DNA of 60,644 nucleotides from a candidate division WOR-3 bacterium (GTDB lineage Bacteria > Hydrothermota > Tepidihabitantia > B3-TA06). Shown here one piece after another: positions 1-60,644 of this stretch. The position numbers and the translations under genes were made by a program. The DNA lies in contig CBFGKC010000002.1 of NCBI GenBank assembly GCA_965649265.1, forward strand, positions 1-60,644, given 5' to 3'. Under the pieces are notes generated by a model. It saw only the letters and a program-made list of their open reading frames with translations. It was not told the origin of the DNA and ran no database searches. The number at the start of each line of letters is the position of its first letter. Position 1 is the stretch's first letter.

Positions 1-192
1 GTAATCCTCAGTCCCCTTCATGATTGTTCATTTTAAGCCTCTTTTCCCGATATGTCAATAAAAGCGCAGAGCCCCCTACCCTATGGGGTGCAGGCACCCC
101 AAGGGGTACGCTGTCCATCAAGGAGGGGGGAACTACTCACCCTCACCCTACCCTCCTCCGTCCAGAGGTAGGTACGAAATCTAATGCTGGTC

Positions 193-218
193 GGGCCGAC
201 TTAAAAGTCGTCCCCTAC
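193..218 (-). repeat. GTAG-type REP-like palindrome
   Basis: Minus strand reads GTAGGGGACGAC-TTTTAA-GTCGGCCC: GTAG tetranucleotide followed by an imperfect hairpin. Confidence 0.5.
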
Positions 219-230
219 GTTTCTGACCTA

Positions 231-301
231 AAGCTGCGGATGGAAACGCCTCGTAGGGGTACGGGTGCTTCTGAGGGGGGTGGGGTTACGGGTGTTACGG
301 G
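231..301. repeat. Repeat family A copy (internally deleted)
   Basis: AAGCTGCGGATGGAAACGCC...GTAGGGGTACGGG...GTTACGGGTGTTACGGG shared with 8062-8279, 10661-10810, 12201-12298, 30220-30341. Confidence 0.7.
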
Positions 302-369
302 GGAGTTGACTTTTTTCGGCTCGTGAATAGCATGCTGCATGATTCTCCAAAAAACGGGAGGCACGGGCC

Positions 370-783
370 TTGGATAGGCGAAAAAGGATCGTCACTGCCA
401 GCGTCATCGGAGGCCTTCTTGTGCTCGCCGGAGCCGCGTTCTTCTTCGACTGGATGGGCTGGATGCCCCTGTGGTGCTTTGTGCCGCTCGCCGTCTGCGA
501 AACGGTGGGCATCTGGCTGCTCGTGAGCACTCTAAAGCACAACGCCCGCAGCGCCCGCGAGGGACGCGAGGAGCGCCGCTTCATCCCGTTCGGTGTCGCG
601 GTCTTCCTCATTCTTTTCGGCGCAGGCATAGTGCTCGCGACCTTCAAGCTCATCCCGGACGTCGCGTGGGGCGTGGGCATATTGCTCATCTCACTGGGCG
701 GAACCTACATCTACCGGGGGGTGGTACTTCCCAACTCCAACGGCAAAAAGAAGCAAGAGTCCCAGGATGAGTCAAGCGAGTAG
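370..783 (+). CDS. Hypothetical membrane protein (about 4 TM)
   Basis: Four hydrophobic segments; GGGAGG upstream of TTG; overlaps next gene. Confidence 0.7.
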   Translation: MDRRKRIVTASVIGGLLVLAGAAFFFDWMGWMPLWCFVPLAVCETVGIWLLVSTLKHNARSAREGREERRFIPFGVAVFLILFGAGIVLATFKLIPDVAWGVGILLISLGGTYIYRGVVLPNSNGKKKQESQDESSE

Positions 784-1939
784 CTACCCCTCCTCCGATG
801 TGTTGATACGAAGGCCAGGTTCGCGGATACTGTTCGTGGACTTCTTCCGCGTGATCGCGGTCTTTCTCATGGTACAGGGGCACGTATTTCGCGCGCTGGC
901 AGGCAAGGCGCTCCAGGCGACGGGCTTCTGGAACGTTCACGAGTTCATCCACGGCTTCACGGCGCCCATATTCCTTTTCGGCTCCGGCCTCATCTTCATG
1001 GTGGTCACGCGCGGGCACTGGGAGGAGTACACGCATTTCGACACGCGGCTGTGGAAGCGCCTGCGACGCTACATTTACTTCCTCGTGGTCGGCTACTGGC
1101 TGCACCTGCCGATATTCAGCCTTTCAAGGACCGTCAAGTTGATGAACGCCCAGCTTCTTACCACGATGACGGTCGTGGACGTTCTGCACGTCATCTCGCT
1201 CGGGTTGATACTTTTGAACTTCATCTGCATGATAGCGCGCAAACCGAAGCGGATGATCTGGATTCTCCTGCCCTTAGCCGCGGCCTCGATCGCGCTCGCG
1301 CCGTTAATTACTAACGCCAAGATACCCGGCCCCGCACCCCTGGTTTCGTGGCTGACCACGCAGAACGGCTCGCCTTTCACCATCCTGCCGTGGTGGGGGT
1401 ACATATTCTTCGGCGCGGCCATGGGCTCCATTTTCCCCGAAACGAGTCGCCTGAAGGACGAGCGCAGGTTCGTTTTGATTGCGCTGGCTGTGGGCTGTGT
1501 TCTCCTCGCGGCCGGAGTAGTGACCATACACTTCAGGGTGAGGGCCACTGGTACCTCGCCCTCGTGGAGCCCGGAGCAGTCCTTACTGCGAATAGGCGGG
1601 GTGATGATTCTCATGTGCTTCGCGTGGCTCATGGAGCGCGTAGGTGTGGCCCGCCGCTGCAAGGCCGCGTTCTTTTTGAGCGAGGACACCCTCATCGCTT
1701 ACGTGACGCACCTGATTCTCGTCTACGGTTCCGTGCTCGGGCCCGGCATCGAGAAGATAATCGGACCCACCCTCGGCATATGGGGGCTCCTCATCGTGTT
1801 CGCGGGCGTCTCCATCGTGACAGTCGCGTTCACGTACTCCTGGAACTGGCTGAAGAAGGAGAACCTGAAAATAATGAAGATCCTCCAGACCGCAATGGCC
1901 GCAGCGTTCCTGGCGGCTTACTGCCTGAGGCCGCTCTGA
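767..1939 (+). CDS. Membrane acyltransferase (DUF1624/heparan-alpha-glucosaminide N-acetyltransferase-like)
   Basis: RILFVDFFRVIAVFLMVQGH, APIFLFGSG, VDVLHVI, F.ILPW.GY motifs; multi-TM. Confidence 0.8.
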   Translation: MSQASSYPSSDVLIRRPGSRILFVDFFRVIAVFLMVQGHVFRALAGKALQATGFWNVHEFIHGFTAPIFLFGSGLIFMVVTRGHWEEYTHFDTRLWKRLRRYIYFLVVGYWLHLPIFSLSRTVKLMNAQLLTTMTVVDVLHVISLGLILLNFICMIARKPKRMIWILLPLAAASIALAPLITNAKIPGPAPLVSWLTTQNGSPFTILPWWGYIFFGAAMGSIFPETSRLKDERRFVLIALAVGCVLLAAGVVTIHFRVRATGTSPSWSPEQSLLRIGGVMILMCFAWLMERVGVARRCKAAFFLSEDTLIAYVTHLILVYGSVLGPGIEKIIGPTLGIWGLLIVFAGVSIVTVAFTYSWNWLKKENLKIMKILQTAMAAAFLAAYCLRPL

Positions 1940-1968
1940 TGGCCCTCCTCAGAGCCCTCCTCAATCCT

Positions 1969-2084
1969 CCTCAGTCTGCTGAATTCCATTCTGCACATGC
2001 GCCTCCGGCGCTCACATTAGAGAGAAGAGGTAAAATGGCGGAAGCAAAGCTTGCGCCCAGCGCCTCCGGCGCTCGCCCTCAGAA
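1969..2084. repeat. Repeat family C copy 1
   Basis: Inverted near-copy at 27328-27449; contains GCGCCTCCGGCGCTC twice. Confidence 0.8.
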
Positions 2085-2104
2085 CCTTCCCCCGGTCCAT
2101 CATG

Positions 2105-2140
2105 CCTCATGACGTCGCTTCGCACTGCCATGGGGACCCC
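2105..2140 (-). repeat. Repeat family B (REP-like hairpin)
   Basis: CCTCATG...CATGGGGACCCC, 36 nt. Confidence 0.65.
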
Positions 2141-2209
2141 GGCTTCCACAAAGCCATCCTCATCCCGTCAGAATTCAGCCATCAGGGGTCAACTAAAAGG
2201 AGTTATTGA

Positions 2210-2953
2210 TTGAATCCTTCACTCTCCTATAGATCAGGTGGGCTCGAGGTTCGCGTTCTTTACTCGAGGGCGGGCGTGGCGACCACCATTCTCGTTTCCG
2301 TTAAGAGTTCCGGCTCGATTCTTCTGGACTGCGGGGACGGCTGCCTGCGCGACGTGCTGGAGCGGGGCGTCGACCTCGACTCCCTCAAAGCGGTACTCCT
2401 CTCCCACGGGCACTTCGACCACGTGGGCGGCCTGCACTCCATGCTGGGTTTCATGCGCATGATCGGCCGCAAGGACGACCTGCTCGTTATAGCACCGCAG
2501 GGTGCGCGCGAGCATCACCTGATTCTCGATGCGTTCGAATCCGCCTACATCGAAACCCTCCCATACCGCATTGTCAGGCGCGAGGTCTCCGACAATGAAA
2601 ACGTCGAAATCGGCGGTCTCCGCGTGACCGCCTTCAAAGTAGTTCACTCCGGGAGCACGAGCAAGGGGATAGGCCGGGAGCTTCCGGCTTTGGGTTACGA
2701 ACTTTCCTGCATGAATCAACGAATCGTCTACACCGGCGACACCGGGCTCGCATCGGCGCTGGAACCCCGCATCGAGGGGGCCGATCTCCTCATAGTCGAA
2801 GCGACGCTGAGGGAAAGCGGAGGCGAGATGGAGCAGCGCGTTCACCTGTCCCTGGAATCCGCAACCAGGCTCGCAATGCTGGCGAGGAGGGCATTCATCA
2901 TCCATCGCACTGCCGGGCTTGAGCTGGTGGATCACAATCCGGGAAAGTCGTAA
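2210..2953 (+). CDS. MBL-fold metallo-hydrolase, RNase Z-like
   Basis: LLDCG, SHGHFDHVGG (HxHxDH), YTGDT and EAT motifs; AAGGAG RBS. Confidence 0.85.
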   Translation: MNPSLSYRSGGLEVRVLYSRAGVATTILVSVKSSGSILLDCGDGCLRDVLERGVDLDSLKAVLLSHGHFDHVGGLHSMLGFMRMIGRKDDLLVIAPQGAREHHLILDAFESAYIETLPYRIVRREVSDNENVEIGGLRVTAFKVVHSGSTSKGIGRELPALGYELSCMNQRIVYTGDTGLASALEPRIEGADLLIVEATLRESGGEMEQRVHLSLESATRLAMLARRAFIIHRTAGLELVDHNPGKS

Positions 2954-3193
2954 ACGGCTTTCCCGTGACCTAAAGAACCACAGCGCCGTGTCTTTATTCT
3001 TTTCTGGAATCTGAATGTACGGTTGCAGACAAGCCGATCCTGGAAGGGGAGGGGTATCTGAACTGTCGGCAGATCAAGAGGAGCAAAGGGATGAGAAATC
3101 CATGGGCACCATAAAGGATAATCGTTTGCGCCGCTATTGACTGGAAACGGAATAGGATTAAACTACATCGAAAACTAAAATCACGGAGGAAAC

Positions 3194-4147
3194 ATGAAAA
3201 GGATTTTCGTCACAGCGGGGCTTTTACTTTCGACTTTGTCTTCTTTTGTTTATGCGGGGCAGGGCCCAAGGTGCATGATTTTTACGGTTGAAGACACACT
3301 AGTGACTCCGAATGCGATTCCCGGCCGTCTTTCCCCTTCCGGAAAGACCTTTGTATCCGGGATCTCGGACGAGGACGGGCACGACCTTTTATACATGTGG
3401 ACGCGCGCAACGCTCGATAAACCCTGGCAGGGTCCTGTCCTCATCGAGGGCGCGGTCAACGAGACTGCCGATTCCGTATCCAACATGCAGCCGACCATCT
3501 CCAATGACGGCCTCATGCTTGTATACACCCGCAACAAGGGCGGAGGATGGGAGGCAAACGACCTGTGGATGGCCACGCGTTCGTCCGTGAATGAGCGCTT
3601 CGACAACGTCAGGCCTCTCGCCGAACTCAATACCGACAATGCCGAGGCCTACCCCTATATCGCGCCTAAAGGATCAAGGCTCTACTACACATCAGACTCG
3701 AAGATTATGGTCGCCGAATACGACAAGAATACGAAGGCGTTCGGTAAACCCGCCGTGGTCGAGGTAGCGGACGTGGAATCAGCCATATCGTGCTGGGTGT
3801 CGGCCGACGAGAAGACGATACTAGTGACCGACGGCTCCGCCATTTACTGCGCCGAGCGCACCTCCGTAAATGAGTCTTTCGGCGAGACTGCGTCCCTCAC
3901 TCTCGAGGAGGTGGACGCGTTCGTCTCGGCCCCATCGCTTGATGCAGCGGGCGACCTTTACGTCTACATCTCGGCAACGAATCCGGCCGTATACAACGAT
4001 TACGATTATGACGAGGGCGATCAAGCCTATGACATTGAATACGAAGAAGAGGCTGCCCCGGACATGGAAGAAGATATGGATTATCCCGATGAAGAACCCG
4101 AGACCATCCAGGCCATACTCCACCTCGTATGCAGCGAAGGTGAATGA
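3194..4147 (+). CDS. Secreted PD40/TolB-like beta-propeller protein with acidic tail
   Basis: Signal peptide; PTISNDGLMLVY, DLWMATRSS, ELNT..EAYPYIAP repeats; promoter at 3137-3164. Confidence 0.75.
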   Translation: MKRIFVTAGLLLSTLSSFVYAGQGPRCMIFTVEDTLVTPNAIPGRLSPSGKTFVSGISDEDGHDLLYMWTRATLDKPWQGPVLIEGAVNETADSVSNMQPTISNDGLMLVYTRNKGGGWEANDLWMATRSSVNERFDNVRPLAELNTDNAEAYPYIAPKGSRLYYTSDSKIMVAEYDKNTKAFGKPAVVEVADVESAISCWVSADEKTILVTDGSAIYCAERTSVNESFGETASLTLEEVDAFVSAPSLDAAGDLYVYISATNPAVYNDYDYDEGDQAYDIEYEEEAAPDMEEDMDYPDEEPETIQAILHLVCSEGE

Positions 4148-4755
4148 TGTTCGGGAAAGTTTTCGTATACTCCTGGCGCTGGATTACGCATCCTTCGAAC
4201 GCGGCTGAGGACCAGCTTTACGAAAAACGCAACTCCGCCATAGGTTTCTGGGCCATTTTCATCTTCGGCATCCTCTACTCGACAACGGCACTTCTCCTGT
4301 ATCTTACCGGTTTCAGACCCGCTTTTGCACCGATACTGCCGATCCCGAAAGAAACTTATTACTTCTGGCAGACCTTCTTTACCCTGCCGTGGGCGATAGT
4401 CGCGTGGCTGTTTACGGGATTTATCGTCTACCTGTGGAACCGCATATTTACGCGAGAGCTTAAACGCGGGCTTTCCCACATCCTGGGTCCTCTGGGAATC
4501 CTCTCCGTTGTTCCCTGGTTCTTTTTTACATGGCTTCCCGAAACCGTACTTGCGCCGATCTTCGGCGTATGGTACTTCCCACCGTGGCCGGCGTGGGTCG
4601 AGATGCTGCATATAGCGGCACCAGCGTTGTGGATGGCAATTCTCCTGTTTTTCGCGGCGCGAAAGGTCTTCGACGCGAAATGGTTTCAGGCCCTGGGCAC
4701 GGCCATACTCGGAACTTCGGCGTACGTATTTATGTTCCTTTTGTTTATACGGTAG
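4144..4755 (+). CDS. Yip1-like membrane protein
   Basis: ITHP near the N-terminus plus about 5 TM helices; ATGA overlap with upstream gene. Confidence 0.65.
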   Translation: MMFGKVFVYSWRWITHPSNAAEDQLYEKRNSAIGFWAIFIFGILYSTTALLLYLTGFRPAFAPILPIPKETYYFWQTFFTLPWAIVAWLFTGFIVYLWNRIFTRELKRGLSHILGPLGILSVVPWFFFTWLPETVLAPIFGVWYFPPWPAWVEMLHIAAPALWMAILLFFAARKVFDAKWFQALGTAILGTSAYVFMFLLFIR

Positions 4756-4789
4756 ATTTCTCTCGTTGTTCGTAAGACCGCAGAACGGC

Positions 4790-4817
4790 TTGACAACCCT
4801 ATTCCTCTTACTATCAT
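4790..4817 (+). promoter_or_regulatory. sigma70-like promoter of STAS array
   Basis: TTGACA-16-TATCAT. Confidence 0.7.
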
Positions 4818-4857
4818 TAAGTAATCGCAGTTGTCGGTGTAATTCTGAGGAGCAGTT

Positions 4858-4995
4858 ATGAACAAAAAAAACGAGACTCGGGAGGTGGGAATATCGGCTT
4901 ACACCCGGGAGGGGGGTATACTTGCTTGTCGGGAGGGGGTTATAGTTGCATATAAATATTTTCGATATTTTGCTTGGGGGGCTTTTTTGAAATGA
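4858..4995 (+). CDS. Putative 45-aa leader/small protein with three REG-like repeats
   Basis: GAGGAG RBS; MNKKNETREVGISAYTREGGILACREGVIVAYKYFRYFAWGAFLK; too short for the ORF track. Confidence 0.4.
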   Translation: MNKKNETREVGISAYTREGGILACREGVIVAYKYFRYFAWGAFLK

Positions 4996-5050
4996 ACGGC
5001 ACGACCGGAACACCAGCAGAAAAAAACGCGCAGCCTGAAGGCAGAGGAAA

Positions 5051-5422
5051 ATGATTCCCAAGATGTGGTTCGATGATAGCGAGGAGGTTCTCTGGATTGT
5101 GTTCAGGGAGAAGTGGACCGAGGAAGACGTACCGGGGATTTTTTCGCAAATGAAGACTCATTTCGGTGACAGAAACGACCGCTTGATAATAGCCGATCTT
5201 GCCGGCGCGCCGCCCCAGCAATACAGCAAGGAAATGCGCATGCTGCTGGCGACGATGATATCCGAATTCCCGATTCACAGGGTAGGGGTCATCGGCGCGA
5301 ACCAGGCGCTGCGATTGATGGCAAAATTTCTCGTGAGCGTGCTCAGGACGAAAATTCCCATGGAAGCCGAGTTTTTCAAAACCCGCGATGAGGCACTGCT
5401 GTGGCTCAAGAGGAAGGCATGA
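5051..5422 (+). CDS. SpoIIAA-like STAS/SEC14 domain protein, copy 1
   Basis: WFD start, IIADL, RLMAK, FFKTRDEALLWL C-terminus. Confidence 0.85.
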   Translation: MIPKMWFDDSEEVLWIVFREKWTEEDVPGIFSQMKTHFGDRNDRLIIADLAGAPPQQYSKEMRMLLATMISEFPIHRVGVIGANQALRLMAKFLVSVLRTKIPMEAEFFKTRDEALLWLKRKA

Positions 5423-5558
5423 TGCCGCAAAATGCGCAATCTGCAGCGGACAACAAAGGTGTTACTTTAATGACGAAGAGGTGCATAATGGCGAAAAAGA
5501 ACAAGAACGGCCGGCATATTCCGGGAGAGGGCCCGCGCGTCCGGGACCGGGTGAGAAT

Positions 5559-5936
5559 ATGGAAAAATTCGTAATCACATACGACGACGAGAACGACATC
5601 GTGCGTGTAAGAATACTCGAGGCAATCGGCGGGGAAGATATCGAGGCGCTTTCGATGCAATTCCAGAATGTGGTAAAGGGAAAATCCCGCCGGTACGTCC
5701 TGATTGATTTGTCCGCCAGCGAGGGGTTCTCCACCCAGGTGATGACTAAAGAGCTGCGTGACACGTATAAAAAAATTGCTTCGCTCATGGAATCCGACAG
5801 AAGCGCGATATTCGGCGCCTCGCCCTCGGTGCGCATGGTCGCAAAGATCGCCCTTACCGTAACCGGGAAGTCGAAAACCACCAGGTTCTTTAAAACGATG
5901 GAGGAGGCCGTTGACTGGCTGAAGAAAGAGTCTTAA
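5559..5936 (+). CDS. SpoIIAA-like STAS/SEC14 domain protein, copy 2
   Basis: Start reassigned to MEKFVITYDD by paralog alignment; VLIDLS, GASPSVRMVAK, FFKTMEEAVDWL. Confidence 0.85.
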   Translation: MEKFVITYDDENDIVRVRILEAIGGEDIEALSMQFQNVVKGKSRRYVLIDLSASEGFSTQVMTKELRDTYKKIASLMESDRSAIFGASPSVRMVAKIALTVTGKSKTTRFFKTMEEAVDWLKKES

Positions 5937-5986
5937 GATAAAACAATTCGAGATTCAAAGACACAGAAGTGTGTGTAAGGAGAGGC

Positions 5987-6064
5987 ATGACAGTAATGAT
6001 TAAGGACACGAGGTTCTCTGAAACAGAAGAAGGCATTGCCCGGTTAAAGAAAGGAGAATCGTGA
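5987..6064 (+). pseudogene. C-terminal remnant of a further STAS/SEC14 paralog
   Basis: MTVMIKDTRFSETEEGIARLKKGES resembles TKFFKTEEEAREWLKK; RBS present; GTGA overlap with copy 3. Confidence 0.5.
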
Positions 6065-6492
6065 AGTCCCGGATATGGTACGACGACGATCACGGAATCA
6101 TAAGGTGCTTAATCACCGGCCCCTTTAACACCGGTGACGTGAAAAAAGCCATACTCGAGCTCATGGCCCTCCTGGAATCCTCGGGAACACGTCTCGTCCT
6201 CGTCAATACGAACGATGCGGAAAGGATGATCCCGCCTTGCCGGGAACGAAGTGAAATCAGTGAGTGGTTAAAGAAAGTGAAATGGGAAAAAGCAGCGGTG
6301 GTGGGTACGGATTCTTTTGTGCGCTTGTCGGCCAAGCTGATTCTTTCCGCTTTCACAAAATTGAAAACTGTCCAGTTTTTCAGCAATGAAAAGGGAGCCC
6401 TTTACTGGCTTAAGGACGGAGCGGCACAGAAAGCAAAACCCGGTATCCCGGCAATGCAGGAGCAGACAAAAAAAGCCGATCCTTACTGTTGA
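6061..6492 (+). CDS. SpoIIAA-like STAS/SEC14 domain protein, copy 3
   Basis: IWYDDD, KAAVVG, RLSAK, FFSNEKGALYWL. Confidence 0.85.
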   Translation: MKSRIWYDDDHGIIRCLITGPFNTGDVKKAILELMALLESSGTRLVLVNTNDAERMIPPCRERSEISEWLKKVKWEKAAVVGTDSFVRLSAKLILSAFTKLKTVQFFSNEKGALYWLKDGAAQKAKPGIPAMQEQTKKADPYC

Positions 6493-6590
6493 CCCAGGAT
6501 GCATTCAGAGTAATATTACCCCGTTTTAACCGAGGAAGGAAAGAAGCAAGAACCGGTGCGGTGAACCTGAACCGATGAAAGGAGAGCAGG

Positions 6591-6962
6591 TTGAAGTACA
6601 AGGTATGGTTTGATGAAGAGATAGGCGCGGTATGTTTCAAACAGATGGAACCTTTAACGGTCGAAGATGTACATGTTGTTGTTCCTCAAATGCTCGAGCT
6701 GGTAAAAGGGAAAAGCCATCGATATGTGTTTGTTGATTTATCGGAAGCAACTACAGGTATCGTTGACAGGGAAGCGAGGAAAGCTTTTAGTGAACTTGCC
6801 GATCCCAGGAACTTTGAGCGGATTGCCGTTTATGGGGCTTCACCATCAATAAGGATGCTGGCCAAAATCATTCTGGCCGTGAACGGGGTTTCAAATGTCA
6901 CCAAGTTCTTTAAAACCGAAGAAGAAGCCCGTGAGTGGCTCAAGAAGGATCAAGTAAAGTGA
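6591..6962 (+). CDS. SpoIIAA-like STAS/SEC14 domain protein, copy 4
   Basis: YKVWFDEE, VFVDLS, GASPSIRMLAK, FFKTEEEAREWL. Confidence 0.85.
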   Translation: MKYKVWFDEEIGAVCFKQMEPLTVEDVHVVVPQMLELVKGKSHRYVFVDLSEATTGIVDREARKAFSELADPRNFERIAVYGASPSIRMLAKIILAVNGVSNVTKFFKTEEEAREWLKKDQVK

Positions 6963-7321
6963 AATACGAAGTGTGGTTTGACGAAAATAACAACCTGGCG
7001 AGGGGCGTGGTCAACGAATCCCTGAACGGCCAGGAGGCGGAAGAGATGATGCGCGAAATGGAGGAACTTTTAAAGAAGCACAACCTCCGAAAGGGGATAA
7101 TGGATCTCTCGAAAGCGAACTCCATTACGAAAGTCAGCAAGGAGACGAGGGATGTTTACAGAAAACACTCAAAGACCCTTCCCCTGGACAAAGCGGCCAT
7201 AATCGTCACCTCGCCGATTTTAAGGATGATTGCCAAGGCGGCAGTGTCGGCACTCGGCAGCGGCATGGAAGCCAGATTCCTGAAAACCGAGCGGGAGGCC
7301 CTGGACTGGTTGAAGGATTAA
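6959..7321 (+). CDS. SpoIIAA-like STAS/SEC14 domain protein, copy 5
   Basis: GTG start overlapping previous stop (GTGA); YEVWFDE, IMDLS, FLKTEREALDWL. Confidence 0.85.
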   Translation: MKYEVWFDENNNLARGVVNESLNGQEAEEMMREMEELLKKHNLRKGIMDLSKANSITKVSKETRDVYRKHSKTLPLDKAAIIVTSPILRMIAKAAVSALGSGMEARFLKTEREALDWLKD

Positions 7322-7380
7322 TCGTCCTGAGCCTTTTCGAAGAGGGATGATAAAGACAAAGACATGGGTGACGGGCTTCC

Positions 7381-7408
7381 TTGACAAGTTGATATTCCAG
7401 AGTATATT
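7381..7408 (+). promoter_or_regulatory. sigma70-like promoter of STAS copy 6
   Basis: TTGACA-16-TATATT. Confidence 0.65.
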
Positions 7409-7461
7409 ATATTGAACCTATTGAGGTTCGATTAAGAACCGCTTAGAATCTGGAGGTAGAG

Positions 7462-7848
7462 ATGAGACATCAGGTATGGTTCGATAAGGAATACGATGTC
7501 TTACGGGAGAAGTTTCTGGGAGGTTTCACCGAAGAAGACGTACCACACTATCTTGCGCGTGTCAGAGAAGTCTACGGTTCAAGCAAGCACCATAAAGTCA
7601 TCGTCGATCTCTCGGAGGCAAGGCAGCCTTTCTACGACCGCAGAACAAGGCAGCTCTTGATAGAAGGCGCGGGCAGGCTCAGGTATAAGGAAGAAAGGGT
7701 GGCCATGCTGAACGCCAGCCCCGACATCAGGATGCTTATAAAAGTACTCGTGGCCGGCATGCGTCAGCACGGCAAGGACGTTGAGGCGCGCTTCTTTGAG
7801 TCCGAGAAAGAGGCGCTTGGCTGGTTAAAGAACGGCGGCGAAGAGTAG
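7462..7848 (+). CDS. SpoIIAA-like STAS/SEC14 domain protein, copy 6
   Basis: HQVWFDKE, VIVDLS, ASPDIRMLIK, FFESEKEALGWL; GGAGG RBS. Confidence 0.85.
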   Translation: MRHQVWFDKEYDVLREKFLGGFTEEDVPHYLARVREVYGSSKHHKVIVDLSEARQPFYDRRTRQLLIEGAGRLRYKEERVAMLNASPDIRMLIKVLVAGMRQHGKDVEARFFESEKEALGWLKNGGEE

Positions 7849-8061
7849 AAGCACATCTTCCGGGGGAGGAGGGGTGTTTAGGGTTATTTCCACGAAAATG
7901 AGTGCACCCCAAGCCAAAATTCCGGCCGGCTTCTTTTTAAATGGCCTACCCGATGGTAGTTATTTGGAACGTATCCCCAGATATCGTTTATTTCTCCTCT
8001 CGAGGTAAACAAAAGCATCAATACATTCATAAGCTTGTGCGTAATCATGTTCCTCTTTACT

Positions 8062-8279
8062 AACGCCCTATGATATATAGCCATATCTCAAGGGTCAGAC
8101 CCTCCCCCGTAGGGGACGGGAGGGGTGTTACCGGTGAGGGTTACTGAGGAGGGTGGGAGTGTTACGGGTGTTATTTCCTTGTGGTATAAACTGCATATAA
8201 GAATGACCTATGGAAAGAAGATTCATTCCAAGGGTCAGACCCTGCCCAGAAGGGGGACGGGTGTTACGGGTGTTACGGG
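8062..8279. repeat. Repeat family A, two tandem units
   Basis: CCTATGA/GG..hairpin..CAAGGGTCAGACCCT..GGGGACGGG occurs twice, with GTGTTACGGG runs. Confidence 0.8.
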
Positions 8280-8830
8280 ACGCTTTTTTCTATTTTCCGC
8301 AGACCCTTGACCACGAACTCGAAGGCGGATATGGAACGCTCGAAGGCGTCCTCGGACTGTGCCGAAAGCGAGATGACGGCGACGGTCTGGTCCATTCTCA
8401 CGTACGCGGTGCGCTCGTACAGCTCGTAGGCGCTCTTTTCAGGCGCGAAGCTGCGAACGAGTGCAAGAAGGCTGTCGGCGGTTTCCAGCGTGTTTTCCCT
8501 GGTGATTGCGACGCCGGGATAATCCGTTGAGAGCCTGGCGTTATCTTCCGTCACCCATGTTTCCAGCGACTTGCCTTCGAGGGGAAAAGCGTTGGCGTAG
8601 ATGATGACGTCGGTGGTCGTGAGGTCGGTTTCGACAGGGTACATGACTGCCTTTGCGCCCACTATGTAGGCGTACTTGGTATCGAAGAGCCAGCCTTTTG
8701 GTGCGCCTATGACGAAGGAGTAACCGGGGCCTCCGATTAAACCGCCCGCGCCTTCGCGTTCATCCTCTTCCTGAGCAGCGAGAAAGACGAACGCGCCCAG
8801 CAGGAGTAGTGATGGGAAAAAACGTCTCAT
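8273..8830 (-). CDS. Hypothetical exported protein
   Basis: Start reassigned to MRRFFPSLLLL (signal peptide); TTGACA-16-TAACAT 5 nt upstream. Confidence 0.7.
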   Translation of the reverse strand: MRRFFPSLLLLGAFVFLAAQEEDEREGAGGLIGGPGYSFVIGAPKGWLFDTKYAYIVGAKAVMYPVETDLTTTDVIIYANAFPLEGKSLETWVTEDNARLSTDYPGVAITRENTLETADSLLALVRSFAPEKSAYELYERTAYVRMDQTVAVISLSAQSEDAFERSISAFEFVVKGLRKIEKSVP

Positions 8831-9018
8831 GCGAAATGTTACCTCTCCCCTCTCAAATGTCAAGACCATACACAGTGAAATCAGGGGATGCATTCCTGCC
8901 TCTCCCTCGCGCAAGAGACCGCCAAAAGGCTGCGGGGAATAAGAAACGCCGGTTTGGAGACATGATGGAGCAATTACATTTAAAAAGCGGACTGGATTCC
9001 GCTTTCAGAATTCTGCAC

Positions 9019-9054
9019 GGGGTCCCCATGAGAATACTTCGTATTCTCATGGGG
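9019..9054 (+). repeat. Repeat family B (REP-like hairpin)
   Basis: GGGGTCCCCATGAGAATAC-TTC-GTATTCTCATGGGG. Confidence 0.8.
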
Positions 9055-9110
9055 TGCTTGACAAGTTTGCGGGTGTCTTTATGCTTCGAACATAAATTCA
9101 AGGAGGATTC

Positions 9111-9656
9111 GTGAAGCTTTCAAGCATCGTGCTTTTCTTACTACCCATCATTTCGACCCCGGCGCCGGCAGTGAGTGCGGACGCGCTCAGGCGAGAGCTC
9201 TCTCACATCGAGAATGCGGCCGACGATCTCGCCAGGTTCAATCTGGACGTATCGGACAGGACTCTGAGAAGACGCATAGCCGCAAGCGTCGACGAGCTAT
9301 ACGAGGCAGCCGAACGCATGAGGCTGCTCCTTGATTCCGACACCCTGCCCAAGCCCATTCGCGCGGAGGATCTTGCGCCGTTCATCGAATCGGTGAAAAA
9401 GGCAGGCTTCGGCGACACCAAAGTCGACATGGTCAAGGAGTTTGGGCGCTCCAACTGGTTTATGGTGGATCAGGTAGGGACAATTGCTGAGGAACTGCCC
9501 TTCGGCGAGAACAAGGTCGAGGCAATCCTTGCGCTCTACCCGCACATCGTCGACAAGGAAAATGCCTACAGGTTATATGAGTTCGTCACGTTCTCCGACG
9601 ACAGGGATAAGTTAAAGAAGGGGATAGCCGAACTCGAAGGCGATACGCTTAAATGA
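9111..9656 (+). CDS. DUF4476-like domain protein, exported
   Basis: Signal peptide; F..DQV..I...LPF...KVE....LYPHIVDKENAY.L...TFSDDRDKL pattern. Confidence 0.7.
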   Translation: MKLSSIVLFLLPIISTPAPAVSADALRRELSHIENAADDLARFNLDVSDRTLRRRIAASVDELYEAAERMRLLLDSDTLPKPIRAEDLAPFIESVKKAGFGDTKVDMVKEFGRSNWFMVDQVGTIAEELPFGENKVEAILALYPHIVDKENAYRLYEFVTFSDDRDKLKKGIAELEGDTLK

Positions 9657-10414
9657 TGCCACTTCTCTTTCTTGTACTTCTCGTTCCCGGCCGCTTCCAT
9701 CCCCTTGATACGCATTTGCCGAAGTCCTCAGCGGCCTATCTTTCCGCAAGGGTCGTGGCCGTCGCCGATACGGCGGGCAACTTCCTGGGCAGCGGCTTTC
9801 TCGTCGGCGCGTCTGAACCAGGCTTTGCACGATCGCGGCAGCGCTCGGACAAGGGTGATATTTTCCTCGTTTCAAACGCGCATGTCGTCGGCGAACGCGA
9901 GCGGGTCCTTGCGTTCAGGGACGGAATAATATACAAGACCGACCTTGTAGTTGCCGACAGTGAAGCGGACGTGGCCGTGCTCCGGTTGCTTCTCGATTCG
10001 GCAATGCACCGTCCCGCAACCGTTCCACGCGAGGATTTCATACTCGACGGCGCAAGTCTCTGGCCGGGCATGATGACGGTTTCGGCAGCCTACCCCCTGG
10101 GTCTCGGCTGGGTAACGCCCGATAACCCTTCCCTTTCCTTTGCCCGCATCGCGCAGGTAGATGACGAGGATAGCGTCATCAGGCTCGAGGGCGTGCTCGA
10201 CCTTGGCTCAAGCGGCGCGCCCGTTTTCACCTGGATTGAAAAGGACAGAGGAGCAAGGCTGCACCTTGTCGGCATGGCACGCAGCTTCCAGATAGCACGC
10301 TGCCTTTCGGAGGGCGCGGGCGACACCCTGGTCATCCACTCAGGGCTGTTCGAGATAATCCCGGCCTCGACCGTGAACGCCGTAATAGTCCGGGCGGACT
10401 CAATCCTAAATTGA
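9653..10414 (+). CDS. Trypsin-like (S1) serine protease
   Basis: GSGFLV, SNAHVV (His), DVAVL (Asp), GSSGAP (Ser). Confidence 0.8.
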   Translation: MMPLLFLVLLVPGRFHPLDTHLPKSSAAYLSARVVAVADTAGNFLGSGFLVGASEPGFARSRQRSDKGDIFLVSNAHVVGERERVLAFRDGIIYKTDLVVADSEADVAVLRLLLDSAMHRPATVPREDFILDGASLWPGMMTVSAAYPLGLGWVTPDNPSLSFARIAQVDDEDSVIRLEGVLDLGSSGAPVFTWIEKDRGARLHLVGMARSFQIARCLSEGAGDTLVIHSGLFEIIPASTVNAVIVRADSILN

Positions 10415-10415
10415 T

Positions 10416-10451
10416 CCCCAAAAAGCCGCAGAGCAACCTTTTGGGGACCCC
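10416..10451 (-). repeat. Repeat family B (REP-like hairpin)
   Basis: CCCCAAAAAG...CCTTTTGGGGACCCC. Confidence 0.7.
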
Positions 10452-10660
10452 GTTCAGTCAGTGACGTCGATGCTCTTCAAACGCAGCCACTCCATGTTGT
10501 AACGCCGCCGGATTCCTCTCTCTCATTTTTACGAACAGCAAGAAACACAGAATAAAAATCTTAACCTGCAATCATGGCTTTTCGATTCAGTTACGAGTCA
10601 ACTTGTGTTTCATAATTGAGATAATCGGTAAATGGAAGGGGGTGGAGGAAGAGAGTTTGT

Positions 10661-10810
10661 GTGTTACGGGGTGTTACGGGTGTTATTTACTTTGATTACA
10701 AACCGCTGAAGGAAACGCCCTGTGGGATATAGCCATATCTCAAGGGGTGGAACATGCCGTCACTGAGGAGGGCGGGGGTTACTGAGGAGGACGGGTGTGT
10801 GTGTTACGGG
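10661..10810. repeat. Repeat family A copy
   Basis: GTGTTACGGG x2-3, GGAAACGCCC, TGGGATAT-AGCC-ATATCTCA hairpin. Confidence 0.8.
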
Positions 10811-10909
10811 CGGGTGCAACTTTTTGGGGTTCAAAAACGTCTAAATAAAAGAACGTATATATATATTCTTTTAAGTATGGGGGAGCGGATAACAAAATAA
10901 GGAGGCTCT

Positions 10910-11923
10910 ATGTCCGTTAATGGAAACGGCAACGGAAACCTCTGCAAGTTGTGGGATGAAAACGCGTGCCGCGTAGAGGATCTCACCTTCAGGAGGACAG
11001 GAGACTTCTTTGTTGTTCGAGGCAGGGTAACTAATACACTCGACTGCACCATACCTCATCCGGAGCTGCGGCTCGAGCTGTTCGATGCGTTCAAAAAGCT
11101 TATTTATACCAAGGTGTTTCACATCGTAAAGCGCAGGTTCGGTCCAGGCGAAACTTGCGAATTCAAGTTTGAGGACGAATGGAGGAAGGGTTCCGCCCGG
11201 GCCAGGGTAGTCACGAACCCCTCAAACAGCTCGAGGGAAATAAGGGTGGCCCCCCCTCCCCACCTTGCCATAAACGAGTTAAACGAATGGCAGGACGAAC
11301 TCGTATGCGGAACCAAACACGCGGTCATCCAGAAGGGCGACATGGTGTTTGCGTCGGTATCCGAGGTGACAGAACCGCCCCTGGTGTTCGGCAGCATCGT
11401 GCAGCTTGTGACGCGAAGTCCTTACTATCACATGGTCATGTACGATCACGGCGGACGCTTCGTGCATGCGGGCTGGCCAAGGGTCGAGGCAAGGGACATC
11501 TGTCAGTACTATTTCAAGAGACCGAACACCGTTCTCGCATGGGGCCGGCCGCGCACGCCGGGCGGCCGTTCACCTGAACCGGGCGAGGCGTCCCAGGCCG
11601 TCGCATTCCTCGAGAAAAGGATAGGCAAACCCTATGATATACTCGGGAACCTGCCATTCATATTTCGCGCTGACGGTCTTGCAAGAGTGCCCTTCTTTCT
11701 GCGCAAGATGACCCAGGACCGAAGCACTGCCGCTGAAAAAAGAAACTGGCAGTGTTCGGAGATTGTGGCGGCGGCATGGTACAACGCCGCGCACGTCTCG
11801 TTCGTGGAGAACATGCACGACCGCACATATCTCTCGCCCGCCGACATATACGAATCCACGAACACCGACATCGTCTGCATCCTGCGTCTTAACAACGGAG
11901 GCACGACACTTCTGGTCAAGTAG
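10910..11923 (+). CDS. FxLYD-like domain fused to permuted papain-like (YiiX/YaeF, NlpC/P60) amidase, copy 1
   Basis: V.G.VTN..LELFD..PGE...F N-domain; QKGD, SPYYHM (His), GKPYD, WQCSE (Cys), LSPADI. Confidence 0.8.
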   Translation: MSVNGNGNGNLCKLWDENACRVEDLTFRRTGDFFVVRGRVTNTLDCTIPHPELRLELFDAFKKLIYTKVFHIVKRRFGPGETCEFKFEDEWRKGSARARVVTNPSNSSREIRVAPPPHLAINELNEWQDELVCGTKHAVIQKGDMVFASVSEVTEPPLVFGSIVQLVTRSPYYHMVMYDHGGRFVHAGWPRVEARDICQYYFKRPNTVLAWGRPRTPGGRSPEPGEASQAVAFLEKRIGKPYDILGNLPFIFRADGLARVPFFLRKMTQDRSTAAEKRNWQCSEIVAAAWYNAAHVSFVENMHDRTYLSPADIYESTNTDIVCILRLNNGGTTLLVK

Positions 11924-12200
11924 CGCCAAGTCTCGATCCGGATCGCACGAATTAAGGATGAGTGGGTTCTCCTCGGTTTTCGCTTTCGATGATTGTGCCC
12001 TTTAGTCACAGACGAACAGGGCAGGAACATTTTTTTCTTTCTCCCCCTTCCCTGAAACTACATTGTTTTTTTAAATATGCCGGCTTGCGATATTGTTCAA
12101 AGCATGTAAATATTTATGAGAACTCGACCAACAGGACATTGGCATTTCTCAAAGGTCAGCCCTTATGAAGACTCCTCACCGGTGGACTGAACTTGCCCTG

Positions 12201-12298
12201 TGGGTATTTCTTTTGATCGATGACTGCTGATGGAAACGCCTTATGAGATATAACATTATCTCAAGGGGCGGACCCTGCCCCGAAGGGGTACGGGTTAC
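12201..12298. repeat. Repeat family A copy
   Basis: ATGGAAACGCCTTATGAGATA..TATCTCAAGGGGCGGACCCTGCCCCGAAGGGGTACGGG. Confidence 0.8.
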
Positions 12299-12326
12299 TT
12301 GACAATTAATGGGGGCTAAGTATTCT
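12299..12326 (+). promoter_or_regulatory. sigma70-like promoter
   Basis: TTGACA-16-TATTCT directly abutting repeat A. Confidence 0.6.
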
Positions 12327-12392
12327 TTTAGGGGTTAAAGATGGAATTAACGTGGTTAGCTTTCTATCCCATTCACGAATCAAGGAGTAGTC

Positions 12393-12713
12393 ATGCCAGT
12401 TCGAAAGACGTGCAACGAGTGGAGCCAGGACGCCTGCATTATTGAAGAGGTGAGATTCGAGCACCTGCGCGACTTTTTCAGGGTCAGGGGCAGGGCCACG
12501 AACGTAATGGACTGCATTCTTCCGCATTTGCGTTTAAGGGTGACCGTTCTCGATTTGAAGGGGAAAATCGTCGCGGACAACATCATTCATATCACCGACC
12601 GCAGACTGCAGCCGAAAGAAAGCTCGGAATTCAAGATCGAGGGTGAGTGGAAGAGGGGCATGAGCAAGGCGAAAGTGACGGTGGAGCCACACCCCAAGGA
12701 GGGGGCAAGATGA
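12393..12713 (+). CDS. Stand-alone FxLYD-like domain protein (N-half of copy 2)
   Basis: Homologous to the N-termini of 10910, 15617 and 16835; AAGGAG RBS. Confidence 0.8.
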   Translation: MPVRKTCNEWSQDACIIEEVRFEHLRDFFRVRGRATNVMDCILPHLRLRVTVLDLKGKIVADNIIHITDRRLQPKESSEFKIEGEWKRGMSKAKVTVEPHPKEGAR

Positions 12714-13390
12714 GCATCTTTAATCCGAAACCCAGGTTCAGGGAGATAAACCACTGGCAGGATGAGTTGAGGCTGGGCACGAAGAGGGCTCTCATACAGC
12801 GGGGCGACATATTGTTCGTCGCAGGCGAGAACGTCACCGATATCACGGGAGTTTTCGGAACCGCGGTAACGCTCGTAACTAACAGTCCTTACTACCACAT
12901 GGGCCTGTACGATCACGGTGGAAGATTCGTCCACGCGGGGTGGCCGAAGGTTGAAAGCCGCGATCTTAGAACCTTTTATCTCAAGAAAACCAACGTGATA
13001 CTCACCTGGGGTCGGCCCAGACACCATGACGGTTCACCGGTTACGGAGAAGGAGGTCTCAGAGGTCATCCGCTTCTCTGAGGAGCAGATAGGCAAGCCTT
13101 ACGACGTTCTGGCAAACCTTTCCTTTCTTCTGCGCGCCGACGGCCTGCCCGAGGTGCCGGTCATAATGCACAAACTATTCCAGGAGCGAAACTGGCTTCA
13201 GGATTCAAGGAAGTGGCACTGCTCCGAACTCGTGGGCGCTGCATGGTTCAAAGCTACCGGAGTCTCCTTCGTAGAGGACATGAAGAGCAAGACGTACCTT
13301 TCACCCGCAGACATCTACGACTCGCTCTACCAGGACGTAGTCTGCACGCTCAAGCTGCGCGACGGACGCTTCAGGCTGCTGACTAAATAA
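12710..13390 (+). CDS. Permuted papain-like (YiiX/YaeF) amidase (C-half of copy 2)
   Basis: ATG at 12710 in ATGA overlap, own AAGGAGG RBS; QRGD, SPYYHMG, GKPYD, WHCSE, LSPADI. Confidence 0.85.
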   Translation: MSIFNPKPRFREINHWQDELRLGTKRALIQRGDILFVAGENVTDITGVFGTAVTLVTNSPYYHMGLYDHGGRFVHAGWPKVESRDLRTFYLKKTNVILTWGRPRHHDGSPVTEKEVSEVIRFSEEQIGKPYDVLANLSFLLRADGLPEVPVIMHKLFQERNWLQDSRKWHCSELVGAAWFKATGVSFVEDMKSKTYLSPADIYDSLYQDVVCTLKLRDGRFRLLTK

Positions 13391-13400
13391 ACCGGAAGGC

Positions 13401-13428
13401 TTGACAAAGGGATATTTTTTATTAATAT
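13401..13428 (+). promoter_or_regulatory. sigma70-like promoter
   Basis: TTGACA-16-TAATAT. Confidence 0.6.
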
Positions 13429-13493
13429 TTTTATACAGGTAAGATAAGAGGAAGCCGGGTGTTTCTTCAGAGGGGATAAGTAAAGGAGGAACA

Positions 13494-14447
13494 ATGAAAA
13501 GAGCAGTAATGCTCATGGCATCAGGGCTGACGGCCTTGATGGTGCTCACTGCATGTGAGCAGGAAGGAACCAAGGGTGGTTCAACACTCGACAATCCTAT
13601 CCAGGCTTTCCCGGCAAGACTCACAGACATCCCGGACCCGGAGACTCTTTCACGTTACCCTTATGATCCGAATCTTCTTGTACCTTACGACTACTCATCC
13701 ATCAGTCTGGCCGCATACCCGGAATCGGATTCGAGCCAGATAGATCCGGTCGACTGGCCCATATGGATACCGAAAGCCGAAAGCAGCTTGACGATTCAGG
13801 AATTCCTTGCTTACGAACGCGCCATTTTGCCGGAAACTACTTTGACCCGCCTCGGGTTGGAAAATCCAGAATACTTCGAGGGTGAAGACGGCGGAACCCT
13901 TGAGGAAAGCACCGGTAATGACTGCGACTTCAGCAAGAACCGGCGAGGAGATGTACTCCTCGTTCGAAACCCATGGGTTCCAGTTCCAATCTATCACAAA
14001 CACGCCGGGGTCTGGAGAGGTACTGAAAAGGAAAACTCAATTTACAGAAACAAAGAAATTGTACATTCAATCTCGTCGGGTGTATGCTGGGCTTCGGATG
14101 GAAGCTATCTGTCATACTGGAATCACTGCCGGGTTATGCGCGTAAACACCTCTCCACACAGCACAAACTACAGAAACGTGGCCGCAACGTACTGCGAAAA
14201 TCAATATGGTAAGCCTTACAACTACAACTGGCTCTGGAAGTACGACGAGCAAAGATTCTACTGCAGTCAGCTTGCCTGGGCCGGATACTGGCGCTGTGGA
14301 GCTAAAAACCCGCGCATCGACATCGACATATACTGCATTCATTACATCCCGCAGTTCGGCTTCGTCCCCGATTTTCACGTGGCCCCGGATGAGATATGGA
14401 TAAACTGGCGCACATATCAGATTGCGAAGAGTTCAGGAAAATGGTAA
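13494..14447 (+). CDS. Lipoprotein with C-terminal permuted papain-like (YiiX/YycO-like) amidase
   Basis: Lipobox LTAC; RRGDVLL, HKHAGVW, QYGKPYNYN, FYCSQLAW, VAPDEI. Confidence 0.85.
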   Translation: MKRAVMLMASGLTALMVLTACEQEGTKGGSTLDNPIQAFPARLTDIPDPETLSRYPYDPNLLVPYDYSSISLAAYPESDSSQIDPVDWPIWIPKAESSLTIQEFLAYERAILPETTLTRLGLENPEYFEGEDGGTLEESTGNDCDFSKNRRGDVLLVRNPWVPVPIYHKHAGVWRGTEKENSIYRNKEIVHSISSGVCWASDGSYLSYWNHCRVMRVNTSPHSTNYRNVAATYCENQYGKPYNYNWLWKYDEQRFYCSQLAWAGYWRCGAKNPRIDIDIYCIHYIPQFGFVPDFHVAPDEIWINWRTYQIAKSSGKW

Positions 14448-15523
14448 AAAAGTGCATTCCGATTCTCTTTCTTGTTTTGTTATCATTGGTGGATTGTCAC
14501 AGGGATGGGGATACCCCCATCCCTGTACCCGGGCACCCGGCCTTCATCCTCAACTCCGGTTCGGGCTTCAACACCATAACGGTTCTCGATCTCGATAAAA
14601 TGGAGGTCATCGGTTACCGCAAGGCGGTGAACGGCAAAAATTATATAATCGAGGATTTCGCTCTGTCGCCGGACAATCACATATTTCTGCCGATCTCGTG
14701 GTTCATGCAACCCGTTTCGGACGGTAAATGCGTACTGGTTGACAATATAGAAACCGATGAAATCCTTACAGATTCCATCCCTACGTCTTTATGGCCAACC
14801 TATATTTATCCGTTTCTTGACGACACCAGGGCTTTTATAGGTCACCCGGGGATCATCCTCGGCGATACCGATGTGGTATCCACCGAGCTCGATCTGGTCA
14901 ATCGAAAGGTAATAAAGACATTCAGGTACAAGGGACTTCTGGATAACGTACTTACCTTTGCAGACGGCGGTACATACCTCCTTTATACTCAAGGATGGGA
15001 ACCAAACAAGCAGTTTATCAGAAGCTTCGATGCGTCCGGGGATTCAATGACAGGTCAACCCCTGGAGGTTGGCGCTCCTTCGGCGTTGGTATGCGCGGTT
15101 GTCGTTTCTGATTCCGAGTTCGCAGCTCCCGGAAACAATGGCATCGCTTTCTTTAACCGCAATACGGGAAAGCTTATGTCCGAGGTCGCTCTTGCAGACA
15201 GCCCGGACAGGTGCGTGGTTGTTAAAGGCAAACTCTATGTCTGTCACAACACTGGATGGCTTATGAAGAACGGCAACTTCAAGAAGGTTTCCGTCATCGA
15301 TCTGGGGACAAGATCCGTAATAAAGACAATAGAAGTCTGTAACGCACCTGTTGACATAGCATACTCGAAAGCCACAAACAAGATAGTCGTGGTTTCAGGA
15401 GTAGGAACCGTCATTACGATTATTGATCCTGACGGCGATTCGGTCACTGCGACCATTGTCTCCGACGAAGTGGGCGACGTGGACGACAAATTGGGATACT
15501 ACCGTTTACGGATACCTGAATGA
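14441..15523 (+). CDS. YncE/YVTN-type beta-propeller, probable lipoprotein
   Basis: Start MVKKCIP; hydrophobic signal ending LVDC; KLYVC, VSVIDL..VIKTIEV..P.DIA repeats. Confidence 0.75.
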   Translation: MVKKCIPILFLVLLSLVDCHRDGDTPIPVPGHPAFILNSGSGFNTITVLDLDKMEVIGYRKAVNGKNYIIEDFALSPDNHIFLPISWFMQPVSDGKCVLVDNIETDEILTDSIPTSLWPTYIYPFLDDTRAFIGHPGIILGDTDVVSTELDLVNRKVIKTFRYKGLLDNVLTFADGGTYLLYTQGWEPNKQFIRSFDASGDSMTGQPLEVGAPSALVCAVVVSDSEFAAPGNNGIAFFNRNTGKLMSEVALADSPDRCVVVKGKLYVCHNTGWLMKNGNFKKVSVIDLGTRSVIKTIEVCNAPVDIAYSKATNKIVVVSGVGTVITIIDPDGDSVTATIVSDEVGDVDDKLGYYRLRIPE

Positions 15524-15549
15524 AAACTAAAGGTCAAAGTCAAAAAAAC

Positions 15550-15577
15550 TTGACAAAATACGTGCTCATTATACAAT
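15550..15577 (+). promoter_or_regulatory. sigma70-like promoter
   Basis: TTGACA-16-TACAAT. Confidence 0.7.
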
Positions 15578-15616
15578 CCTCTCCGTAAATCATAAGCCAA
15601 TTTTCGAGGAGGATAT

Positions 15617-16666
15617 ATGCATTACCCTATCTGCGACAAGTGGGACGAAAAAGCCTGTGACGTCACGCTCGACAACGGCGACAAGCCCGAAAAGGACGGC
15701 GATTACTTCCGGATCTCGGGTACCGCCAAGAACATACATGAGTTGAATTGCAAGCTTCCTCACTTGCGTCTGAACGTGGAGTTTTTCGATTCCAAGGGAA
15801 AGAATCTCGATATGGGCGTTCTGGGCGAGGAGGTGGACGACTCAGGAAACTGCGGCTGTATCGTTCACGTGAGCGACCGCGCGGTTTCGCCTGGGGAGGT
15901 TGCCCAGTTCAAGCTCGAGGGGTTGTGGCACCCGAAGATGAAGACCGTCAAGGTCTCGACGAGGCCAAAGGTTGAACCTCACCCCGACGTTCCGCCGTCG
16001 GTGCCCGACGGTCTAGAGATTGAACCGCTCAACGCGTGGCAGGACAGGATAACGCTCGGCAAGAAATCGGCCGTAGTCCAGCGCGGAGACATCGTTTTGG
16101 ACGCGGGTCCCGCGGAGGGGGTCATAAGCGTTTTCTCGGCCATGATAGCGATAGTCACCAACAGCCCGTACCATCACGCGATGATATATGACTGCGACTG
16201 GAACGTCGTTCACGCAACGTGGCCGGAGGTCGAGCGCAACACCCTCAAGAAACTCTACCTGAACATGCCCGACTCGATACTCACATGGGTAAGGCCGAAG
16301 TACCCCCAGAGACAGGTAACCCAGGAAGACGCGGCAAAGGCGCTCGAATTCGCGTCGAAGCAGATCGGGCTTGAGTACGACCTCATTGCCAACGCCGGGT
16401 TCCTGTTCCGCGCCGACGGCCTGCCCGAGATGCCCAAGGACATCGAGAAGCTCTTTCAAAACCGCAACTGGCTCTCCAAACGCAAGAAGTGGCACTGCTC
16501 CGAACTCGCCGCGGGCGCGTGGTGGCTGGGCGCCGGCCTCGAACTCGTGAAAGATATGAGACAGAAGGACTTTCTCTCACCCGCAGACATCTACACCTCC
16601 CACTATCACGATGTGGTGGCGACCCTTATCATTCGCGACGGCAAGCCGGAGCTATATACCAAATAA
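15617..16666 (+). CDS. FxLYD-like + permuted papain-like amidase, copy 3
   Basis: VEFFD; QRGD, SPYHHA, GLEYD, WHCSE, LSPADI; GAGGAGG RBS. Confidence 0.85.
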   Translation: MHYPICDKWDEKACDVTLDNGDKPEKDGDYFRISGTAKNIHELNCKLPHLRLNVEFFDSKGKNLDMGVLGEEVDDSGNCGCIVHVSDRAVSPGEVAQFKLEGLWHPKMKTVKVSTRPKVEPHPDVPPSVPDGLEIEPLNAWQDRITLGKKSAVVQRGDIVLDAGPAEGVISVFSAMIAIVTNSPYHHAMIYDCDWNVVHATWPEVERNTLKKLYLNMPDSILTWVRPKYPQRQVTQEDAAKALEFASKQIGLEYDLIANAGFLFRADGLPEMPKDIEKLFQNRNWLSKRKKWHCSELAAGAWWLGAGLELVKDMRQKDFLSPADIYTSHYHDVVATLIIRDGKPELYTK

Positions 16667-16670
16667 ACAA

Positions 16671-16754
16671 TCCCACAACAATCACTGGGTGATTTTTGTG
16701 GGGTCCCAAAACAACAAGCCCCAAGAAATTGCACAACAATTTCTCGGGGACCCC
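16671..16754 (-). repeat. Two tandem repeat family B hairpins
   Basis: 16671-16707 CCCACAA..TTGTGGGGTCCC and 16719-16754 CCCCAAGAAATTG..CAATTTCTCGGGGACCCC. Confidence 0.75.
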
Positions 16755-16834
16755 GGGGAGTAAATGTTCTTTAGCCGGATGCCATCTAAAGAAAGAGCTT
16801 GACTTTGCACAAGCGCAACCTATCATCCTGAAAC

Positions 16835-17893
16835 TTGAAACCATCCCGGAGGCAGCACGTGGAGATTTTGACCGCAGTCACAAAAAAAATCCCTAGGCAA
16901 GTTTCCGATACGAGCAGAAGCTGGTCGGCTAATGCCGGTCTCATAAGAAACTTGACATGGACAAGGTGCGGGGATTTCCTCGAGGTGTCCGGGACGGTTA
17001 CCAATGCGGCCAAGGAAGGCCTTTCGCATCTCATGCTCCGAATCAAGCTCTACAACGAAGAGGGGAGGCTGCTGCTTACCGACGATTTCCACCTGACCAA
17101 CCGCCTGCTCGCTCCCCGTGAAAGCTCGAAATTCAAGTACTCGTGTGAATGGAGGCCGGGGATCCGCGACGTCAGCGTTGCGATATGCCCTTATCCAAGC
17201 GAATTGGATATCTCAGTCGATCCCTCGCCTCAAATCAAGATCCGCGAGATCAACGAACAGGAAGACGAACTCCTGGTGGGCAGGAAGAGGGTCAAAATAC
17301 AAAAGGGCGATCTGGTGTTCGCTCGAGTGGACGACGTGCTCGATAAATCCGCCGCACTGGGCGGGCCGGTCAGGCTCGTCACGCGCAGCCCTTACTACCA
17401 TATGCTCGTCTACGATCACGCCGGCAAGTTCGTTCACGCCTTCTGGCCCACGACCGAGGAGAACGATATCTTCCACTTCTATCTTACAAGACCCAATCTG
17501 CTTCTGGCTTTCGGCCGTCCCCTGCACAAGGACCTCTCCGAGGCCTCTCCCGAAGAGGGCGCCCGGGCTATCCGATATTCACGGGCTCAGATAGGCAAAC
17601 CCTACGACGTCGGCGCCAACTTTTCCTATCTCTTCCGCACCGACGGCGTTCAGAAGATGCCTTATTTCCTCAGGAAATTCTTCGATAAAAACAACCGACT
17701 CAGAAGCGCGAAGAAGTGGCAGTGCTCGGGACTCGCGTGCGCGGCGTGGTTCCATGCCGCCGGCATCAAGTTCGCGGATAACCTCCAGGACTACATCTAC
17801 CTCTCTCCTGCTGACATGGCCGAATCAATGTACGTGAAAGTCTATGCCTACCTCAAGGTTGCCGACGGCGAGCCTACGTTACTTAAAAGATAG
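16835..17893 (+). CDS. FxLYD-like + permuted papain-like amidase, copy 4 (start uncertain)
   Basis: IKLYN; QKGD, SPYYHM, GKPYD, WQCSG, LSPADM; promoter TTGACT-16-TATCAT at 16799-16826. Confidence 0.8.
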   Translation: MKPSRRQHVEILTAVTKKIPRQVSDTSRSWSANAGLIRNLTWTRCGDFLEVSGTVTNAAKEGLSHLMLRIKLYNEEGRLLLTDDFHLTNRLLAPRESSKFKYSCEWRPGIRDVSVAICPYPSELDISVDPSPQIKIREINEQEDELLVGRKRVKIQKGDLVFARVDDVLDKSAALGGPVRLVTRSPYYHMLVYDHAGKFVHAFWPTTEENDIFHFYLTRPNLLLAFGRPLHKDLSEASPEEGARAIRYSRAQIGKPYDVGANFSYLFRTDGVQKMPYFLRKFFDKNNRLRSAKKWQCSGLACAAWFHAAGIKFADNLQDYIYLSPADMAESMYVKVYAYLKVADGEPTLLKR

Positions 17894-17951
17894 AACCCAT
17901 GGAAATGGCGCGACAATCCCTGACATTTTTTCAGGTAATCGACAACTTCAA

Positions 17952-17986
17952 GGGGTCCCCGTAAAATACCACGTAATCTTACGGGG
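17952..17986 (+). repeat. Repeat family B (REP-like hairpin)
   Basis: GGGGTCCCCGTAA...TTACGGGG between convergent genes. Confidence 0.7.
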
Positions 17987-17988
17987 GG

Positions 17989-19911
17989 TTAAATCTTTTC
18001 GAGAAGTTCGCGCGACTTGTCAGGTTCTGCCCTGCCCTGACTCTGCGCTGTCACCTCACCGAGAAGAAAATCTAATGTCAACTCCGGACTTCTGTACTGC
18101 ACGTCCTTGAACTCCAATTTGACCTTACTGCATAAGGTCTCAAGATCCGCTTCCGAGAGAGGGGGAGGGGGTTCCAGTTTGTCTCCGTAAAGAAGCTTCT
18201 CGAAAGAAAGATATAGGGCCCTGCGCGGGGTTTTGCGCTCTGCCGCAAGCTTAAGGAAACGTTCGATATCCTCGTCCGCGATGCAAGGAGGGACAAGACT
18301 TACCTCAACCATGTCCCTCGTAATCTCGCGCCGCCACGAAACCAGAATCTCCGCAAGGAACTTCGGTTCCATCTCAAGTTTCTCCACAAGCCTGTCAAAC
18401 AGCCTTGCCCTTGTATCTATCGCGAGTTTTTTCGCAAGGTGCGCGGGGATATCCATGTTGAGATAACGCTCCTCTCGCTCCCACGGACGCGGTGCCATAT
18501 CCTGTGAAATTCGTTCGACCCGCTCCCGCGCGAGCGCGATGGGCGGTGAGTCGGTATCCGGGTACATCCTGTCCGGGCCGGGAAGTATGCGCTCGAAATC
18601 GGTGCGGCAGGCGTCGGGCATGTGCTGGCGAGTTTCCTGTGGCACGAACTCTGCGGCCTCCTTGGCCCTTGCGATCACCTCGTCGACCGCGGTCCTTGCG
18701 TCCTGCGCCGGTCCCCAGACGAGCACGACGGCGTCATCGGCAGATGCCGATATGGCCTTGCGCAGGCGAACCTCCTCCTCAAGACCTATCCCCTCGCCTT
18801 TTTCGTCGAGAACGAATATGTTCGGCATCTCGTCCAGGCATGCGATTACACGCACACGGCCGGCAACCTCGTTCGCGAACGTCAGACCGGGTTGAGTCTT
18901 GTACCTGAGAAGTTCGTCCCATCCCTCGAGCACGACCGCTTTCACGACATCGCCCTGCTTGACTCTGGCCGAGAGCCTCTCGTTCGTTGAATTCTCAACG
19001 AGGCTCGTGACGTCGACCTCCCTCGCGCCGAAACTCTCCGGGGTTATGCCTTTCCCGGCAAGCTTTTCCTTGAGCTCGAGCAGCGCCTTGTGCCGCAGCG
19101 CCTCGTAATGCGTGAGTGCCCGAATGTCCGGCGTCCGGGGAACGCCCTTTATCTCGACCCTGTCTGAACCGATAATAGATACGTTCACGTCCTGGCGCGC
19201 GGAACCGATTCCCCTGCGAACCCTGCCGGAGGCTCTCAATAGTCTGCCTAAAAGCTCATCCACCTCAGCCGCCTCATGCGGGGTGAACATGTCCGGCTTG
19301 GTAACGATCTCAATGAGGGGGGTGGAGAGGCGGTCGGTTCTGAATATTATCGTATGGCGTTTGTCCTCGACTTCCCTGCACGCGTCCTCCTCCAGCGCGA
19401 GCTGCTGGATTCTTACCTTTCTTCCCCTGTACGGTATCCAGCCGTTGACGCCGATTATGGCCGTGCGCTGGAAGCCCGTCGGAATGGAACCGTCCAGGTA
19501 TTGCTTGCGAGTGATATGCACCTCGTCAACGAGCTGGCAGTTGAGCATGAGCGCGATCTCGATAGCGTAATCCAGCGCCTCCTGGTTTATCGGGAAGGGA
19601 GGGGTGTCGTCCATCTCGTAGGTGCAGACATTGTCCCTGTAGAGCTGATATATGACCTGCTTCTTGGTCTTGAATTCCATGAGCGCGGTGCCGTCGTAGG
19701 TACCCATCTCCGATAACGTCGGGCGCATGTGCCTCAGTATGACGGCATCGGGCTCGTCGTTGCGGTATCCCACGGGGCAGTGGCAGAAGAGCTTCTTCGA
19801 AGTGTTCAACTGCTGGTGAATCTCGAGTCCGCACTTGAATCCGAGCTTCGAATAAAACTCCTTGTCGTCGAAATCCACGCCCTCGGTCAACTTCTTATGC
19901 CACGCATCCAT
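17989..19911 (-). CDS. gatE: Glu-tRNA(Gln) amidotransferase subunit E
   Basis: GLEIHQQL..KLFC, DGSIPTGFQRT, LEEDACR, DRLSTPLIEI, RRGIGSARQDVNVSI, PGPDRMYPDTD, plus AspRS-like insertion. Confidence 0.92.
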   Translation of the reverse strand: MDAWHKKLTEGVDFDDKEFYSKLGFKCGLEIHQQLNTSKKLFCHCPVGYRNDEPDAVILRHMRPTLSEMGTYDGTALMEFKTKKQVIYQLYRDNVCTYEMDDTPPFPINQEALDYAIEIALMLNCQLVDEVHITRKQYLDGSIPTGFQRTAIIGVNGWIPYRGRKVRIQQLALEEDACREVEDKRHTIIFRTDRLSTPLIEIVTKPDMFTPHEAAEVDELLGRLLRASGRVRRGIGSARQDVNVSIIGSDRVEIKGVPRTPDIRALTHYEALRHKALLELKEKLAGKGITPESFGAREVDVTSLVENSTNERLSARVKQGDVVKAVVLEGWDELLRYKTQPGLTFANEVAGRVRVIACLDEMPNIFVLDEKGEGIGLEEEVRLRKAISASADDAVVLVWGPAQDARTAVDEVIARAKEAAEFVPQETRQHMPDACRTDFERILPGPDRMYPDTDSPPIALARERVERISQDMAPRPWEREERYLNMDIPAHLAKKLAIDTRARLFDRLVEKLEMEPKFLAEILVSWRREITRDMVEVSLVPPCIADEDIERFLKLAAERKTPRRALYLSFEKLLYGDKLEPPPPLSEADLETLCSKVKLEFKDVQYRSPELTLDFLLGEVTAQSQGRAEPDKSRELLEKI

Positions 19912-21299
19912 TACCTTAAACCTCTTTTCAAAAACTCTTCGATCTCGGGAAGCCCGCCCTGGAAGATGAGGTAGCCGTCGTGCGGTTCGCGCTCGGTTAT
20001 CTCTCCGTTGACCGGAGTGTTCATCATTTTCGCCACCTCCTGTCTGTCATGCGTGTGCGCGAGCACCCAGCCGAGCTTTATGTAGGCGACCTCAGGCAGC
20101 ATGTTCGAGCAGGGAACGACACCGAGTTCCATGAGATCGCGGCCCGTATCGTAGACGAACATCTGAACGTAGCCCCAGAGGGTCTGCACGGTCATGACCA
20201 CCGAGATGCCCTGTTTGCAGGCCTTGCGAAGCGGTTCGTAGAGCGGCTTGTTGACGTGCCCGAGCCCGGTGCCCGCAATCACGATGCCCTTGTAGCCGTT
20301 GTCGATGAGGGATTCTATGATATCAGGCTTCATGGCGGGGTAGTAGTAGACGATAGCCACGCGGTCGTCGAACACTGCGTCCACCTTCACATTGCGGTCC
20401 TCTCTTCTGGGCTTGAAATCCTTTCGAATCGGATTCACGGCATCCGGTGTGCAGGTCGCAACAGGGATATCGGAGAGTGTCCTGAACGTCGAGCGGTAAG
20501 ACGAATGCATCTTGCGAACCCTAGTTCCTCTATGCAGAAGATTGTAGGAATCTGATGTCGGGCCGAACATGCAGACCATCACCTCCGCTATCGGGCCCCG
20601 CGCCGCGGTGTTGCAGGCGCATCTTAAATTGAACGCCGCGTCCGATGAAGGACGATCACTCGAACGCTGGGAACCGACCATTATGATGGGCACGGGCGAA
20701 TCCTGAACCATGAAGGTCAAGACGGCCGCCGTGTGATGCATTGTATCGGTTCCGTGGCCGATAACGATCCCTGCTGCACCGGCCTCTATCTCTCTGCCTA
20801 TGGCCTTCGCGGTAGTGATGTACTGCTCGGGTCCCATGTTCTCCGAGAATACACCGAAAAGCTTCTCCGTCTTCAAATTGCATATGTCCGCCAGCTCGGG
20901 CACCGCGCCGTAAAGCTCACCGGGCGTGAACGCCGGGATTACCGCGCCTGTCCTGTAGTCGAGCCTCGAGGCGATAGTCCCCCCGGTACCCAGGAGCGTG
21001 ACGTTCGGCTTCACGGGATCAAAGGGAAACTCCTTTTCAGGGATCTTGTAGTGCGCCTCGCGGAACCCCTTCTCGGTCACGCGCTTAATCCTGTCGACCG
21101 CCAATCCGACATTGTATCCGGTGTCCAGTTTCAAAACCATGTGCTGGTCATCGGCCTGCTCGGAACGAGGTAGTATAATGCCCTCAAATATACCCTTGTC
21201 GGTCTCGATCTCAACGTCCGCCCAAACCCGCGCCCCCATACTGGATAATACCTCGCGCGCGCGTCCGCGGTAGCCTTTAAGTTGGTCAGTTTCGTTCAT
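19911..21299 (-). CDS. gatD: Glu-tRNA(Gln) amidotransferase subunit D
   Basis: N-terminal LKLDTGYNVG domain plus asparaginase core GTGGTIASRLDYRTGAV, HGTDTM, SQRSSDRPSSDA, RKMHSS. Confidence 0.93.
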   Translation of the reverse strand: MNETDQLKGYRGRAREVLSSMGARVWADVEIETDKGIFEGIILPRSEQADDQHMVLKLDTGYNVGLAVDRIKRVTEKGFREAHYKIPEKEFPFDPVKPNVTLLGTGGTIASRLDYRTGAVIPAFTPGELYGAVPELADICNLKTEKLFGVFSENMGPEQYITTAKAIGREIEAGAAGIVIGHGTDTMHHTAAVLTFMVQDSPVPIIMVGSQRSSDRPSSDAAFNLRCACNTAARGPIAEVMVCMFGPTSDSYNLLHRGTRVRKMHSSYRSTFRTLSDIPVATCTPDAVNPIRKDFKPRREDRNVKVDAVFDDRVAIVYYYPAMKPDIIESLIDNGYKGIVIAGTGLGHVNKPLYEPLRKACKQGISVVMTVQTLWGYVQMFVYDTGRDLMELGVVPCSNMLPEVAYIKLGWVLAHTHDRQEVAKMMNTPVNGEITEREPHDGYLIFQGGLPEIEEFLKRGLR

Positions 21300-21334
21300 T
21301 TAATCTTTTCCTTCGGGTCTTTGTATTGGGAGTG

Positions 21335-21404
21335 ATGATACTCCATAAGGCGTGAAAGTCAAGAAGTTGGGAAGTCTTGACAAATGTCTCCCGAGGTCTA
21401 AACT
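21335..21404. promoter_or_regulatory. Divergent sigma70-like promoters
   Basis: Minus TTGACT-16-TATCAT (21335-21362); plus TTGACA-16-TAAACT (21377-21404). Confidence 0.65.
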
Positions 21405-21435
21405 AATCTCGTAAACTTCGAATTGGAGGACAGGG

Positions 21436-22836
21436 ATGAGAAGAATCCACATTATCGCAGTGCTAATCCTAATCGCCGGCTCTTCAGCTTATGCGGGGTG
21501 GTGGAGGACGTATGGAGATGAAGGATATAATTGCAATGCATATTGTGTTCTGCAAACTGATGACGGAGGGTATATAATTTCTGGCGATCCTTGGCAACTG
21601 ATGAAAGTAGATAAAAAGGGAGCCATCGAATGGAAAACTGATAGAGGTTATCCTGCTAAAGGCTGGGGAGGGTATTGTGTCGATAAAACCGATGGCGGTG
21701 GATATATTACGTGTGGCCACCAACCAGTAAGTAATTATAGTTGGTTTTATATGTTAGCCAAATACAACGGGGTAGGTGATACACAGTGGACTCGTAGATG
21801 GGGGGGTGGGGGGTGGTCACCTCGGTGGATAGAACAAACCTGTGATGGTGGTTACATAGTAACGGGTTCTATTGTTTGTATAGACGAGTTCGAACCGTGG
21901 TCTGTGATTACCTTATGTAAGACGGATAATGAGGGTAATATAGTGTGGGAGAAATTCTACGGTCTTCAATATGCGGATCAGTTTAGCTATGGTCATTGTG
22001 TTCAGCAAACCACGGATGGTGGTTATATCGTTTCAGGTGTTACGTGGTTAGAGTTGCTTTGGTTAATAAAGACGGATTCCATGGGTAATACAATGTGGGA
22101 AATAAAAGGAAACGGAGACGTGCCGCTGGAACTAGGCGTAGGACGGTTTGTGCGACAAACGACCGATGGAGGTTATATTGTTGTCGGGAACATGTATTTC
22201 GCTAATCATGATGAGTCTATTTACCTGCTTAGAACAGATTCCTTAGGTAACATATTATGGACTAAATACTTCGGAGATGAAACCTATGGAGATGATGCAC
22301 GATGCGTCCAGCAAACTATTGACGGGGGGTACATAATTACGGGTTACAACCGTTCTTTAAAAATGAATAACGATCTCTGGCTTATAAAGACAGACTTCTT
22401 GGGTGATACCCTTTGGACTCGAACTTATGGAGGAGAAGGATCGGATGTAGGTAACTCCGTACAACAAACGGGCGACGGCGGATATATAGTTGCAGGCTCT
22501 ACAACCTCTTTTGGAGCAGGCGAAAGTGACATCTATCTTTTGAAGACCGATTCCCTCGGCCTTCTCGGTATCTCCGAACCGCCCCCCGTAACACCCGTAA
22601 CACACCTCGAGATACTCTCATCGATTGGTCTTTCCATTACCATGCGTTACTCAAATTGCCAAGGCGGGTTTCGTGCGTTAGTCTACGATGCAGGGGGGAG
22701 GAGGGTGGATGAAATTATCGCCCCAAACCAATCCGGAGTCTTGGTTTGGGGAACCCGCCAGAATCCTGGAATCTACTTCATAAGGGTGGACTTGGGAGCA
22801 ATGCCTGCGGCTCAAAAGATCGTTATTATAAAATAA
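21436..22836 (+). CDS. Secreted beta-propeller repeat protein with T9SS/FlgD-like C-terminal domain
   Basis: Signal peptide; 7 x (Q)TxDGGYI..G..(W)L.KTD..G...W repeats; YDAGGRRV..PGIYFIR..KIVIIK tail. Confidence 0.85.
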   Translation: MRRIHIIAVLILIAGSSAYAGWWRTYGDEGYNCNAYCVLQTDDGGYIISGDPWQLMKVDKKGAIEWKTDRGYPAKGWGGYCVDKTDGGGYITCGHQPVSNYSWFYMLAKYNGVGDTQWTRRWGGGGWSPRWIEQTCDGGYIVTGSIVCIDEFEPWSVITLCKTDNEGNIVWEKFYGLQYADQFSYGHCVQQTTDGGYIVSGVTWLELLWLIKTDSMGNTMWEIKGNGDVPLELGVGRFVRQTTDGGYIVVGNMYFANHDESIYLLRTDSLGNILWTKYFGDETYGDDARCVQQTIDGGYIITGYNRSLKMNNDLWLIKTDFLGDTLWTRTYGGEGSDVGNSVQQTGDGGYIVAGSTTSFGAGESDIYLLKTDSLGLLGISEPPPVTPVTHLEILSSIGLSITMRYSNCQGGFRALVYDAGGRRVDEIIAPNQSGVLVWGTRQNPGIYFIRVDLGAMPAAQKIVIIK

Positions 22837-22934
22837 CCATTATCCATCTTGACAGGATGCTTTTTCATATTACAATATTTACGTAAACTTTGTGGTCATC
22901 CGTATGAGGTTGAAGCGGATGAAAGGAGGATAGG

Positions 22935-24506
22935 ATGTTTGTTTACGCTTTCCTTATCACAATCGGAGCCTTAAGCTCAAACAGCGCGGTGGATTATATA
23001 ATGGAATCCAGAATGGCGGCGAACACGGCCAAAGAGAGCAAAGGCGAAATAGCCTCAAAACCCGCCGATTCTTTAATAACCGAATGGACAGGCGCAGGAA
23101 ATCTGACCGGATACAATGTAAGCAACGACCTTCAGGGATGTGGACACTTCCCTGGTCTTGATTCTAGCTATCTGGGAACAGGCGAATTCCCCAGGGGGTC
23201 GGAAGAATACTACATCTACTCCGCGGGGTTCTGGTTCGGCGCCCTGCTTGAAAACAACAAGCCTTCCGTCTCTAAGGCGGCTTACAATTGCGATATGGGC
23301 GCCATGTCCGTACCCGAGATGACGAACGCAGGCCCCCTGGGAGACATATCGGGCAGAGGTATATACAAAAGCACAATGCTGATACCTGAAGGTTACGAAG
23401 GCGCCGGCGATTTCCTTTTTGTCCAATACGGCGAAGAGCCAAAGCCGTATCAGATTCCATGGCCTTTTACCGATCTTTCATTGAACAAACATTTTGCGAC
23501 CCAGGACGACTCGCTTGAAGAAGGCGACATTTTTTCCGACGAGGATACCTATACGATCGGAGGCGACTGGATACCTGAAGACCAGGCCTTAACAAGATGG
23601 GTGCTTTCCACGGGTCCATACGACGAAAACGGGCTTGGAATAAGGGTCGAACAGAGGACTTATTCGTGGAGCAAGGCGTATCTGGCCGACGTGATCGTGA
23701 TCAACTACAAGATAATGAACATGAACGACTTTGCGCTCAAGGCTCCCTGCTTCAGCTTTTTTATGGACCCCGATATCGGCTATGGCGGAGCATTCCCCGG
23801 CGACAAGGGCAGTTGGGATGACTTAACGGGTTTCGACAAGGCGCGTGATCTTGGATATGCCTACGATTCGGATTCTTACGAGGAAGGATGGTCTAACAGC
23901 CCGGGATACATAGGTGTAGTCTTCCTCGAAACCCCTGACGGGCGAGGATTGACAGGATTTGTATCTTATGAAAATAAGGCCGATCAGCTTGTCGACAACC
24001 CCGGAACAGACAGCATTAAGTACTCATACATGAATTTAAAGGTTTTTAATGCAATGGAAAATCCCACAGAAGTTCGAATGTTATTGAACTCCGGACCTTA
24101 TCCTGATTTGAAACCGGACAGTGAGTGCAATTATACAGTCGGCATCGTCGCAGGAGAGACCTATTCGACGATGATTGAAACGGTCGACAGGATAAGGGAA
24201 GATTTCAATCTGGGTGTGACCGAAGATGAGATTGGCAGCTACGCCCCCCTCCCCCTTGCTCTCGAGGTAGTGAGAGGGTCTGAACACGAATACGCCATCC
24301 GGTATACCTTACCCGCTCAGACGGATGTGAGTATCGGCGTCTACGACGCGTCGGGCCGCAGGCTGGAGGTTTTGAGAGCCGCTCGTGAGACCGCAGGCAC
24401 TCACTTCTTTACATGGGATGCCGGTGGAGTGTCCTCGGGCGTCTACTTCGTGAGGCTCGAGACTGGTGCGGGTTCTGCGACCGCGAAGCTTCTGGTCCTT
24501 GATTGA
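22935..24506 (+). CDS. Secreted protein with T9SS/FlgD-like C-terminal domain
   Basis: FMDPDIG..DD..GFD..RDLGYAYD core; IRYTLP..VYDASGR..WDA..SGVYFVRL..KLLVLD tail. Confidence 0.8.
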   Translation: MFVYAFLITIGALSSNSAVDYIMESRMAANTAKESKGEIASKPADSLITEWTGAGNLTGYNVSNDLQGCGHFPGLDSSYLGTGEFPRGSEEYYIYSAGFWFGALLENNKPSVSKAAYNCDMGAMSVPEMTNAGPLGDISGRGIYKSTMLIPEGYEGAGDFLFVQYGEEPKPYQIPWPFTDLSLNKHFATQDDSLEEGDIFSDEDTYTIGGDWIPEDQALTRWVLSTGPYDENGLGIRVEQRTYSWSKAYLADVIVINYKIMNMNDFALKAPCFSFFMDPDIGYGGAFPGDKGSWDDLTGFDKARDLGYAYDSDSYEEGWSNSPGYIGVVFLETPDGRGLTGFVSYENKADQLVDNPGTDSIKYSYMNLKVFNAMENPTEVRMLLNSGPYPDLKPDSECNYTVGIVAGETYSTMIETVDRIREDFNLGVTEDEIGSYAPLPLALEVVRGSEHEYAIRYTLPAQTDVSIGVYDASGRRLEVLRAARETAGTHFFTWDAGGVSSGVYFVRLETGAGSATAKLLVLD

Positions 24507-24525
24507 CAACTATTGGACTTGATGA

Positions 24526-24553
24526 AACGGGCCCTAGGGGCCCGTTCTTTTTT
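24526..24553 (+). terminator. Rho-independent terminator
   Basis: AACGGGCCC-TAG-GGGCCCGTT followed by T-tract. Confidence 0.75.
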
Positions 24554-24644
24554 CGCTCTGAAGGAAGGGTCCCCGCAGAGTGGTTTTATCGTCATCTGGA
24601 AAAACTAGTCAAGAATGAGAGGAGCGTTCTGAGGAGGGTGAGGA

Positions 24645-24774
24645 GGGGACCCCCATCAAGATGCGAAGTAGATTGATGGGATATAGGAGAGGGGTCCACG
24701 AGTGAATACGGAGTATTCGCTTGGGGGTGAGATACTGGGGTCCCCGGAGAAGTTACAGAGTAACTTCTCCGGGG
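24645..24774 (+). repeat. Cluster of three repeat family B hairpins
   Basis: 24645-24680, 24691-24726 and 24737-24774, each GGGG(A/T)CC.. + hairpin + GGG(G), at a 46-nt period. Confidence 0.8.
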
Positions 24775-24778
24775 CGAA

Positions 24779-24806
24779 GTGTGTTACGGGTAGAGCGTGT
24801 TACGGG
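24779..24806. repeat. Repeat family A end motif
   Basis: GTGTTACGGG x2 abutting TTGACA at 24807. Confidence 0.6.
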
Positions 24807-24900
24807 TTGACAATTGCCCTCCTTCGCTTATCCTTCTTGTGTAATGCAGTTACGCAGTGCGCAAAGGTAATCGTTTGCACACGTGCGTAGAGGAGTGATT

Positions 24901-25353
24901 ATGATTCAACCTAACTGGATAATGGTTTTCGTGTGGGCCGGTGTGGCCGTGCTCTTTCTTGTGGGCGAGATATTCTCCGCAGGTTTCGCATTGTTATGGT
25001 TCGGAATAGGGGCTGGCGTATCGGCCGTTCTTGCCGTATTTAATCTTCCATTGTGGTTGCAGATAATTGTTTTCATCTTCCTATCCTCGGTTCTCTTCGG
25101 ACTGTCCCGGATATTTTTCAAACGCGTCACCCGCAACGCCGAAAAAGTTGGCATTGCGTCCGACCGGGCGATAGGCAAGACGGGAGTCGTCATTGTAAGG
25201 ATTGACCCCGACATCGGCAAGGGAATGGTAAGGGTGGACCACGAGGAGTGGCGCGCCGAGAGCGTCGATGGAAAACCGATAGAAGCAGGAAAGAAAGTCG
25301 AGGTCGTTCGCCTCGAGGGCGTGCGGCTGTTTGTAAAATCCAAGGAGGAATAA
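24901..25353 (+). CDS. NfeD family protein
   Basis: Three TM segments plus OB-fold GKTGVV..GMVRV..EEWRAES..GKKVEVV; AGGAG RBS. Confidence 0.9.
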   Translation: MIQPNWIMVFVWAGVAVLFLVGEIFSAGFALLWFGIGAGVSAVLAVFNLPLWLQIIVFIFLSSVLFGLSRIFFKRVTRNAEKVGIASDRAIGKTGVVIVRIDPDIGKGMVRVDHEEWRAESVDGKPIEAGKKVEVVRLEGVRLFVKSKEE

Positions 25354-26322
25354 ATGCCTGTAGTTTGCTGGGTTTTGCTCCCGATAGGAATACTGTTTAT
25401 TTTAATAGTGGTGCTGAGTTCGCTCCGCATCGTTCAGCCGTGGCAAAAGGGACTTGTTGTCAGGCTCGGCCGCTACCAGAGAACGGTCAGTCCTGGTTTG
25501 AACATGATAAACCCCTTCCTGGAACGTCTGACCAAGGTGGACATGCGCGAGCAGGTAGTAGACGTCCCGCCGCAGGAAGTCATAACCGAAGATAACGTTG
25601 TAGTGACCGTTGACGCCGTGATCTATTACGAGGTCACCGACCCCGTGAAGGTCACCTACAACGTCCAGGACTTCCGCATGGCCGTCATCAAGCTCGCCCA
25701 GACGAACCTGAGGAACGTGGTAGGCGACCTTACGCTGGATACGTCGCTGACCTCACGTGAATCCATAAACGCAAAACTCCGCTCGGTGCTCGATGAGGCC
25801 ACGGACAAGTGGGGAACCCGCGTAACCCGCGTGGAGCTGCAGCGCATCGAGCCGCCGCGCGACGTGACCGACGCAATGCACAAGCAGATGAGAGCGGAGC
25901 GCGAGCGCCGCGCCATGGTTCTCGAGGCGCAGGGCGTCAAGGAAGCGACCATAAACAAGGCCGAAGGCGACAGGCAGGCAAGGATTCTGCAGTCGGAAGG
26001 CGAAAAGCAGTCGGCAATTCTCCGGGCCGAGGGTGAAGCCCAGGCCATCGAGCGCATCGCTACGGCCGAGCGCTTCAAGAGGATAGCGGTCGCCGAAGGC
26101 GAGGCTCAGGCCGTCAAGAACGTGTTCGCCGCCATCCACGAGGGCAATCCCTCGAACGATCTTCTCGCCATAAAGTACATGGAGGCCCTGCAGGCAATCG
26201 CGCAGGGTTCTGCCAACAAGGTATTCTTGCCCTACGAAGCCTCTGGAATAATGTCCTCGATAGCGGGCATTGCCGAGCTGTTCAAGGACAAACTACCTAA
26301 AGAAGACAAGAAAACCAAGTAA
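25354..26322 (+). CDS. SPFH/Band 7 stomatin-like protein (QmcA type)
   Basis: [35 protein letters not shown]; canonical partner of NfeD. Confidence 0.93.
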
Positions 26323-26342
26323 AGAAATATATTTCGGATTCA

Positions 26343-26372
26343 AGCCCGGGGCCGCGGTCCCGGGCTTTTTTC
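26343..26372 (+). terminator. Rho-independent terminator
   Basis: AGCCCGGG..CCCGGGCT followed by TTTTT. Confidence 0.75.
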
Positions 26373-26520
26373 ATGGTGAGATCAGGTGGATAAGCTATTG
26401 ACCTTTCAATTAATCCGTACATAATTATCCATAAGTGGAAAGGATTGTTGCATATTAAGCGATCCTTGATATTTGTGAAAAGCATGGCACTTAATTTAGT
26501 GCGTAATATAAGGAGTCAAT

Positions 26521-27180
26521 ATGCTGGAACAACAGGATCACAAGAGTATGATTCGCGTAGCCGTCTTTTACGACGGCGGCTACCTTAACGAGGTAAGCAA
26601 CTTCTATAAATTTTATCATCCAAAACAATCGAGGATATCCATTCACGGCATCCACACCTTCATCCGCCATCAGGTCTCGGAACTCGAACACGTCGAGGAA
26701 CGCCGTGTGCAGATTGTCGAGGCCCACTACTTCAGGGGTCGCTTCAGCGCGGAGGCAGCCGATATGGCCGGAAAGCTCAAGGCCGAGAGGATGTTCGACG
26801 ACGTGCTCATACGCGCGGGCGTGATTCAGCACTACCTTCCGGTCGACGAGAGGGCCTACAGGCCCCAGGAAAAGGGAATAGACGTGTGGCTTTCGCTTGA
26901 GGCGTTCGATCTCGCCGTCCACAAGAAGCTCGACGTCGTGGGCCTTCTCGGCTGTGACGGTGACTACGTCCCGCTTGTGCGCAAATTGAACGGCATAGGC
27001 ACGCGCGTAATCCTACTGTCCTGGGATTTCAAGTACGTGATGCCGGACGGCTCCGAGCGCGAGACCCGCACCTCAAGGGCACTCATTAACGAGGTGACTT
27101 ACCCGGTCGTAATGCAGGAGATTATTGACAACCCTGCCGCGGCGGCCGAATACCACATCGAAGAGCTATTCATAGACTGA
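26521..27180 (+). CDS. NYN domain (LabA/DUF88, PIN-like) protein
   Basis: VFYDGGY, EKGIDV.L, GCDGDYVPLVRKL...G.RV. Confidence 0.9.
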   Translation: MLEQQDHKSMIRVAVFYDGGYLNEVSNFYKFYHPKQSRISIHGIHTFIRHQVSELEHVEERRVQIVEAHYFRGRFSAEAADMAGKLKAERMFDDVLIRAGVIQHYLPVDERAYRPQEKGIDVWLSLEAFDLAVHKKLDVVGLLGCDGDYVPLVRKLNGIGTRVILLSWDFKYVMPDGSERETRTSRALINEVTYPVVMQEIIDNPAAAAEYHIEELFID

Positions 27181-27327
27181 GCATTTAAAGACAAAAATCG
27201 GGACCTGCCAGGGCATGAAAGAGAGAGGCGGTAGGGTTAACTCGGGGTGAACAACGCTGGCGCACCTTTGTTTCCTTTATAAAAGATTCTCGTTGCCCAA
27301 GAAGATCCACTGCCTGTGAGAGAGTGT

Positions 27328-27449
27328 TTCTGAGGGCGAGCGCCGGAGGCGCTGTGCGCAAGCTCCGCTTCCGCCATTCCACATCAAAATATCAAGGGTG
27401 AGCGCCGGGGGTGCATGAACAGAATGGAATTCTGCAGAGAGGACTGAGG
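27328..27449. repeat. Repeat family C copy 2 (inverted)
   Basis: Reverse complement of 1969-2084. Confidence 0.8.
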
Positions 27450-27455
27450 TAACCT

Positions 27456-28940
27456 TTAGTCCATCGATCGTTCGCCCGGAAGTTCGACCTCGGTGACCCT
27501 GGGAAGATGACCGAACACTCTTGCATACATTTCGGCATATGCGTCCTTGCCTCCGGCAAGCATGAGCGTCAACGGCATAGTCATCCGACCAAGGTGAATC
27601 ATCTGATTGGACAGGCTCTTTATCTCCCACTGGGCATGAGCGTCCGAGCGCAGGCGCGAGAAGTGGTAAAGTTCGCGCGCATTGAGAGTCAAAAGCACCC
27701 GGCGGCGGTGGGCGTTCGTGAGGCAGTAGAACGCAACCTCAAAGTTTTCCTTTGATAATTCGTGATAAAGCTCTGCACTCTGGTCCATGACTCGCATGAA
27801 TTCATGCGATTGGCCTATCTTCTCGACGGGTTCGGGCACGGTCACCCCGAGGGAAACGTCGTAAGGCTGCGGAGAGAAAGTGGACATACGGTGGCGCTTG
27901 AGCTGTCCGAAACAGGAGGAGGAGCATACCACTTCATATGTTAGAGATACGTGTTCGAACTCGCGAAGCATCGAATCGTAAAGTTCCGCCCGCTCGAGAG
28001 CGATCTTTATAAGACGAAGACGCTCATCTTCCGTCATCTCTTCGACTTTATTTCTGCATGATTCGTAGGATGCGTTCGAGACGCGGTGCAGGAGCGAAGC
28101 CAGGAGCTTGTGGTCAGGATCGGGTGAGGTCTCGACCAGCGTGACCTCTGCCTGCGGGAGCTTCTCATACTCGATCTTCTTTGAGAAACCGGCGAGAGCG
28201 GGGTAGGTCTCGACATCGAGGGGATTGGCCTCACAGAAGAGAAGAATGGAGGGTGCAACCGCCCTTGCTTCGTCGTAGAGCCTTGCGCCGAGCGCCCTCG
28301 CCTCGGCTAGCGGATGGGAGGCCAGGCGCCGGATAATGAGCTCAAGTTCACGCGCGTTGACGGTCATGCCTAGCTGGCTCTGCGTCGCGAGGGACGCGAC
28401 ATATCGCGCATCCTCCTTGGCCCTGTTGGCAAGTTCCCTTTTGTTTTCTGCAAGGACCGGATCCTCGTCTGCGTGATAGACCTTGAGCGCGTCGAAGAGC
28501 GAGTGGTAGAGGACATTCTGGGATTCGATGAGCGCGCGGAACTCCTCTCCCCTCCCCAGTTCCAAGATCTCGTGCGGCATTACGTAATCATCCTTCAAGG
28601 TTATGTAGCGCTGGGACTTTTCGGTATAGGAGGCGAGGCGGAAATTCTCCAGAGCCTCGACGGCCAGTCGCGAGACGCCGATGATGTCGAAGTTGAATAC
28701 TGCATGCTCGGCAACGGAGTGATGGCCCATCTCGAATATGATGGTGCGGTTCGAGCCCCGCGCCTTCTCCACTTCCTCGCGCGCCCGTTTGCGGAGTTCG
28801 TCCACCCTCTGCGGGTAACGGCTAATGCGCGCGTAGGCCGCCGAGAGCGTCTCAGGTGTGACAGGGAGGTTCTTTTCTCCGGCCAGAAGACCCTTGATTA
28901 TTGTCGTATCAAGATTGAATCCCGCGAGGATGACTTCCAT
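27456..28940 (-). CDS. thyX: FAD-dependent thymidylate synthase, tandem two-domain form
   Basis: GHHSVAEH, EKSQRY, EDARY, NAREL in domain 1; QLKRHR, NAREL.HF.RLR...HAQWEI in domain 2. Confidence 0.9.
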   Translation of the reverse strand: MEVILAGFNLDTTIIKGLLAGEKNLPVTPETLSAAYARISRYPQRVDELRKRAREEVEKARGSNRTIIFEMGHHSVAEHAVFNFDIIGVSRLAVEALENFRLASYTEKSQRYITLKDDYVMPHEILELGRGEEFRALIESQNVLYHSLFDALKVYHADEDPVLAENKRELANRAKEDARYVASLATQSQLGMTVNARELELIIRRLASHPLAEARALGARLYDEARAVAPSILLFCEANPLDVETYPALAGFSKKIEYEKLPQAEVTLVETSPDPDHKLLASLLHRVSNASYESCRNKVEEMTEDERLRLIKIALERAELYDSMLREFEHVSLTYEVVCSSSCFGQLKRHRMSTFSPQPYDVSLGVTVPEPVEKIGQSHEFMRVMDQSAELYHELSKENFEVAFYCLTNAHRRRVLLTLNARELYHFSRLRSDAHAQWEIKSLSNQMIHLGRMTMPLTLMLAGGKDAYAEMYARVFGHLPRVTEVELPGERSMD

Positions 28941-28980
28941 GTATGGATGATACCCAGCGAGACATGCAGGTCAAGCTAAA

Positions 28981-29020
28981 CCCTCCTCAGCCCTCCTCAG
29001 CAGAATTCCGTTCCGCTCAT
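28981..29020. repeat. Partial repeat family C
   Basis: CCCTCCTCAG x2 followed by CAGAATTCCGTTCCGCTCAT, similar to 1943-1998. Confidence 0.5.
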
Positions 29021-29092
29021 AAGGGAAATTTTCGTCAAAACGAAAGTGGATTGCTCCATGCATTCACCCTGTGATTTCGAGGAGTATTCAGT

Positions 29093-29458
29093 CTAACTCA
29101 GACTGAAATTGAAAGGAATCGTCACCCAGACCCTTACCGGCTCGCCGTCCTTTGTAGGCTTTGTGAACTCCCACTCTTTTGCGGTAGAGGATGCGGCCTC
29201 GTCAAGTTCTTTGTAACCGGAGCTTTGTAAAACCTCAACCTCGTCCACCTTGCCGTCCGAGCCGACAAGCACTTTCACGATAACCTGACCTTCCATTCCT
29301 GATTGTTTTGCGATTGGCGGGTATTCCGGCTTCGGATTGTATGTCGGTGCAAACCCGGAATCGAGCTCGGAGTATACGACGATAGGAACGAATACATCGC
29401 AGGCTGTAACGGCAAGGATTGACAAAGTAACGACAAAGGGCAGTAATCTTTTCACCAT
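29093..29458 (-). CDS. TonB C-terminal domain lipoprotein
   Basis: Lipobox VTAC; PEYP..A...G.EG.V.V.V.V..DG.V..V.V.QSSG..LD.AA. Confidence 0.85.
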   Translation of the reverse strand: MVKRLLPFVVTLSILAVTACDVFVPIVVYSELDSGFAPTYNPKPEYPPIAKQSGMEGQVIVKVLVGSDGKVDEVEVLQSSGYKELDEAASSTAKEWEFTKPTKDGEPVRVWVTIPFNFSLS

Positions 29459-29490
29459 TTTTTACCTCCGGGTTTAATATTAAGGATGGT

Positions 29491-29952
29491 TCAGGATTCG
29501 TCAACGGGTTTGCGCTGGAGCGCCTGCGCCTCCAGTGACTCCTCCTCATCCAGCGCCTGCAGCACCTCGCAGACCTCCCTCAACTGCGCCTCCAGGTTCT
29601 CGCGGATCTCGAGTAGCCTTTCGCGTCTCAGTCGCCGCTCGAACTCCTTCCTTTTGAGCGATTCGGAGTAGGAGATGCGAAAGAATGTCATCACGGCCTC
29701 CTCTATCCAGCGGAAGGCCTGCGGGTTTATTGAGTAGGAAATAAAGTAGCTGTGGCGCTGGTCGGAAACGATACGGAGTTCCTTGAGAACGCGAAGATGC
29801 TGAGATACGGCACTTTGACTTATCCCCAGCCGCTCAGCTAGGTCACCCACGTCTATCGGCCCCTCCTTGAGAACCTCAATTATCTGCATGCGGCTCTCGG
29901 TTCCGAGTGCGCGTAAAATACGCGCCCGTTCTTCTATTGACAATCTTCTCAT
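29491..29952 (-). CDS. ArsR/SmtB family transcriptional regulator with C-terminal coiled coil
   Basis: RALG..SR..I..L...P..V..LA..LGISQSAVSQHLRVL. Confidence 0.9.
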   Translation of the reverse strand: MRRLSIEERARILRALGTESRMQIIEVLKEGPIDVGDLAERLGISQSAVSQHLRVLKELRIVSDQRHSYFISYSINPQAFRWIEEAVMTFFRISYSESLKRKEFERRLRRERLLEIRENLEAQLREVCEVLQALDEEESLEAQALQRKPVDES

Positions 29953-29959
29953 AAGACTA

Positions 29960-29977
29960 TATTAGTGTTCACTAATA
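29960..29977. promoter_or_regulatory. Putative ArsR operator
   Basis: Perfect TATTAGTG-TT-CACTAATA between the promoter (TTGACA-16-TATAAT, 29980-30007 minus) and the start codon. Confidence 0.7.
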
Positions 29978-30219
29978 GAATTATAGGATGGTGTTTCAAT
30001 GTGTCAAGGTTTGATGTTATTGATTAACGTCGTTGATTAGAAGACATCCGCATTTCGCAGAATAGAGGAAGCGGATTGTTGTCAGGCTTGGAATTGAAGG
30101 AGAAAACTTCTGTGTTTTATAATTAATGGAAACGAAAAACAGATAAGAACGCCTGCATAAGTACTGAATTTTCACTTCGTTTGTTTGTATCAGAGTGAAA
30201 GAATCCTAGGACAGGGAAG

Positions 30220-30341
30220 GTGTGTTACGTGTTACGGGTGTTATTTCGTTAGACTTAAGCTGCGTATGGAAATGACCTATGAGATGAAGACTCATCTCAA
30301 GGATCAGACCCTGCCCCGAAGGAGTACGAGGTGTTTCGGGT
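30220..30341. repeat. Repeat family A, most complete single unit
   Basis: GTGTTACGGGTGTTATTT..ATGGAAATGACCTATGAGATGA-AGAC-TCATCTCAAGGATCAGACCCTGCCCCGAAGGAGTACG. Confidence 0.8.
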
Positions 30342-30380
30342 AGAGGTTGACAGATGCTCAAGGTTAAATATATTTCACGG

Positions 30381-31646
30381 ATGATTCGAGCAAGGAGCGC
30401 AAGGGGGGCATCAGTTTTTGTCCTCTCTGTATTCTTTATAAGTGCCTTTTCGTTTGAGGGGCTCGGTGCACAAACCTGTTCCACTGTTGTTATCGATTCG
30501 CTTAAGTCCAACTCGGTGACAATCATTACGTATGACAGCCTGGACAACCCGAATGCACTTGGCTGCGGTTTCTTTATCGGAGGCCAGGGTGACATAATAA
30601 CAAGCAGACATGTAATAAAGGAAGCGCACCGTGTAGACGTGAAAACCTCGGATGGTCGGCTCTGGTCCGTGAAAGGTGTTATAGCTGAGGACAGACAAGC
30701 CGATCTCATAAGACTTACATCTGAAGTACCGCCTCAGGAAACCCATCCCTTGCCAATAGCAGAAACAGCTCCATCTCTCGGAGACTATGCGGTTGTAACA
30801 GGTCCGCAGGTTGAAGGTTCAAAAACATCGAGACAACTCCTTGAAGGAAAGGTTACCGCAGTACGAGAGATAAGAGGGTTTGGCACGCTGCTCGAGATAT
30901 CTACGCCCGTTTCACCGGGCTTCAGCGGCAGTCCTGTGGCAAACTCAGAAGGCGAAGTCATAGGCATAACGACTTTCCAGTTGACAGGCAAGGATACCGT
31001 GAACTTCGCCGTTCCCGTAAAAAGGCTGCTTGAACTTAAGGGCGAAGCGGAAGTTTCTATATATCAATGGGAACACGAACGCGAATCGAGGGAGCCTCTT
31101 TCCAATGACGAGCTGTATCTAAAAGGAGTCAATCTCACATGTACGGGAAACTGGACTGCCGCTCTTGAATGCTTTGACTCTATAGTCAATGAAAGCCCAA
31201 TGCACATACTGGTTTATCCGATGATCGGGTACTGCAATTTGAAACTCGAGCGCTGGGACGAAGCCGCCGAAGCTTACTACCAGGCACTCCTCATTGATCC
31301 ACAAGACGCGGCATCTTATTACGATATGGCTCTCGCTTACGGGAAGCTTGACAGATGGATCGAGGCCAAGGCTTCATACAAACAGGCAATACGCCTTGAC
31401 AGCACCAACACCGATGCTTACTGCGGCCTGGGCATGGCTTATGTCAACCTTGATGAATGGGAAGAAGCAAGAAGAAGTTTCGAAAGGGCAATTGAACTGG
31501 ATCCTAATTCCCCTCGACCGCACTACGGTCTGGGATTGACATGCATGGTTCTGGATGATATGAGCGCCGCATGGCATGAATATCATATTCTCGAGAGCAT
31601 CGATAAAGCCATGGCCGAAGACCTCTATTCAAGATTGAGCGAGTAA
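30381..31646 (+). CDS. Trypsin-like serine protease with TPR repeats
   Basis: GCGFF, TSRHVI, DLIRL, GFSGSPV; C-terminal TPRs; start placed after promoter 30347-30374. Confidence 0.88.
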   Translation: MIRARSARGASVFVLSVFFISAFSFEGLGAQTCSTVVIDSLKSNSVTIITYDSLDNPNALGCGFFIGGQGDIITSRHVIKEAHRVDVKTSDGRLWSVKGVIAEDRQADLIRLTSEVPPQETHPLPIAETAPSLGDYAVVTGPQVEGSKTSRQLLEGKVTAVREIRGFGTLLEISTPVSPGFSGSPVANSEGEVIGITTFQLTGKDTVNFAVPVKRLLELKGEAEVSIYQWEHERESREPLSNDELYLKGVNLTCTGNWTAALECFDSIVNESPMHILVYPMIGYCNLKLERWDEAAEAYYQALLIDPQDAASYYDMALAYGKLDRWIEAKASYKQAIRLDSTNTDAYCGLGMAYVNLDEWEEARRSFERAIELDPNSPRPHYGLGLTCMVLDDMSAAWHEYHILESIDKAMAEDLYSRLSE

Positions 31647-31665
31647 CCTCTCCCCTATTTTTGTT

Positions 31666-32184
31666 CTAGGTGCCCGACATCGCCTTTTTTATAAGTTCGT
31701 CTATCTCGGAGACTATCCTGCGCTTTACATCGTAAGCTTCAAGAGCCAGAACACGTTCCTTTTCGTTTTTCCATTCCATGCTGATGCGGTGAAGAAAGTC
31801 CAGCTTTACCATCGGGTCAATCGCCTTTCCGTCAGGTCCCGTGGTTGTGTCGGCGTAGATCAAAACCTTGGCTTCCATCGTAAGATCGTCTGTTTGAGGC
31901 AGGGCATGAACGATAACGAGCTGAGCCAGATCTCCAAACCCCCTCTCTTCAAGTATCTGGGCGCTTGCGGCTCCATGATCGAGATCGTGAGGCCTTGTCA
32001 AACCGATATCATGCAAGAGAGCTGCAAGGAACACTTTTTCAGTGTAAAAAGAGTGCCCACTCGCTTCGAGAATACGACAGACAGCCTCAGCCCGCTTAGC
32101 GACACCCTCTGAATGCTTCCGCGCTTCTTCATCAAGCCCGATCTCAACAAGCAGCTGACGCGCCTTTTCACGATTGATATTCAT
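31666..32184 (-). CDS. HD domain (HDIG) phosphohydrolase
   Basis: HS..VA, ALLHDIG, HG..SA, YAD. Confidence 0.85.
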   Translation of the reverse strand: MNINREKARQLLVEIGLDEEARKHSEGVAKRAEAVCRILEASGHSFYTEKVFLAALLHDIGLTRPHDLDHGAASAQILEERGFGDLAQLVIVHALPQTDDLTMEAKVLIYADTTTGPDGKAIDPMVKLDFLHRISMEWKNEKERVLALEAYDVKRRIVSEIDELIKKAMSGT

Positions 32185-33035
32185 TATTTCAAAGTTTTTA
32201 GATAGTTTCCACGGGATGCGACGTTTGTCAAGTCCTGTTCAAGGATTCGGGGCAAAACCGCTGAGGCAAATTCTTCGGGGGTTTCTACAACAGGATTGTG
32301 AACTGCCCCATTAATTTTCACTACATCCAATATCCGGAAACACCCCTTATACATATTCTCGAATGCGGCTACCTGTCCGAACGTTTCTTGAGGCATGGGA
32401 AAGATGGTCGGAACTTTAATTTTCGGTCGCGCATAAAGATTTGTCTCTCGCGCGTAAAGATACATCGCCCTTAGGTATGATGCCATTGAGTGTACGGGAA
32501 CCACCGAAAGCCTGCGTTCGGTGTAGCCTGAACCTTTCCCTTTTTCTTCCAGGGGAAATGCACGCAGGACAATTTTACGTCCGGTAGGAGTCTTGAACAT
32601 GAACCTGAGCAGGAGATCCTTGATGACCGGGTAGAGAAGCAGGTAGAAGTAGTCGGGCATGAAGGCGTGGGGTTCATTGAGGATGAGTGATGAAAGACGT
32701 TCAGGATGAGTATATGCATACTCAAGGGCTACGTTAGCACCTATGCAGTTGCCCATGAGATGGATACGCTCGAGTTCTAAATTGGCACGAAAAGCCTCGA
32801 CCCAGCGAACCATATCCTGGAGCTCGTAGCGCCCCTTTCGTGAATGGGCGGTTCCGAAGCCGGGCCATGCGAGCTGGTAAATCCTGAAGTGTTTCTCAAA
32901 CCAAGGCAGGATACCGTCATAGGTTCGTTCGTGCCCAACCAGACCATGCAGACAAAGAAGGGGAGGCCCCTCCCCTGTCACTTGATAACTTATATTTTCA
33001 TCGCCGGTGTTAATCTGTGGAAACCGTTCAAGCAT
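32184..33035 (-). CDS. Alpha/beta hydrolase fold protein
   Basis: LLCLHG, PGFG, GNCIG nucleophile elbow, C-terminal His (AVHNP). Confidence 0.85.
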   Translation of the reverse strand: MLERFPQINTGDENISYQVTGEGPPLLCLHGLVGHERTYDGILPWFEKHFRIYQLAWPGFGTAHSRKGRYELQDMVRWVEAFRANLELERIHLMGNCIGANVALEYAYTHPERLSSLILNEPHAFMPDYFYLLLYPVIKDLLLRFMFKTPTGRKIVLRAFPLEEKGKGSGYTERRLSVVPVHSMASYLRAMYLYARETNLYARPKIKVPTIFPMPQETFGQVAAFENMYKGCFRILDVVKINGAVHNPVVETPEEFASAVLPRILEQDLTNVASRGNYLKTLK

Positions 33036-33093
33036 ATCACAATGATAGAGAATTAAGGATTACTGTCAAGAATAAGCTCGTGCAAGCGGAGAA

Positions 33094-33789
33094 TTATTTT
33101 GTTAAAAGTCTTTGTTTGGCTTCTTCGATGATTGCGCGGCCCTCAGAAGTACCTATACGAGTAGCTCCTGCTCTTATCATTGCCATCGTCTGATCGAGAT
33201 TGCGTATCCCGCCCGAGGCTTTCACGCCGATGGCGCCATTCACAGCTTTGTAAAGAAGTTCCACATCGGCAACTGTCGCACCTGGGGCAACAATACCGGT
33301 TGACGTTTTCACGAAATCGGAACCTGCATCAGCAACAATACGTGCGGCAAGTTTCTTCTCCTCATCAGAAAGCCAGCCCGTTTCGATAATGACCTTGAGT
33401 ATCTTGCCCTCGGTGCGGCGTCTTGCCCGTTCGATCTCTCCTGCCACCCAGATATGATCACCAGATTTGAGACGACCGATGTTCATGACCATGTCGAATT
33501 CGTCGGCGCCCATTTCCAAGCCCTGCTCTATCTCGAGAAGCTTGGCCTTTGTTAAATGCGCACCGTGGGGATACCCTATCGCTATACCCAATTTGACTGG
33601 CGAAACCTTTATAATAGGCTTTGCCTCGGCTATCCATGAGGGGTGAAGAAAGACCGCCGCAAAGTTATAAAGCACGGCTTCTTCAAGAAAATGTTCAACA
33701 TCTGAGCGTATTGCCTGAGGCCTGAGCATCGAGGCGTCAATAACCCTTGCAAGAGTTTCGGCATTCCGGGGAGGTTCAATCGTTTTCAT
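33094..33789 (-). CDS. deoC: Deoxyribose-phosphate aldolase
   Basis: GADEFDMVMN, KVIIET, FVKTSTG, VKASGGIR, RIGTS. Confidence 0.95.
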   Translation of the reverse strand: MKTIEPPRNAETLARVIDASMLRPQAIRSDVEHFLEEAVLYNFAAVFLHPSWIAEAKPIIKVSPVKLGIAIGYPHGAHLTKAKLLEIEQGLEMGADEFDMVMNIGRLKSGDHIWVAGEIERARRRTEGKILKVIIETGWLSDEEKKLAARIVADAGSDFVKTSTGIVAPGATVADVELLYKAVNGAIGVKASGGIRNLDQTMAMIRAGATRIGTSEGRAIIEEAKQRLLTK

Positions 33790-35147
33790 TTGAATCTTAT
33801 CCTTGTCCCATCTTTGCTATCTTCTATTATGAGACCCGCTGCCAGTGTCATATCTCTGAGCTTATCCGACCAATCGAAGGCTTTAGCCTTTCTGAGCTCA
33901 GTACGAAAGTTAACCAGAAGATTCTGAAGGATTTCTAAGTCTTTTCCACCCCTGTCGCGTCTGTAAGAAAAACCCAACACATTCAGGACAACGTTCAATT
34001 TAGCGCCGATTTCTGCAAGAACCGATTTATCAGAAGCTCTTAGTGCCTCGTTACCCTGGCGAACAAGATCAAAAATCATTCCCAGAGCCTTTGGCGTATT
34101 GAAATCATCAGACAGAACCTCATCAAGCTCCGGGTACTCCACAACCAGAGACCCATTCGATAAGCTTGAACTCGACGCAGCAAGGAAAGTTGTAATGCGC
34201 TCCCATGCCGATTTCGCCTCATCCATACCATCTTTGGAGTATTCCGTCTGTGCACGGTAGTGAACCTTAAGGATAAACATCCGCAGAACGTTAGGGTCAT
34301 ATAGTTCAAGAACATCGCGGGCAACGACAACGTGGCCCGTAGACTTGCTCATCTTTTCACCACGAAGATTGAGCATCTCGTTGTGCATCCAGAGTCTCGC
34401 GAATCCCTTGCCGGTTGCCGCTTCATACTGGGCAATCTCGTTCTCGTGATGAGGAAATACCAAGTCCTCACCTCCGGCGTGGATGTCAAACTCCGGACCG
34501 AGGTAATGAGTGGACATGGCCGAACATTCAATATGCCAGCCCGGCCTGCCCTTTCCCCACGGCGAAAACCAGTAGGGTTCTCCAGGTTTTGCCGCCTTCC
34601 ACAGTGCGAAATCGAGCGGATCGCGCTTCTTTTCGCTTGGATCGACCCTTGCTCCTGACTCAAGCTCGTCTATATTCTTGCCCGAGAGAAGGCCGTATCG
34701 CGGGTAGGAGCGTACGTCAAAATACACGTCTCCACCGGACTCGTACGCATGACCTTTCTCAACAAGCTGAGAAACAAGATCAACTATCTCTTCGATATGT
34801 TGCGTGGCGCGAGGCATGACTGTCGGAGGTTCTATATTGAGAGCGGTAGTGACATCAACGAGTTCCCTTGTATTCCGCTCTGCAAGCATCCGCCAGTCAA
34901 TACCCTCTTTTTTCGACTTCTCTATGACCTTGTCGTCGATATCGGTAATATTCTGAACGAGCCTCACCTCGTAGCCCTTCCACTTAAGAAACCGTCTGAA
35001 GGCGTCCATGACGATGTATCCTCTGAGATGCCCGACGTGAGGTCTGGCCTGCACGGTCATACCGCAATGATATATTCTTGCTGTGTTTTCTCTCGGTTCA
35101 AGTGGTTTCTTTTTGCGCTCCAGCGTATCAAAAATCTCGATCTGCAT
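33786..35147 (-). CDS. cysS: Cysteine--tRNA ligase
   Basis: HVGH, NITDIDDK, DFALWK, GRPGWHIECSAM, FPHHENE, KMSKS. Confidence 0.97.
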   Translation of the reverse strand: MQIEIFDTLERKKKPLEPRENTARIYHCGMTVQARPHVGHLRGYIVMDAFRRFLKWKGYEVRLVQNITDIDDKVIEKSKKEGIDWRMLAERNTRELVDVTTALNIEPPTVMPRATQHIEEIVDLVSQLVEKGHAYESGGDVYFDVRSYPRYGLLSGKNIDELESGARVDPSEKKRDPLDFALWKAAKPGEPYWFSPWGKGRPGWHIECSAMSTHYLGPEFDIHAGGEDLVFPHHENEIAQYEAATGKGFARLWMHNEMLNLRGEKMSKSTGHVVVARDVLELYDPNVLRMFILKVHYRAQTEYSKDGMDEAKSAWERITTFLAASSSSLSNGSLVVEYPELDEVLSDDFNTPKALGMIFDLVRQGNEALRASDKSVLAEIGAKLNVVLNVLGFSYRRDRGGKDLEILQNLLVNFRTELRKAKAFDWSDKLRDMTLAAGLIIEDSKDGTRIRFK

Positions 35148-35189
35148 ACTTCATTTTAAAGGAAAGAATTCTATTGTCAACGAAAAGAA

Positions 35190-36476
35190 CTAACGAGTTA
35201 TTATGAATTTGAATGAGTGCGTTTTTGCAACGTCAGATTTAAGGAAGTAGATCCCTGCCGGCAGCCGGGAAAGAGAAATCTTCTGCGGCTTCGGCGAAGA
35301 TTCGAGCATTACGTACTCAACTTGTCTGCCAGATACATCAAAGATTCGGCATATATTTCCTGAACGAGATACGACGGATAACTCCCTTCCAACAATCACG
35401 GTCGGTGTAAGGATTTCAAACGGGAATGCATCATCTGTATTCTCAACTACATAAGAATTACCATTGTTTAAAAAAACTTGCATGCTGTCTATAGACGAGT
35501 TACCAGCCGCATCTTTAGCCGTAACCACGACCCAGTAATCACCGTCAGGGAACTCGGCGGTGTGCCAGCAGGAATCATAATCTTCCGGTTCGCGCAGCGA
35601 ATCGCCGTCTGTATTGGTCAGGATGTAGAAGTATTTTCGATTGGTGTACCCGTCGGAAAAGTCGGAGTGACAAACATTATCATAAGAGTAAAAGAGATCG
35701 ACGTGCTGACTGATGTCCTGAAGGTATCCGTCAAGTACAAAGGAACGTATTGGCCCGAGCGAGCGTTCACCGTGGATTTCATAGAAAACCTCATATGGAG
35801 CAAGGTTCTCCCAGCCTGTGTCAGGGACATCCTCCCAGTACTCGCCAGTCTTGTCATGGATTCTGGCAATGATATCGACGTCTCCCTGAAGATTCGCCGA
35901 CGAGAGGTAATTGTTTGAATTGTTCTCCCTGAAGGCAAAGAGCTGGTTTTCGAGTGCGTTCGTGAAGGAGGGGGGGAGGGTATCCCCTTTCGGCAAAAGC
36001 TCTGGCCACGGGTTATCGATGAAGAGCCAGTCCGGATACCAGGTTGCGCCTGCGCTCCTTATCCTTGCCCAGTGACAGTGATCGAATCCCCCTGGCCAGG
36101 GAACGACAAAGCCAATCAGGTCTCCCGTTTCAACGATTTCTCCGACCTCAACGTGATCACGTGTCGGATCGATGTGAGCGTAAAGCCATCCGTCACAGGA
36201 ATCACTGGTTTCGGTATCGGCAATAGCCAGGCGCCAATGAAACTCGGCCGATATTGTAACCCATGCTTTAACTACTCCCGGAGCCACGGCAAACACCGGC
36301 TGGCCTACGGTAACGCCCATGACGTCTATCCCTGGATGCAGATATGGAGCATCTGGATAAAAGGTCTGAATAGCTCCCCATGAGTTACCTACAGGTCTTG
36401 CAGCATCAATATCTGCTACAGGCCAGCCTGTACTGAACAAAAGACACGGAAATAAAGCTATCAGCAGTCTTATCAC
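35190..36476 (-). CDS. M23-like peptidase with Ig-like and T9SS-like C-terminal domains
   Basis: HPGID, YAHI, HCH motifs; GTG start in GTGA overlap; FDVSGRQV..LPAGIYFL tail. Confidence 0.75.
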   Translation of the reverse strand: MIRLLIALFPCLLFSTGWPVADIDAARPVGNSWGAIQTFYPDAPYLHPGIDVMGVTVGQPVFAVAPGVVKAWVTISAEFHWRLAIADTETSDSCDGWLYAHIDPTRDHVEVGEIVETGDLIGFVVPWPGGFDHCHWARIRSAGATWYPDWLFIDNPWPELLPKGDTLPPSFTNALENQLFAFRENNSNNYLSSANLQGDVDIIARIHDKTGEYWEDVPDTGWENLAPYEVFYEIHGERSLGPIRSFVLDGYLQDISQHVDLFYSYDNVCHSDFSDGYTNRKYFYILTNTDGDSLREPEDYDSCWHTAEFPDGDYWVVVTAKDAAGNSSIDSMQVFLNNGNSYVVENTDDAFPFEILTPTVIVGRELSVVSRSGNICRIFDVSGRQVEYVMLESSPKPQKISLSRLPAGIYFLKSDVAKTHSFKFIITR

Positions 36477-37354
36477 TTTTCGTCTTCCGAGAACTTGAAC
36501 CACCCTGAACTCAGATGGACAAGCCATCCGTCTTCAAATGCCACAATTCCAATGACGGCCTCGTCTTCTGATGAAAGCAATTGTGTAAAGGTGTGATTGG
36601 AGAGGTCTCCATAATTAAACACTAGCAGTTTAAGGGTTCTTTCATCTTTCATGGCGACAAGGAGTTGTTCGCCCGTCCTTGAGAAACAAACGTGCTTAGG
36701 CGAGGACTCGAGCAAGCGAAGATCGTATACCCTGTGCCCTTTGTTATAGTCATATATCTCTATGCCTGCTTGAGTAAGTACTGCAATTCTATTGCCGTCT
36801 TGCGAAAAGTCTATTTGCCGCACATAGGGATTTGAGAGGTCGATCCGCGCCAGGTTCTCATCGCCTTTGTAAACAAAAAGGAAATCGGCGTTCGTCATTG
36901 CGACTCTATCCCCAAGATCGTCTAGGGCCATACCGTTGAAAACCCCGGCATATTGATTAAGAAGTTTTCCATCGAGAGCAAAAAGACTTAAACCCGATCT
37001 GGAACGTATAAGTATCCTCTCACGGTCGTCGGAAACTTCAAAACCTGAGAAGTAAGCTACTTTAGAAGTATTTACGATCTTTCCGCTGTAATCAAGGAAA
37101 TCAAGAGAGATTCTGGATGCCTCCGGAGCCAGTTCACGAATCATCAATGCACACCCTTTGTTCAGCGGTACAAGCGAAGCGGGCTGGTTGACTTCAATAC
37201 TCCACTTAACTTTGCCCGATTTATCAAGCAAGCTGAAGTCCTCTACACTCCCGCTAAGAGGATTCTCCCTAGACCACTTCGTTTCCACGGAGTAGTCCTC
37301 ACAACGTGCTTCAACAGGTAGCCATAGAGCAAATATCCATGGGATAATTACCAC
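36473..37354 (-). CDS. Hypothetical exported beta-propeller protein
   Basis: FSQDGNRIAV and FSRTGEQLLV type repeats; in operon. Confidence 0.6.
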   Translation of the reverse strand: MVIIPWIFALWLPVEARCEDYSVETKWSRENPLSGSVEDFSLLDKSGKVKWSIEVNQPASLVPLNKGCALMIRELAPEASRISLDFLDYSGKIVNTSKVAYFSGFEVSDDRERILIRSRSGLSLFALDGKLLNQYAGVFNGMALDDLGDRVAMTNADFLFVYKGDENLARIDLSNPYVRQIDFSQDGNRIAVLTQAGIEIYDYNKGHRVYDLRLLESSPKHVCFSRTGEQLLVAMKDERTLKLLVFNYGDLSNHTFTQLLSSEDEAVIGIVAFEDGWLVHLSSGWFKFSEDEK

Positions 37355-38158
37355 TCATCCTCCTTCGCTCTCGCGCTCTCTTACATATCTTATAAAGTCA
37401 TCTACGATATCGCCAGAGGAGGGTTTTTTGTATTTTTCAAACTCATCGGCAACCTTCGCCCACTCGAGAAGTAAAGGAGTAATAGCTAGCTTCTCCTCGG
37501 TATCCACGGTTTCACAAGGATTGAAGGTAAACCTTCCGTCGGTCCATGCGAGGGCAGTGAACACGGCAAGCTTACCCTTCTTTTTTCCACAAGACGCTTT
37601 TACAACTTCGCCGCGAGATATGAGTATTATTGACTCCTGATCTTGTGAACTAGTGGTCAGCACCCCTGTCTTTTGACCAAGTTCGAGTATTTGCAGAATA
37701 TCAATCAGATTTCGACCGGCAAGACTGCCCTCCAGGTTTCCCTCAGATGGAGAACCTTGTTTTACCGAATCCAGCCAGCGCAAGCGGGCATCAACACGCG
37801 CAAGAAGTTTATCTACATCAAAAGGTTTCGTGATGTAATCATCCGCACCTATCGTCAAACCTTCGATTTCATCCTCCCGGGCGTCCTTTGCAGTCAGGAA
37901 TATGAATCTTACGGATCCAAATCGGCCGTCTGCCCGGATGTTCCTGCAGAGTTCGAAACCATCCATCTCCGGCATTGCAACATCCGCAATAACAAGATGA
38001 GGATTAAAGCTCGGAATCTGCCTCAGGGCATCGCGGCCGTTCACTGCCGTTTGAACTTCATACCCTTTCTCTCGAAGTACCCTTTCAAGTATGGTTCTGA
38101 GCCTTGCCTCGTCATCCACTATCAGGACCCTTTTGGGTATCGGGGTTTTTTTTGTCAT
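37355..38158 (-). CDS. Response regulator (REC + DUF4388/PatA-like)
   Basis: LIVDD, ADVAMPEMDG, DYITKPF; GSL....LIDILQ.L....KTG.L...W.DG.F. Confidence 0.9.
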   Translation of the reverse strand: MTKKTPIPKRVLIVDDEARLRTILERVLREKGYEVQTAVNGRDALRQIPSFNPHLVIADVAMPEMDGFELCRNIRADGRFGSVRFIFLTAKDAREDEIEGLTIGADDYITKPFDVDKLLARVDARLRWLDSVKQGSPSEGNLEGSLAGRNLIDILQILELGQKTGVLTTSSQDQESIILISRGEVVKASCGKKKGKLAVFTALAWTDGRFTFNPCETVDTEEKLAITPLLLEWAKVADEFEKYKKPSSGDIVDDFIRYVRERESEGG

Positions 38159-39891
38159 GATCTGCCTCTTTTGGGTAAATAAACAGAAAATTTCGATCCT
38201 TTCTCGTATTCACTCTCCACCTCAATTCTTCCCCTCTGGGCTTCTACAAATTGTTTAGTTACTGCAAGACCGAGACCAATGCCTTCGACACTTGATCCGG
38301 GCACCCTGTAGAAGGGCGTGAATATCTTTTCCAGATCTTGCGGCTTTATGCCAATACCCGTATCTTCTATGCAAACGCAGACGTAATCATGATCCGAACC
38401 ATCAGTCTCGATAAAAACACTACCATTATCTTTGTTGTATTTCAAGGCATTGCTGATGATATTCAGAAGCGCTTGCCTCCACCTGGATACGTCTCCCCAT
38501 GCAATGGAACTTCCAGTAGACGAAAGCTCAAATCTGATGTGTCGTTCGGAGGCGGCCTTTGAAAAAGAATCCAGAATGGACTGGATGAGAAGATCTACGT
38601 CAAAACTTACCGCATTCCACTCCATTTTACCTTGCTCAAGCCGTGCAAGATTAAGCAAGTTCTCAATGAGTTCGTTCAAGTTATCTACCTCGCTCAGGAT
38701 TACATCCAGTTGCTCAGTCACCTCTTCCTCAGTCAGAGATAAATTGTTCTTAAGAAACCAGCTATAGCTCTTTATAACCGCGAGTGGTGTTCGCAATTCG
38801 TGGGAAAGAGCTGAAACCATTCTGGACTTTGCTAGATTCTGTTCGCATGCCTGTTCGAATAACTGGGCTTTAGAAATTGCCATTGCAGCTTGCTGAGCAT
38901 AAATAGTTAAGAGTCTTAAGTCTTCCTCCTTGAATGCATTCAAAAGAGGAGATTCAAGATCCAGTACCCCGATAAGTCTACCCTCGGCGACCATAGGTAC
39001 TGCGAGTTCCGACGATACCTCATGTAATCCTTTTATGTAGCGCGGGTCGTGAGGGGCATCATTGATGAGCAGTGCCGAACGCCCCTTTGCTGCGTGGCCT
39101 GTTATACCAACACCCAGGGGGATTTCCTTGTGGACGACTTCCTCAAGAAAGCTCTTCGACGCCGCCTTCACTCGTAACACCTGATCATCAGGGTCATAAA
39201 GAACAATCGCCGAGTATGCAGGAGCATAAATGTCGGAAAGAATGTTGACAATCTCGGAAAGAAGCTCGTCAAGACCCACGCTCGATTGAAGTTTAAGCAT
39301 CAATCTGTAAAGCCGGTTGCGCTGAACCATCCGACCCTCGAGGTTATCAACAAGCCTTATGCTTTCAAGGGCGATGCCTATTTGCCTGGAAACCGCTGTA
39401 AGTGTAGTTACTAAATGTGAGTCGAATCCCCCTTCGGAGCGGGTAAAAATCTCAAGCACCGCGATGACGTGTTCTTTCGCCCTCAACGGCAAGGCCAGTA
39501 TTGACTTTACGCCCATAGCTACCAGTTCCCCACCGTATCCCAAACCTTCCTTTACAGTAAAGCTTATAGTCTCTCCGGATTGTGCGCTGTATCCTGCAAG
39601 GCCTTCTCCAAAGCGTCTTGACTTGACTTTTTCCACTAAACTCGGCGGCAGTCCGATACTTTGGTAGGTTTCGAGTGTTCCTGTCCGCTCGTTAGCTAGC
39701 CTGAATACCCCTCCGTAAGCTCCTGAGAATTCTATAACGGCCTTGAATATCTGGTCAACGACATCGGCAAGGTCTTGCGCTTCAGCCAAAATGCATGTCA
39801 ACCGATCCCGAAATTCTATATCTTCCTTAAACCCTGCGAGTGGTGATTTCTCACTTTTTTTAACGAATTGCGCAGTGGAGCGCAGGGACAT
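38155..39891 (-). CDS. Cytoplasmic GAF-GAF sensor histidine kinase
   Basis: Two GAF domains (GEGLAG, GVGITG, SELAVP); SHELRTPL, NIISNALKY, DTGIG, GLGL. Confidence 0.92.
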   Translation of the reverse strand: MSLRSTAQFVKKSEKSPLAGFKEDIEFRDRLTCILAEAQDLADVVDQIFKAVIEFSGAYGGVFRLANERTGTLETYQSIGLPPSLVEKVKSRRFGEGLAGYSAQSGETISFTVKEGLGYGGELVAMGVKSILALPLRAKEHVIAVLEIFTRSEGGFDSHLVTTLTAVSRQIGIALESIRLVDNLEGRMVQRNRLYRLMLKLQSSVGLDELLSEIVNILSDIYAPAYSAIVLYDPDDQVLRVKAASKSFLEEVVHKEIPLGVGITGHAAKGRSALLINDAPHDPRYIKGLHEVSSELAVPMVAEGRLIGVLDLESPLLNAFKEEDLRLLTIYAQQAAMAISKAQLFEQACEQNLAKSRMVSALSHELRTPLAVIKSYSWFLKNNLSLTEEEVTEQLDVILSEVDNLNELIENLLNLARLEQGKMEWNAVSFDVDLLIQSILDSFSKAASERHIRFELSSTGSSIAWGDVSRWRQALLNIISNALKYNKDNGSVFIETDGSDHDYVCVCIEDTGIGIKPQDLEKIFTPFYRVPGSSVEGIGLGLAVTKQFVEAQRGRIEVESEYEKGSKFSVYLPKRGRS

Positions 39892-39893
39892 GA

Positions 39894-42155
39894 TTAGAAA
39901 GACCGACTGATCTGGAAATGAGGATGGAATATCTCTGAAAGCTTGGTCCCTGCAGGGTAGTCGAGCCCGAATCCCGCGTCAAACCCAAGCACGCCGACCA
40001 TTGGGACCTCGAATCTGATACCGACTCCGGTTCCTTTATTTAGTTCCGAGAAATTGACCTGATCAAGGCTTTCCCAAGCATCCCCAGCGTCAAAAAAACC
40101 TATTATGGCAATCTGGGAAGTGATTTTCACCTTCAATTCCGTGTTAAAGACAGACATCACTTTGCCGCCTACAAGGGCACCGTTTACGACGGTCCCTAGA
40201 GAATAATCATCGTATCCCCTGATAAATCCGTCATATGAGGTACCACCGGGTCGGTAACGTTCGTAAATAGGGATAGTGTCCGAAGCTCTATAACCCGTAA
40301 TATAACCCAAACGCATCTTTTGGGTAAGTACAATCCTCTTCTCCCAGGCCAAGGGGAAATTAATCTGAACATCCAGGTTCTCCTTGATGAAGGAAATATC
40401 CCCACCCAGAGGGCCTCCAGCGAATTCAATGGACTCGTTTACAAGTGACCCTGACGAAGGATTAGTCGTATTGTCGCGCGAATCCCTGACCAGATTCACT
40501 GTGGTGGAAATAGTCGTTTTAGGATACGACAAGGGATCGAATCCAAGAATAGGATCATTTGGAAACGGTCTCTTCGCCACACTGTCAATATAAATTCTAT
40601 CCACGGCAAAGGTCAACCCTCCGCGTGTGTAATCAAGGGGTAATGGACGGGAGACGGATACTGATCCGCCGAGCGATGTCTTGTTATATGCGGTTTTCGC
40701 CGCGTCATAGAGTTCTTTTTGTTCGGTAGTGTAATGTATTTCCCCACCTAGTGAGGTCGGGGTATCGAACAACCATGGTTCGGTTAATCCAATCGAAGCC
40801 TGTGTTGATGTCGCGCCCTTTTCTAACAAAAGATGACCGTTCTGTCCGCCGCCAAAGACGTTAGGATGACTCAGTTTAAGAGTACCCTGCAGTCCTTCTT
40901 CTTTCCCGGCATACTGCACACCAACGGAGATCTCACCAGATTGTTTTTCCTTAACAACGAAAACAAGATCAATAGAGCCTTGCTCACCCTCGACCTCTTC
41001 AGGATAGAAGCGTACATCCTCGAAAAGACCTGTATACATAATGTTACGCTGGCTTCTTTCAACCTTGGAGTACTTGAATATAGATCCTGGTAGAAGCGCA
41101 ATCTCACGTCTTATTGCGTTTTCGCGCACATTGTTGTTGCCCTTTATGACGATTCTTCTCACTGTCGCAGGGATGCCTTCAACTATATGAAACGCTACAT
41201 CGACTGTATCGTTCCTTAGAGTTTCAATAGGATCGACCGATGCGTAAATGTAACCCTCTTCCCAGTAAGCCCTGCGAATACGATCCACGGACAGTTTTGA
41301 CAGGGAAAGGCTATAGGGTTTGGATTTTTCGAGGACGACAGCTTTCGTCAAGATCGACTCAGGTAACACTTCACGGCCCTCAAAAACAAATGTACCGGTA
41401 TAGTATTTCCTTCCCTCGTTCACGTGAATTACGATGTTTAATTGTCCTAGTGAATCTATGGGAAGCTCAGTTTCCGTAACCTTTGCGTCAATCCAACCCC
41501 TGTCCTGATAGAAGGCTTCAATTTTTTCGACATCCTGCTTGAATTTCTGATCATCAAAGCGTCCAGAGCGAAGTATGAACCACTTGGGCCTGTTTTTCAT
41601 AAGCCTTTCAAGACGAATTGAAGGTATCTCCTTGTTCCCAACAAAAGAAATAGTGTAGATGTGAACGCCCTTGCCTTCTTCTATTTCTATCCGTGCGACG
41701 GAGAAGCCCGGTTTGTCGGATTCAATCAATTTGGTCGTAATCTTGGCAAGAAGATAATTCTTCTTCTTGTATTGCTCCCTGACTTTGCGCTCCCAATCAA
41801 ACAGCTGCCTCGCAGTCAGAACAGCGTTTGAATCAGCTGCAATCTCTTTAAGGAGAGCGTTGGTTTTTATCTTTCGATTTCCCGCGATCTCGAGTCTGGC
41901 AAGTTTCGGTGGCTGCTCAACCTGAATTGTAATGTCGATTTTGGAATCCACCAACGATGTGTCTATTGCAACGTAATCAAAGTAACCGGTCTGATAAAGC
42001 TTTTTCAATGCATCGGGAACCTGAGTCTCATCGTATTGAGAACCTATCGTTAATCCGGAGATAGTTGTTACATACTGGGCGTTTGCAGTCGAAGGAAGTA
42101 CCCTTATATCTCCTATCGGCAGGGCAAAGATCAGGATAGAAGATATAAGAATCAT
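39894..42155 (-). CDS. bamA: Outer membrane protein assembly factor BamA
   Basis: POTRA repeats, NVFGGGQ, TEPWLF, IRGY, terminal Phe. Confidence 0.93.
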
Positions 42156-44560
42156 ACTATGGTATCGAAAACCAGTTTCTCGCCCGAGCGATGGATCGTG
42201 ATTTCCTTGCCTTGCTCAAGTTTTTTCCTAAGTATCTCTTCCGAAAGCGGGTCTTCAAGAAGTCTTCTAAGTGCTCGTTTTAATGGTCTGGCCCCGTACT
42301 TGGCGTCAAAGCCTTGCTCAACAAGTAGTTCCCTGCTCTCTTCATCGAGTTTGAGAGTAAGCCCCTTGTCCTTCAAACGCTCTTCGACTTCGCTTATGAG
42401 GATATCGACTATCTTGAGCATGGCCGCTCTCTCTAGCGGTCTGAAAACAACTATTTCATCCACACGATTGAGAAATTCGGGGCGGAAGATTTTCTTCACT
42501 TCTTCAAGGAGTCTTTCCTTCATCCGTTCATAATTCTCTTCTGTGTTCTCTCGCGAAAAACCAAGGGGACCCGAGTTCTGAATATCTGAGGTTCCTATGT
42601 TTGAGGTCATTATTATAACCGTGTTCTTGAAATCCACCTTGCGACCGAGGGAATCGGTGACCTGACCGTCTTCCATTATCTGCAGAAGGACATTGAAAAC
42701 ATCGGGATGGGCTTTTTCTATCTCGTCGAAGAGAACGACCGCATACGGCCTGCGTCTAACGCGTTCGGTGAGCTGACCACCTTCATCATATCCAACGTAG
42801 CCAGGAGGGGCTCCAATGAGTCTTGATACGTTGAACTTTTCCATATACTCGGACATGTCGATGCGGACCAGGGCATTCTCATCGCTGAAAAGAAAACGCG
42901 CAAGGGTCCGGGCAAGCTCGGTCTTGCCTACACCGGTCGGACCGAGGAAGATGAACGAACCTATGGGTCTTCGAGGATCCTTTACGCCCGCACGCGAACG
43001 CCTGATTGCTCGAGCAACGGCGGAAAGTGCGTTCTCCTGTCCGACGATGCGCTTGCCGATCTCATGCTCCATGTTGAGAAGCCGGTTGGTCTCTTCCTCC
43101 TCAAGCTTGGACAGAGGAATGGAGGTCCAATTAGATACAACATAAGCAACCTCTTCCGGAGTCACCAGAGGATACTCCCCCTTGCTTTCCAATTCATCCT
43201 GTTTCTCCCGCAGGGCCTCCTTAAGGCTCTTCTCCTCGTCGCGAAGATGTGCCGCCTCCTCGAAACGCTGCTCGGTTACGGATTTTTCTTTGCGGCGATT
43301 AAGCTCGGCTATGCGTTCCTCAATCTCGGCTATCTCGGGTGAGAGAACCGGATGAAGAAGCTTTACCCTGGCACCTGCCTCATCAATAACGTCTATTGCT
43401 TTGTCCGGAAGCTGGCGGTCGGATATGTAGCGGTCTGAAAAGAAAACCGCCGACCTTAAAGCATCTTCGGTGTAACGCACCCTGTGATGTTCCTCGTACT
43501 TCTCCTTGAGACCATGAAGTATCTTGATTGTATCAGAGACAGACGGTGATTCAACGGTGACCGGCTGAAAACGCCTCTCGAGCGCAGTGTGTTTTTCTAT
43601 GTACTTGCGATATTCCTCAAGAGTGGTCGCGCCGACACACTGAAGCTCACCTCTTGCAAGCGCTGGTTTGAGGATGTTGGATGCATCAATAGCTCCTTCG
43701 GCGGCACCCGCACCGACTATCGTATGGAGCTCATCCACGAAAAGGATAACATCATCGACCGAGGCTATTTCCTTGAGAATACCCTTGAGACGTTCCTCGA
43801 ACTGGCCACGGTACTTGGTTCCGGCCACGATTGACGCCATATCGAGCGCGAGGATACGCGAACGCCTGAGCGCCAGGGGGACCTCCCCCGCCACAATCTT
43901 TTGAGCAAGACCCTCAACGATCGCGGTCTTTCCCACGCCAGCCTCACCTATGAGAACCGGATTGTTCTTCTTACGGCGTGAAAGGATCTGAACAACACGT
44001 TCTATCTCCTTCTCCCTGCCAATTATTGGATCGAGCTTGCCTTCGACGGCAAGCTGTGTCAGATCGCGTGAGAAGTGGTCCAGAAGCGGTGTCTTCGACT
44101 TCTTCTTACGCTCCTTGCCTACATCGACACCCATCATGCGGCCAATCTCGTCTTTGACCGTTTCGAGGTCAAGTCCCATGCCGCCCATTACCTGAGAAGC
44201 AGTGCTGGCCTCCGACCGAAGAATCCCCAGAAGGACATGTTCGGTACCGACGTAGTTGTGGTTCATGGTTCGGGATTCCTCAATGGCGTAGTTGATGACC
44301 GCACGCGCCTCCTCATCGAACGGTATCTCGTTAAAGGGAACGGTTACGTTCCCCTCTTCAAGGGAGGCAAGTAGATTTTCTCTGACTTCATCTAGATTTA
44401 CGGCAAGATTTGTAAGTACTGTCGCGGCCGCGCTCTCCTTCTCCTCAATTAAAGCAAGAAGTATGTGCTCGGGCCCCACGTGATCGTGTCTGAGTCTTAT
44501 AGCTTCACGCCTGGCATTGTTAAATATACGCCTTACGCGCTGGGTGAACTGTTCATACAT
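42152..44560 (-). CDS. clpC: ATP-dependent Clp protease ATP-binding subunit ClpC
   Basis: Clp-N repeats, [11 protein letters not shown] coil, [19 protein letters not shown]. Confidence 0.95.
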
Positions 44561-44608
44561 ATTGTCGGCCTCTCACCTTAAAGAAGACGCAAAATGCGTA
44601 AGAAAGGT

Positions 44609-44914
44609 TTACTTCCCAGGCTCAATTGACGTGACTTCCAGTTCTGTAAGCGACGGTTTAAAACCTATCTTGCGGCGATAATCCTTGCGTCTCTTGAATT
44701 TGAAAACTATCACCTTTTTGCCCTGTTTGTGCTCAAGAACAAGAGCCTTGACCTTGGCCTTCGGGGCAACGACCATCTCCTCGCCATCCTTAAGTAATTT
44801 GACATTAGAAAATTCAAGCTCGGTGCCTTTTTCCTGGGTAATACGCGGAACCTTTATTCTATCACCTTGTTTTACCTTATAATCGAATCCCGCTATTTCA
44901 ACTACTGCATACAT
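44609..44914 (-). CDS. rplU: 50S ribosomal protein L21
   Basis: MYAVVE..G..YKV..GD, KVIVFKFKRRKDYRRKIG. Confidence 0.95.
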   Translation of the reverse strand: MYAVVEIAGFDYKVKQGDRIKVPRITQEKGTELEFSNVKLLKDGEEMVVAPKAKVKALVLEHKQGKKVIVFKFKRRKDYRRKIGFKPSLTELEVTSIEPGK

Positions 44915-44916
44915 TA

Positions 44917-45321
44917 TTACTTTCCTCCTTTTACGCCGGAATCAGTAGGTATTACAAGCCCGGGCTGTGTTTCAGTCTCATTTACCTGGCCCTGGCCTTG
45001 AGCCTGTCCAGTGGTCTGCGCTGATTGAGGTCTATTTATCAAAGGCTTGGAGGATGACCTTACCGCCCCTGTGGGAATAAGCAAAAGCGCAAGTGTCGTG
45101 ACCATAAAAGCCGCTCCAAGAATCGCGGTTATACGCGTTATGAAGGGAGCAACACCTGACGAACCGAATATCTGTTCGGCTCCGCCTAGGCCGCCGCCAC
45201 CGCCGCCGCCAAAAACCCCGGCCATTCCGCCTTTTGTACGCTGCTGAATAAGTACCACTACTATCAGTAGTACACTTATCAGAAGATGAAGAACCAGAAC
45301 TACAATAAACAAGCCTTGCAT
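44917..45321 (-). CDS. secG: Preprotein translocase subunit SecG
   Basis: LI.VVLIQ..KGG..G.FGG, TRIT.ILG..F; follows tpiA. Confidence 0.92.
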   Translation of the reverse strand: MQGLFIVVLVLHLLISVLLIVVVLIQQRTKGGMAGVFGGGGGGGLGGAEQIFGSSGVAPFITRITAILGAAFMVTTLALLLIPTGAVRSSSKPLINRPQSAQTTGQAQGQGQVNETETQPGLVIPTDSGVKGGK

Positions 45322-45323
45322 AA

Positions 45324-46082
45324 CTAGGCTATCCTCCTTTCGATAGCTCGAATTACAATACTAGCAAAGGAATCGGCGGAAAGGGAGGCTCCTCCGACCA
45401 GCGCTCCGTCTACTTCTTCGCACGACGCAAGCTCGGCCATGTTGTCAGGTTTAACGCTTCCTCCGTAGAGTACGCGTACCTTTGAAGCATCTTTGCCGAA
45501 TCCTTCTAACAATCTTTTCTTTATGAAGCGATGTGCAGCTTCTACATCTTTAATCTCCGCACGCCTTCCGGTTCCTATCGCCCACACTGGTTCATAAGCA
45601 ACGATCAATCCATCAATCTCTAGTCCCCCAAGAGCAACATCTATCTGCCGTTGCAAAACTTCTTCAGTCACACCCTTCAGTCGTTCATCTTCCCTCTCTC
45701 CTACACAAAGTATCCCCGTAATTCCTCCTTCCACCGCCCTTCTGAGTCTCTTAGCAACAACTTCATCAGACTCTCCAAAGATGTGCCTGCGTTCCGAATG
45801 CCCTATGATTGCGTATTTGCACCCAATCTCCTTAAGGGCATCAATCGACGTCTCGCCTGTGAATGCTCCCTCGCGTTCCCAGTGTAAGTTCTGGGCACCA
45901 AGAGCTATACTAGAGTCCTTCAAGACGTCGGCAACAGACATAAGCGATGTATCAGGAGGACATACGACAATATCCGCATTCTTTACCCCATCCAAACGAC
46001 CACATAACTCTTGGGCAAGAGTTCTGGCGGAAGACGGAGTCGTATACATCTTCCAGTTGCCGATGAGCGCAAGTCGCCTCAT
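45324..46082 (-). CDS. tpiA: Triose-phosphate isomerase
   Basis: GNWKM, GAFTGE, GHSERR, AYEPVWAIGTG, YGGSV, LVGGASL. Confidence 0.97.
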   Translation of the reverse strand: MRRLALIGNWKMYTTPSSARTLAQELCGRLDGVKNADIVVCPPDTSLMSVADVLKDSSIALGAQNLHWEREGAFTGETSIDALKEIGCKYAIIGHSERRHIFGESDEVVAKRLRRAVEGGITGILCVGEREDERLKGVTEEVLQRQIDVALGGLEIDGLIVAYEPVWAIGTGRRAEIKDVEAAHRFIKKRLLEGFGKDASKVRVLYGGSVKPDNMAELASCEEVDGALVGGASLSADSFASIVIRAIERRIA

Positions 46083-46124
46083 CATTGAATTATATGGTAG
46101 CCGAAGCCCGTGTCAAGCTAAGAA

Positions 46125-46164
46125 AAAAGAGACGTGGAATTACCCTGAATTCCACGTCTCTTTT
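46125..46164 (-). terminator. Terminator hairpin after porin gene
   Basis: 17-bp perfect stem AAAAGAGACGTGGAATT/AATTCCACGTCTCTTTT. Confidence 0.75.
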
Positions 46165-46206
46165 GAAGATTGAAACTCTATCCTTGATTAAAAAAGACAG
46201 AAACAG

Positions 46207-47217
46207 TTAGAACTTGACCTGCAGCTGTGCGATGATCTGGTCGTTGGCCACGGGGTTCGTTTCTTCGTTAATCATCCTGTAGCATAAAGCAAGTTTGAGT
46301 TTATTGTCCGGCAGAAAGTGGAAGTTGATTCCGCCGGTTATGGTATTCTCCGCATCACCTGTAGCTGAGGTGTTCGGATCGACCGCTTCATACCGCACGG
46401 CAGGTTGAATACCGTAAAAGAAAGGACACCCCAGTTTGAAGAGCCAGCCTGCCTCAGCGTAGTAGGTCATCGTCGATACGGTATCATCCACTCCACCCAT
46501 AAACTCTCCTGCAAGCCACAATGACCATGGTGTAAATGCCAGTTCGGCACCATAGCGGTTGTAGGAAGACAACATAGTATCCGGCCCCACATTACCCGCA
46601 AGATACGAGCCGCCAAGATGCAGGAATCCCCAAGGGTCAATGGAAAGCCTTGCGGCAACATCCTTGCCGGAGTTATCGTCCATCTTGTTTCTTCCGCTTC
46701 CGTTGAAGACACCAGCAGAAATGGAGATGAAAGCGAGCTTGCCTGAAAGGGCCAAACCGATATCACGATCGGCAAGAGCAAACTTTCCTGAACCGGAGGC
46801 GTAAGTTCTTTCAGGAAAGAGAATGCTTGAAGAAGAAGCAAGTTTCTCCATGCCTATCGGTACCCCGAACTGGCCAGCCCTTATCCCCAAAAAGCTGAAC
46901 GGTGTGATATCGATATAGGCATCGTACAGTTCGATGGATGAACCTGGAAGGGTAAGAAGAATCTTGTACGAAAGCCAGTGGCAGAAACCTCCGGAAGCCC
47001 CCACATACGCCCGGCGGATACGAAAGGAATTCTCCAAAGAACCCGCCGTATCAAAAGTAGCCTCCCAACGGGGCTGGAAGTAGCCCGAAAAGACAAGCGG
47101 CTTCTCCTGCTCTTTGCACTGCTCTTTTCCCTGCGGACAAGGGACATTTTGAGCGAAAAAGGGTGAGCTAATCAAAACACCCAGCATTGACACAAGCCCG
47201 GACAACTTAAGATTCAT
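46207..47217 (-). CDS. Phosphate-selective porin O/P-like outer membrane protein
   Basis: FRIRRAY, DAYID, RAGQF.VP.G.E, RDIG, GVFNG.G, terminal QVKF; start reassigned after AAGGAGG. Confidence 0.85.
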   Translation of the reverse strand: MNLKLSGLVSMLGVLISSPFFAQNVPCPQGKEQCKEQEKPLVFSGYFQPRWEATFDTAGSLENSFRIRRAYVGASGGFCHWLSYKILLTLPGSSIELYDAYIDITPFSFLGIRAGQFGVPIGMEKLASSSSILFPERTYASGSGKFALADRDIGLALSGKLAFISISAGVFNGSGRNKMDDNSGKDVAARLSIDPWGFLHLGGSYLAGNVGPDTMLSSYNRYGAELAFTPWSLWLAGEFMGGVDDTVSTMTYYAEAGWLFKLGCPFFYGIQPAVRYEAVDPNTSATGDAENTITGGINFHFLPDNKLKLALCYRMINEETNPVANDQIIAQLQVKF

Positions 47218-47334
47218 GCAATCCTCCTTTGGTTTTGCTGGCAGTCTAGCCGACTCGTGGATATTGTCAACACGAGCAATAAAAAAAAATCCTCCTAGTC
47301 TTGACATGAGCGGTCAAGCGAGTAGGCTCTAACG

Positions 47335-48204
47335 ATGTTTCGGAAAACAGGACTTATAGGCGCCGGGAATCTTGGCTTGAGCATAGGGTATGCTTTCAAA
47401 AAAGCAGGAATGGGTTTTTTCGGTGTCTACGATTCGAGTAAGGAGAGGGGTAACCGAGCCGCAGAGCTGCTTAGTTGTTCGGAGGTCGGGATGGATGAAC
47501 TCGCAAAGAACGCGGACCTCCTTCTTGTGGCCGTGCCCGACCGCTCGATTGCAGGAGTCTATCGGGAGATTAAAGATACCGTCAAGGAGGATATGTTGCT
47601 CGTTCATTTCTCAGGCTGCGTGACGAGTGACATTTTCGGGAAAGCGACCCTCAGGCTTTCCGCCCACCCGGCTCAGACTTTTCCGTATCCCAGACTGGAG
47701 GAGAGTAAAGAGAGCAAGAAGAAATTATTCAGGGATGTTTACTTCGCAATTGAAGGCACCTCAAGGGCGATTGAGCTTTTTGAGCCTGTCATCAAAAGCA
47801 TAGGTGGAAGACCTTTCATAATTTCAAAGGAAAACAAACCTTTGTACCATGCCATGTGTGTCGCTGCCTCAAACCTCCTAATAGGTCTTCTGAAAAGCGC
47901 TGAAGACCTCGGAAAGCAAATAGGGCTAAAGGATGAGCAGGCAAGGACGATTGCTCTGCATTTCGCACATGAGACGATTGCCAACGCCTTGAGCGAAAAC
48001 TCTCTTGTTACGGCGCTATCAGGACCAGTTGTTCGTGGTGACGCAGAGACTGTTGCCGAAAATCTTCGCACCCTTGCTAAGTTCCCTGTGGAAGGGGAGG
48101 TATACAGGTTACTCTCGATGAAGCTCTTGGAATTAGCTCTTCAAAAAGGCCTCCCTGTAGAGGAGGCCTCGAAACTGAGACGATTGTTGGAGAGCAGAGA
48201 GTAA
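47335..48204 (+). CDS. Rossmann-like + DUF2520 oxidoreductase (PanG-like)
   Basis: IGAGNLG, AVPD, HFSG, HPAQTF, YHA....SN, LSGPVVRGD. Confidence 0.85.
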   Translation: MFRKTGLIGAGNLGLSIGYAFKKAGMGFFGVYDSSKERGNRAAELLSCSEVGMDELAKNADLLLVAVPDRSIAGVYREIKDTVKEDMLLVHFSGCVTSDIFGKATLRLSAHPAQTFPYPRLEESKESKKKLFRDVYFAIEGTSRAIELFEPVIKSIGGRPFIISKENKPLYHAMCVAASNLLIGLLKSAEDLGKQIGLKDEQARTIALHFAHETIANALSENSLVTALSGPVVRGDAETVAENLRTLAKFPVEGEVYRLLSMKLLELALQKGLPVEEASKLRRLLESRE

Positions 48205-48207
48205 CCC

Positions 48208-49887
48208 CTACTCGCTAATTACCACGAACTCAATCCTGCGGTTTTGCTCCTGACCTTTACGTGTGCGGTTATCACCTATCGGTTTTATCTCGCCGTAGCC
48301 CCGAGCCATAAGTCGAGACGCATCGATCCCTTTTTTGATGAGCAACTCTCGAACCGCATCAGCTCTTCTCTGAGAAAGCTCGAGATTCATCTGGTCGTCG
48401 CCAACACTGTCGGTGTGCCCTTGAATCTCAACTCGCACAGTCGAATATGACTTGAGGAAATCGGCAACCTCTTCTACTGCCGGATAACTCTCAGGAAGTA
48501 TGTCAGTACTACCCGGTGCAAAAAGAATATTCTTAAACTTCGGGGTCTCTTGCGGTTTCGGCAGGCCAAGGCCAACGTTGAGTTCCCTTGTATCGCCGTC
48601 CTGCAAAGTCACCTCCGTGCTCTCCGTTGCATAGCCTTCCTTGGTAAATGAGAGGGAGTAACTCCCTGGTGAGAGAATTGATTTGAATATGCCAAGGGCA
48701 TCGGTTCTTACCTCAGGGATTGAAGAATCACCAAACGAAACCAGAACACCCTCGATGGGCTCGGCGGTCTTCTGATCCCTGACCACGCCCGAAATTTGAG
48801 CTCTTGGTTCTTTTATCTTTGCAAGGGCAAAATCGAGAAGCTTGGCGTCCTTATCCTGAAGGATTATTCCCTGCTCCTTCCACTTATACCCGGAAGCCTC
48901 AGCCCTTATACGGTAAGCCCCGGGGGTGAGTTCTGTCTGGAAGATGCCTGTCAACGAATCGGTAGTAATTCCTTGAACCTCGGAACCAGGGAAACTGATC
49001 GTCGCGAGAAGAGGTTCAGCATTTTCTTCTGAAACAACTTTCCCTGCAAGTGTTGCTTTGGGTATCTTTGGAGGCCTCGAAAGGTCAAAAGCAGCCGATA
49101 CTCCCAGCTCGACCTTCCAGGGATCGGTAGAACTCCCAATGCCAAGGGGCATAGAGATATCAAAGGTTGCCCCTCCGACCTCAGCCGTACTGACTCTTAG
49201 CAAGGGCGTCACGGTGAGATAGTTAAAAGAGAAAACAGAGTTTAAGGGATCCCGGTTAGTCGCCTCAATAACCACGGACAGGTAAGGCAGGGGAGAAACT
49301 TCAAGAGCAGCGCCGTAAGGCAAAGTGGAACCGGAAGTCAGAGAGTCAAAAGTCATACCATATCCAGCATTGATGGTAAACTTGACAAAGTCTATTCCGA
49401 ACCCCAGGATAGCTTTCGCATCAAGCGCAGGAGCAAGCGAAGGCTCAACAGTTGAATCGCCATGCCATACGTTTGCCGTTGAGAAGTCTCCTAGCAGAAC
49501 CAAACCCGGTGCTATAAAAAAGTTCTTCTTCTGACCTATAAGAAAGGGATAGCCTCCCTTTATTACAGGTGTAAGTTTAATAGGTCCTACTAGATAGTGG
49601 TCGTTATCATCACGATATCCGTCTGCATGTGTGGCAAGAGAGAACTCGAGGAACGAAAGTGGGGCAAAACCTATTGCAGTGTATTCTTGTCCGTATACTC
49701 CGCCGGAATAACCAGCTGCAAGATGGAAGAACCCTATAGAAAGCAGTCCCTTCTTCGTTGAGGATGCGTAAAAAACATCAAGCGCGCCATTTTGTGCCCA
49801 CCTATTGGGTCGTGCCTCTATCGTAGCACTACCTAATATAAGCACGAAGGCTACCGTCACTGTCATTAGACAGTTTCTTCTACTCAT
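48208..49887 (-). CDS. OmpA family protein with two carboxypeptidase-regulatory-like domains
   Basis: Signal peptide, beta-barrel-like N-part, two Ig-like repeats, GHTD..G...N.ELS..RA, NRRIEF. Confidence 0.9.
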   Translation of the reverse strand: MSRRNCLMTVTVAFVLILGSATIEARPNRWAQNGALDVFYASSTKKGLLSIGFFHLAAGYSGGVYGQEYTAIGFAPLSFLEFSLATHADGYRDDNDHYLVGPIKLTPVIKGGYPFLIGQKKNFFIAPGLVLLGDFSTANVWHGDSTVEPSLAPALDAKAILGFGIDFVKFTINAGYGMTFDSLTSGSTLPYGAALEVSPLPYLSVVIEATNRDPLNSVFSFNYLTVTPLLRVSTAEVGGATFDISMPLGIGSSTDPWKVELGVSAAFDLSRPPKIPKATLAGKVVSEENAEPLLATISFPGSEVQGITTDSLTGIFQTELTPGAYRIRAEASGYKWKEQGIILQDKDAKLLDFALAKIKEPRAQISGVVRDQKTAEPIEGVLVSFGDSSIPEVRTDALGIFKSILSPGSYSLSFTKEGYATESTEVTLQDGDTRELNVGLGLPKPQETPKFKNILFAPGSTDILPESYPAVEEVADFLKSYSTVRVEIQGHTDSVGDDQMNLELSQRRADAVRELLIKKGIDASRLMARGYGEIKPIGDNRTRKGQEQNRRIEFVVISE

Positions 49888-49919
49888 TATGACCTCCTCG
49901 CCGGAAGGTTTTTAAAGAA

Positions 49920-49991
49920 TAGCCCCAACGGGAGTCGAACCCGTGTCTTCACCTTGAAAGAGTGATGTCCTAACCACTAGACGATAGGGCC
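49920..49991 (-). tRNA. tRNA-Glu(TTC)
   Basis: GGCCCTATCGTCTAGTGGTTAGGAC..CTTTCAA anticodon loop..GGTTCGACTCC; CCA not encoded. Confidence 0.95.
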
Positions 49992-49998
49992 TTAAGAG

Positions 49999-51792
49999 TT
50001 ACTCCCCACCGTAGAAATTATTGACGTTTCTGTAATCCTTGATCTCGGAACTAACAAATACTTCTTTGCTTAAATCATCAAGAATGTCGCTCTGCTCGTT
50101 CTCCAAGCCTTGCTGAACGAGAGCCTGATCATCATTTGATGCCCTTTCTATGCACTTGAAGTATCCGTATCCAATATCGCACTTAACAGGACCAGTCATT
50201 TGCCCTGGCATGAGGGAATAGCATGCCCCGGCCATTCTTGGGCCATATCTTGTTTCGGCTTCGAAATAAGACGTAAAGCTCAGGGTATCAAAGCTTACAT
50301 GTGGGCTGCCTAAAAATGACCCGAAACTCCTGCCTCCCGCAATAAGAGGCCGGAAGCTGTAGGCATATTCCTTTTGAGCGTCTATTGCACGCTCCCTGAC
50401 TACCATAGACTTTATATACTCAATATTGCTGTCAAGCGGCAAAATCTTCTGTTCTGCAATCGCGACTGTGGCAAAAGCATAGTAGGCACCGCCGACTTCC
50501 GGGAACGGACTACTGACATCCCCTTTCTTGGATGAAAGACCGTATGTTTTAACTGCCTCATTGTATGGGAAGTAGGGGATGAACACATCTTTGCTCTTTC
50601 TAACAAAAGGACCCTGGCGTGATATTATCCCGAATTGCTTAATAAGTGTATCAATATTAGTCCCTTTCTTGTATGCTTTCCGAAACTCTTCTATATGATC
50701 TATTACTGATCTTCGAGTAGAATCACCTGCTTCTAAAACAAGGTATATTTCACGATAAGTAACGGAATCAGCGGACTTTTCTAAAATCTTCGGGAGATGC
50801 CAGGCTCCACGGTCAAAAAAGAGATTTCCAATCTGGTTTGCTTTCAAGGTATCGAGTTTGTCAAACTCAATCGCATCCAGAGAAGCCATCGGACGAGTAA
50901 TCAAAACTGATGAATCGCCGGTAAAATCAAACGCAACCTGCTCGAAATCTGCACCCGCTTTAATGGCCGCTTCGGCATCCTCTGCCCTTTGCTTTGCACT
51001 TGTACTGTCAGAAGAAGAGGGCAAAAGGGGAAAAATCAATGTCCTCAACTCCCACCATTGTTCGCGCTCAAAATCCTTAAGGTGCTCTTTGTAGTATGTT
51101 TCTATCTCTTTGTTTGTCACATTTGAATCTACTTTCGGCAATTCATACACAAACATGGCCTCAAGAACCATCTTAGTACCGGTCTTACTCTGTGCCGATG
51201 TAACCTGAGCGACTGTGAGTCGGAATCCGTTCATTACATCGGTACGAACAATTTCTTCTACGCGAGCTCTAGCCAAAATTGCTTTGTGAATCTCAAAGGC
51301 TTGCCGATATTGTTCTGGCAAATTAGGCGCACTAAGTATTTCCCAGTAGCGATCGAAACTAAACTGGCCATTCACGTAAAAAGATGTGTCGTTCGAAATC
51401 CAGCTTGGAGGCATAGCCATAAGTATTTCCCGAGCTTCATCATCTCCTATTGAAGCCTGTTCGCGTTTTATAGCTTCGTCCCATCGAGCATTTTGTACAG
51501 CCTCTTCCCATGCCGTTTGGTATAGTTGAACACGTTCGGACTTTTTTAGCTGGTTCAGATTTGGATTAAGGCCAGCTTCATTGGCCAAGTTATAGAGTGC
51601 ATTTTGATAATCCGCAATTTTAATTTTTTCCTTCCCCACAACTGCCAAAGTACTATCAAAACCTTTACCCCGAGATACATTAGCACTACGGCCTGTAATA
51701 TCCATACCCCAAACGAATATTATCGAGGCAATAAATGCAACTAGGACCACAAACATGATAATCGTGGCTCTTTTGCGCAAATTAATAATCAT
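49999..51792 (-). CDS. SurA N-domain/PpiD-like periplasmic chaperone
   Basis: N-terminal TM (AFIASIIFVWG), EIETYYKEH, degenerate parvulin segments, IKDYR C-terminus. Confidence 0.8.
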   Translation of the reverse strand: MIINLRKRATIIMFVVLVAFIASIIFVWGMDITGRSANVSRGKGFDSTLAVVGKEKIKIADYQNALYNLANEAGLNPNLNQLKKSERVQLYQTAWEEAVQNARWDEAIKREQASIGDDEAREILMAMPPSWISNDTSFYVNGQFSFDRYWEILSAPNLPEQYRQAFEIHKAILARARVEEIVRTDVMNGFRLTVAQVTSAQSKTGTKMVLEAMFVYELPKVDSNVTNKEIETYYKEHLKDFEREQWWELRTLIFPLLPSSSDSTSAKQRAEDAEAAIKAGADFEQVAFDFTGDSSVLITRPMASLDAIEFDKLDTLKANQIGNLFFDRGAWHLPKILEKSADSVTYREIYLVLEAGDSTRRSVIDHIEEFRKAYKKGTNIDTLIKQFGIISRQGPFVRKSKDVFIPYFPYNEAVKTYGLSSKKGDVSSPFPEVGGAYYAFATVAIAEQKILPLDSNIEYIKSMVVRERAIDAQKEYAYSFRPLIAGGRSFGSFLGSPHVSFDTLSFTSYFEAETRYGPRMAGACYSLMPGQMTGPVKCDIGYGYFKCIERASNDDQALVQQGLENEQSDILDDLSKEVFVSSEIKDYRNVNNFYGGE

Positions 51793-51853
51793 TTGTCGAT
51801 TCCTCCAATTAGATACATAGCGTGAATTTTAGCATAATCCCGAAAAAAGTCAA

Positions 51854-52585
51854 CTACCTACCATACGAAAGCCGGGTCGCTAACGACGAAGGTAATCCTG
51901 CATCTAGTATTTTCTTCTGCGCCGTCGATATATCATAAGGAACCCTAGCCAACGTAACAACTTTATCTTCGTAGTTGACTCTTAAATAGCATGCTCGCGG
52001 ATCACCATCCCTGGGTTGACCTACACTGCCCACATTCACTAGCAACCAACTGTCATCATCCCAATGAATCTCATTTGATTCAATCTGCTCAGGAACCCCT
52101 TCTTCACCACAGCGGCGAACTATAAAAGGTTGATGGGAATGTCCAATAACTCCCAAATTCGAAGGCAAAGCCTCGAATTGCTTGCCTGCCTGAAAAATAG
52201 TAAAGACGTACTCCCACCCCGCCGGTCTGACAAAATTAGCGTGAGCCAACGCTATTCCTTCGCATATCTTGGTCAGGGGGAGCGCCTCTAGAAAACTACG
52301 AGATGAGTGTAACAGAATCTTGCGAGTCCATATAACGGCAGACTGTGCGGCAGAATTGAAGTACTCTATTGAAGTTTTCTCAATGACACCCCAATCGTGA
52401 TTACCGGCAACAGAATCGGCACCTGAATCCGCAATTATTGATATACACTCATTAGCCGAAGCTCCATAGCCTACAATATCACCTGCAATCAAAATCTTTT
52501 TAGCTCCCCACATTCTCGCATCGTCCAGAACTGCATTAAGAGCTTCCAGGTTCGAATGGATATCTGAAAGAATAGCCGTTTTCAT
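51854..52585 (-). CDS. Metallophosphoesterase family protein
   Basis: SDIHSN, GDIVGYG, GNHD, GHSH, NVGSVGQPRDGDPRA. Confidence 0.92.
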   Translation of the reverse strand: MKTAILSDIHSNLEALNAVLDDARMWGAKKILIAGDIVGYGASANECISIIADSGADSVAGNHDWGVIEKTSIEYFNSAAQSAVIWTRKILLHSSRSFLEALPLTKICEGIALAHANFVRPAGWEYVFTIFQAGKQFEALPSNLGVIGHSHQPFIVRRCGEEGVPEQIESNEIHWDDDSWLLVNVGSVGQPRDGDPRACYLRVNYEDKVVTLARVPYDISTAQKKILDAGLPSSLATRLSYGR

Positions 52586-53013
52586 CCCTCAGTAACCAGG
52601 ATCTCTCGCTTGTACAATGAATCGAGAACGCCATTTACGAATCGTGCAGACCCCTCGGTGCCGTAAAACCTTGCAAGTTCCACCGCCTCATCAATCGAAA
52701 CCTTAGGTGGAATATCAGAAAACAAAAGCATTTCGCATACTGCTATTCTCAGTATTGCCCTCTCCACATAAGAAATTCGATCAAGTCTCCATTCCGTAAG
52801 TGACCGACTGATGGCTGAATCAATTCTTTCAATATTTTCAGTTAAACTTGAAACCACCGTTTTCAAATACTGAGATGCCTGTCCCCTCAATTTTCGTCTC
52901 GCAATGACTTCTAATGTTACACAAGCAGGATCATCGCCCATCAAATCGATTCGGTATAGAATTTCAACAGCCGCGATGCGGGCACGGGTTTTAGCTCCCT
53001 TTACATTATCCAC
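52582..53013 (-). CDS. nusB: Transcription antitermination factor NusB
   Basis: W.LDRI..VERAILR, P.KVSIDEAVELA..YG, FVNGVLD. Confidence 0.95.
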   Translation of the reverse strand: MDNVKGAKTRARIAAVEILYRIDLMGDDPACVTLEVIARRKLRGQASQYLKTVVSSLTENIERIDSAISRSLTEWRLDRISYVERAILRIAVCEMLLFSDIPPKVSIDEAVELARFYGTEGSARFVNGVLDSLYKREILVTEG

Positions 53014-53058
53014 AAGTACCCACTTAATTCTATGGTCTTATGCAAGATATACTGAGAA

Positions 53059-53520
53059 TCACGCACCCCGGGCAAGATTGGCCATCTCAATTGCAGCAAG
53101 TGCAGCATCCCAGCCCCGATTGCCTTGTTTCACACCGGCGCGCTCAACGGCTTGTTCAGTAGAGTCAGCGGTTACAATTCCGTAAATTACCGGTTTTTCG
53201 AGTTCTAAACCAAGTGAAGCTATGCCTTTAGCAGCTTCACTTGCGACAAACTCGAAGTGTGGAGTTTCACCGCGGATAACTGCTCCAAGACATATAACGG
53301 CATCGGTGCTCTTGTCCCTGGCCATTACTTTTGCTCCATGAGGAATCTCGAATGTCCCTGGAACGTAACGAACTTGCACGGATTCTGCCTTATGTCTGGC
53401 GAGGCAATCCAATGCACCCTCGAGAAGAATTTTAGTAATACGTTCGTTGAACCTTGAAACCACGATGCCAAAGTTCAAACCCTTGGCGTCGAGACTGCCT
53501 TTTTGCTCTGTAACTTTCAT
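53059..53520 (-). CDS. ribH: 6,7-dimethyl-8-ribityllumazine synthase
   Basis: [24 protein letters not shown]. Confidence 0.96.
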
Positions 53521-54743
53521 TTGTTATCCTCCTCTTTTTTGGAGAGGTCAAGAAGATGCCCCATCTTGTCACGCTTAGCTTCCAGATAAAAACGGTTTTT
53601 CTCATGGGGCTCTATTTGAATCGGTACTCTTTCAACAACTTTCAAACCATACCCCTCGAGGCCTATTCTCTTTTCAGGATTGTTGGTCATAAGACGAATG
53701 CTCGAAAGACCAAGATCAGCAAGTATTTGTGCCCCTATCCCGTAGTCACGAGCATCCGAAGGAAATCCTATTGCCAGGTTAGCTTCGACTGTATCCAACC
53801 CCTGATCCTGAAGTCTGTAGCAAACCAGTTTATTCAACAATCCGATTCCACGTCCTTCTTGCCGCATATAGACGAGTACCCCTGCTCCTTCCGCCTCGAT
53901 ACGTTTCATTGCCTCGTGAAGCTGATCGCCGCAGTCGCACCGAAAGGAACCGAACACATCGCCTGTAAGGCATTGGGAGTGCACACGAATCAAGACGTTC
54001 TCCTTTCCTTCTATTTCACCCTTAACCAAGGCCAGGTGATGCTCACCTTCGATGGCTGTCTCATAGATTATCAATTTGAATTCTCCGTATCGGGTAGGGA
54101 GAGGGGTCGAGAAAAGACGCTTGACCAGCTTCTCTCTTCGCTGACGGTAAGAGATCAGATCCTTTATGGTAATCAGTTTCAACTCAAATTCCCTAGCTAT
54201 CTCGAAAAGCCTGGGAAGCCTGGCCATTGAACCGTCGGCGTCCATTATCTCGCACAGAAGTGCAGCAGGGTAGAGTCCGGCAAGTCGGGCAATATCCACG
54301 GATGCCTCGGTGTGACCTACACGTCTCAATACGCCGCCTTTCTTTGCAACGAGCGGAAATATGTGACCAGGTCTGGCAAGATCATCAGGACGTGTTCTTG
54401 TATCGGCGAGGGATTTGATGGTTTTTGCCCTGTCAAAAGCGGATATCCCAGTGGATGTCCCATGCTTGTAATCAACTGAGATGGTGAAGGCGGTACCGTG
54501 CTTCTCGGTGTTTTCGTCCACCATGGGCGGCAAGGCCAGTTCCTGGGCACGTTCTTCGGTGATAGGAGAGCAGAGTAGCCCTCTTCCGTTCTTGACTATG
54601 AAGTTGATCATCTCGGGTGTGGCTTTTTCCGCAGCGGCTATAAAATCACCTTCATTCTCCCTGTCCTCGTCATCAACGACGATGATTATTTTGCCTTTCC
54701 TGATATCTTCAATCGCTTCTTCAATAAGGGAAAATTCGTTCAT
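53517..54743 (-). CDS. ribBA: Bifunctional DHBP synthase/GTP cyclohydrolase II
   Basis: [40 protein letters not shown]; start at MNEF in ATGA overlap. Confidence 0.96.
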
Positions 54744-55768
54744 AGTTCTTTGCCGTACCAAGCCTTCGTGTATTCCTTGAATCTTTTGTCATCTCTCCGC
54801 GATTTCCAGAAACCTGGATTTTCACGATACCAGTCTATAGTTTTATCTAGACCGCTGTCAAAAGACATTTGCGGAGACCAATCGAGAAGCCTTTTGGCCT
54901 TTGAATTACCCGCTATGAGTTCTAAGACATGACCGGGTCTGTCCTTGTGTGTTTTGAGAAGACTCCTTGACTTTCCGAGACGGTCAAGTATTCGCTCGCC
55001 TATCCAGTTAGTAGAATAACTCTTTCCGGTCCCCCCGTTAATCTCTTGACCAATCAGCAAATCATAGTTTGCTGAAAAAAGGGCATTTTCTATGAGTGAT
55101 GTGCCGTCCTTTACCCAGAGCCAGTCGCGTTCGGCCTGGCCGTTCCCGTATACGTAAAGAGGATAACCGAGCAACGCATTAGTCGTGAAAAACGGTATTA
55201 GTTTTTCAGGATGCTGACGAGGCCCGTACATATTGAACAACCGAAGGATTAGAACAGGCAGTTTGTATGTTTTAAAGAACGAATACGCCAGACGATCTGC
55301 ACCCGCTTTTGTTGCAGCATAAGGGGACTGAGGAGCCAACGGGTGAGATTCATCCATCGGCGTCTTCTGCGCCGATCCATAGACCTCGCTGGTCGAGAGT
55401 TGTATTATGCGCTCGACTTTGGATCGCATAAGCGTTTCGAAAAGATGCGCAGTCGAAACAAAATCGTTTTGAACAAAGGTTTCTATTGTAAGGATTGAGC
55501 GGTCAACGTGCGTTTCGGCTGCAAGGTGAACTACTGAATCAACTTCTTTTATAAGATGTTCAAGAATCCTCTTGGATCCGGCATCACCTCTGATAAAGTG
55601 AAAATTGGGATCATTGCGAAGTGATCGAGGGATTGTGTCGAGGCGTCCGGGATAAACCAGCTTGTCAAGAACAAATACACGTGCATCACCCCGTTCTAGC
55701 AGAGCTTCAACCAGATGTGATCCTACGAATCCCGCACCGCCGGTGAGAAGAATGGAACGTTTTCTCAT
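54740..55768 (-). CDS. rmlB: dTDP-glucose 4,6-dehydratase-like NDP-sugar dehydratase
   Basis: [45 protein letters not shown]. Confidence 0.85.
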
Positions 55769-56229
55769 CCGTCTTTCCTCGACCAGTCGTAAGGCACTTC
55801 CCCCGAATCGGGATCAATGCGATACTCGTCCGGTTCCTTATAATTGTACACTTCCGTTGGGATATTGATAAAGAAAGCAGGTTCGATCCCTATACCTTTC
55901 ATTCCGTGAAGTAAACCGGGAGGAATGGATACAAGAAGCGGATTTTTCTCACCTATGAAAAGCTCCAAAAGTTTCCCTCTTGTCATCGAATGCTCTCTCG
56001 AATCGTAAATCACCAATTTTGCCATTCCCTTTATAACGCACAAATTATCGCGTTGAGTCTTATGATAATGCCAACCCTTAACGACACCTGGGTACACAAC
56101 TGACGTGTAGACTTGTCCGAACTTTTCGAAGAAAGGATCATCGTTCCTAAATATCTCCATAAGCCAACCGCGTTCGTCCGGTATCACGTTGAGAATTTTT
56201 ATTTCTACACCGTCTATTTTTGATTCCAT
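55765..56229 (-). CDS. rmlC: dTDP-4-dehydrorhamnose 3,5-epimerase family (cupin)
   Basis: DERG...E, GVVKGWHYH, IPPG..HG. Confidence 0.85.
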   Translation of the reverse strand: MESKIDGVEIKILNVIPDERGWLMEIFRNDDPFFEKFGQVYTSVVYPGVVKGWHYHKTQRDNLCVIKGMAKLVIYDSREHSMTRGKLLELFIGEKNPLLVSIPPGLLHGMKGIGIEPAFFINIPTEVYNYKEPDEYRIDPDSGEVPYDWSRKDG

Positions 56230-56374
56230 TAAGTAAGTTTAGGCTTGTTTAAGACCAAGTCAACATGAACTATTTGAAAGGTACATGAGAGGAGAAACAC
56301 AAGCAGCAATAGCTCAATCAAATTCAAATGATTATTTTCTTGACACGAACGGAAGAAATGTTATTATCTTCATT

Positions 56375-59300
56375 ATGTCTGGTCCAAGCTTCGTTCACTT
56401 GCATTTACACACTGAGTACAGCCTTTTAGATGGTTCAATCAAGATTTCGAAACTTGCAGAGCAAGCAAATCGTTTCAAGATGTCAGCTGTAGCAATTACA
56501 GATCACGGAAATCTATTCGGTGTTGTTCCGTTCTACAAAACCATGCGGAAATATGGTATAAAACCGATAATAGGAATGGAAACTTATATCGCTTCGGGTA
56601 AACTTACGGATAAAGGAGATTCGCCGGCGGTAGGCGAGACTTCTCATCATCTTACATTACTTGCAGCAACAAACGAAGGTTATAAAAACCTCGTTAAGCT
56701 TTCATCCAAAGCATACCTTGACGGATTTTATTACCGTCCGAGGATTGACAAAGGCATTCTTAGAGAATACAAAAATGGTATTATCGCCCTTTCGGGTTGT
56801 TGGTCTGGTGAGATTTCCTCCGCGCTGATGAAGGGAGATGTGGAAGGAGCAAGAAGAACACTTCGTTCATACCTTGATATATTCGGTAGGGATGATTTCT
56901 TCTTAGAAGTACAAAACCTTGGAATGCCGGAGACACAGACAATGTTTTCCCGGACTGTGGCACTCGCCAGGGAAGAAAACGTAAATCTTGTTGCAACAAA
57001 CGATTGTCACTTTTTGAGAAGAGATGATGCCGAAGCTCATGATGTACTGCTAGCAATTCAAACCGGGAAAAAAATTACTGACTCGGATCGCATGAGATTT
57101 GGATCGAACGAGATGTTCTTCAAATCCGGGGAAGAGATGAGGGAAGCATTTAGGGATCTTCCCGATGCAATAGAGAACACTGTGATGATAGCAGAACGGT
57201 GTATGGTCACTATTGACGTTGATGGTAAGGACTTTAAACTTCCAAGGTACCCGTTACCTGCGGGTTTCTCCTCAACGATGCAATATCTGAAAGAACTTGC
57301 GGAAAAGGGATGTGTGGAAAAATGCTTGTTCGAGAACAAACAATACCGCCAACGACTTGATCATGAATTAAACGTCATAGAAAAGATGGGGTTTGCTGGT
57401 TATTTCCTTATCGTGAAAGATATTGTTGATTATGCCAAGCGATCGGGGGTCCCTGTGGGACCGGGCCGTGGATCGGCCGTTGGTAGTCTTGTTCTTTATT
57501 CATTAGGAATAACTGAACTTGATCCTATCCAGTTCGATTTAATTTTTGAACGCTTTCTCAACCCAGACCGCATAACACTTCCTGATATCGACATAGATTT
57601 CGCAGATGAAGAGCGTGACAAGGTCATTCAATATATTCATGACAGGTATGGCGCGGAAAACGTGGCCCGGATAATAACCTTTGATACTATGAAAGCAAAA
57701 GCTGCAATCAGAGATGTCGGGCGCGCATTGGATATCCCGCTAGCCGAAGTCGATAGAATCGCGAAGCTCATTCCCTTCAACGATACTCTGGAGGAAGCCC
57801 TCGCATCCCAGAAGGAACTCGCTGAACTGGTCAAAAGCGACCCCCGTTACGAAAGGCTTTTTCAGGTTTCAATGAAACTTGAGGGTGTCTCAAGGCACGC
57901 GTCGATTCACGCATCAGGAGTAGTCATTACCCCTGAGCCCCTGACGGAGTTCGTACCGCTTTACAAGGCGGCAGACGGCGGCGTATCCACCCAGTTCGAC
58001 ATGAAAGCTATAGACTCCATGGGTATCCTGAAGCTCGACATTCTCGGTCTTCGTACCCTCTCGGTAATTAAAATGAGCGAAGAACTCTTGCATAATAGAA
58101 GTATTGTCATTGACACCAAGAATATCCCCTTGGACGACAACAAAACGTACGATCTTCTTCAAAAAGCAGATACAATAGGAATATTCCAGCTGGAAAGCCG
58201 AGGAATGAGAGAAATATTGAAGAAGCTAAAACCCACCAGCATTGAAGATATCTCGGCAGTCATAGCAATTTACCGGCCTGGACCGCTTGGAAATATCGAT
58301 ATTGATGAATTCTGCAAAAGGAAAAACGGCCAGAGCATCATCACGTATCTTCATCCAAAACTCGAACCGGTTCTTGCAACTACTTACGGGACTTTCATAT
58401 ATCAAGAACAGGTTATGCAAACCGCCAGGGCTGTTGCAGGCTTCTCCTACGTACAAGCCGACCATCTACGCCGAGCAATGGGGAAAAAGATCCCTGAACT
58501 CATGGCCGAGATGAAGGAACACTTCTTTGAGGGTGCAAAAAAACAGGGCCTTGATAAGAAAACTGCTCAGGCAATTTACGATCTCATAGAACCCTTCTCT
58601 GGTTACGGCTTTAACAAATCACACTCCGCAGGCTATGCCCACGTGTCTTATATTACCGCGTACCTCAAGGCAAATTATCCTCAAGTGTTCTTTACCTCTC
58701 TCTTAACTAATGAGATGGGGCACTCCGAAGTCAAGATTGCTCAATTTATAAAGAATGCAAGGGATATGGGAATAAAGGTTCTCCCACCCGATATAAACAA
58801 AAGTGGATACAAGTTCCGTATCGAAAAAGATGGTATTCGCTTTGGATTAGGAGCCATCAAGAATGTGGGACAAGGAGCTGCAGAGTTGATTGAACTGGAA
58901 AATGCAGGGGAACCCTTCACTGACATGAGAGATTTCCTTTCGCGAACCAGGGGAACCGTCAATCGCAAATGCGTCGAATTTCTAATAAAGGGGGGGTGCT
59001 TTGATTCGATTGATCCAGATAGACAGATGCTCCTTGGGCATCTTATGGACGAAATGGCGAGACTCGGGGACAAACGTGGCCTTCTTTTGGAAAAGCAAAC
59101 TGGGTTGTTTGCAGATGAATCGGAATCTAAGCCCAAGATACAAAGGGCAAGGCAGAGAGATCTGAAACCCACGGATTTTCTCAATTATGAAAAAGAAGCG
59201 TTCGGTTTTTATCTCTCGGGCCATCCAATGGAAGAATACAAGGATATTTACGAAGCTCTTGATCTTGTGGAAATAGAAGATATTGACGAGAGTTATGATG

Positions 59301-59812
59301 GCAGGAATCTTGCCGTTGGCGGTACCGTCTCCGCGCGAAAATCCAAAAGAGATAAAAGAGGAAACGATTACGCAATTCTGACTCTTCGGGATTTTACGGG
59401 AGAGATTGATATATTCGTCTTTGCAAGGCTTTACGAACAGCACCGCGACATTTTGAGGACAGACGAGCCCATTATTGTTAAAGGCCGTGCATCGGTAGGT
59501 GAAGATGACGCAAGGGCCAAGCTTTTCAGCGAAGAGATTATCCCCTTCAGTGCAGCCAGGGCAAGATTGAAATCCGTAATCGTTGATCTTGACGAAAAGG
59601 CCTCTTCCCGTGAAAGACTTGTAGAACTGAGAACCATACTCACCCAGTATCCAGGACGATGCACACTTTATTTGAATATTTCAAACGGGAAAGAAGGAGA
59701 ACGGACCCGTATTCTTTGCAAGGATATCAAGGTAAATCCTTCGAATGAACTCATAGACAGGCTTCGCAGTTTTGAGGGCGTTCGTAAAGTAAGGTTCCAC
59801 GGAACAATATAG
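56375..59812 (+). CDS. dnaE: DNA polymerase III subunit alpha
   Basis: FVHLHLHTEYSLLDG, GPGRGS, PDIDID, KLDILGL, FNKSH, OB fold; start reassigned to MSGPSF. Confidence 0.97.
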   Translation: MSGPSFVHLHLHTEYSLLDGSIKISKLAEQANRFKMSAVAITDHGNLFGVVPFYKTMRKYGIKPIIGMETYIASGKLTDKGDSPAVGETSHHLTLLAATNEGYKNLVKLSSKAYLDGFYYRPRIDKGILREYKNGIIALSGCWSGEISSALMKGDVEGARRTLRSYLDIFGRDDFFLEVQNLGMPETQTMFSRTVALAREENVNLVATNDCHFLRRDDAEAHDVLLAIQTGKKITDSDRMRFGSNEMFFKSGEEMREAFRDLPDAIENTVMIAERCMVTIDVDGKDFKLPRYPLPAGFSSTMQYLKELAEKGCVEKCLFENKQYRQRLDHELNVIEKMGFAGYFLIVKDIVDYAKRSGVPVGPGRGSAVGSLVLYSLGITELDPIQFDLIFERFLNPDRITLPDIDIDFADEERDKVIQYIHDRYGAENVARIITFDTMKAKAAIRDVGRALDIPLAEVDRIAKLIPFNDTLEEALASQKELAELVKSDPRYERLFQVSMKLEGVSRHASIHASGVVITPEPLTEFVPLYKAADGGVSTQFDMKAIDSMGILKLDILGLRTLSVIKMSEELLHNRSIVIDTKNIPLDDNKTYDLLQKADTIGIFQLESRGMREILKKLKPTSIEDISAVIAIYRPGPLGNIDIDEFCKRKNGQSIITYLHPKLEPVLATTYGTFIYQEQVMQTARAVAGFSYVQADHLRRAMGKKIPELMAEMKEHFFEGAKKQGLDKKTAQAIYDLIEPFSGYGFNKSHSAGYAHVSYITAYLKANYPQVFFTSLLTNEMGHSEVKIAQFIKNARDMGIKVLPPDINKSGYKFRIEKDGIRFGLGAIKNVGQGAAELIELENAGEPFTDMRDFLSRTRGTVNRKCVEFLIKGGCFDSIDPDRQMLLGHLMDEMARLGDKRGLLLEKQTGLFADESESKPKIQRARQRDLKPTDFLNYEKEAFGFYLSGHPMEEYKDIYEALDLVEIEDIDESYDGRNLAVGGTVSARKSKRDKRGNDYAILTLRDFTGEIDIFVFARLYEQHRDILRTDEPIIVKGRASVGEDDARAKLFSEEIIPFSAARARLKSVIVDLDEKASSRERLVELRTILTQYPGRCTLYLNISNGKEGERTRILCKDIKVNPSNELIDRLRSFEGVRKVRFHGTI

Positions 59813-59893
59813 ACTTTTTACGATACAACAAATGCTTGAAAGATAAGAGAAAATTCAAGGGATAATTAGAATTCCTATTGTTCTAAAAAGGTT

Positions 59894-59923
59894 GGTCCCA
59901 AAAGGGGCACCCTTTTGGGACCA
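59894..59923. terminator. Hairpin between convergent dnaE and tRNA-Ser
   Basis: TGGTCCCAAAAGGG-GCA-CCCTTTTGGGACCA. Confidence 0.55.
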
Positions 59924-59931
59924 TAAGATAG

Positions 59932-60020
59932 CGGAGAGGGCGGGATTTGAACCCGCGACCCCGGTTTCCCGGGGTACACGATTTCCAGTCGTGCTCCTTC
60001 GGCCGCTCGGACACCTCTCC
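59932..60020 (-). tRNA. tRNA-Ser(GGA)
   Basis: GGAGAGGTGTCCGAGCGG..CACGA-CTGGAAA-TCGTG, long variable arm, GGTTCAAATCC. Confidence 0.95.
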
Positions 60021-60115
60021 AATTTATCCAGTTTAACGGAAGTATATGGATTCACGTTAAAAGGTCAACCTGATGTGCATGATTGACCATCATTCACAAT
60101 GAATTATAATTCCTT

Positions 60116-60644
60116 GTGAATGACCAGACGGTAAGCTTGAAACGTCTTATCCAGAAATTGAGACTTAAAGGAATAACGGATGAACGTGTACTAATGGCAT
60201 TTGAAAAGGTCCCGCGTCATCTTTTTATCCCGCAGGGATTCGAGCATAGGGCCTACGATGATGTTTCTCTTCCGATAGGCGGCGGTCAGACCATATCTGC
60301 TCCTTCAACGGTTGCATCAATGCTGGAAGCCCTTCGTCTCGGAAAATCGGACAAAGTCCTTGAGGTAGGAACCGGCTCGGGATTTCAAACTGCGCTCCTC
60401 GTGAAGATGGTTTCAAGTGTGTATTCGATTGAACGTGAATTAAAACTGGCCAGAGAGGTTAAAGAGAAGCTCATCAGGGCGGGATGCGGTACTGCTCACT
60501 TGCGAGCGGGAGACGGCATGCTGGGCTGGTCCGAGTACGCACCGTATGACGCAATAATCGTAAGCGCCGGCACTGATGAGATTCCCGATGAACTTCTTAG
60601 ACAGTTAAAGACTGGCGGCCGTATGGTCTTACCTCTCAAGGGGC
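60116..60644 (+). CDS. pcm: Protein-L-isoaspartate O-methyltransferase (partial, runs off window)
   Basis: GITDERVL..VPRHLF, AY.D..LPIG.GQTISAP, VLEVGTGSGFQ; absent from the ORF track because there is no stop. Confidence 0.92.
   Translation, partial: MNDQTVSLKRLIQKLRLKGITDERVLMAFEKVPRHLFIPQGFEHRAYDDVSLPIGGGQTISAPSTVASMLEALRLGKSDKVLEVGTGSGFQTALLVKMVSSVYSIERELKLAREVKEKLIRAGCGTAHLRAGDGMLGWSEYAPYDAIIVSAGTDEIPDELLRQLKTGGRMVLPLKG

Follow-up and report, generated by a model that had tools for sequence, protein, structure and literature searches.

The 60,644-nt window analysed here (the whole stretch of DNA, of which the genes under study form a part) carries a complete archaeal-type gatDE operon in a diderm bacterium, and this operon is rather likely to encode a functional second Glu-tRNA(Gln) amidotransferase (Glu-AdT) that was acquired horizontally and has been kept beside gatCAB. 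Both genes are intact and belong to the GatD and GatE families, and their products retain the catalytic residues and the fold. The pair is conserved throughout its bacterial family (f1), coexists with another route to Gln-tRNA and belongs to a subfamily of its own.

As the earlier note on this DNA had described, gatD and gatE are intact and overlap by a single base (Table 1). The final A of the gatD TAA is the first A of the gatE ATG, and both products score above the curated NCBIfam cut-offs. The overlap suggests translational coupling of the two genes, which likewise adjoin in three further genera, with an overlap of 1 or 4 nt. The sequences AAGAGG and AAGG lie 5' of the gatE ATG. The sigma70-like promoter proposed in the note stands as a consensus match, which ends 36 nt ahead of the gatD ATG; a promoter scan of positions 17700-21600 returned 6 promoter-like sites, compared with 1.9 ± 1.5 in shuffled sequences.

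Table 1. Coordinates of the gatDE operon and its putative expression signals within the window.
Feature	Position	Strand	Remarks
gatD, glutaminase/asparaginase subunit	19911..21299	minus	462 aa; GatD N-terminal domain and approx. 18-aa C-terminal extension
gatE, tRNA-dependent kinase/amidotransferase subunit	17989..19911	minus	640 aa; cradle domain, AspRS-like insertion, helical and divergent tail region
TAATG, where the gatD stop and the gatE start overlap	19909..19913	minus	Read directly from the sequence
Sigma70-like promoter match, TTGACT-16-TATCAT, 5' of gatD	21362->21335	minus	10/12 positions; consensus match only
Shine-Dalgarno-like GAAGG	21310..21314	minus	10 nt 5' of the gatD ATG; read directly

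GatD scored 513 bits against TIGR02153 (cut-off 324) and 510 bits against NF003217 (cut-off 310), and its Pfam matches were GatD_N at 52 bits (cut-off 25.7), Asparaginase and Asparaginase_C. Its score with the archaeal GatD chain 2d6f_A was 417 bits, compared with at most 145 bits for asparaginases. When positions are counted by hand, T108, T184-D185 and K263 align with the archaeal GatD motifs GTGGT, HGTDT and RKMH, to which we take the triad residues to belong, following the asparaginase literature. A GatD N-terminal domain, a type I asparaginase fold, the Thr nucleophile and the Thr-Lys-Asp triad were all found, the triad being the one described for GatD (PMC2330236).

GatE gave 513 bits with NF003107 (cut-off 456) and 445 bits with TIGR00134 (cut-off 320). 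The earlier note had considered that GatE might group with bacterial GatB. The HMM scores speak against this, as the best GatB model, with 168 bits, fell short of its cut-off of 338 (the cut-offs of the GatB models span 315-680); the insertion domain described below and a separate true gatB on contig C12 also led us to reject the identification of GatE as GatB. The AlphaFold model of GatE (pLDDT 84.6) retrieved 1zq1_C in a Foldseek search (E 3e-47, TM 0.82), and it fits archaeal GatE (TM 0.80-0.82) better than it fits GatB. By hand count, H32, E174 and E201 align with H15, E157 and E184 of Methanothermobacter (M.) thermautotrophicus GatE, which are described as the Mg2+ ligands of the kinase site (PMC2330236). 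The three residues are invariant in 21 of 21 GatEs in one alignment (A1) and in 9 of 9 in another (A2) that includes canonical archaeal sequences.

The AspRS-like insertion domain, which GatB lacks, is present in GatE according to both alignment and model: residues ~290-420 align with archaeal GatE and were modelled at pLDDT 80-95, and the domain has a weak match to Pfam GAD (20.1 bits, cut-off 23.4) and weak Foldseek matches to AspRS. The canonical motif of this domain, G-x-FHSDELP-x-YG, is replaced in the subfamily to which the window belongs. The loop next to the 1-72 pair is short, basic and of the canonical GatE form, and it lacks the 3-10 turn of GatB; hence, no adaptation to the bacterial U1-A72 pair is visible. 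As described in PMC2811023, GatB reads U1-A72 with this turn and has a Lys-rich tail motif, and GatE has the basic loop instead. The C-terminal tail of GatE was modelled as confident helices up to residue 639, and the alignments to HMMs and PDB entries end at residues 528-575 (536-575 for solved GatE structures). Pfam GatB_Yqey (PF02637) was not detected in GatE, whose tail motif is degenerate both in the window and at one other locus (L020). In the literature, the tail domain of GatE is described as binding the tRNA D-loop.

In the genome, which is 96% complete, we looked for gatCAB, glnS and asnS, as proposed in the earlier note; gatCAB and AsnRS were found and GlnRS was not, the glnS model matching the bacterial GluRS only. 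The gatC, gatA and gatB genes lie intact and side by side on contig C12 (553 bits for gatA and 520 bits for gatB, both above cut-off), and GatB is also present in two further genomes of the family (G001 and G003). GatDE is not the sole route to Gln-tRNA in this organism, which has both gatCAB and AsnRS; in the archaeal system, any GatCAB serves just Asn, where AsnRS is lacking. One bacterial GluRS is present, and the glnS model found no archaeal-type GluRS in the genome. As there is no GlnRS, this single GluRS must mischarge tRNA-Gln, so that the substrate Glu-tRNA-Gln exists. AsnA was not found in the genome, and the best match to AsnB, at 97 bits, lay below the cut-off of 267.

Two tRNA-Gln genes were identified (CTG on contig C1 and TTG on C7), both with U1-A72 and G73 when parsed by hand. 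The 1-72 pair, which the note had proposed to check, thus speaks against its reading: A1-U72 is absent from both genes, and no archaeal-type tRNA came along with GatDE. The U1-A72 pair is carried by bacterial tRNA-Asn and tRNA-Gln alike. The D-loop is longer in tRNA-Glu than in tRNA-Gln of this genome; the longer D-loop of tRNA-Glu is described as an antideterminant used by both amidotransferases (PMC2330236).

Glu-tRNA-Gln would be usable by both GatCAB and GatDE, and since the substrate is open to both enzymes and gatCAB is intact, GatDE would be a second amidotransferase and not a replacement. The ancestor of the bacterial family, which the closest database proteins, by their names, place in WOR-3, would have gained this type of GatDE horizontally, and its descendants would have retained it since alongside the resident gatCAB. 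GatD, as an asparaginase-type amidohydrolase, would free ammonia from Gln or Asn, and the ammonia would move to GatE. With ATP and Mg2+ held by H32, E174 and E201, GatE would phosphorylate the Glu side-chain carboxyl on tRNA-Gln and then amidate it to give Gln-tRNA-Gln. A GatD2-GatE2 complex with an ammonia tunnel is predicted from the homology, from the adjacent genes and from their stop/start overlap. The enzymatic activity of GatDE, its substrate, its acceptance of U1-A72 and its physiological role are all predictions from sequence. As AsnA and a bona fide AsnB were both looked for and not found, it is plausible that labour is divided, such that GatDE would serve Gln and GatCAB mainly tRNA-dependent Asn synthesis. 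Counting against the Glu-AdT explanation are the absence of A1-U72, the identity element reported for archaeal GatDE, the unchanged basic loop, the degenerate D-loop-binding tail in the window's clade and the redundancy with GatCAB.

Judged by its motifs, the GatDE of the window is a member of a distinct subfamily, here called window-like, that occurs in many bacterial lineages and in some Thermoplasmatota. Its signature includes motifs of its own, the altered insertion motif and the C-terminal extension of GatD. All 11 genomes of family f1, which span 4 genera and include the present one, have a GatD above cut-off, whereas none of 30 further genomes from the same order or class does. Similar genes in other uncultured bacteria, which the note had anticipated, do exist, the same GatE type being found in many bacterial phyla. 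All 30 bacterial holders examined (8 of 8 in the sample of the phylum, 22 of 22 outside it) have GatB and/or GlnRS beside GatDE; GlnRS is present in 19 of the 22, and GatCAB is missing from most holders. AsnRS occurs in 21 of these 22, the lone exception having GatB, and we rejected the idea that GatDE compensates for a missing AsnRS. A dedicated second GluRS as a partner was likewise rejected, since a true second copy occurs in only 4 of the 22.

Of 81 Thermoplasmatota genomes, 14 carry window-like GatDE; 10 of these 14 also have GlnRS, and 12 have another route of some kind. In the remaining two (G167 and G421), no GlnRS or GatB was found and window-like GatDE is the only route detected. When nine Thermoplasmatota genomes were searched again with the family model, the window-like copy was the only GatE in all nine. 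Its solitary presence there, and its position as the sole route detected in two genomes, argue for the subfamily being a functional Glu-AdT. The Thermoplasmatota copies (e.g. G376 contig C37 and G418 contig C12) share with the window 45-57% identity in GatE and 62-70% in GatD, the signature motifs, the GatD extension and, mostly, the company of another route. However, they differ in having an archaeal host (the G376 contig bears ribosomal protein S3ae, TYW1 and aIF-2), in the coexistence with a canonical GatDE operon in 5 of the 14 and in that the two genes are often unlinked or divergent. In G418, GatDE adjoins glnA, and glnS and metG adjoin GatDE at two other loci (L040 and L039).

Two alternatives concern the origin of the locus. 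Errors of assembly or binning could have placed an archaeal fragment in a bacterial contig, and the GC content of gatDE, about 6 points over the contig mean, would fit this. The likeness in composition to neighbouring genes, claimed in the earlier note, holds only roughly: gatDE is at 0.57-0.58 GC and the left neighbours are at 0.55, but the right neighbours are at 0.45-0.47, with 0.513 for contig C2 overall; other 1-kb stretches of the window are also at 0.56-0.60. The contig is 239,569 bp long and bears cysS as well as bamA (39894-42155; TIGR03303 447 bits, cut-off 297) and dnaE (56285-59812; 1343 bits), the HMM matches confirming the latter two as residents of the window, and contamination of the genome is 0.04%. 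The left junction is bridged in other metagenomes by contigs of 23,997 nt (run X5) and 7,732 nt (run X2) at ~89% identity, both continuous from the left neighbour through gatE; on the right, other metagenome assemblies gave no match beyond position 21627. Because all 10 other genomes of the family hold the pair and independent contigs bridge the left junction, the locus is not the chimera that the note had warned of, and we regard an artefact as extremely improbable. Alternatively, GatDE could have been inherited vertically from a bacterial ancestor or from LUCA and lost almost everywhere, which would agree with the occurrence of the subfamily in many bacterial phyla and with the proposal, reported in PMC9499178, that GatCAB and GatDE both existed in LUCA. 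However, no more than 8 of 121 genomes in this phylum (4 of ~31 families) have GatE, and in another phylum (that of G164) the count is 11 of 201. Such a sparse distribution argues for horizontal transfer. Furthermore, similarity ignores taxonomy, as copies in other families of the phylum are 46-52% identical, whereas the copy in a 7.3-Mb genome titled Polyangiaceae is 64% identical in GatE and 86% in GatD, and gene order (D-E or E-D) varies by lineage. Vertical inheritance is, in our judgement, quite improbable. As the nearest gene copies lie in other bacterial phyla, the latest transfer was probably from bacterium to bacterium.

The other two alternatives concern function. The earlier note had combined an inter-domain transfer with a replacement of the bacterial route to Gln-tRNA-Gln; horizontal transfer is favoured, as discussed above, but replacement is not. 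The lack of GlnRS and the retention of GatDE across the whole family would suit a replacement, yet the intact gatCAB operon, and GatB elsewhere in the family, contradict it, and we give it very little credence. Window-like GatDE could, on the other hand, have acquired a new function and be an accessory module instead of a housekeeping Glu-AdT. With GlnRS in most holders of other bacterial phyla and of the Thermoplasmatota, and AsnRS in nearly all of the former, a housekeeping Glu-AdT is unneeded there, which leaves room for another function. Candidate roles are the amidation of Asp-tRNA-Asn for tRNA-dependent Asn synthesis, a substrate outside translation, a backup under nitrogen stress, in which tRNA-Gln would be charged from glutamate with Asn or Gln as the donor, and the removal of mischarged Glu-tRNA-Gln. 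Besides the near-constant company of another route, this alternative gains from the conserved signature of the subfamily, from the unusual conservation of GatD (70-86% identity where GatE has 47-64%), from the glutamine and aminoacyl-tRNA genes adjoining single loci and from the U1-A72 pair common to tRNA-Asn and tRNA-Gln. It has to contend with the retention of every Glu-AdT catalytic residue, with the two archaeal holders that have no other detected route, and with the lack of a dedicated GluRS, of a linked tRNA, of a conserved neighbour and of an AsnRS gap to fill. We consider such a new function rather unlikely for the pair in the window. For the subfamily as a whole, we consider it possible, though less likely than not, that it is a horizontally mobile group of both domains that has left housekeeping and is accessory to GlnRS, GatCAB or canonical GatDE. 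Its role could then possibly be to keep up charged tRNA-Gln or to form Asn or Gln on tRNA while free amide amino acids are in short supply, or else to act on a new substrate.

Compared with the archaeal enzymes (M. thermautotrophicus 2D6F and P. abyssi 1ZQ1), the window has the same two subunits, the same GatD architecture and Thr, Thr-Asp and Lys motifs, scores above cut-off with both HMM equivalogs, and the same GatE cradle with His/Glu/Glu Mg ligands, insertion domain and basic loop. It differs in its bacterial host with GatCAB, in U1-A72 in place of A1-U72 in tRNA-Gln, in GatE being only 31-39% identical to canonical sequences, and in the features of the subfamily and the tail. With the co-resident GatCAB it has in common the kinase and amidotransfer reactions on a mischarged tRNA and the homologous cradle of GatB and GatE; in GatCAB, however, GatB has no AspRS-like insertion and the glutaminase GatA is an amidase and not an asparaginase. 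An amidotransferase beside direct synthetases is usually explained by tRNA-dependent asparagine synthesis. A seemingly redundant amidotransferase kept beside GlnRS and AsnRS is described for Thermus, Deinococcus and Bdellovibrio (PMC4206432). The apparent redundancy is the same, but the enzyme there is GatCAB, whereas here GatDE is additional and most GatDE holders are without GatCAB.

Reviews present GatDE as a signature of archaea that evolved together with the archaeal tRNA-Gln (PMC2330236, PMC2811023, PMC9499178), and this co-evolution has been invoked as the reason that GlnRS was never adopted by archaea. The earlier note had likewise called the enzyme archaea-specific; reviews still say so, but a complete pair resides in a diderm bacterium and its type in many phyla. 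Bacterial or duplicated GatDE was the subject of no paper found in a search of mostly open literature, and it may be mentioned elsewhere. A complete GatDE is stably maintained here by a bacterial family whose tRNA-Gln is bacterial and which also has GatCAB; the same enzyme type is found in many bacterial phyla and some Thermoplasmatota, almost always beside GlnRS, GatCAB or canonical GatDE. If window-like GatDE accepts U1-A72 tRNAs, this class breaks the strict tie that has been proposed between GatDE and A1-U72; if it is inactive on them, the class has a new function. Should the accessory reading be true, the notion of an archaeal signature that is the sole Gln route would give way to two GatDE classes with different biology. 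The case lends itself to tests of tRNA choice by amidotransferases, of the retention of redundant routes and of the crossing of translation enzymes between domains.

As for the surroundings of the operon, the upstream neighbour varies even within family f1, and no neighbour gene is conserved across the window, eight further loci (L020, L022, L069, L089, L039, L040, L058 and L061) and three archaeal loci. A linked tRNA as a general feature was rejected, since any tRNA occurs in 3 of 60 loci and tRNA-Gln in none of the 60. No tandem repeats were found in positions 5000-9000, and an Rfam scan of the window returned two tRNAs and nothing else. Among the sequencing runs listed for the locus, 10 are DNA runs, each with a share of at most 0.07, and none is an RNA run.

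The gatD and gatE genes lie on the minus strand where the earlier note had placed them, and both products score above their NCBIfam cut-offs. The proposed 1-nt overlap is a single common base, TAATG, with AAGAGG/AAGG upstream of the junction. A TTGACT-16-TATCAT match and a GAAGG, which are consensus matches only, are found upstream of gatD. The gatD product carries the Pfam domains Asparaginase, Asparaginase_C and GatD_N, and the best GatB model on GatE reaches 168 bits, under its cut-off. A composition similar to that of the neighbours had also been claimed. This is only roughly true, as the GC content of gatDE (0.57-0.58) is near that of the left side (0.55) but above that of the right neighbours (0.45-0.47) and of the contig (0.513). 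The single weak match among the flanking genes is to hydrazine synthase beta (43 bits against a cut-off of 560). The right neighbour (466 aa) has repeated GG-Y-I-type motifs and is not kept beside gatDE in other genera.

Features of the window and of related stretches (L, stretch of another genome; G, genome; C, contig)
Feature	Location	Strand	Description
gatD	window 19911..21299	minus	462 aa; TIGR02153 513 bits (cut-off 324)
gatE	window 17989..19911	minus	640 aa; NF003107 513 bits (cut-off 456), TIGR00134 445 bits (cut-off 320)
Flanking genes	window 13494-17893 and 21436-24506		no NCBIfam family apart from a single weak beta-propeller-like match
Small ORFs	window 6061-7848	plus	four in a row, 123-143 aa; high GC skew, 0.14-0.15
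ThyX protein	window 27456-28940	minus	494 aa
Clp/Hsp100 ATPase	window 42152-44560	minus	802 aa; under ClpB (1008 bits, cut-off 1232) and ClpA cut-offs
GatE match	G106 contig C38, 4629-6107		internal TAA; first 146 model positions missing
RtcB-family RNA ligase gene	L089 3863-5344 (Melioribacteraceae chromosome)		divergent, adjoining gatE
gatE-gatD, glnS	L040 5962-10940 (Bacteroidota MAG)		glnS follows, convergent
gatE-gatD, metG	L039 5959-11723 (Ignavibacteria MAG)		metG follows
tRNA-Glu(CTC)	L031 5723-5799 (G064; contig shared with L108)		about 200 nt upstream of gatE
Window-like gatD, gatE	L116 7711-13002 (G418 contig C12)	gatD minus, gatE plus	divergent
GlnRS	L127 8556-10241 (G372 contig C5)		beside archaeal-type class I LysRS and sulfhydrogenase-like genes
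GlnRS	L128 3131-4819 (G439 contig C5)		near aNOP56-like gene

The locus is not an assembly artefact. The window makes up the initial 60.6 kb of a contig of 239,569 bp, in a genome of 2.74 Mb (96.4% complete, 0.04% contaminated), and its bacterial, diderm character, as read earlier from BamA and DnaE, is borne out by both genes and by CysRS, an OmpA/Pal-type protein and a two-component system. GatD is above its cut-off in 11/11 genomes of the family (this one plus 10, in four genera); in 30 further genomes from the same order or class it never reaches the cut-off. The pair stays together in the three other genera, with gatD and gatE overlapping by 1 or 4 nt, and the gene upstream of it is not related to the one found in the window. 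Contigs from other metagenomes (23,997 nt in run X5; 7,732 and 19,099 nt in run X2) span the left neighbour, gatE and gatD, from 17402 to 21375, at about 89% identity. Hence, the chimeric assembly named as a possible refutation is not borne out.

Among solved structures, the window GatE matches the GatE of P. abyssi (328 bits) and M. thermautotrophicus (313 bits), with GatB chains at 98 bits or less, and GatD matches 2d6f_A (417 bits) and 1zq1_A (414 bits), with asparaginases at 145 bits or less. By hand count, GatE H32, E174 and E201 pair with the M. thermautotrophicus Mg ligands H15, E157 and E184, mutation of which is stated in a passage of PMC2330236 to abolish the activity of the archaeal enzyme. 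T108, T184-D185 and K263 of GatD are located within conserved motifs. An AlphaFold model of GatE from a 21-sequence alignment (pLDDT 84.6, pTM 0.83) retrieved 1zq1_C and 2d6f as top Foldseek hits (E 3e-47 to 1e-43, TM 0.80-0.82), followed by GatB chains. The only soft point of GatE membership is the C-terminal tail: sequence alignments end at residues 528-575, and Pfam GatB_Yqey was not detected.

GatDE had been proposed to replace the bacterial route to Gln-tRNA. It does not; gatC (weak, 30 bits), gatA (553 bits) and gatB (520 bits) stand side by side on contig C12 of the same genome, and GatDE is additional. The suggested search of this genome for gatCAB, glnS and asnS found the first, no GlnRS (the glnS model matches only the single bacterial GluRS) and an AsnRS (474 bits). 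Since there is one bacterial GluRS and no GlnRS, Glu-tRNA-Gln must be made, and two amidotransferases, GatCAB and GatDE, could use it. No archaeal-type GluRS accompanies gatDE in this genome. ARAGORN finds 43 tRNAs, including two tRNA-Gln (CTG, TTG). By hand parse, both have the bacterial U1-A72 pair, not the archaeal A1-U72, with G73 and a D-loop of 7 nt; in the tRNA-Glu genes the pair is G1-C72 and the D-loops are longer. The genome encodes a bacterial AspRS (661 bits); AsnA was not found in it, and its top AsnB match (97 bits) is under the cut-off of 267. GatCAB may be needed regardless, for tRNA-dependent asparagine synthesis.

The closest database proteins to the window GatE bear the name GatE of a candidate division WOR-3 bacterium (69-74% identity), followed by MAGs named Deltaproteobacteria, Caldisericia, Zixibacteria, Eisenbacteria and Thermoplasmata. 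As had been guessed, public records already call these bacterial proteins GatD and GatE, so what is new is the recognition of the class and of its context; the gene call itself is not. Two peptide patterns characteristic of this kind of GatE, run against a single genome of each species, matched at least 598 stretches, and 594 of those listed were confirmed by tblastn. Bacteria are named in the titles of 78 of the best 80 (Ignavibacteria, Bacteroidota, Aminicenantes/Acidobacteriota, Zixibacteria, Krumholzibacteria, Fermentibacteria, Calditrichota, Planctomycetota, Caldisericia, Myxococcota and others), these titles being the submitters' own, some of them doubtful, and the bins possibly mixed. 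Within the window's phylum GatE was found in 8/121 genomes, which belong to 4 of about 31 families, and the phylum of a Melioribacteraceae genome has it in 11/201, absence from an incomplete genome being no proof of absence. Judged by pairwise identity, GatE similarity is out of step with taxonomy: two other families of the same phylum show 52% (over 529 aa) and 46% identity to the window, and a 7.3-Mb genome titled Polyangiaceae shows 64% for GatE and 86% for GatD. The gene order is D-E in the window and L020 and E-D in L089, L069, L039, L040 and L061; gatE has no adjoining gatD in L022 and L058. The short gatD frame of L040 (431 aa, model positions 1-329) is possibly a frameshift or assembly error, and the GatE match of G106, an 83%-complete genome of the window's phylum, may reflect gene decay or faulty assembly.

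In the bacteria examined, the window-like GatDE is never the sole route. GatB is present in seven of the eight holders from the window's phylum, and the eighth (G064) has GlnRS. The 22 bacterial holders from other phyla have GlnRS (19), GatB (10) or both (7), none having neither; AsnRS is present in 21 of them and a true second GluRS in four. G064 is the single genome of its phylum with GatE and GlnRS and without GatB. In L033 a tRNA-Glu(CTC) lies about 5 kb from gatE.

Across 81 Thermoplasmatota genomes, matches to the window GatE were bimodal. Fourteen genomes have a window-like GatE (49-57% identity, 493-646 bits), the remaining GatEs are of the canonical archaeal kind (31-41%, at most 315 bits), and there are no intermediates. 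Five genomes have both classes and also two GatDs, one window-like (62-70%, aligned through its C-terminal extension) and one canonical (37-45%), the canonical gatD adjoining the canonical gatE; in the other nine, the family model finds a window-like GatE only. Contig C37 of G376, which carries a window-like gatE, also encodes ribosomal protein S3ae, TYW1, aIF-2 and archaeal GlmU, and its host is therefore archaeal. Another such contig, C13 of G381, encodes a bacterial-type Tgt and must be regarded as doubtful. Unexpectedly, GlnRS is above its cut-off in 10/13 window-like holders (685-745 bits); a passage of a 2022 review places GlnRS in no archaeon (PMC9499178). Thermoplasmatota-assigned genomes with GlnRS are G372, G439, G381, G384, G407, G387, G433, G415, G427, G398 and G168. 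GatB was found in none of the 10 holders tested. When G167, in which neither GlnRS nor GatB was found, is counted as well, GlnRS and/or canonical GatDE occur in 12/14 archaeal holders, and the window-like enzyme is the only route detected in the other two, G167 and G421. In G418 a type I glutamine synthetase gene, glnA (454 bits, cut-off 429), begins 13 nt after gatE.

The two classes differ in sequence. A nine-sequence alignment with window-like GatEs from both domains gives the class motifs RHMRPTLSEMG-YDGTALMEFKTKK, TYE-DDTPPF, RKQYLDGSIPTGFQRT, EEDACRE and FERILPGPDRMYPDTD. The AspRS-like insertion reads RVRVIACLD--PNI in window-like and G-FHSDELP-YG in canonical GatE. According to a passage of PMC2811023, GatE has a basic loop next to the 1-72 pair in place of the 3-10 turn of GatB. 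This loop is the same in both classes and thus shows no visible adaptation to U1-A72. The tail motif LMG-VM----G-VDG is present in both classes, but degenerate in the window and L020. Window-like GatD is highly conserved and has an end extension of about 18 aa, which the two solved archaeal GatDs lack.

The main rival explanation is that the whole window-like class has shifted in function, and this would explain why, in both domains, it is nearly always accompanied by GlnRS, GatCAB or canonical GatDE. The best-supported reading, from gene and protein comparisons, is that the window GatDE is a horizontally acquired, predicted-functional second Glu-tRNA-Gln amidotransferase, which would use the mechanism already known for GatDE. 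That at least four genera have kept it together with GatCAB speaks for a role that is not redundant. Hints from the neighbourhood are single cases only: glnA (G418), glnS (L040), metG (L039) and an upstream tRNA-Glu (G064). Passages of reviews and of a structural paper describe GatDE as confined to archaea (PMC2330236, PMC2811023, PMC9499178), and no paper on bacterial or duplicated GatDE was found in the literature searched.

Elsewhere in the window, searches for Rfam families and tandem repeats at the four small ORFs gave no match. The ThyX protein contains two ThyX (FAD-dependent thymidylate synthase) stretches, is about twice the usual length and may be a tandem-domain ThyX.
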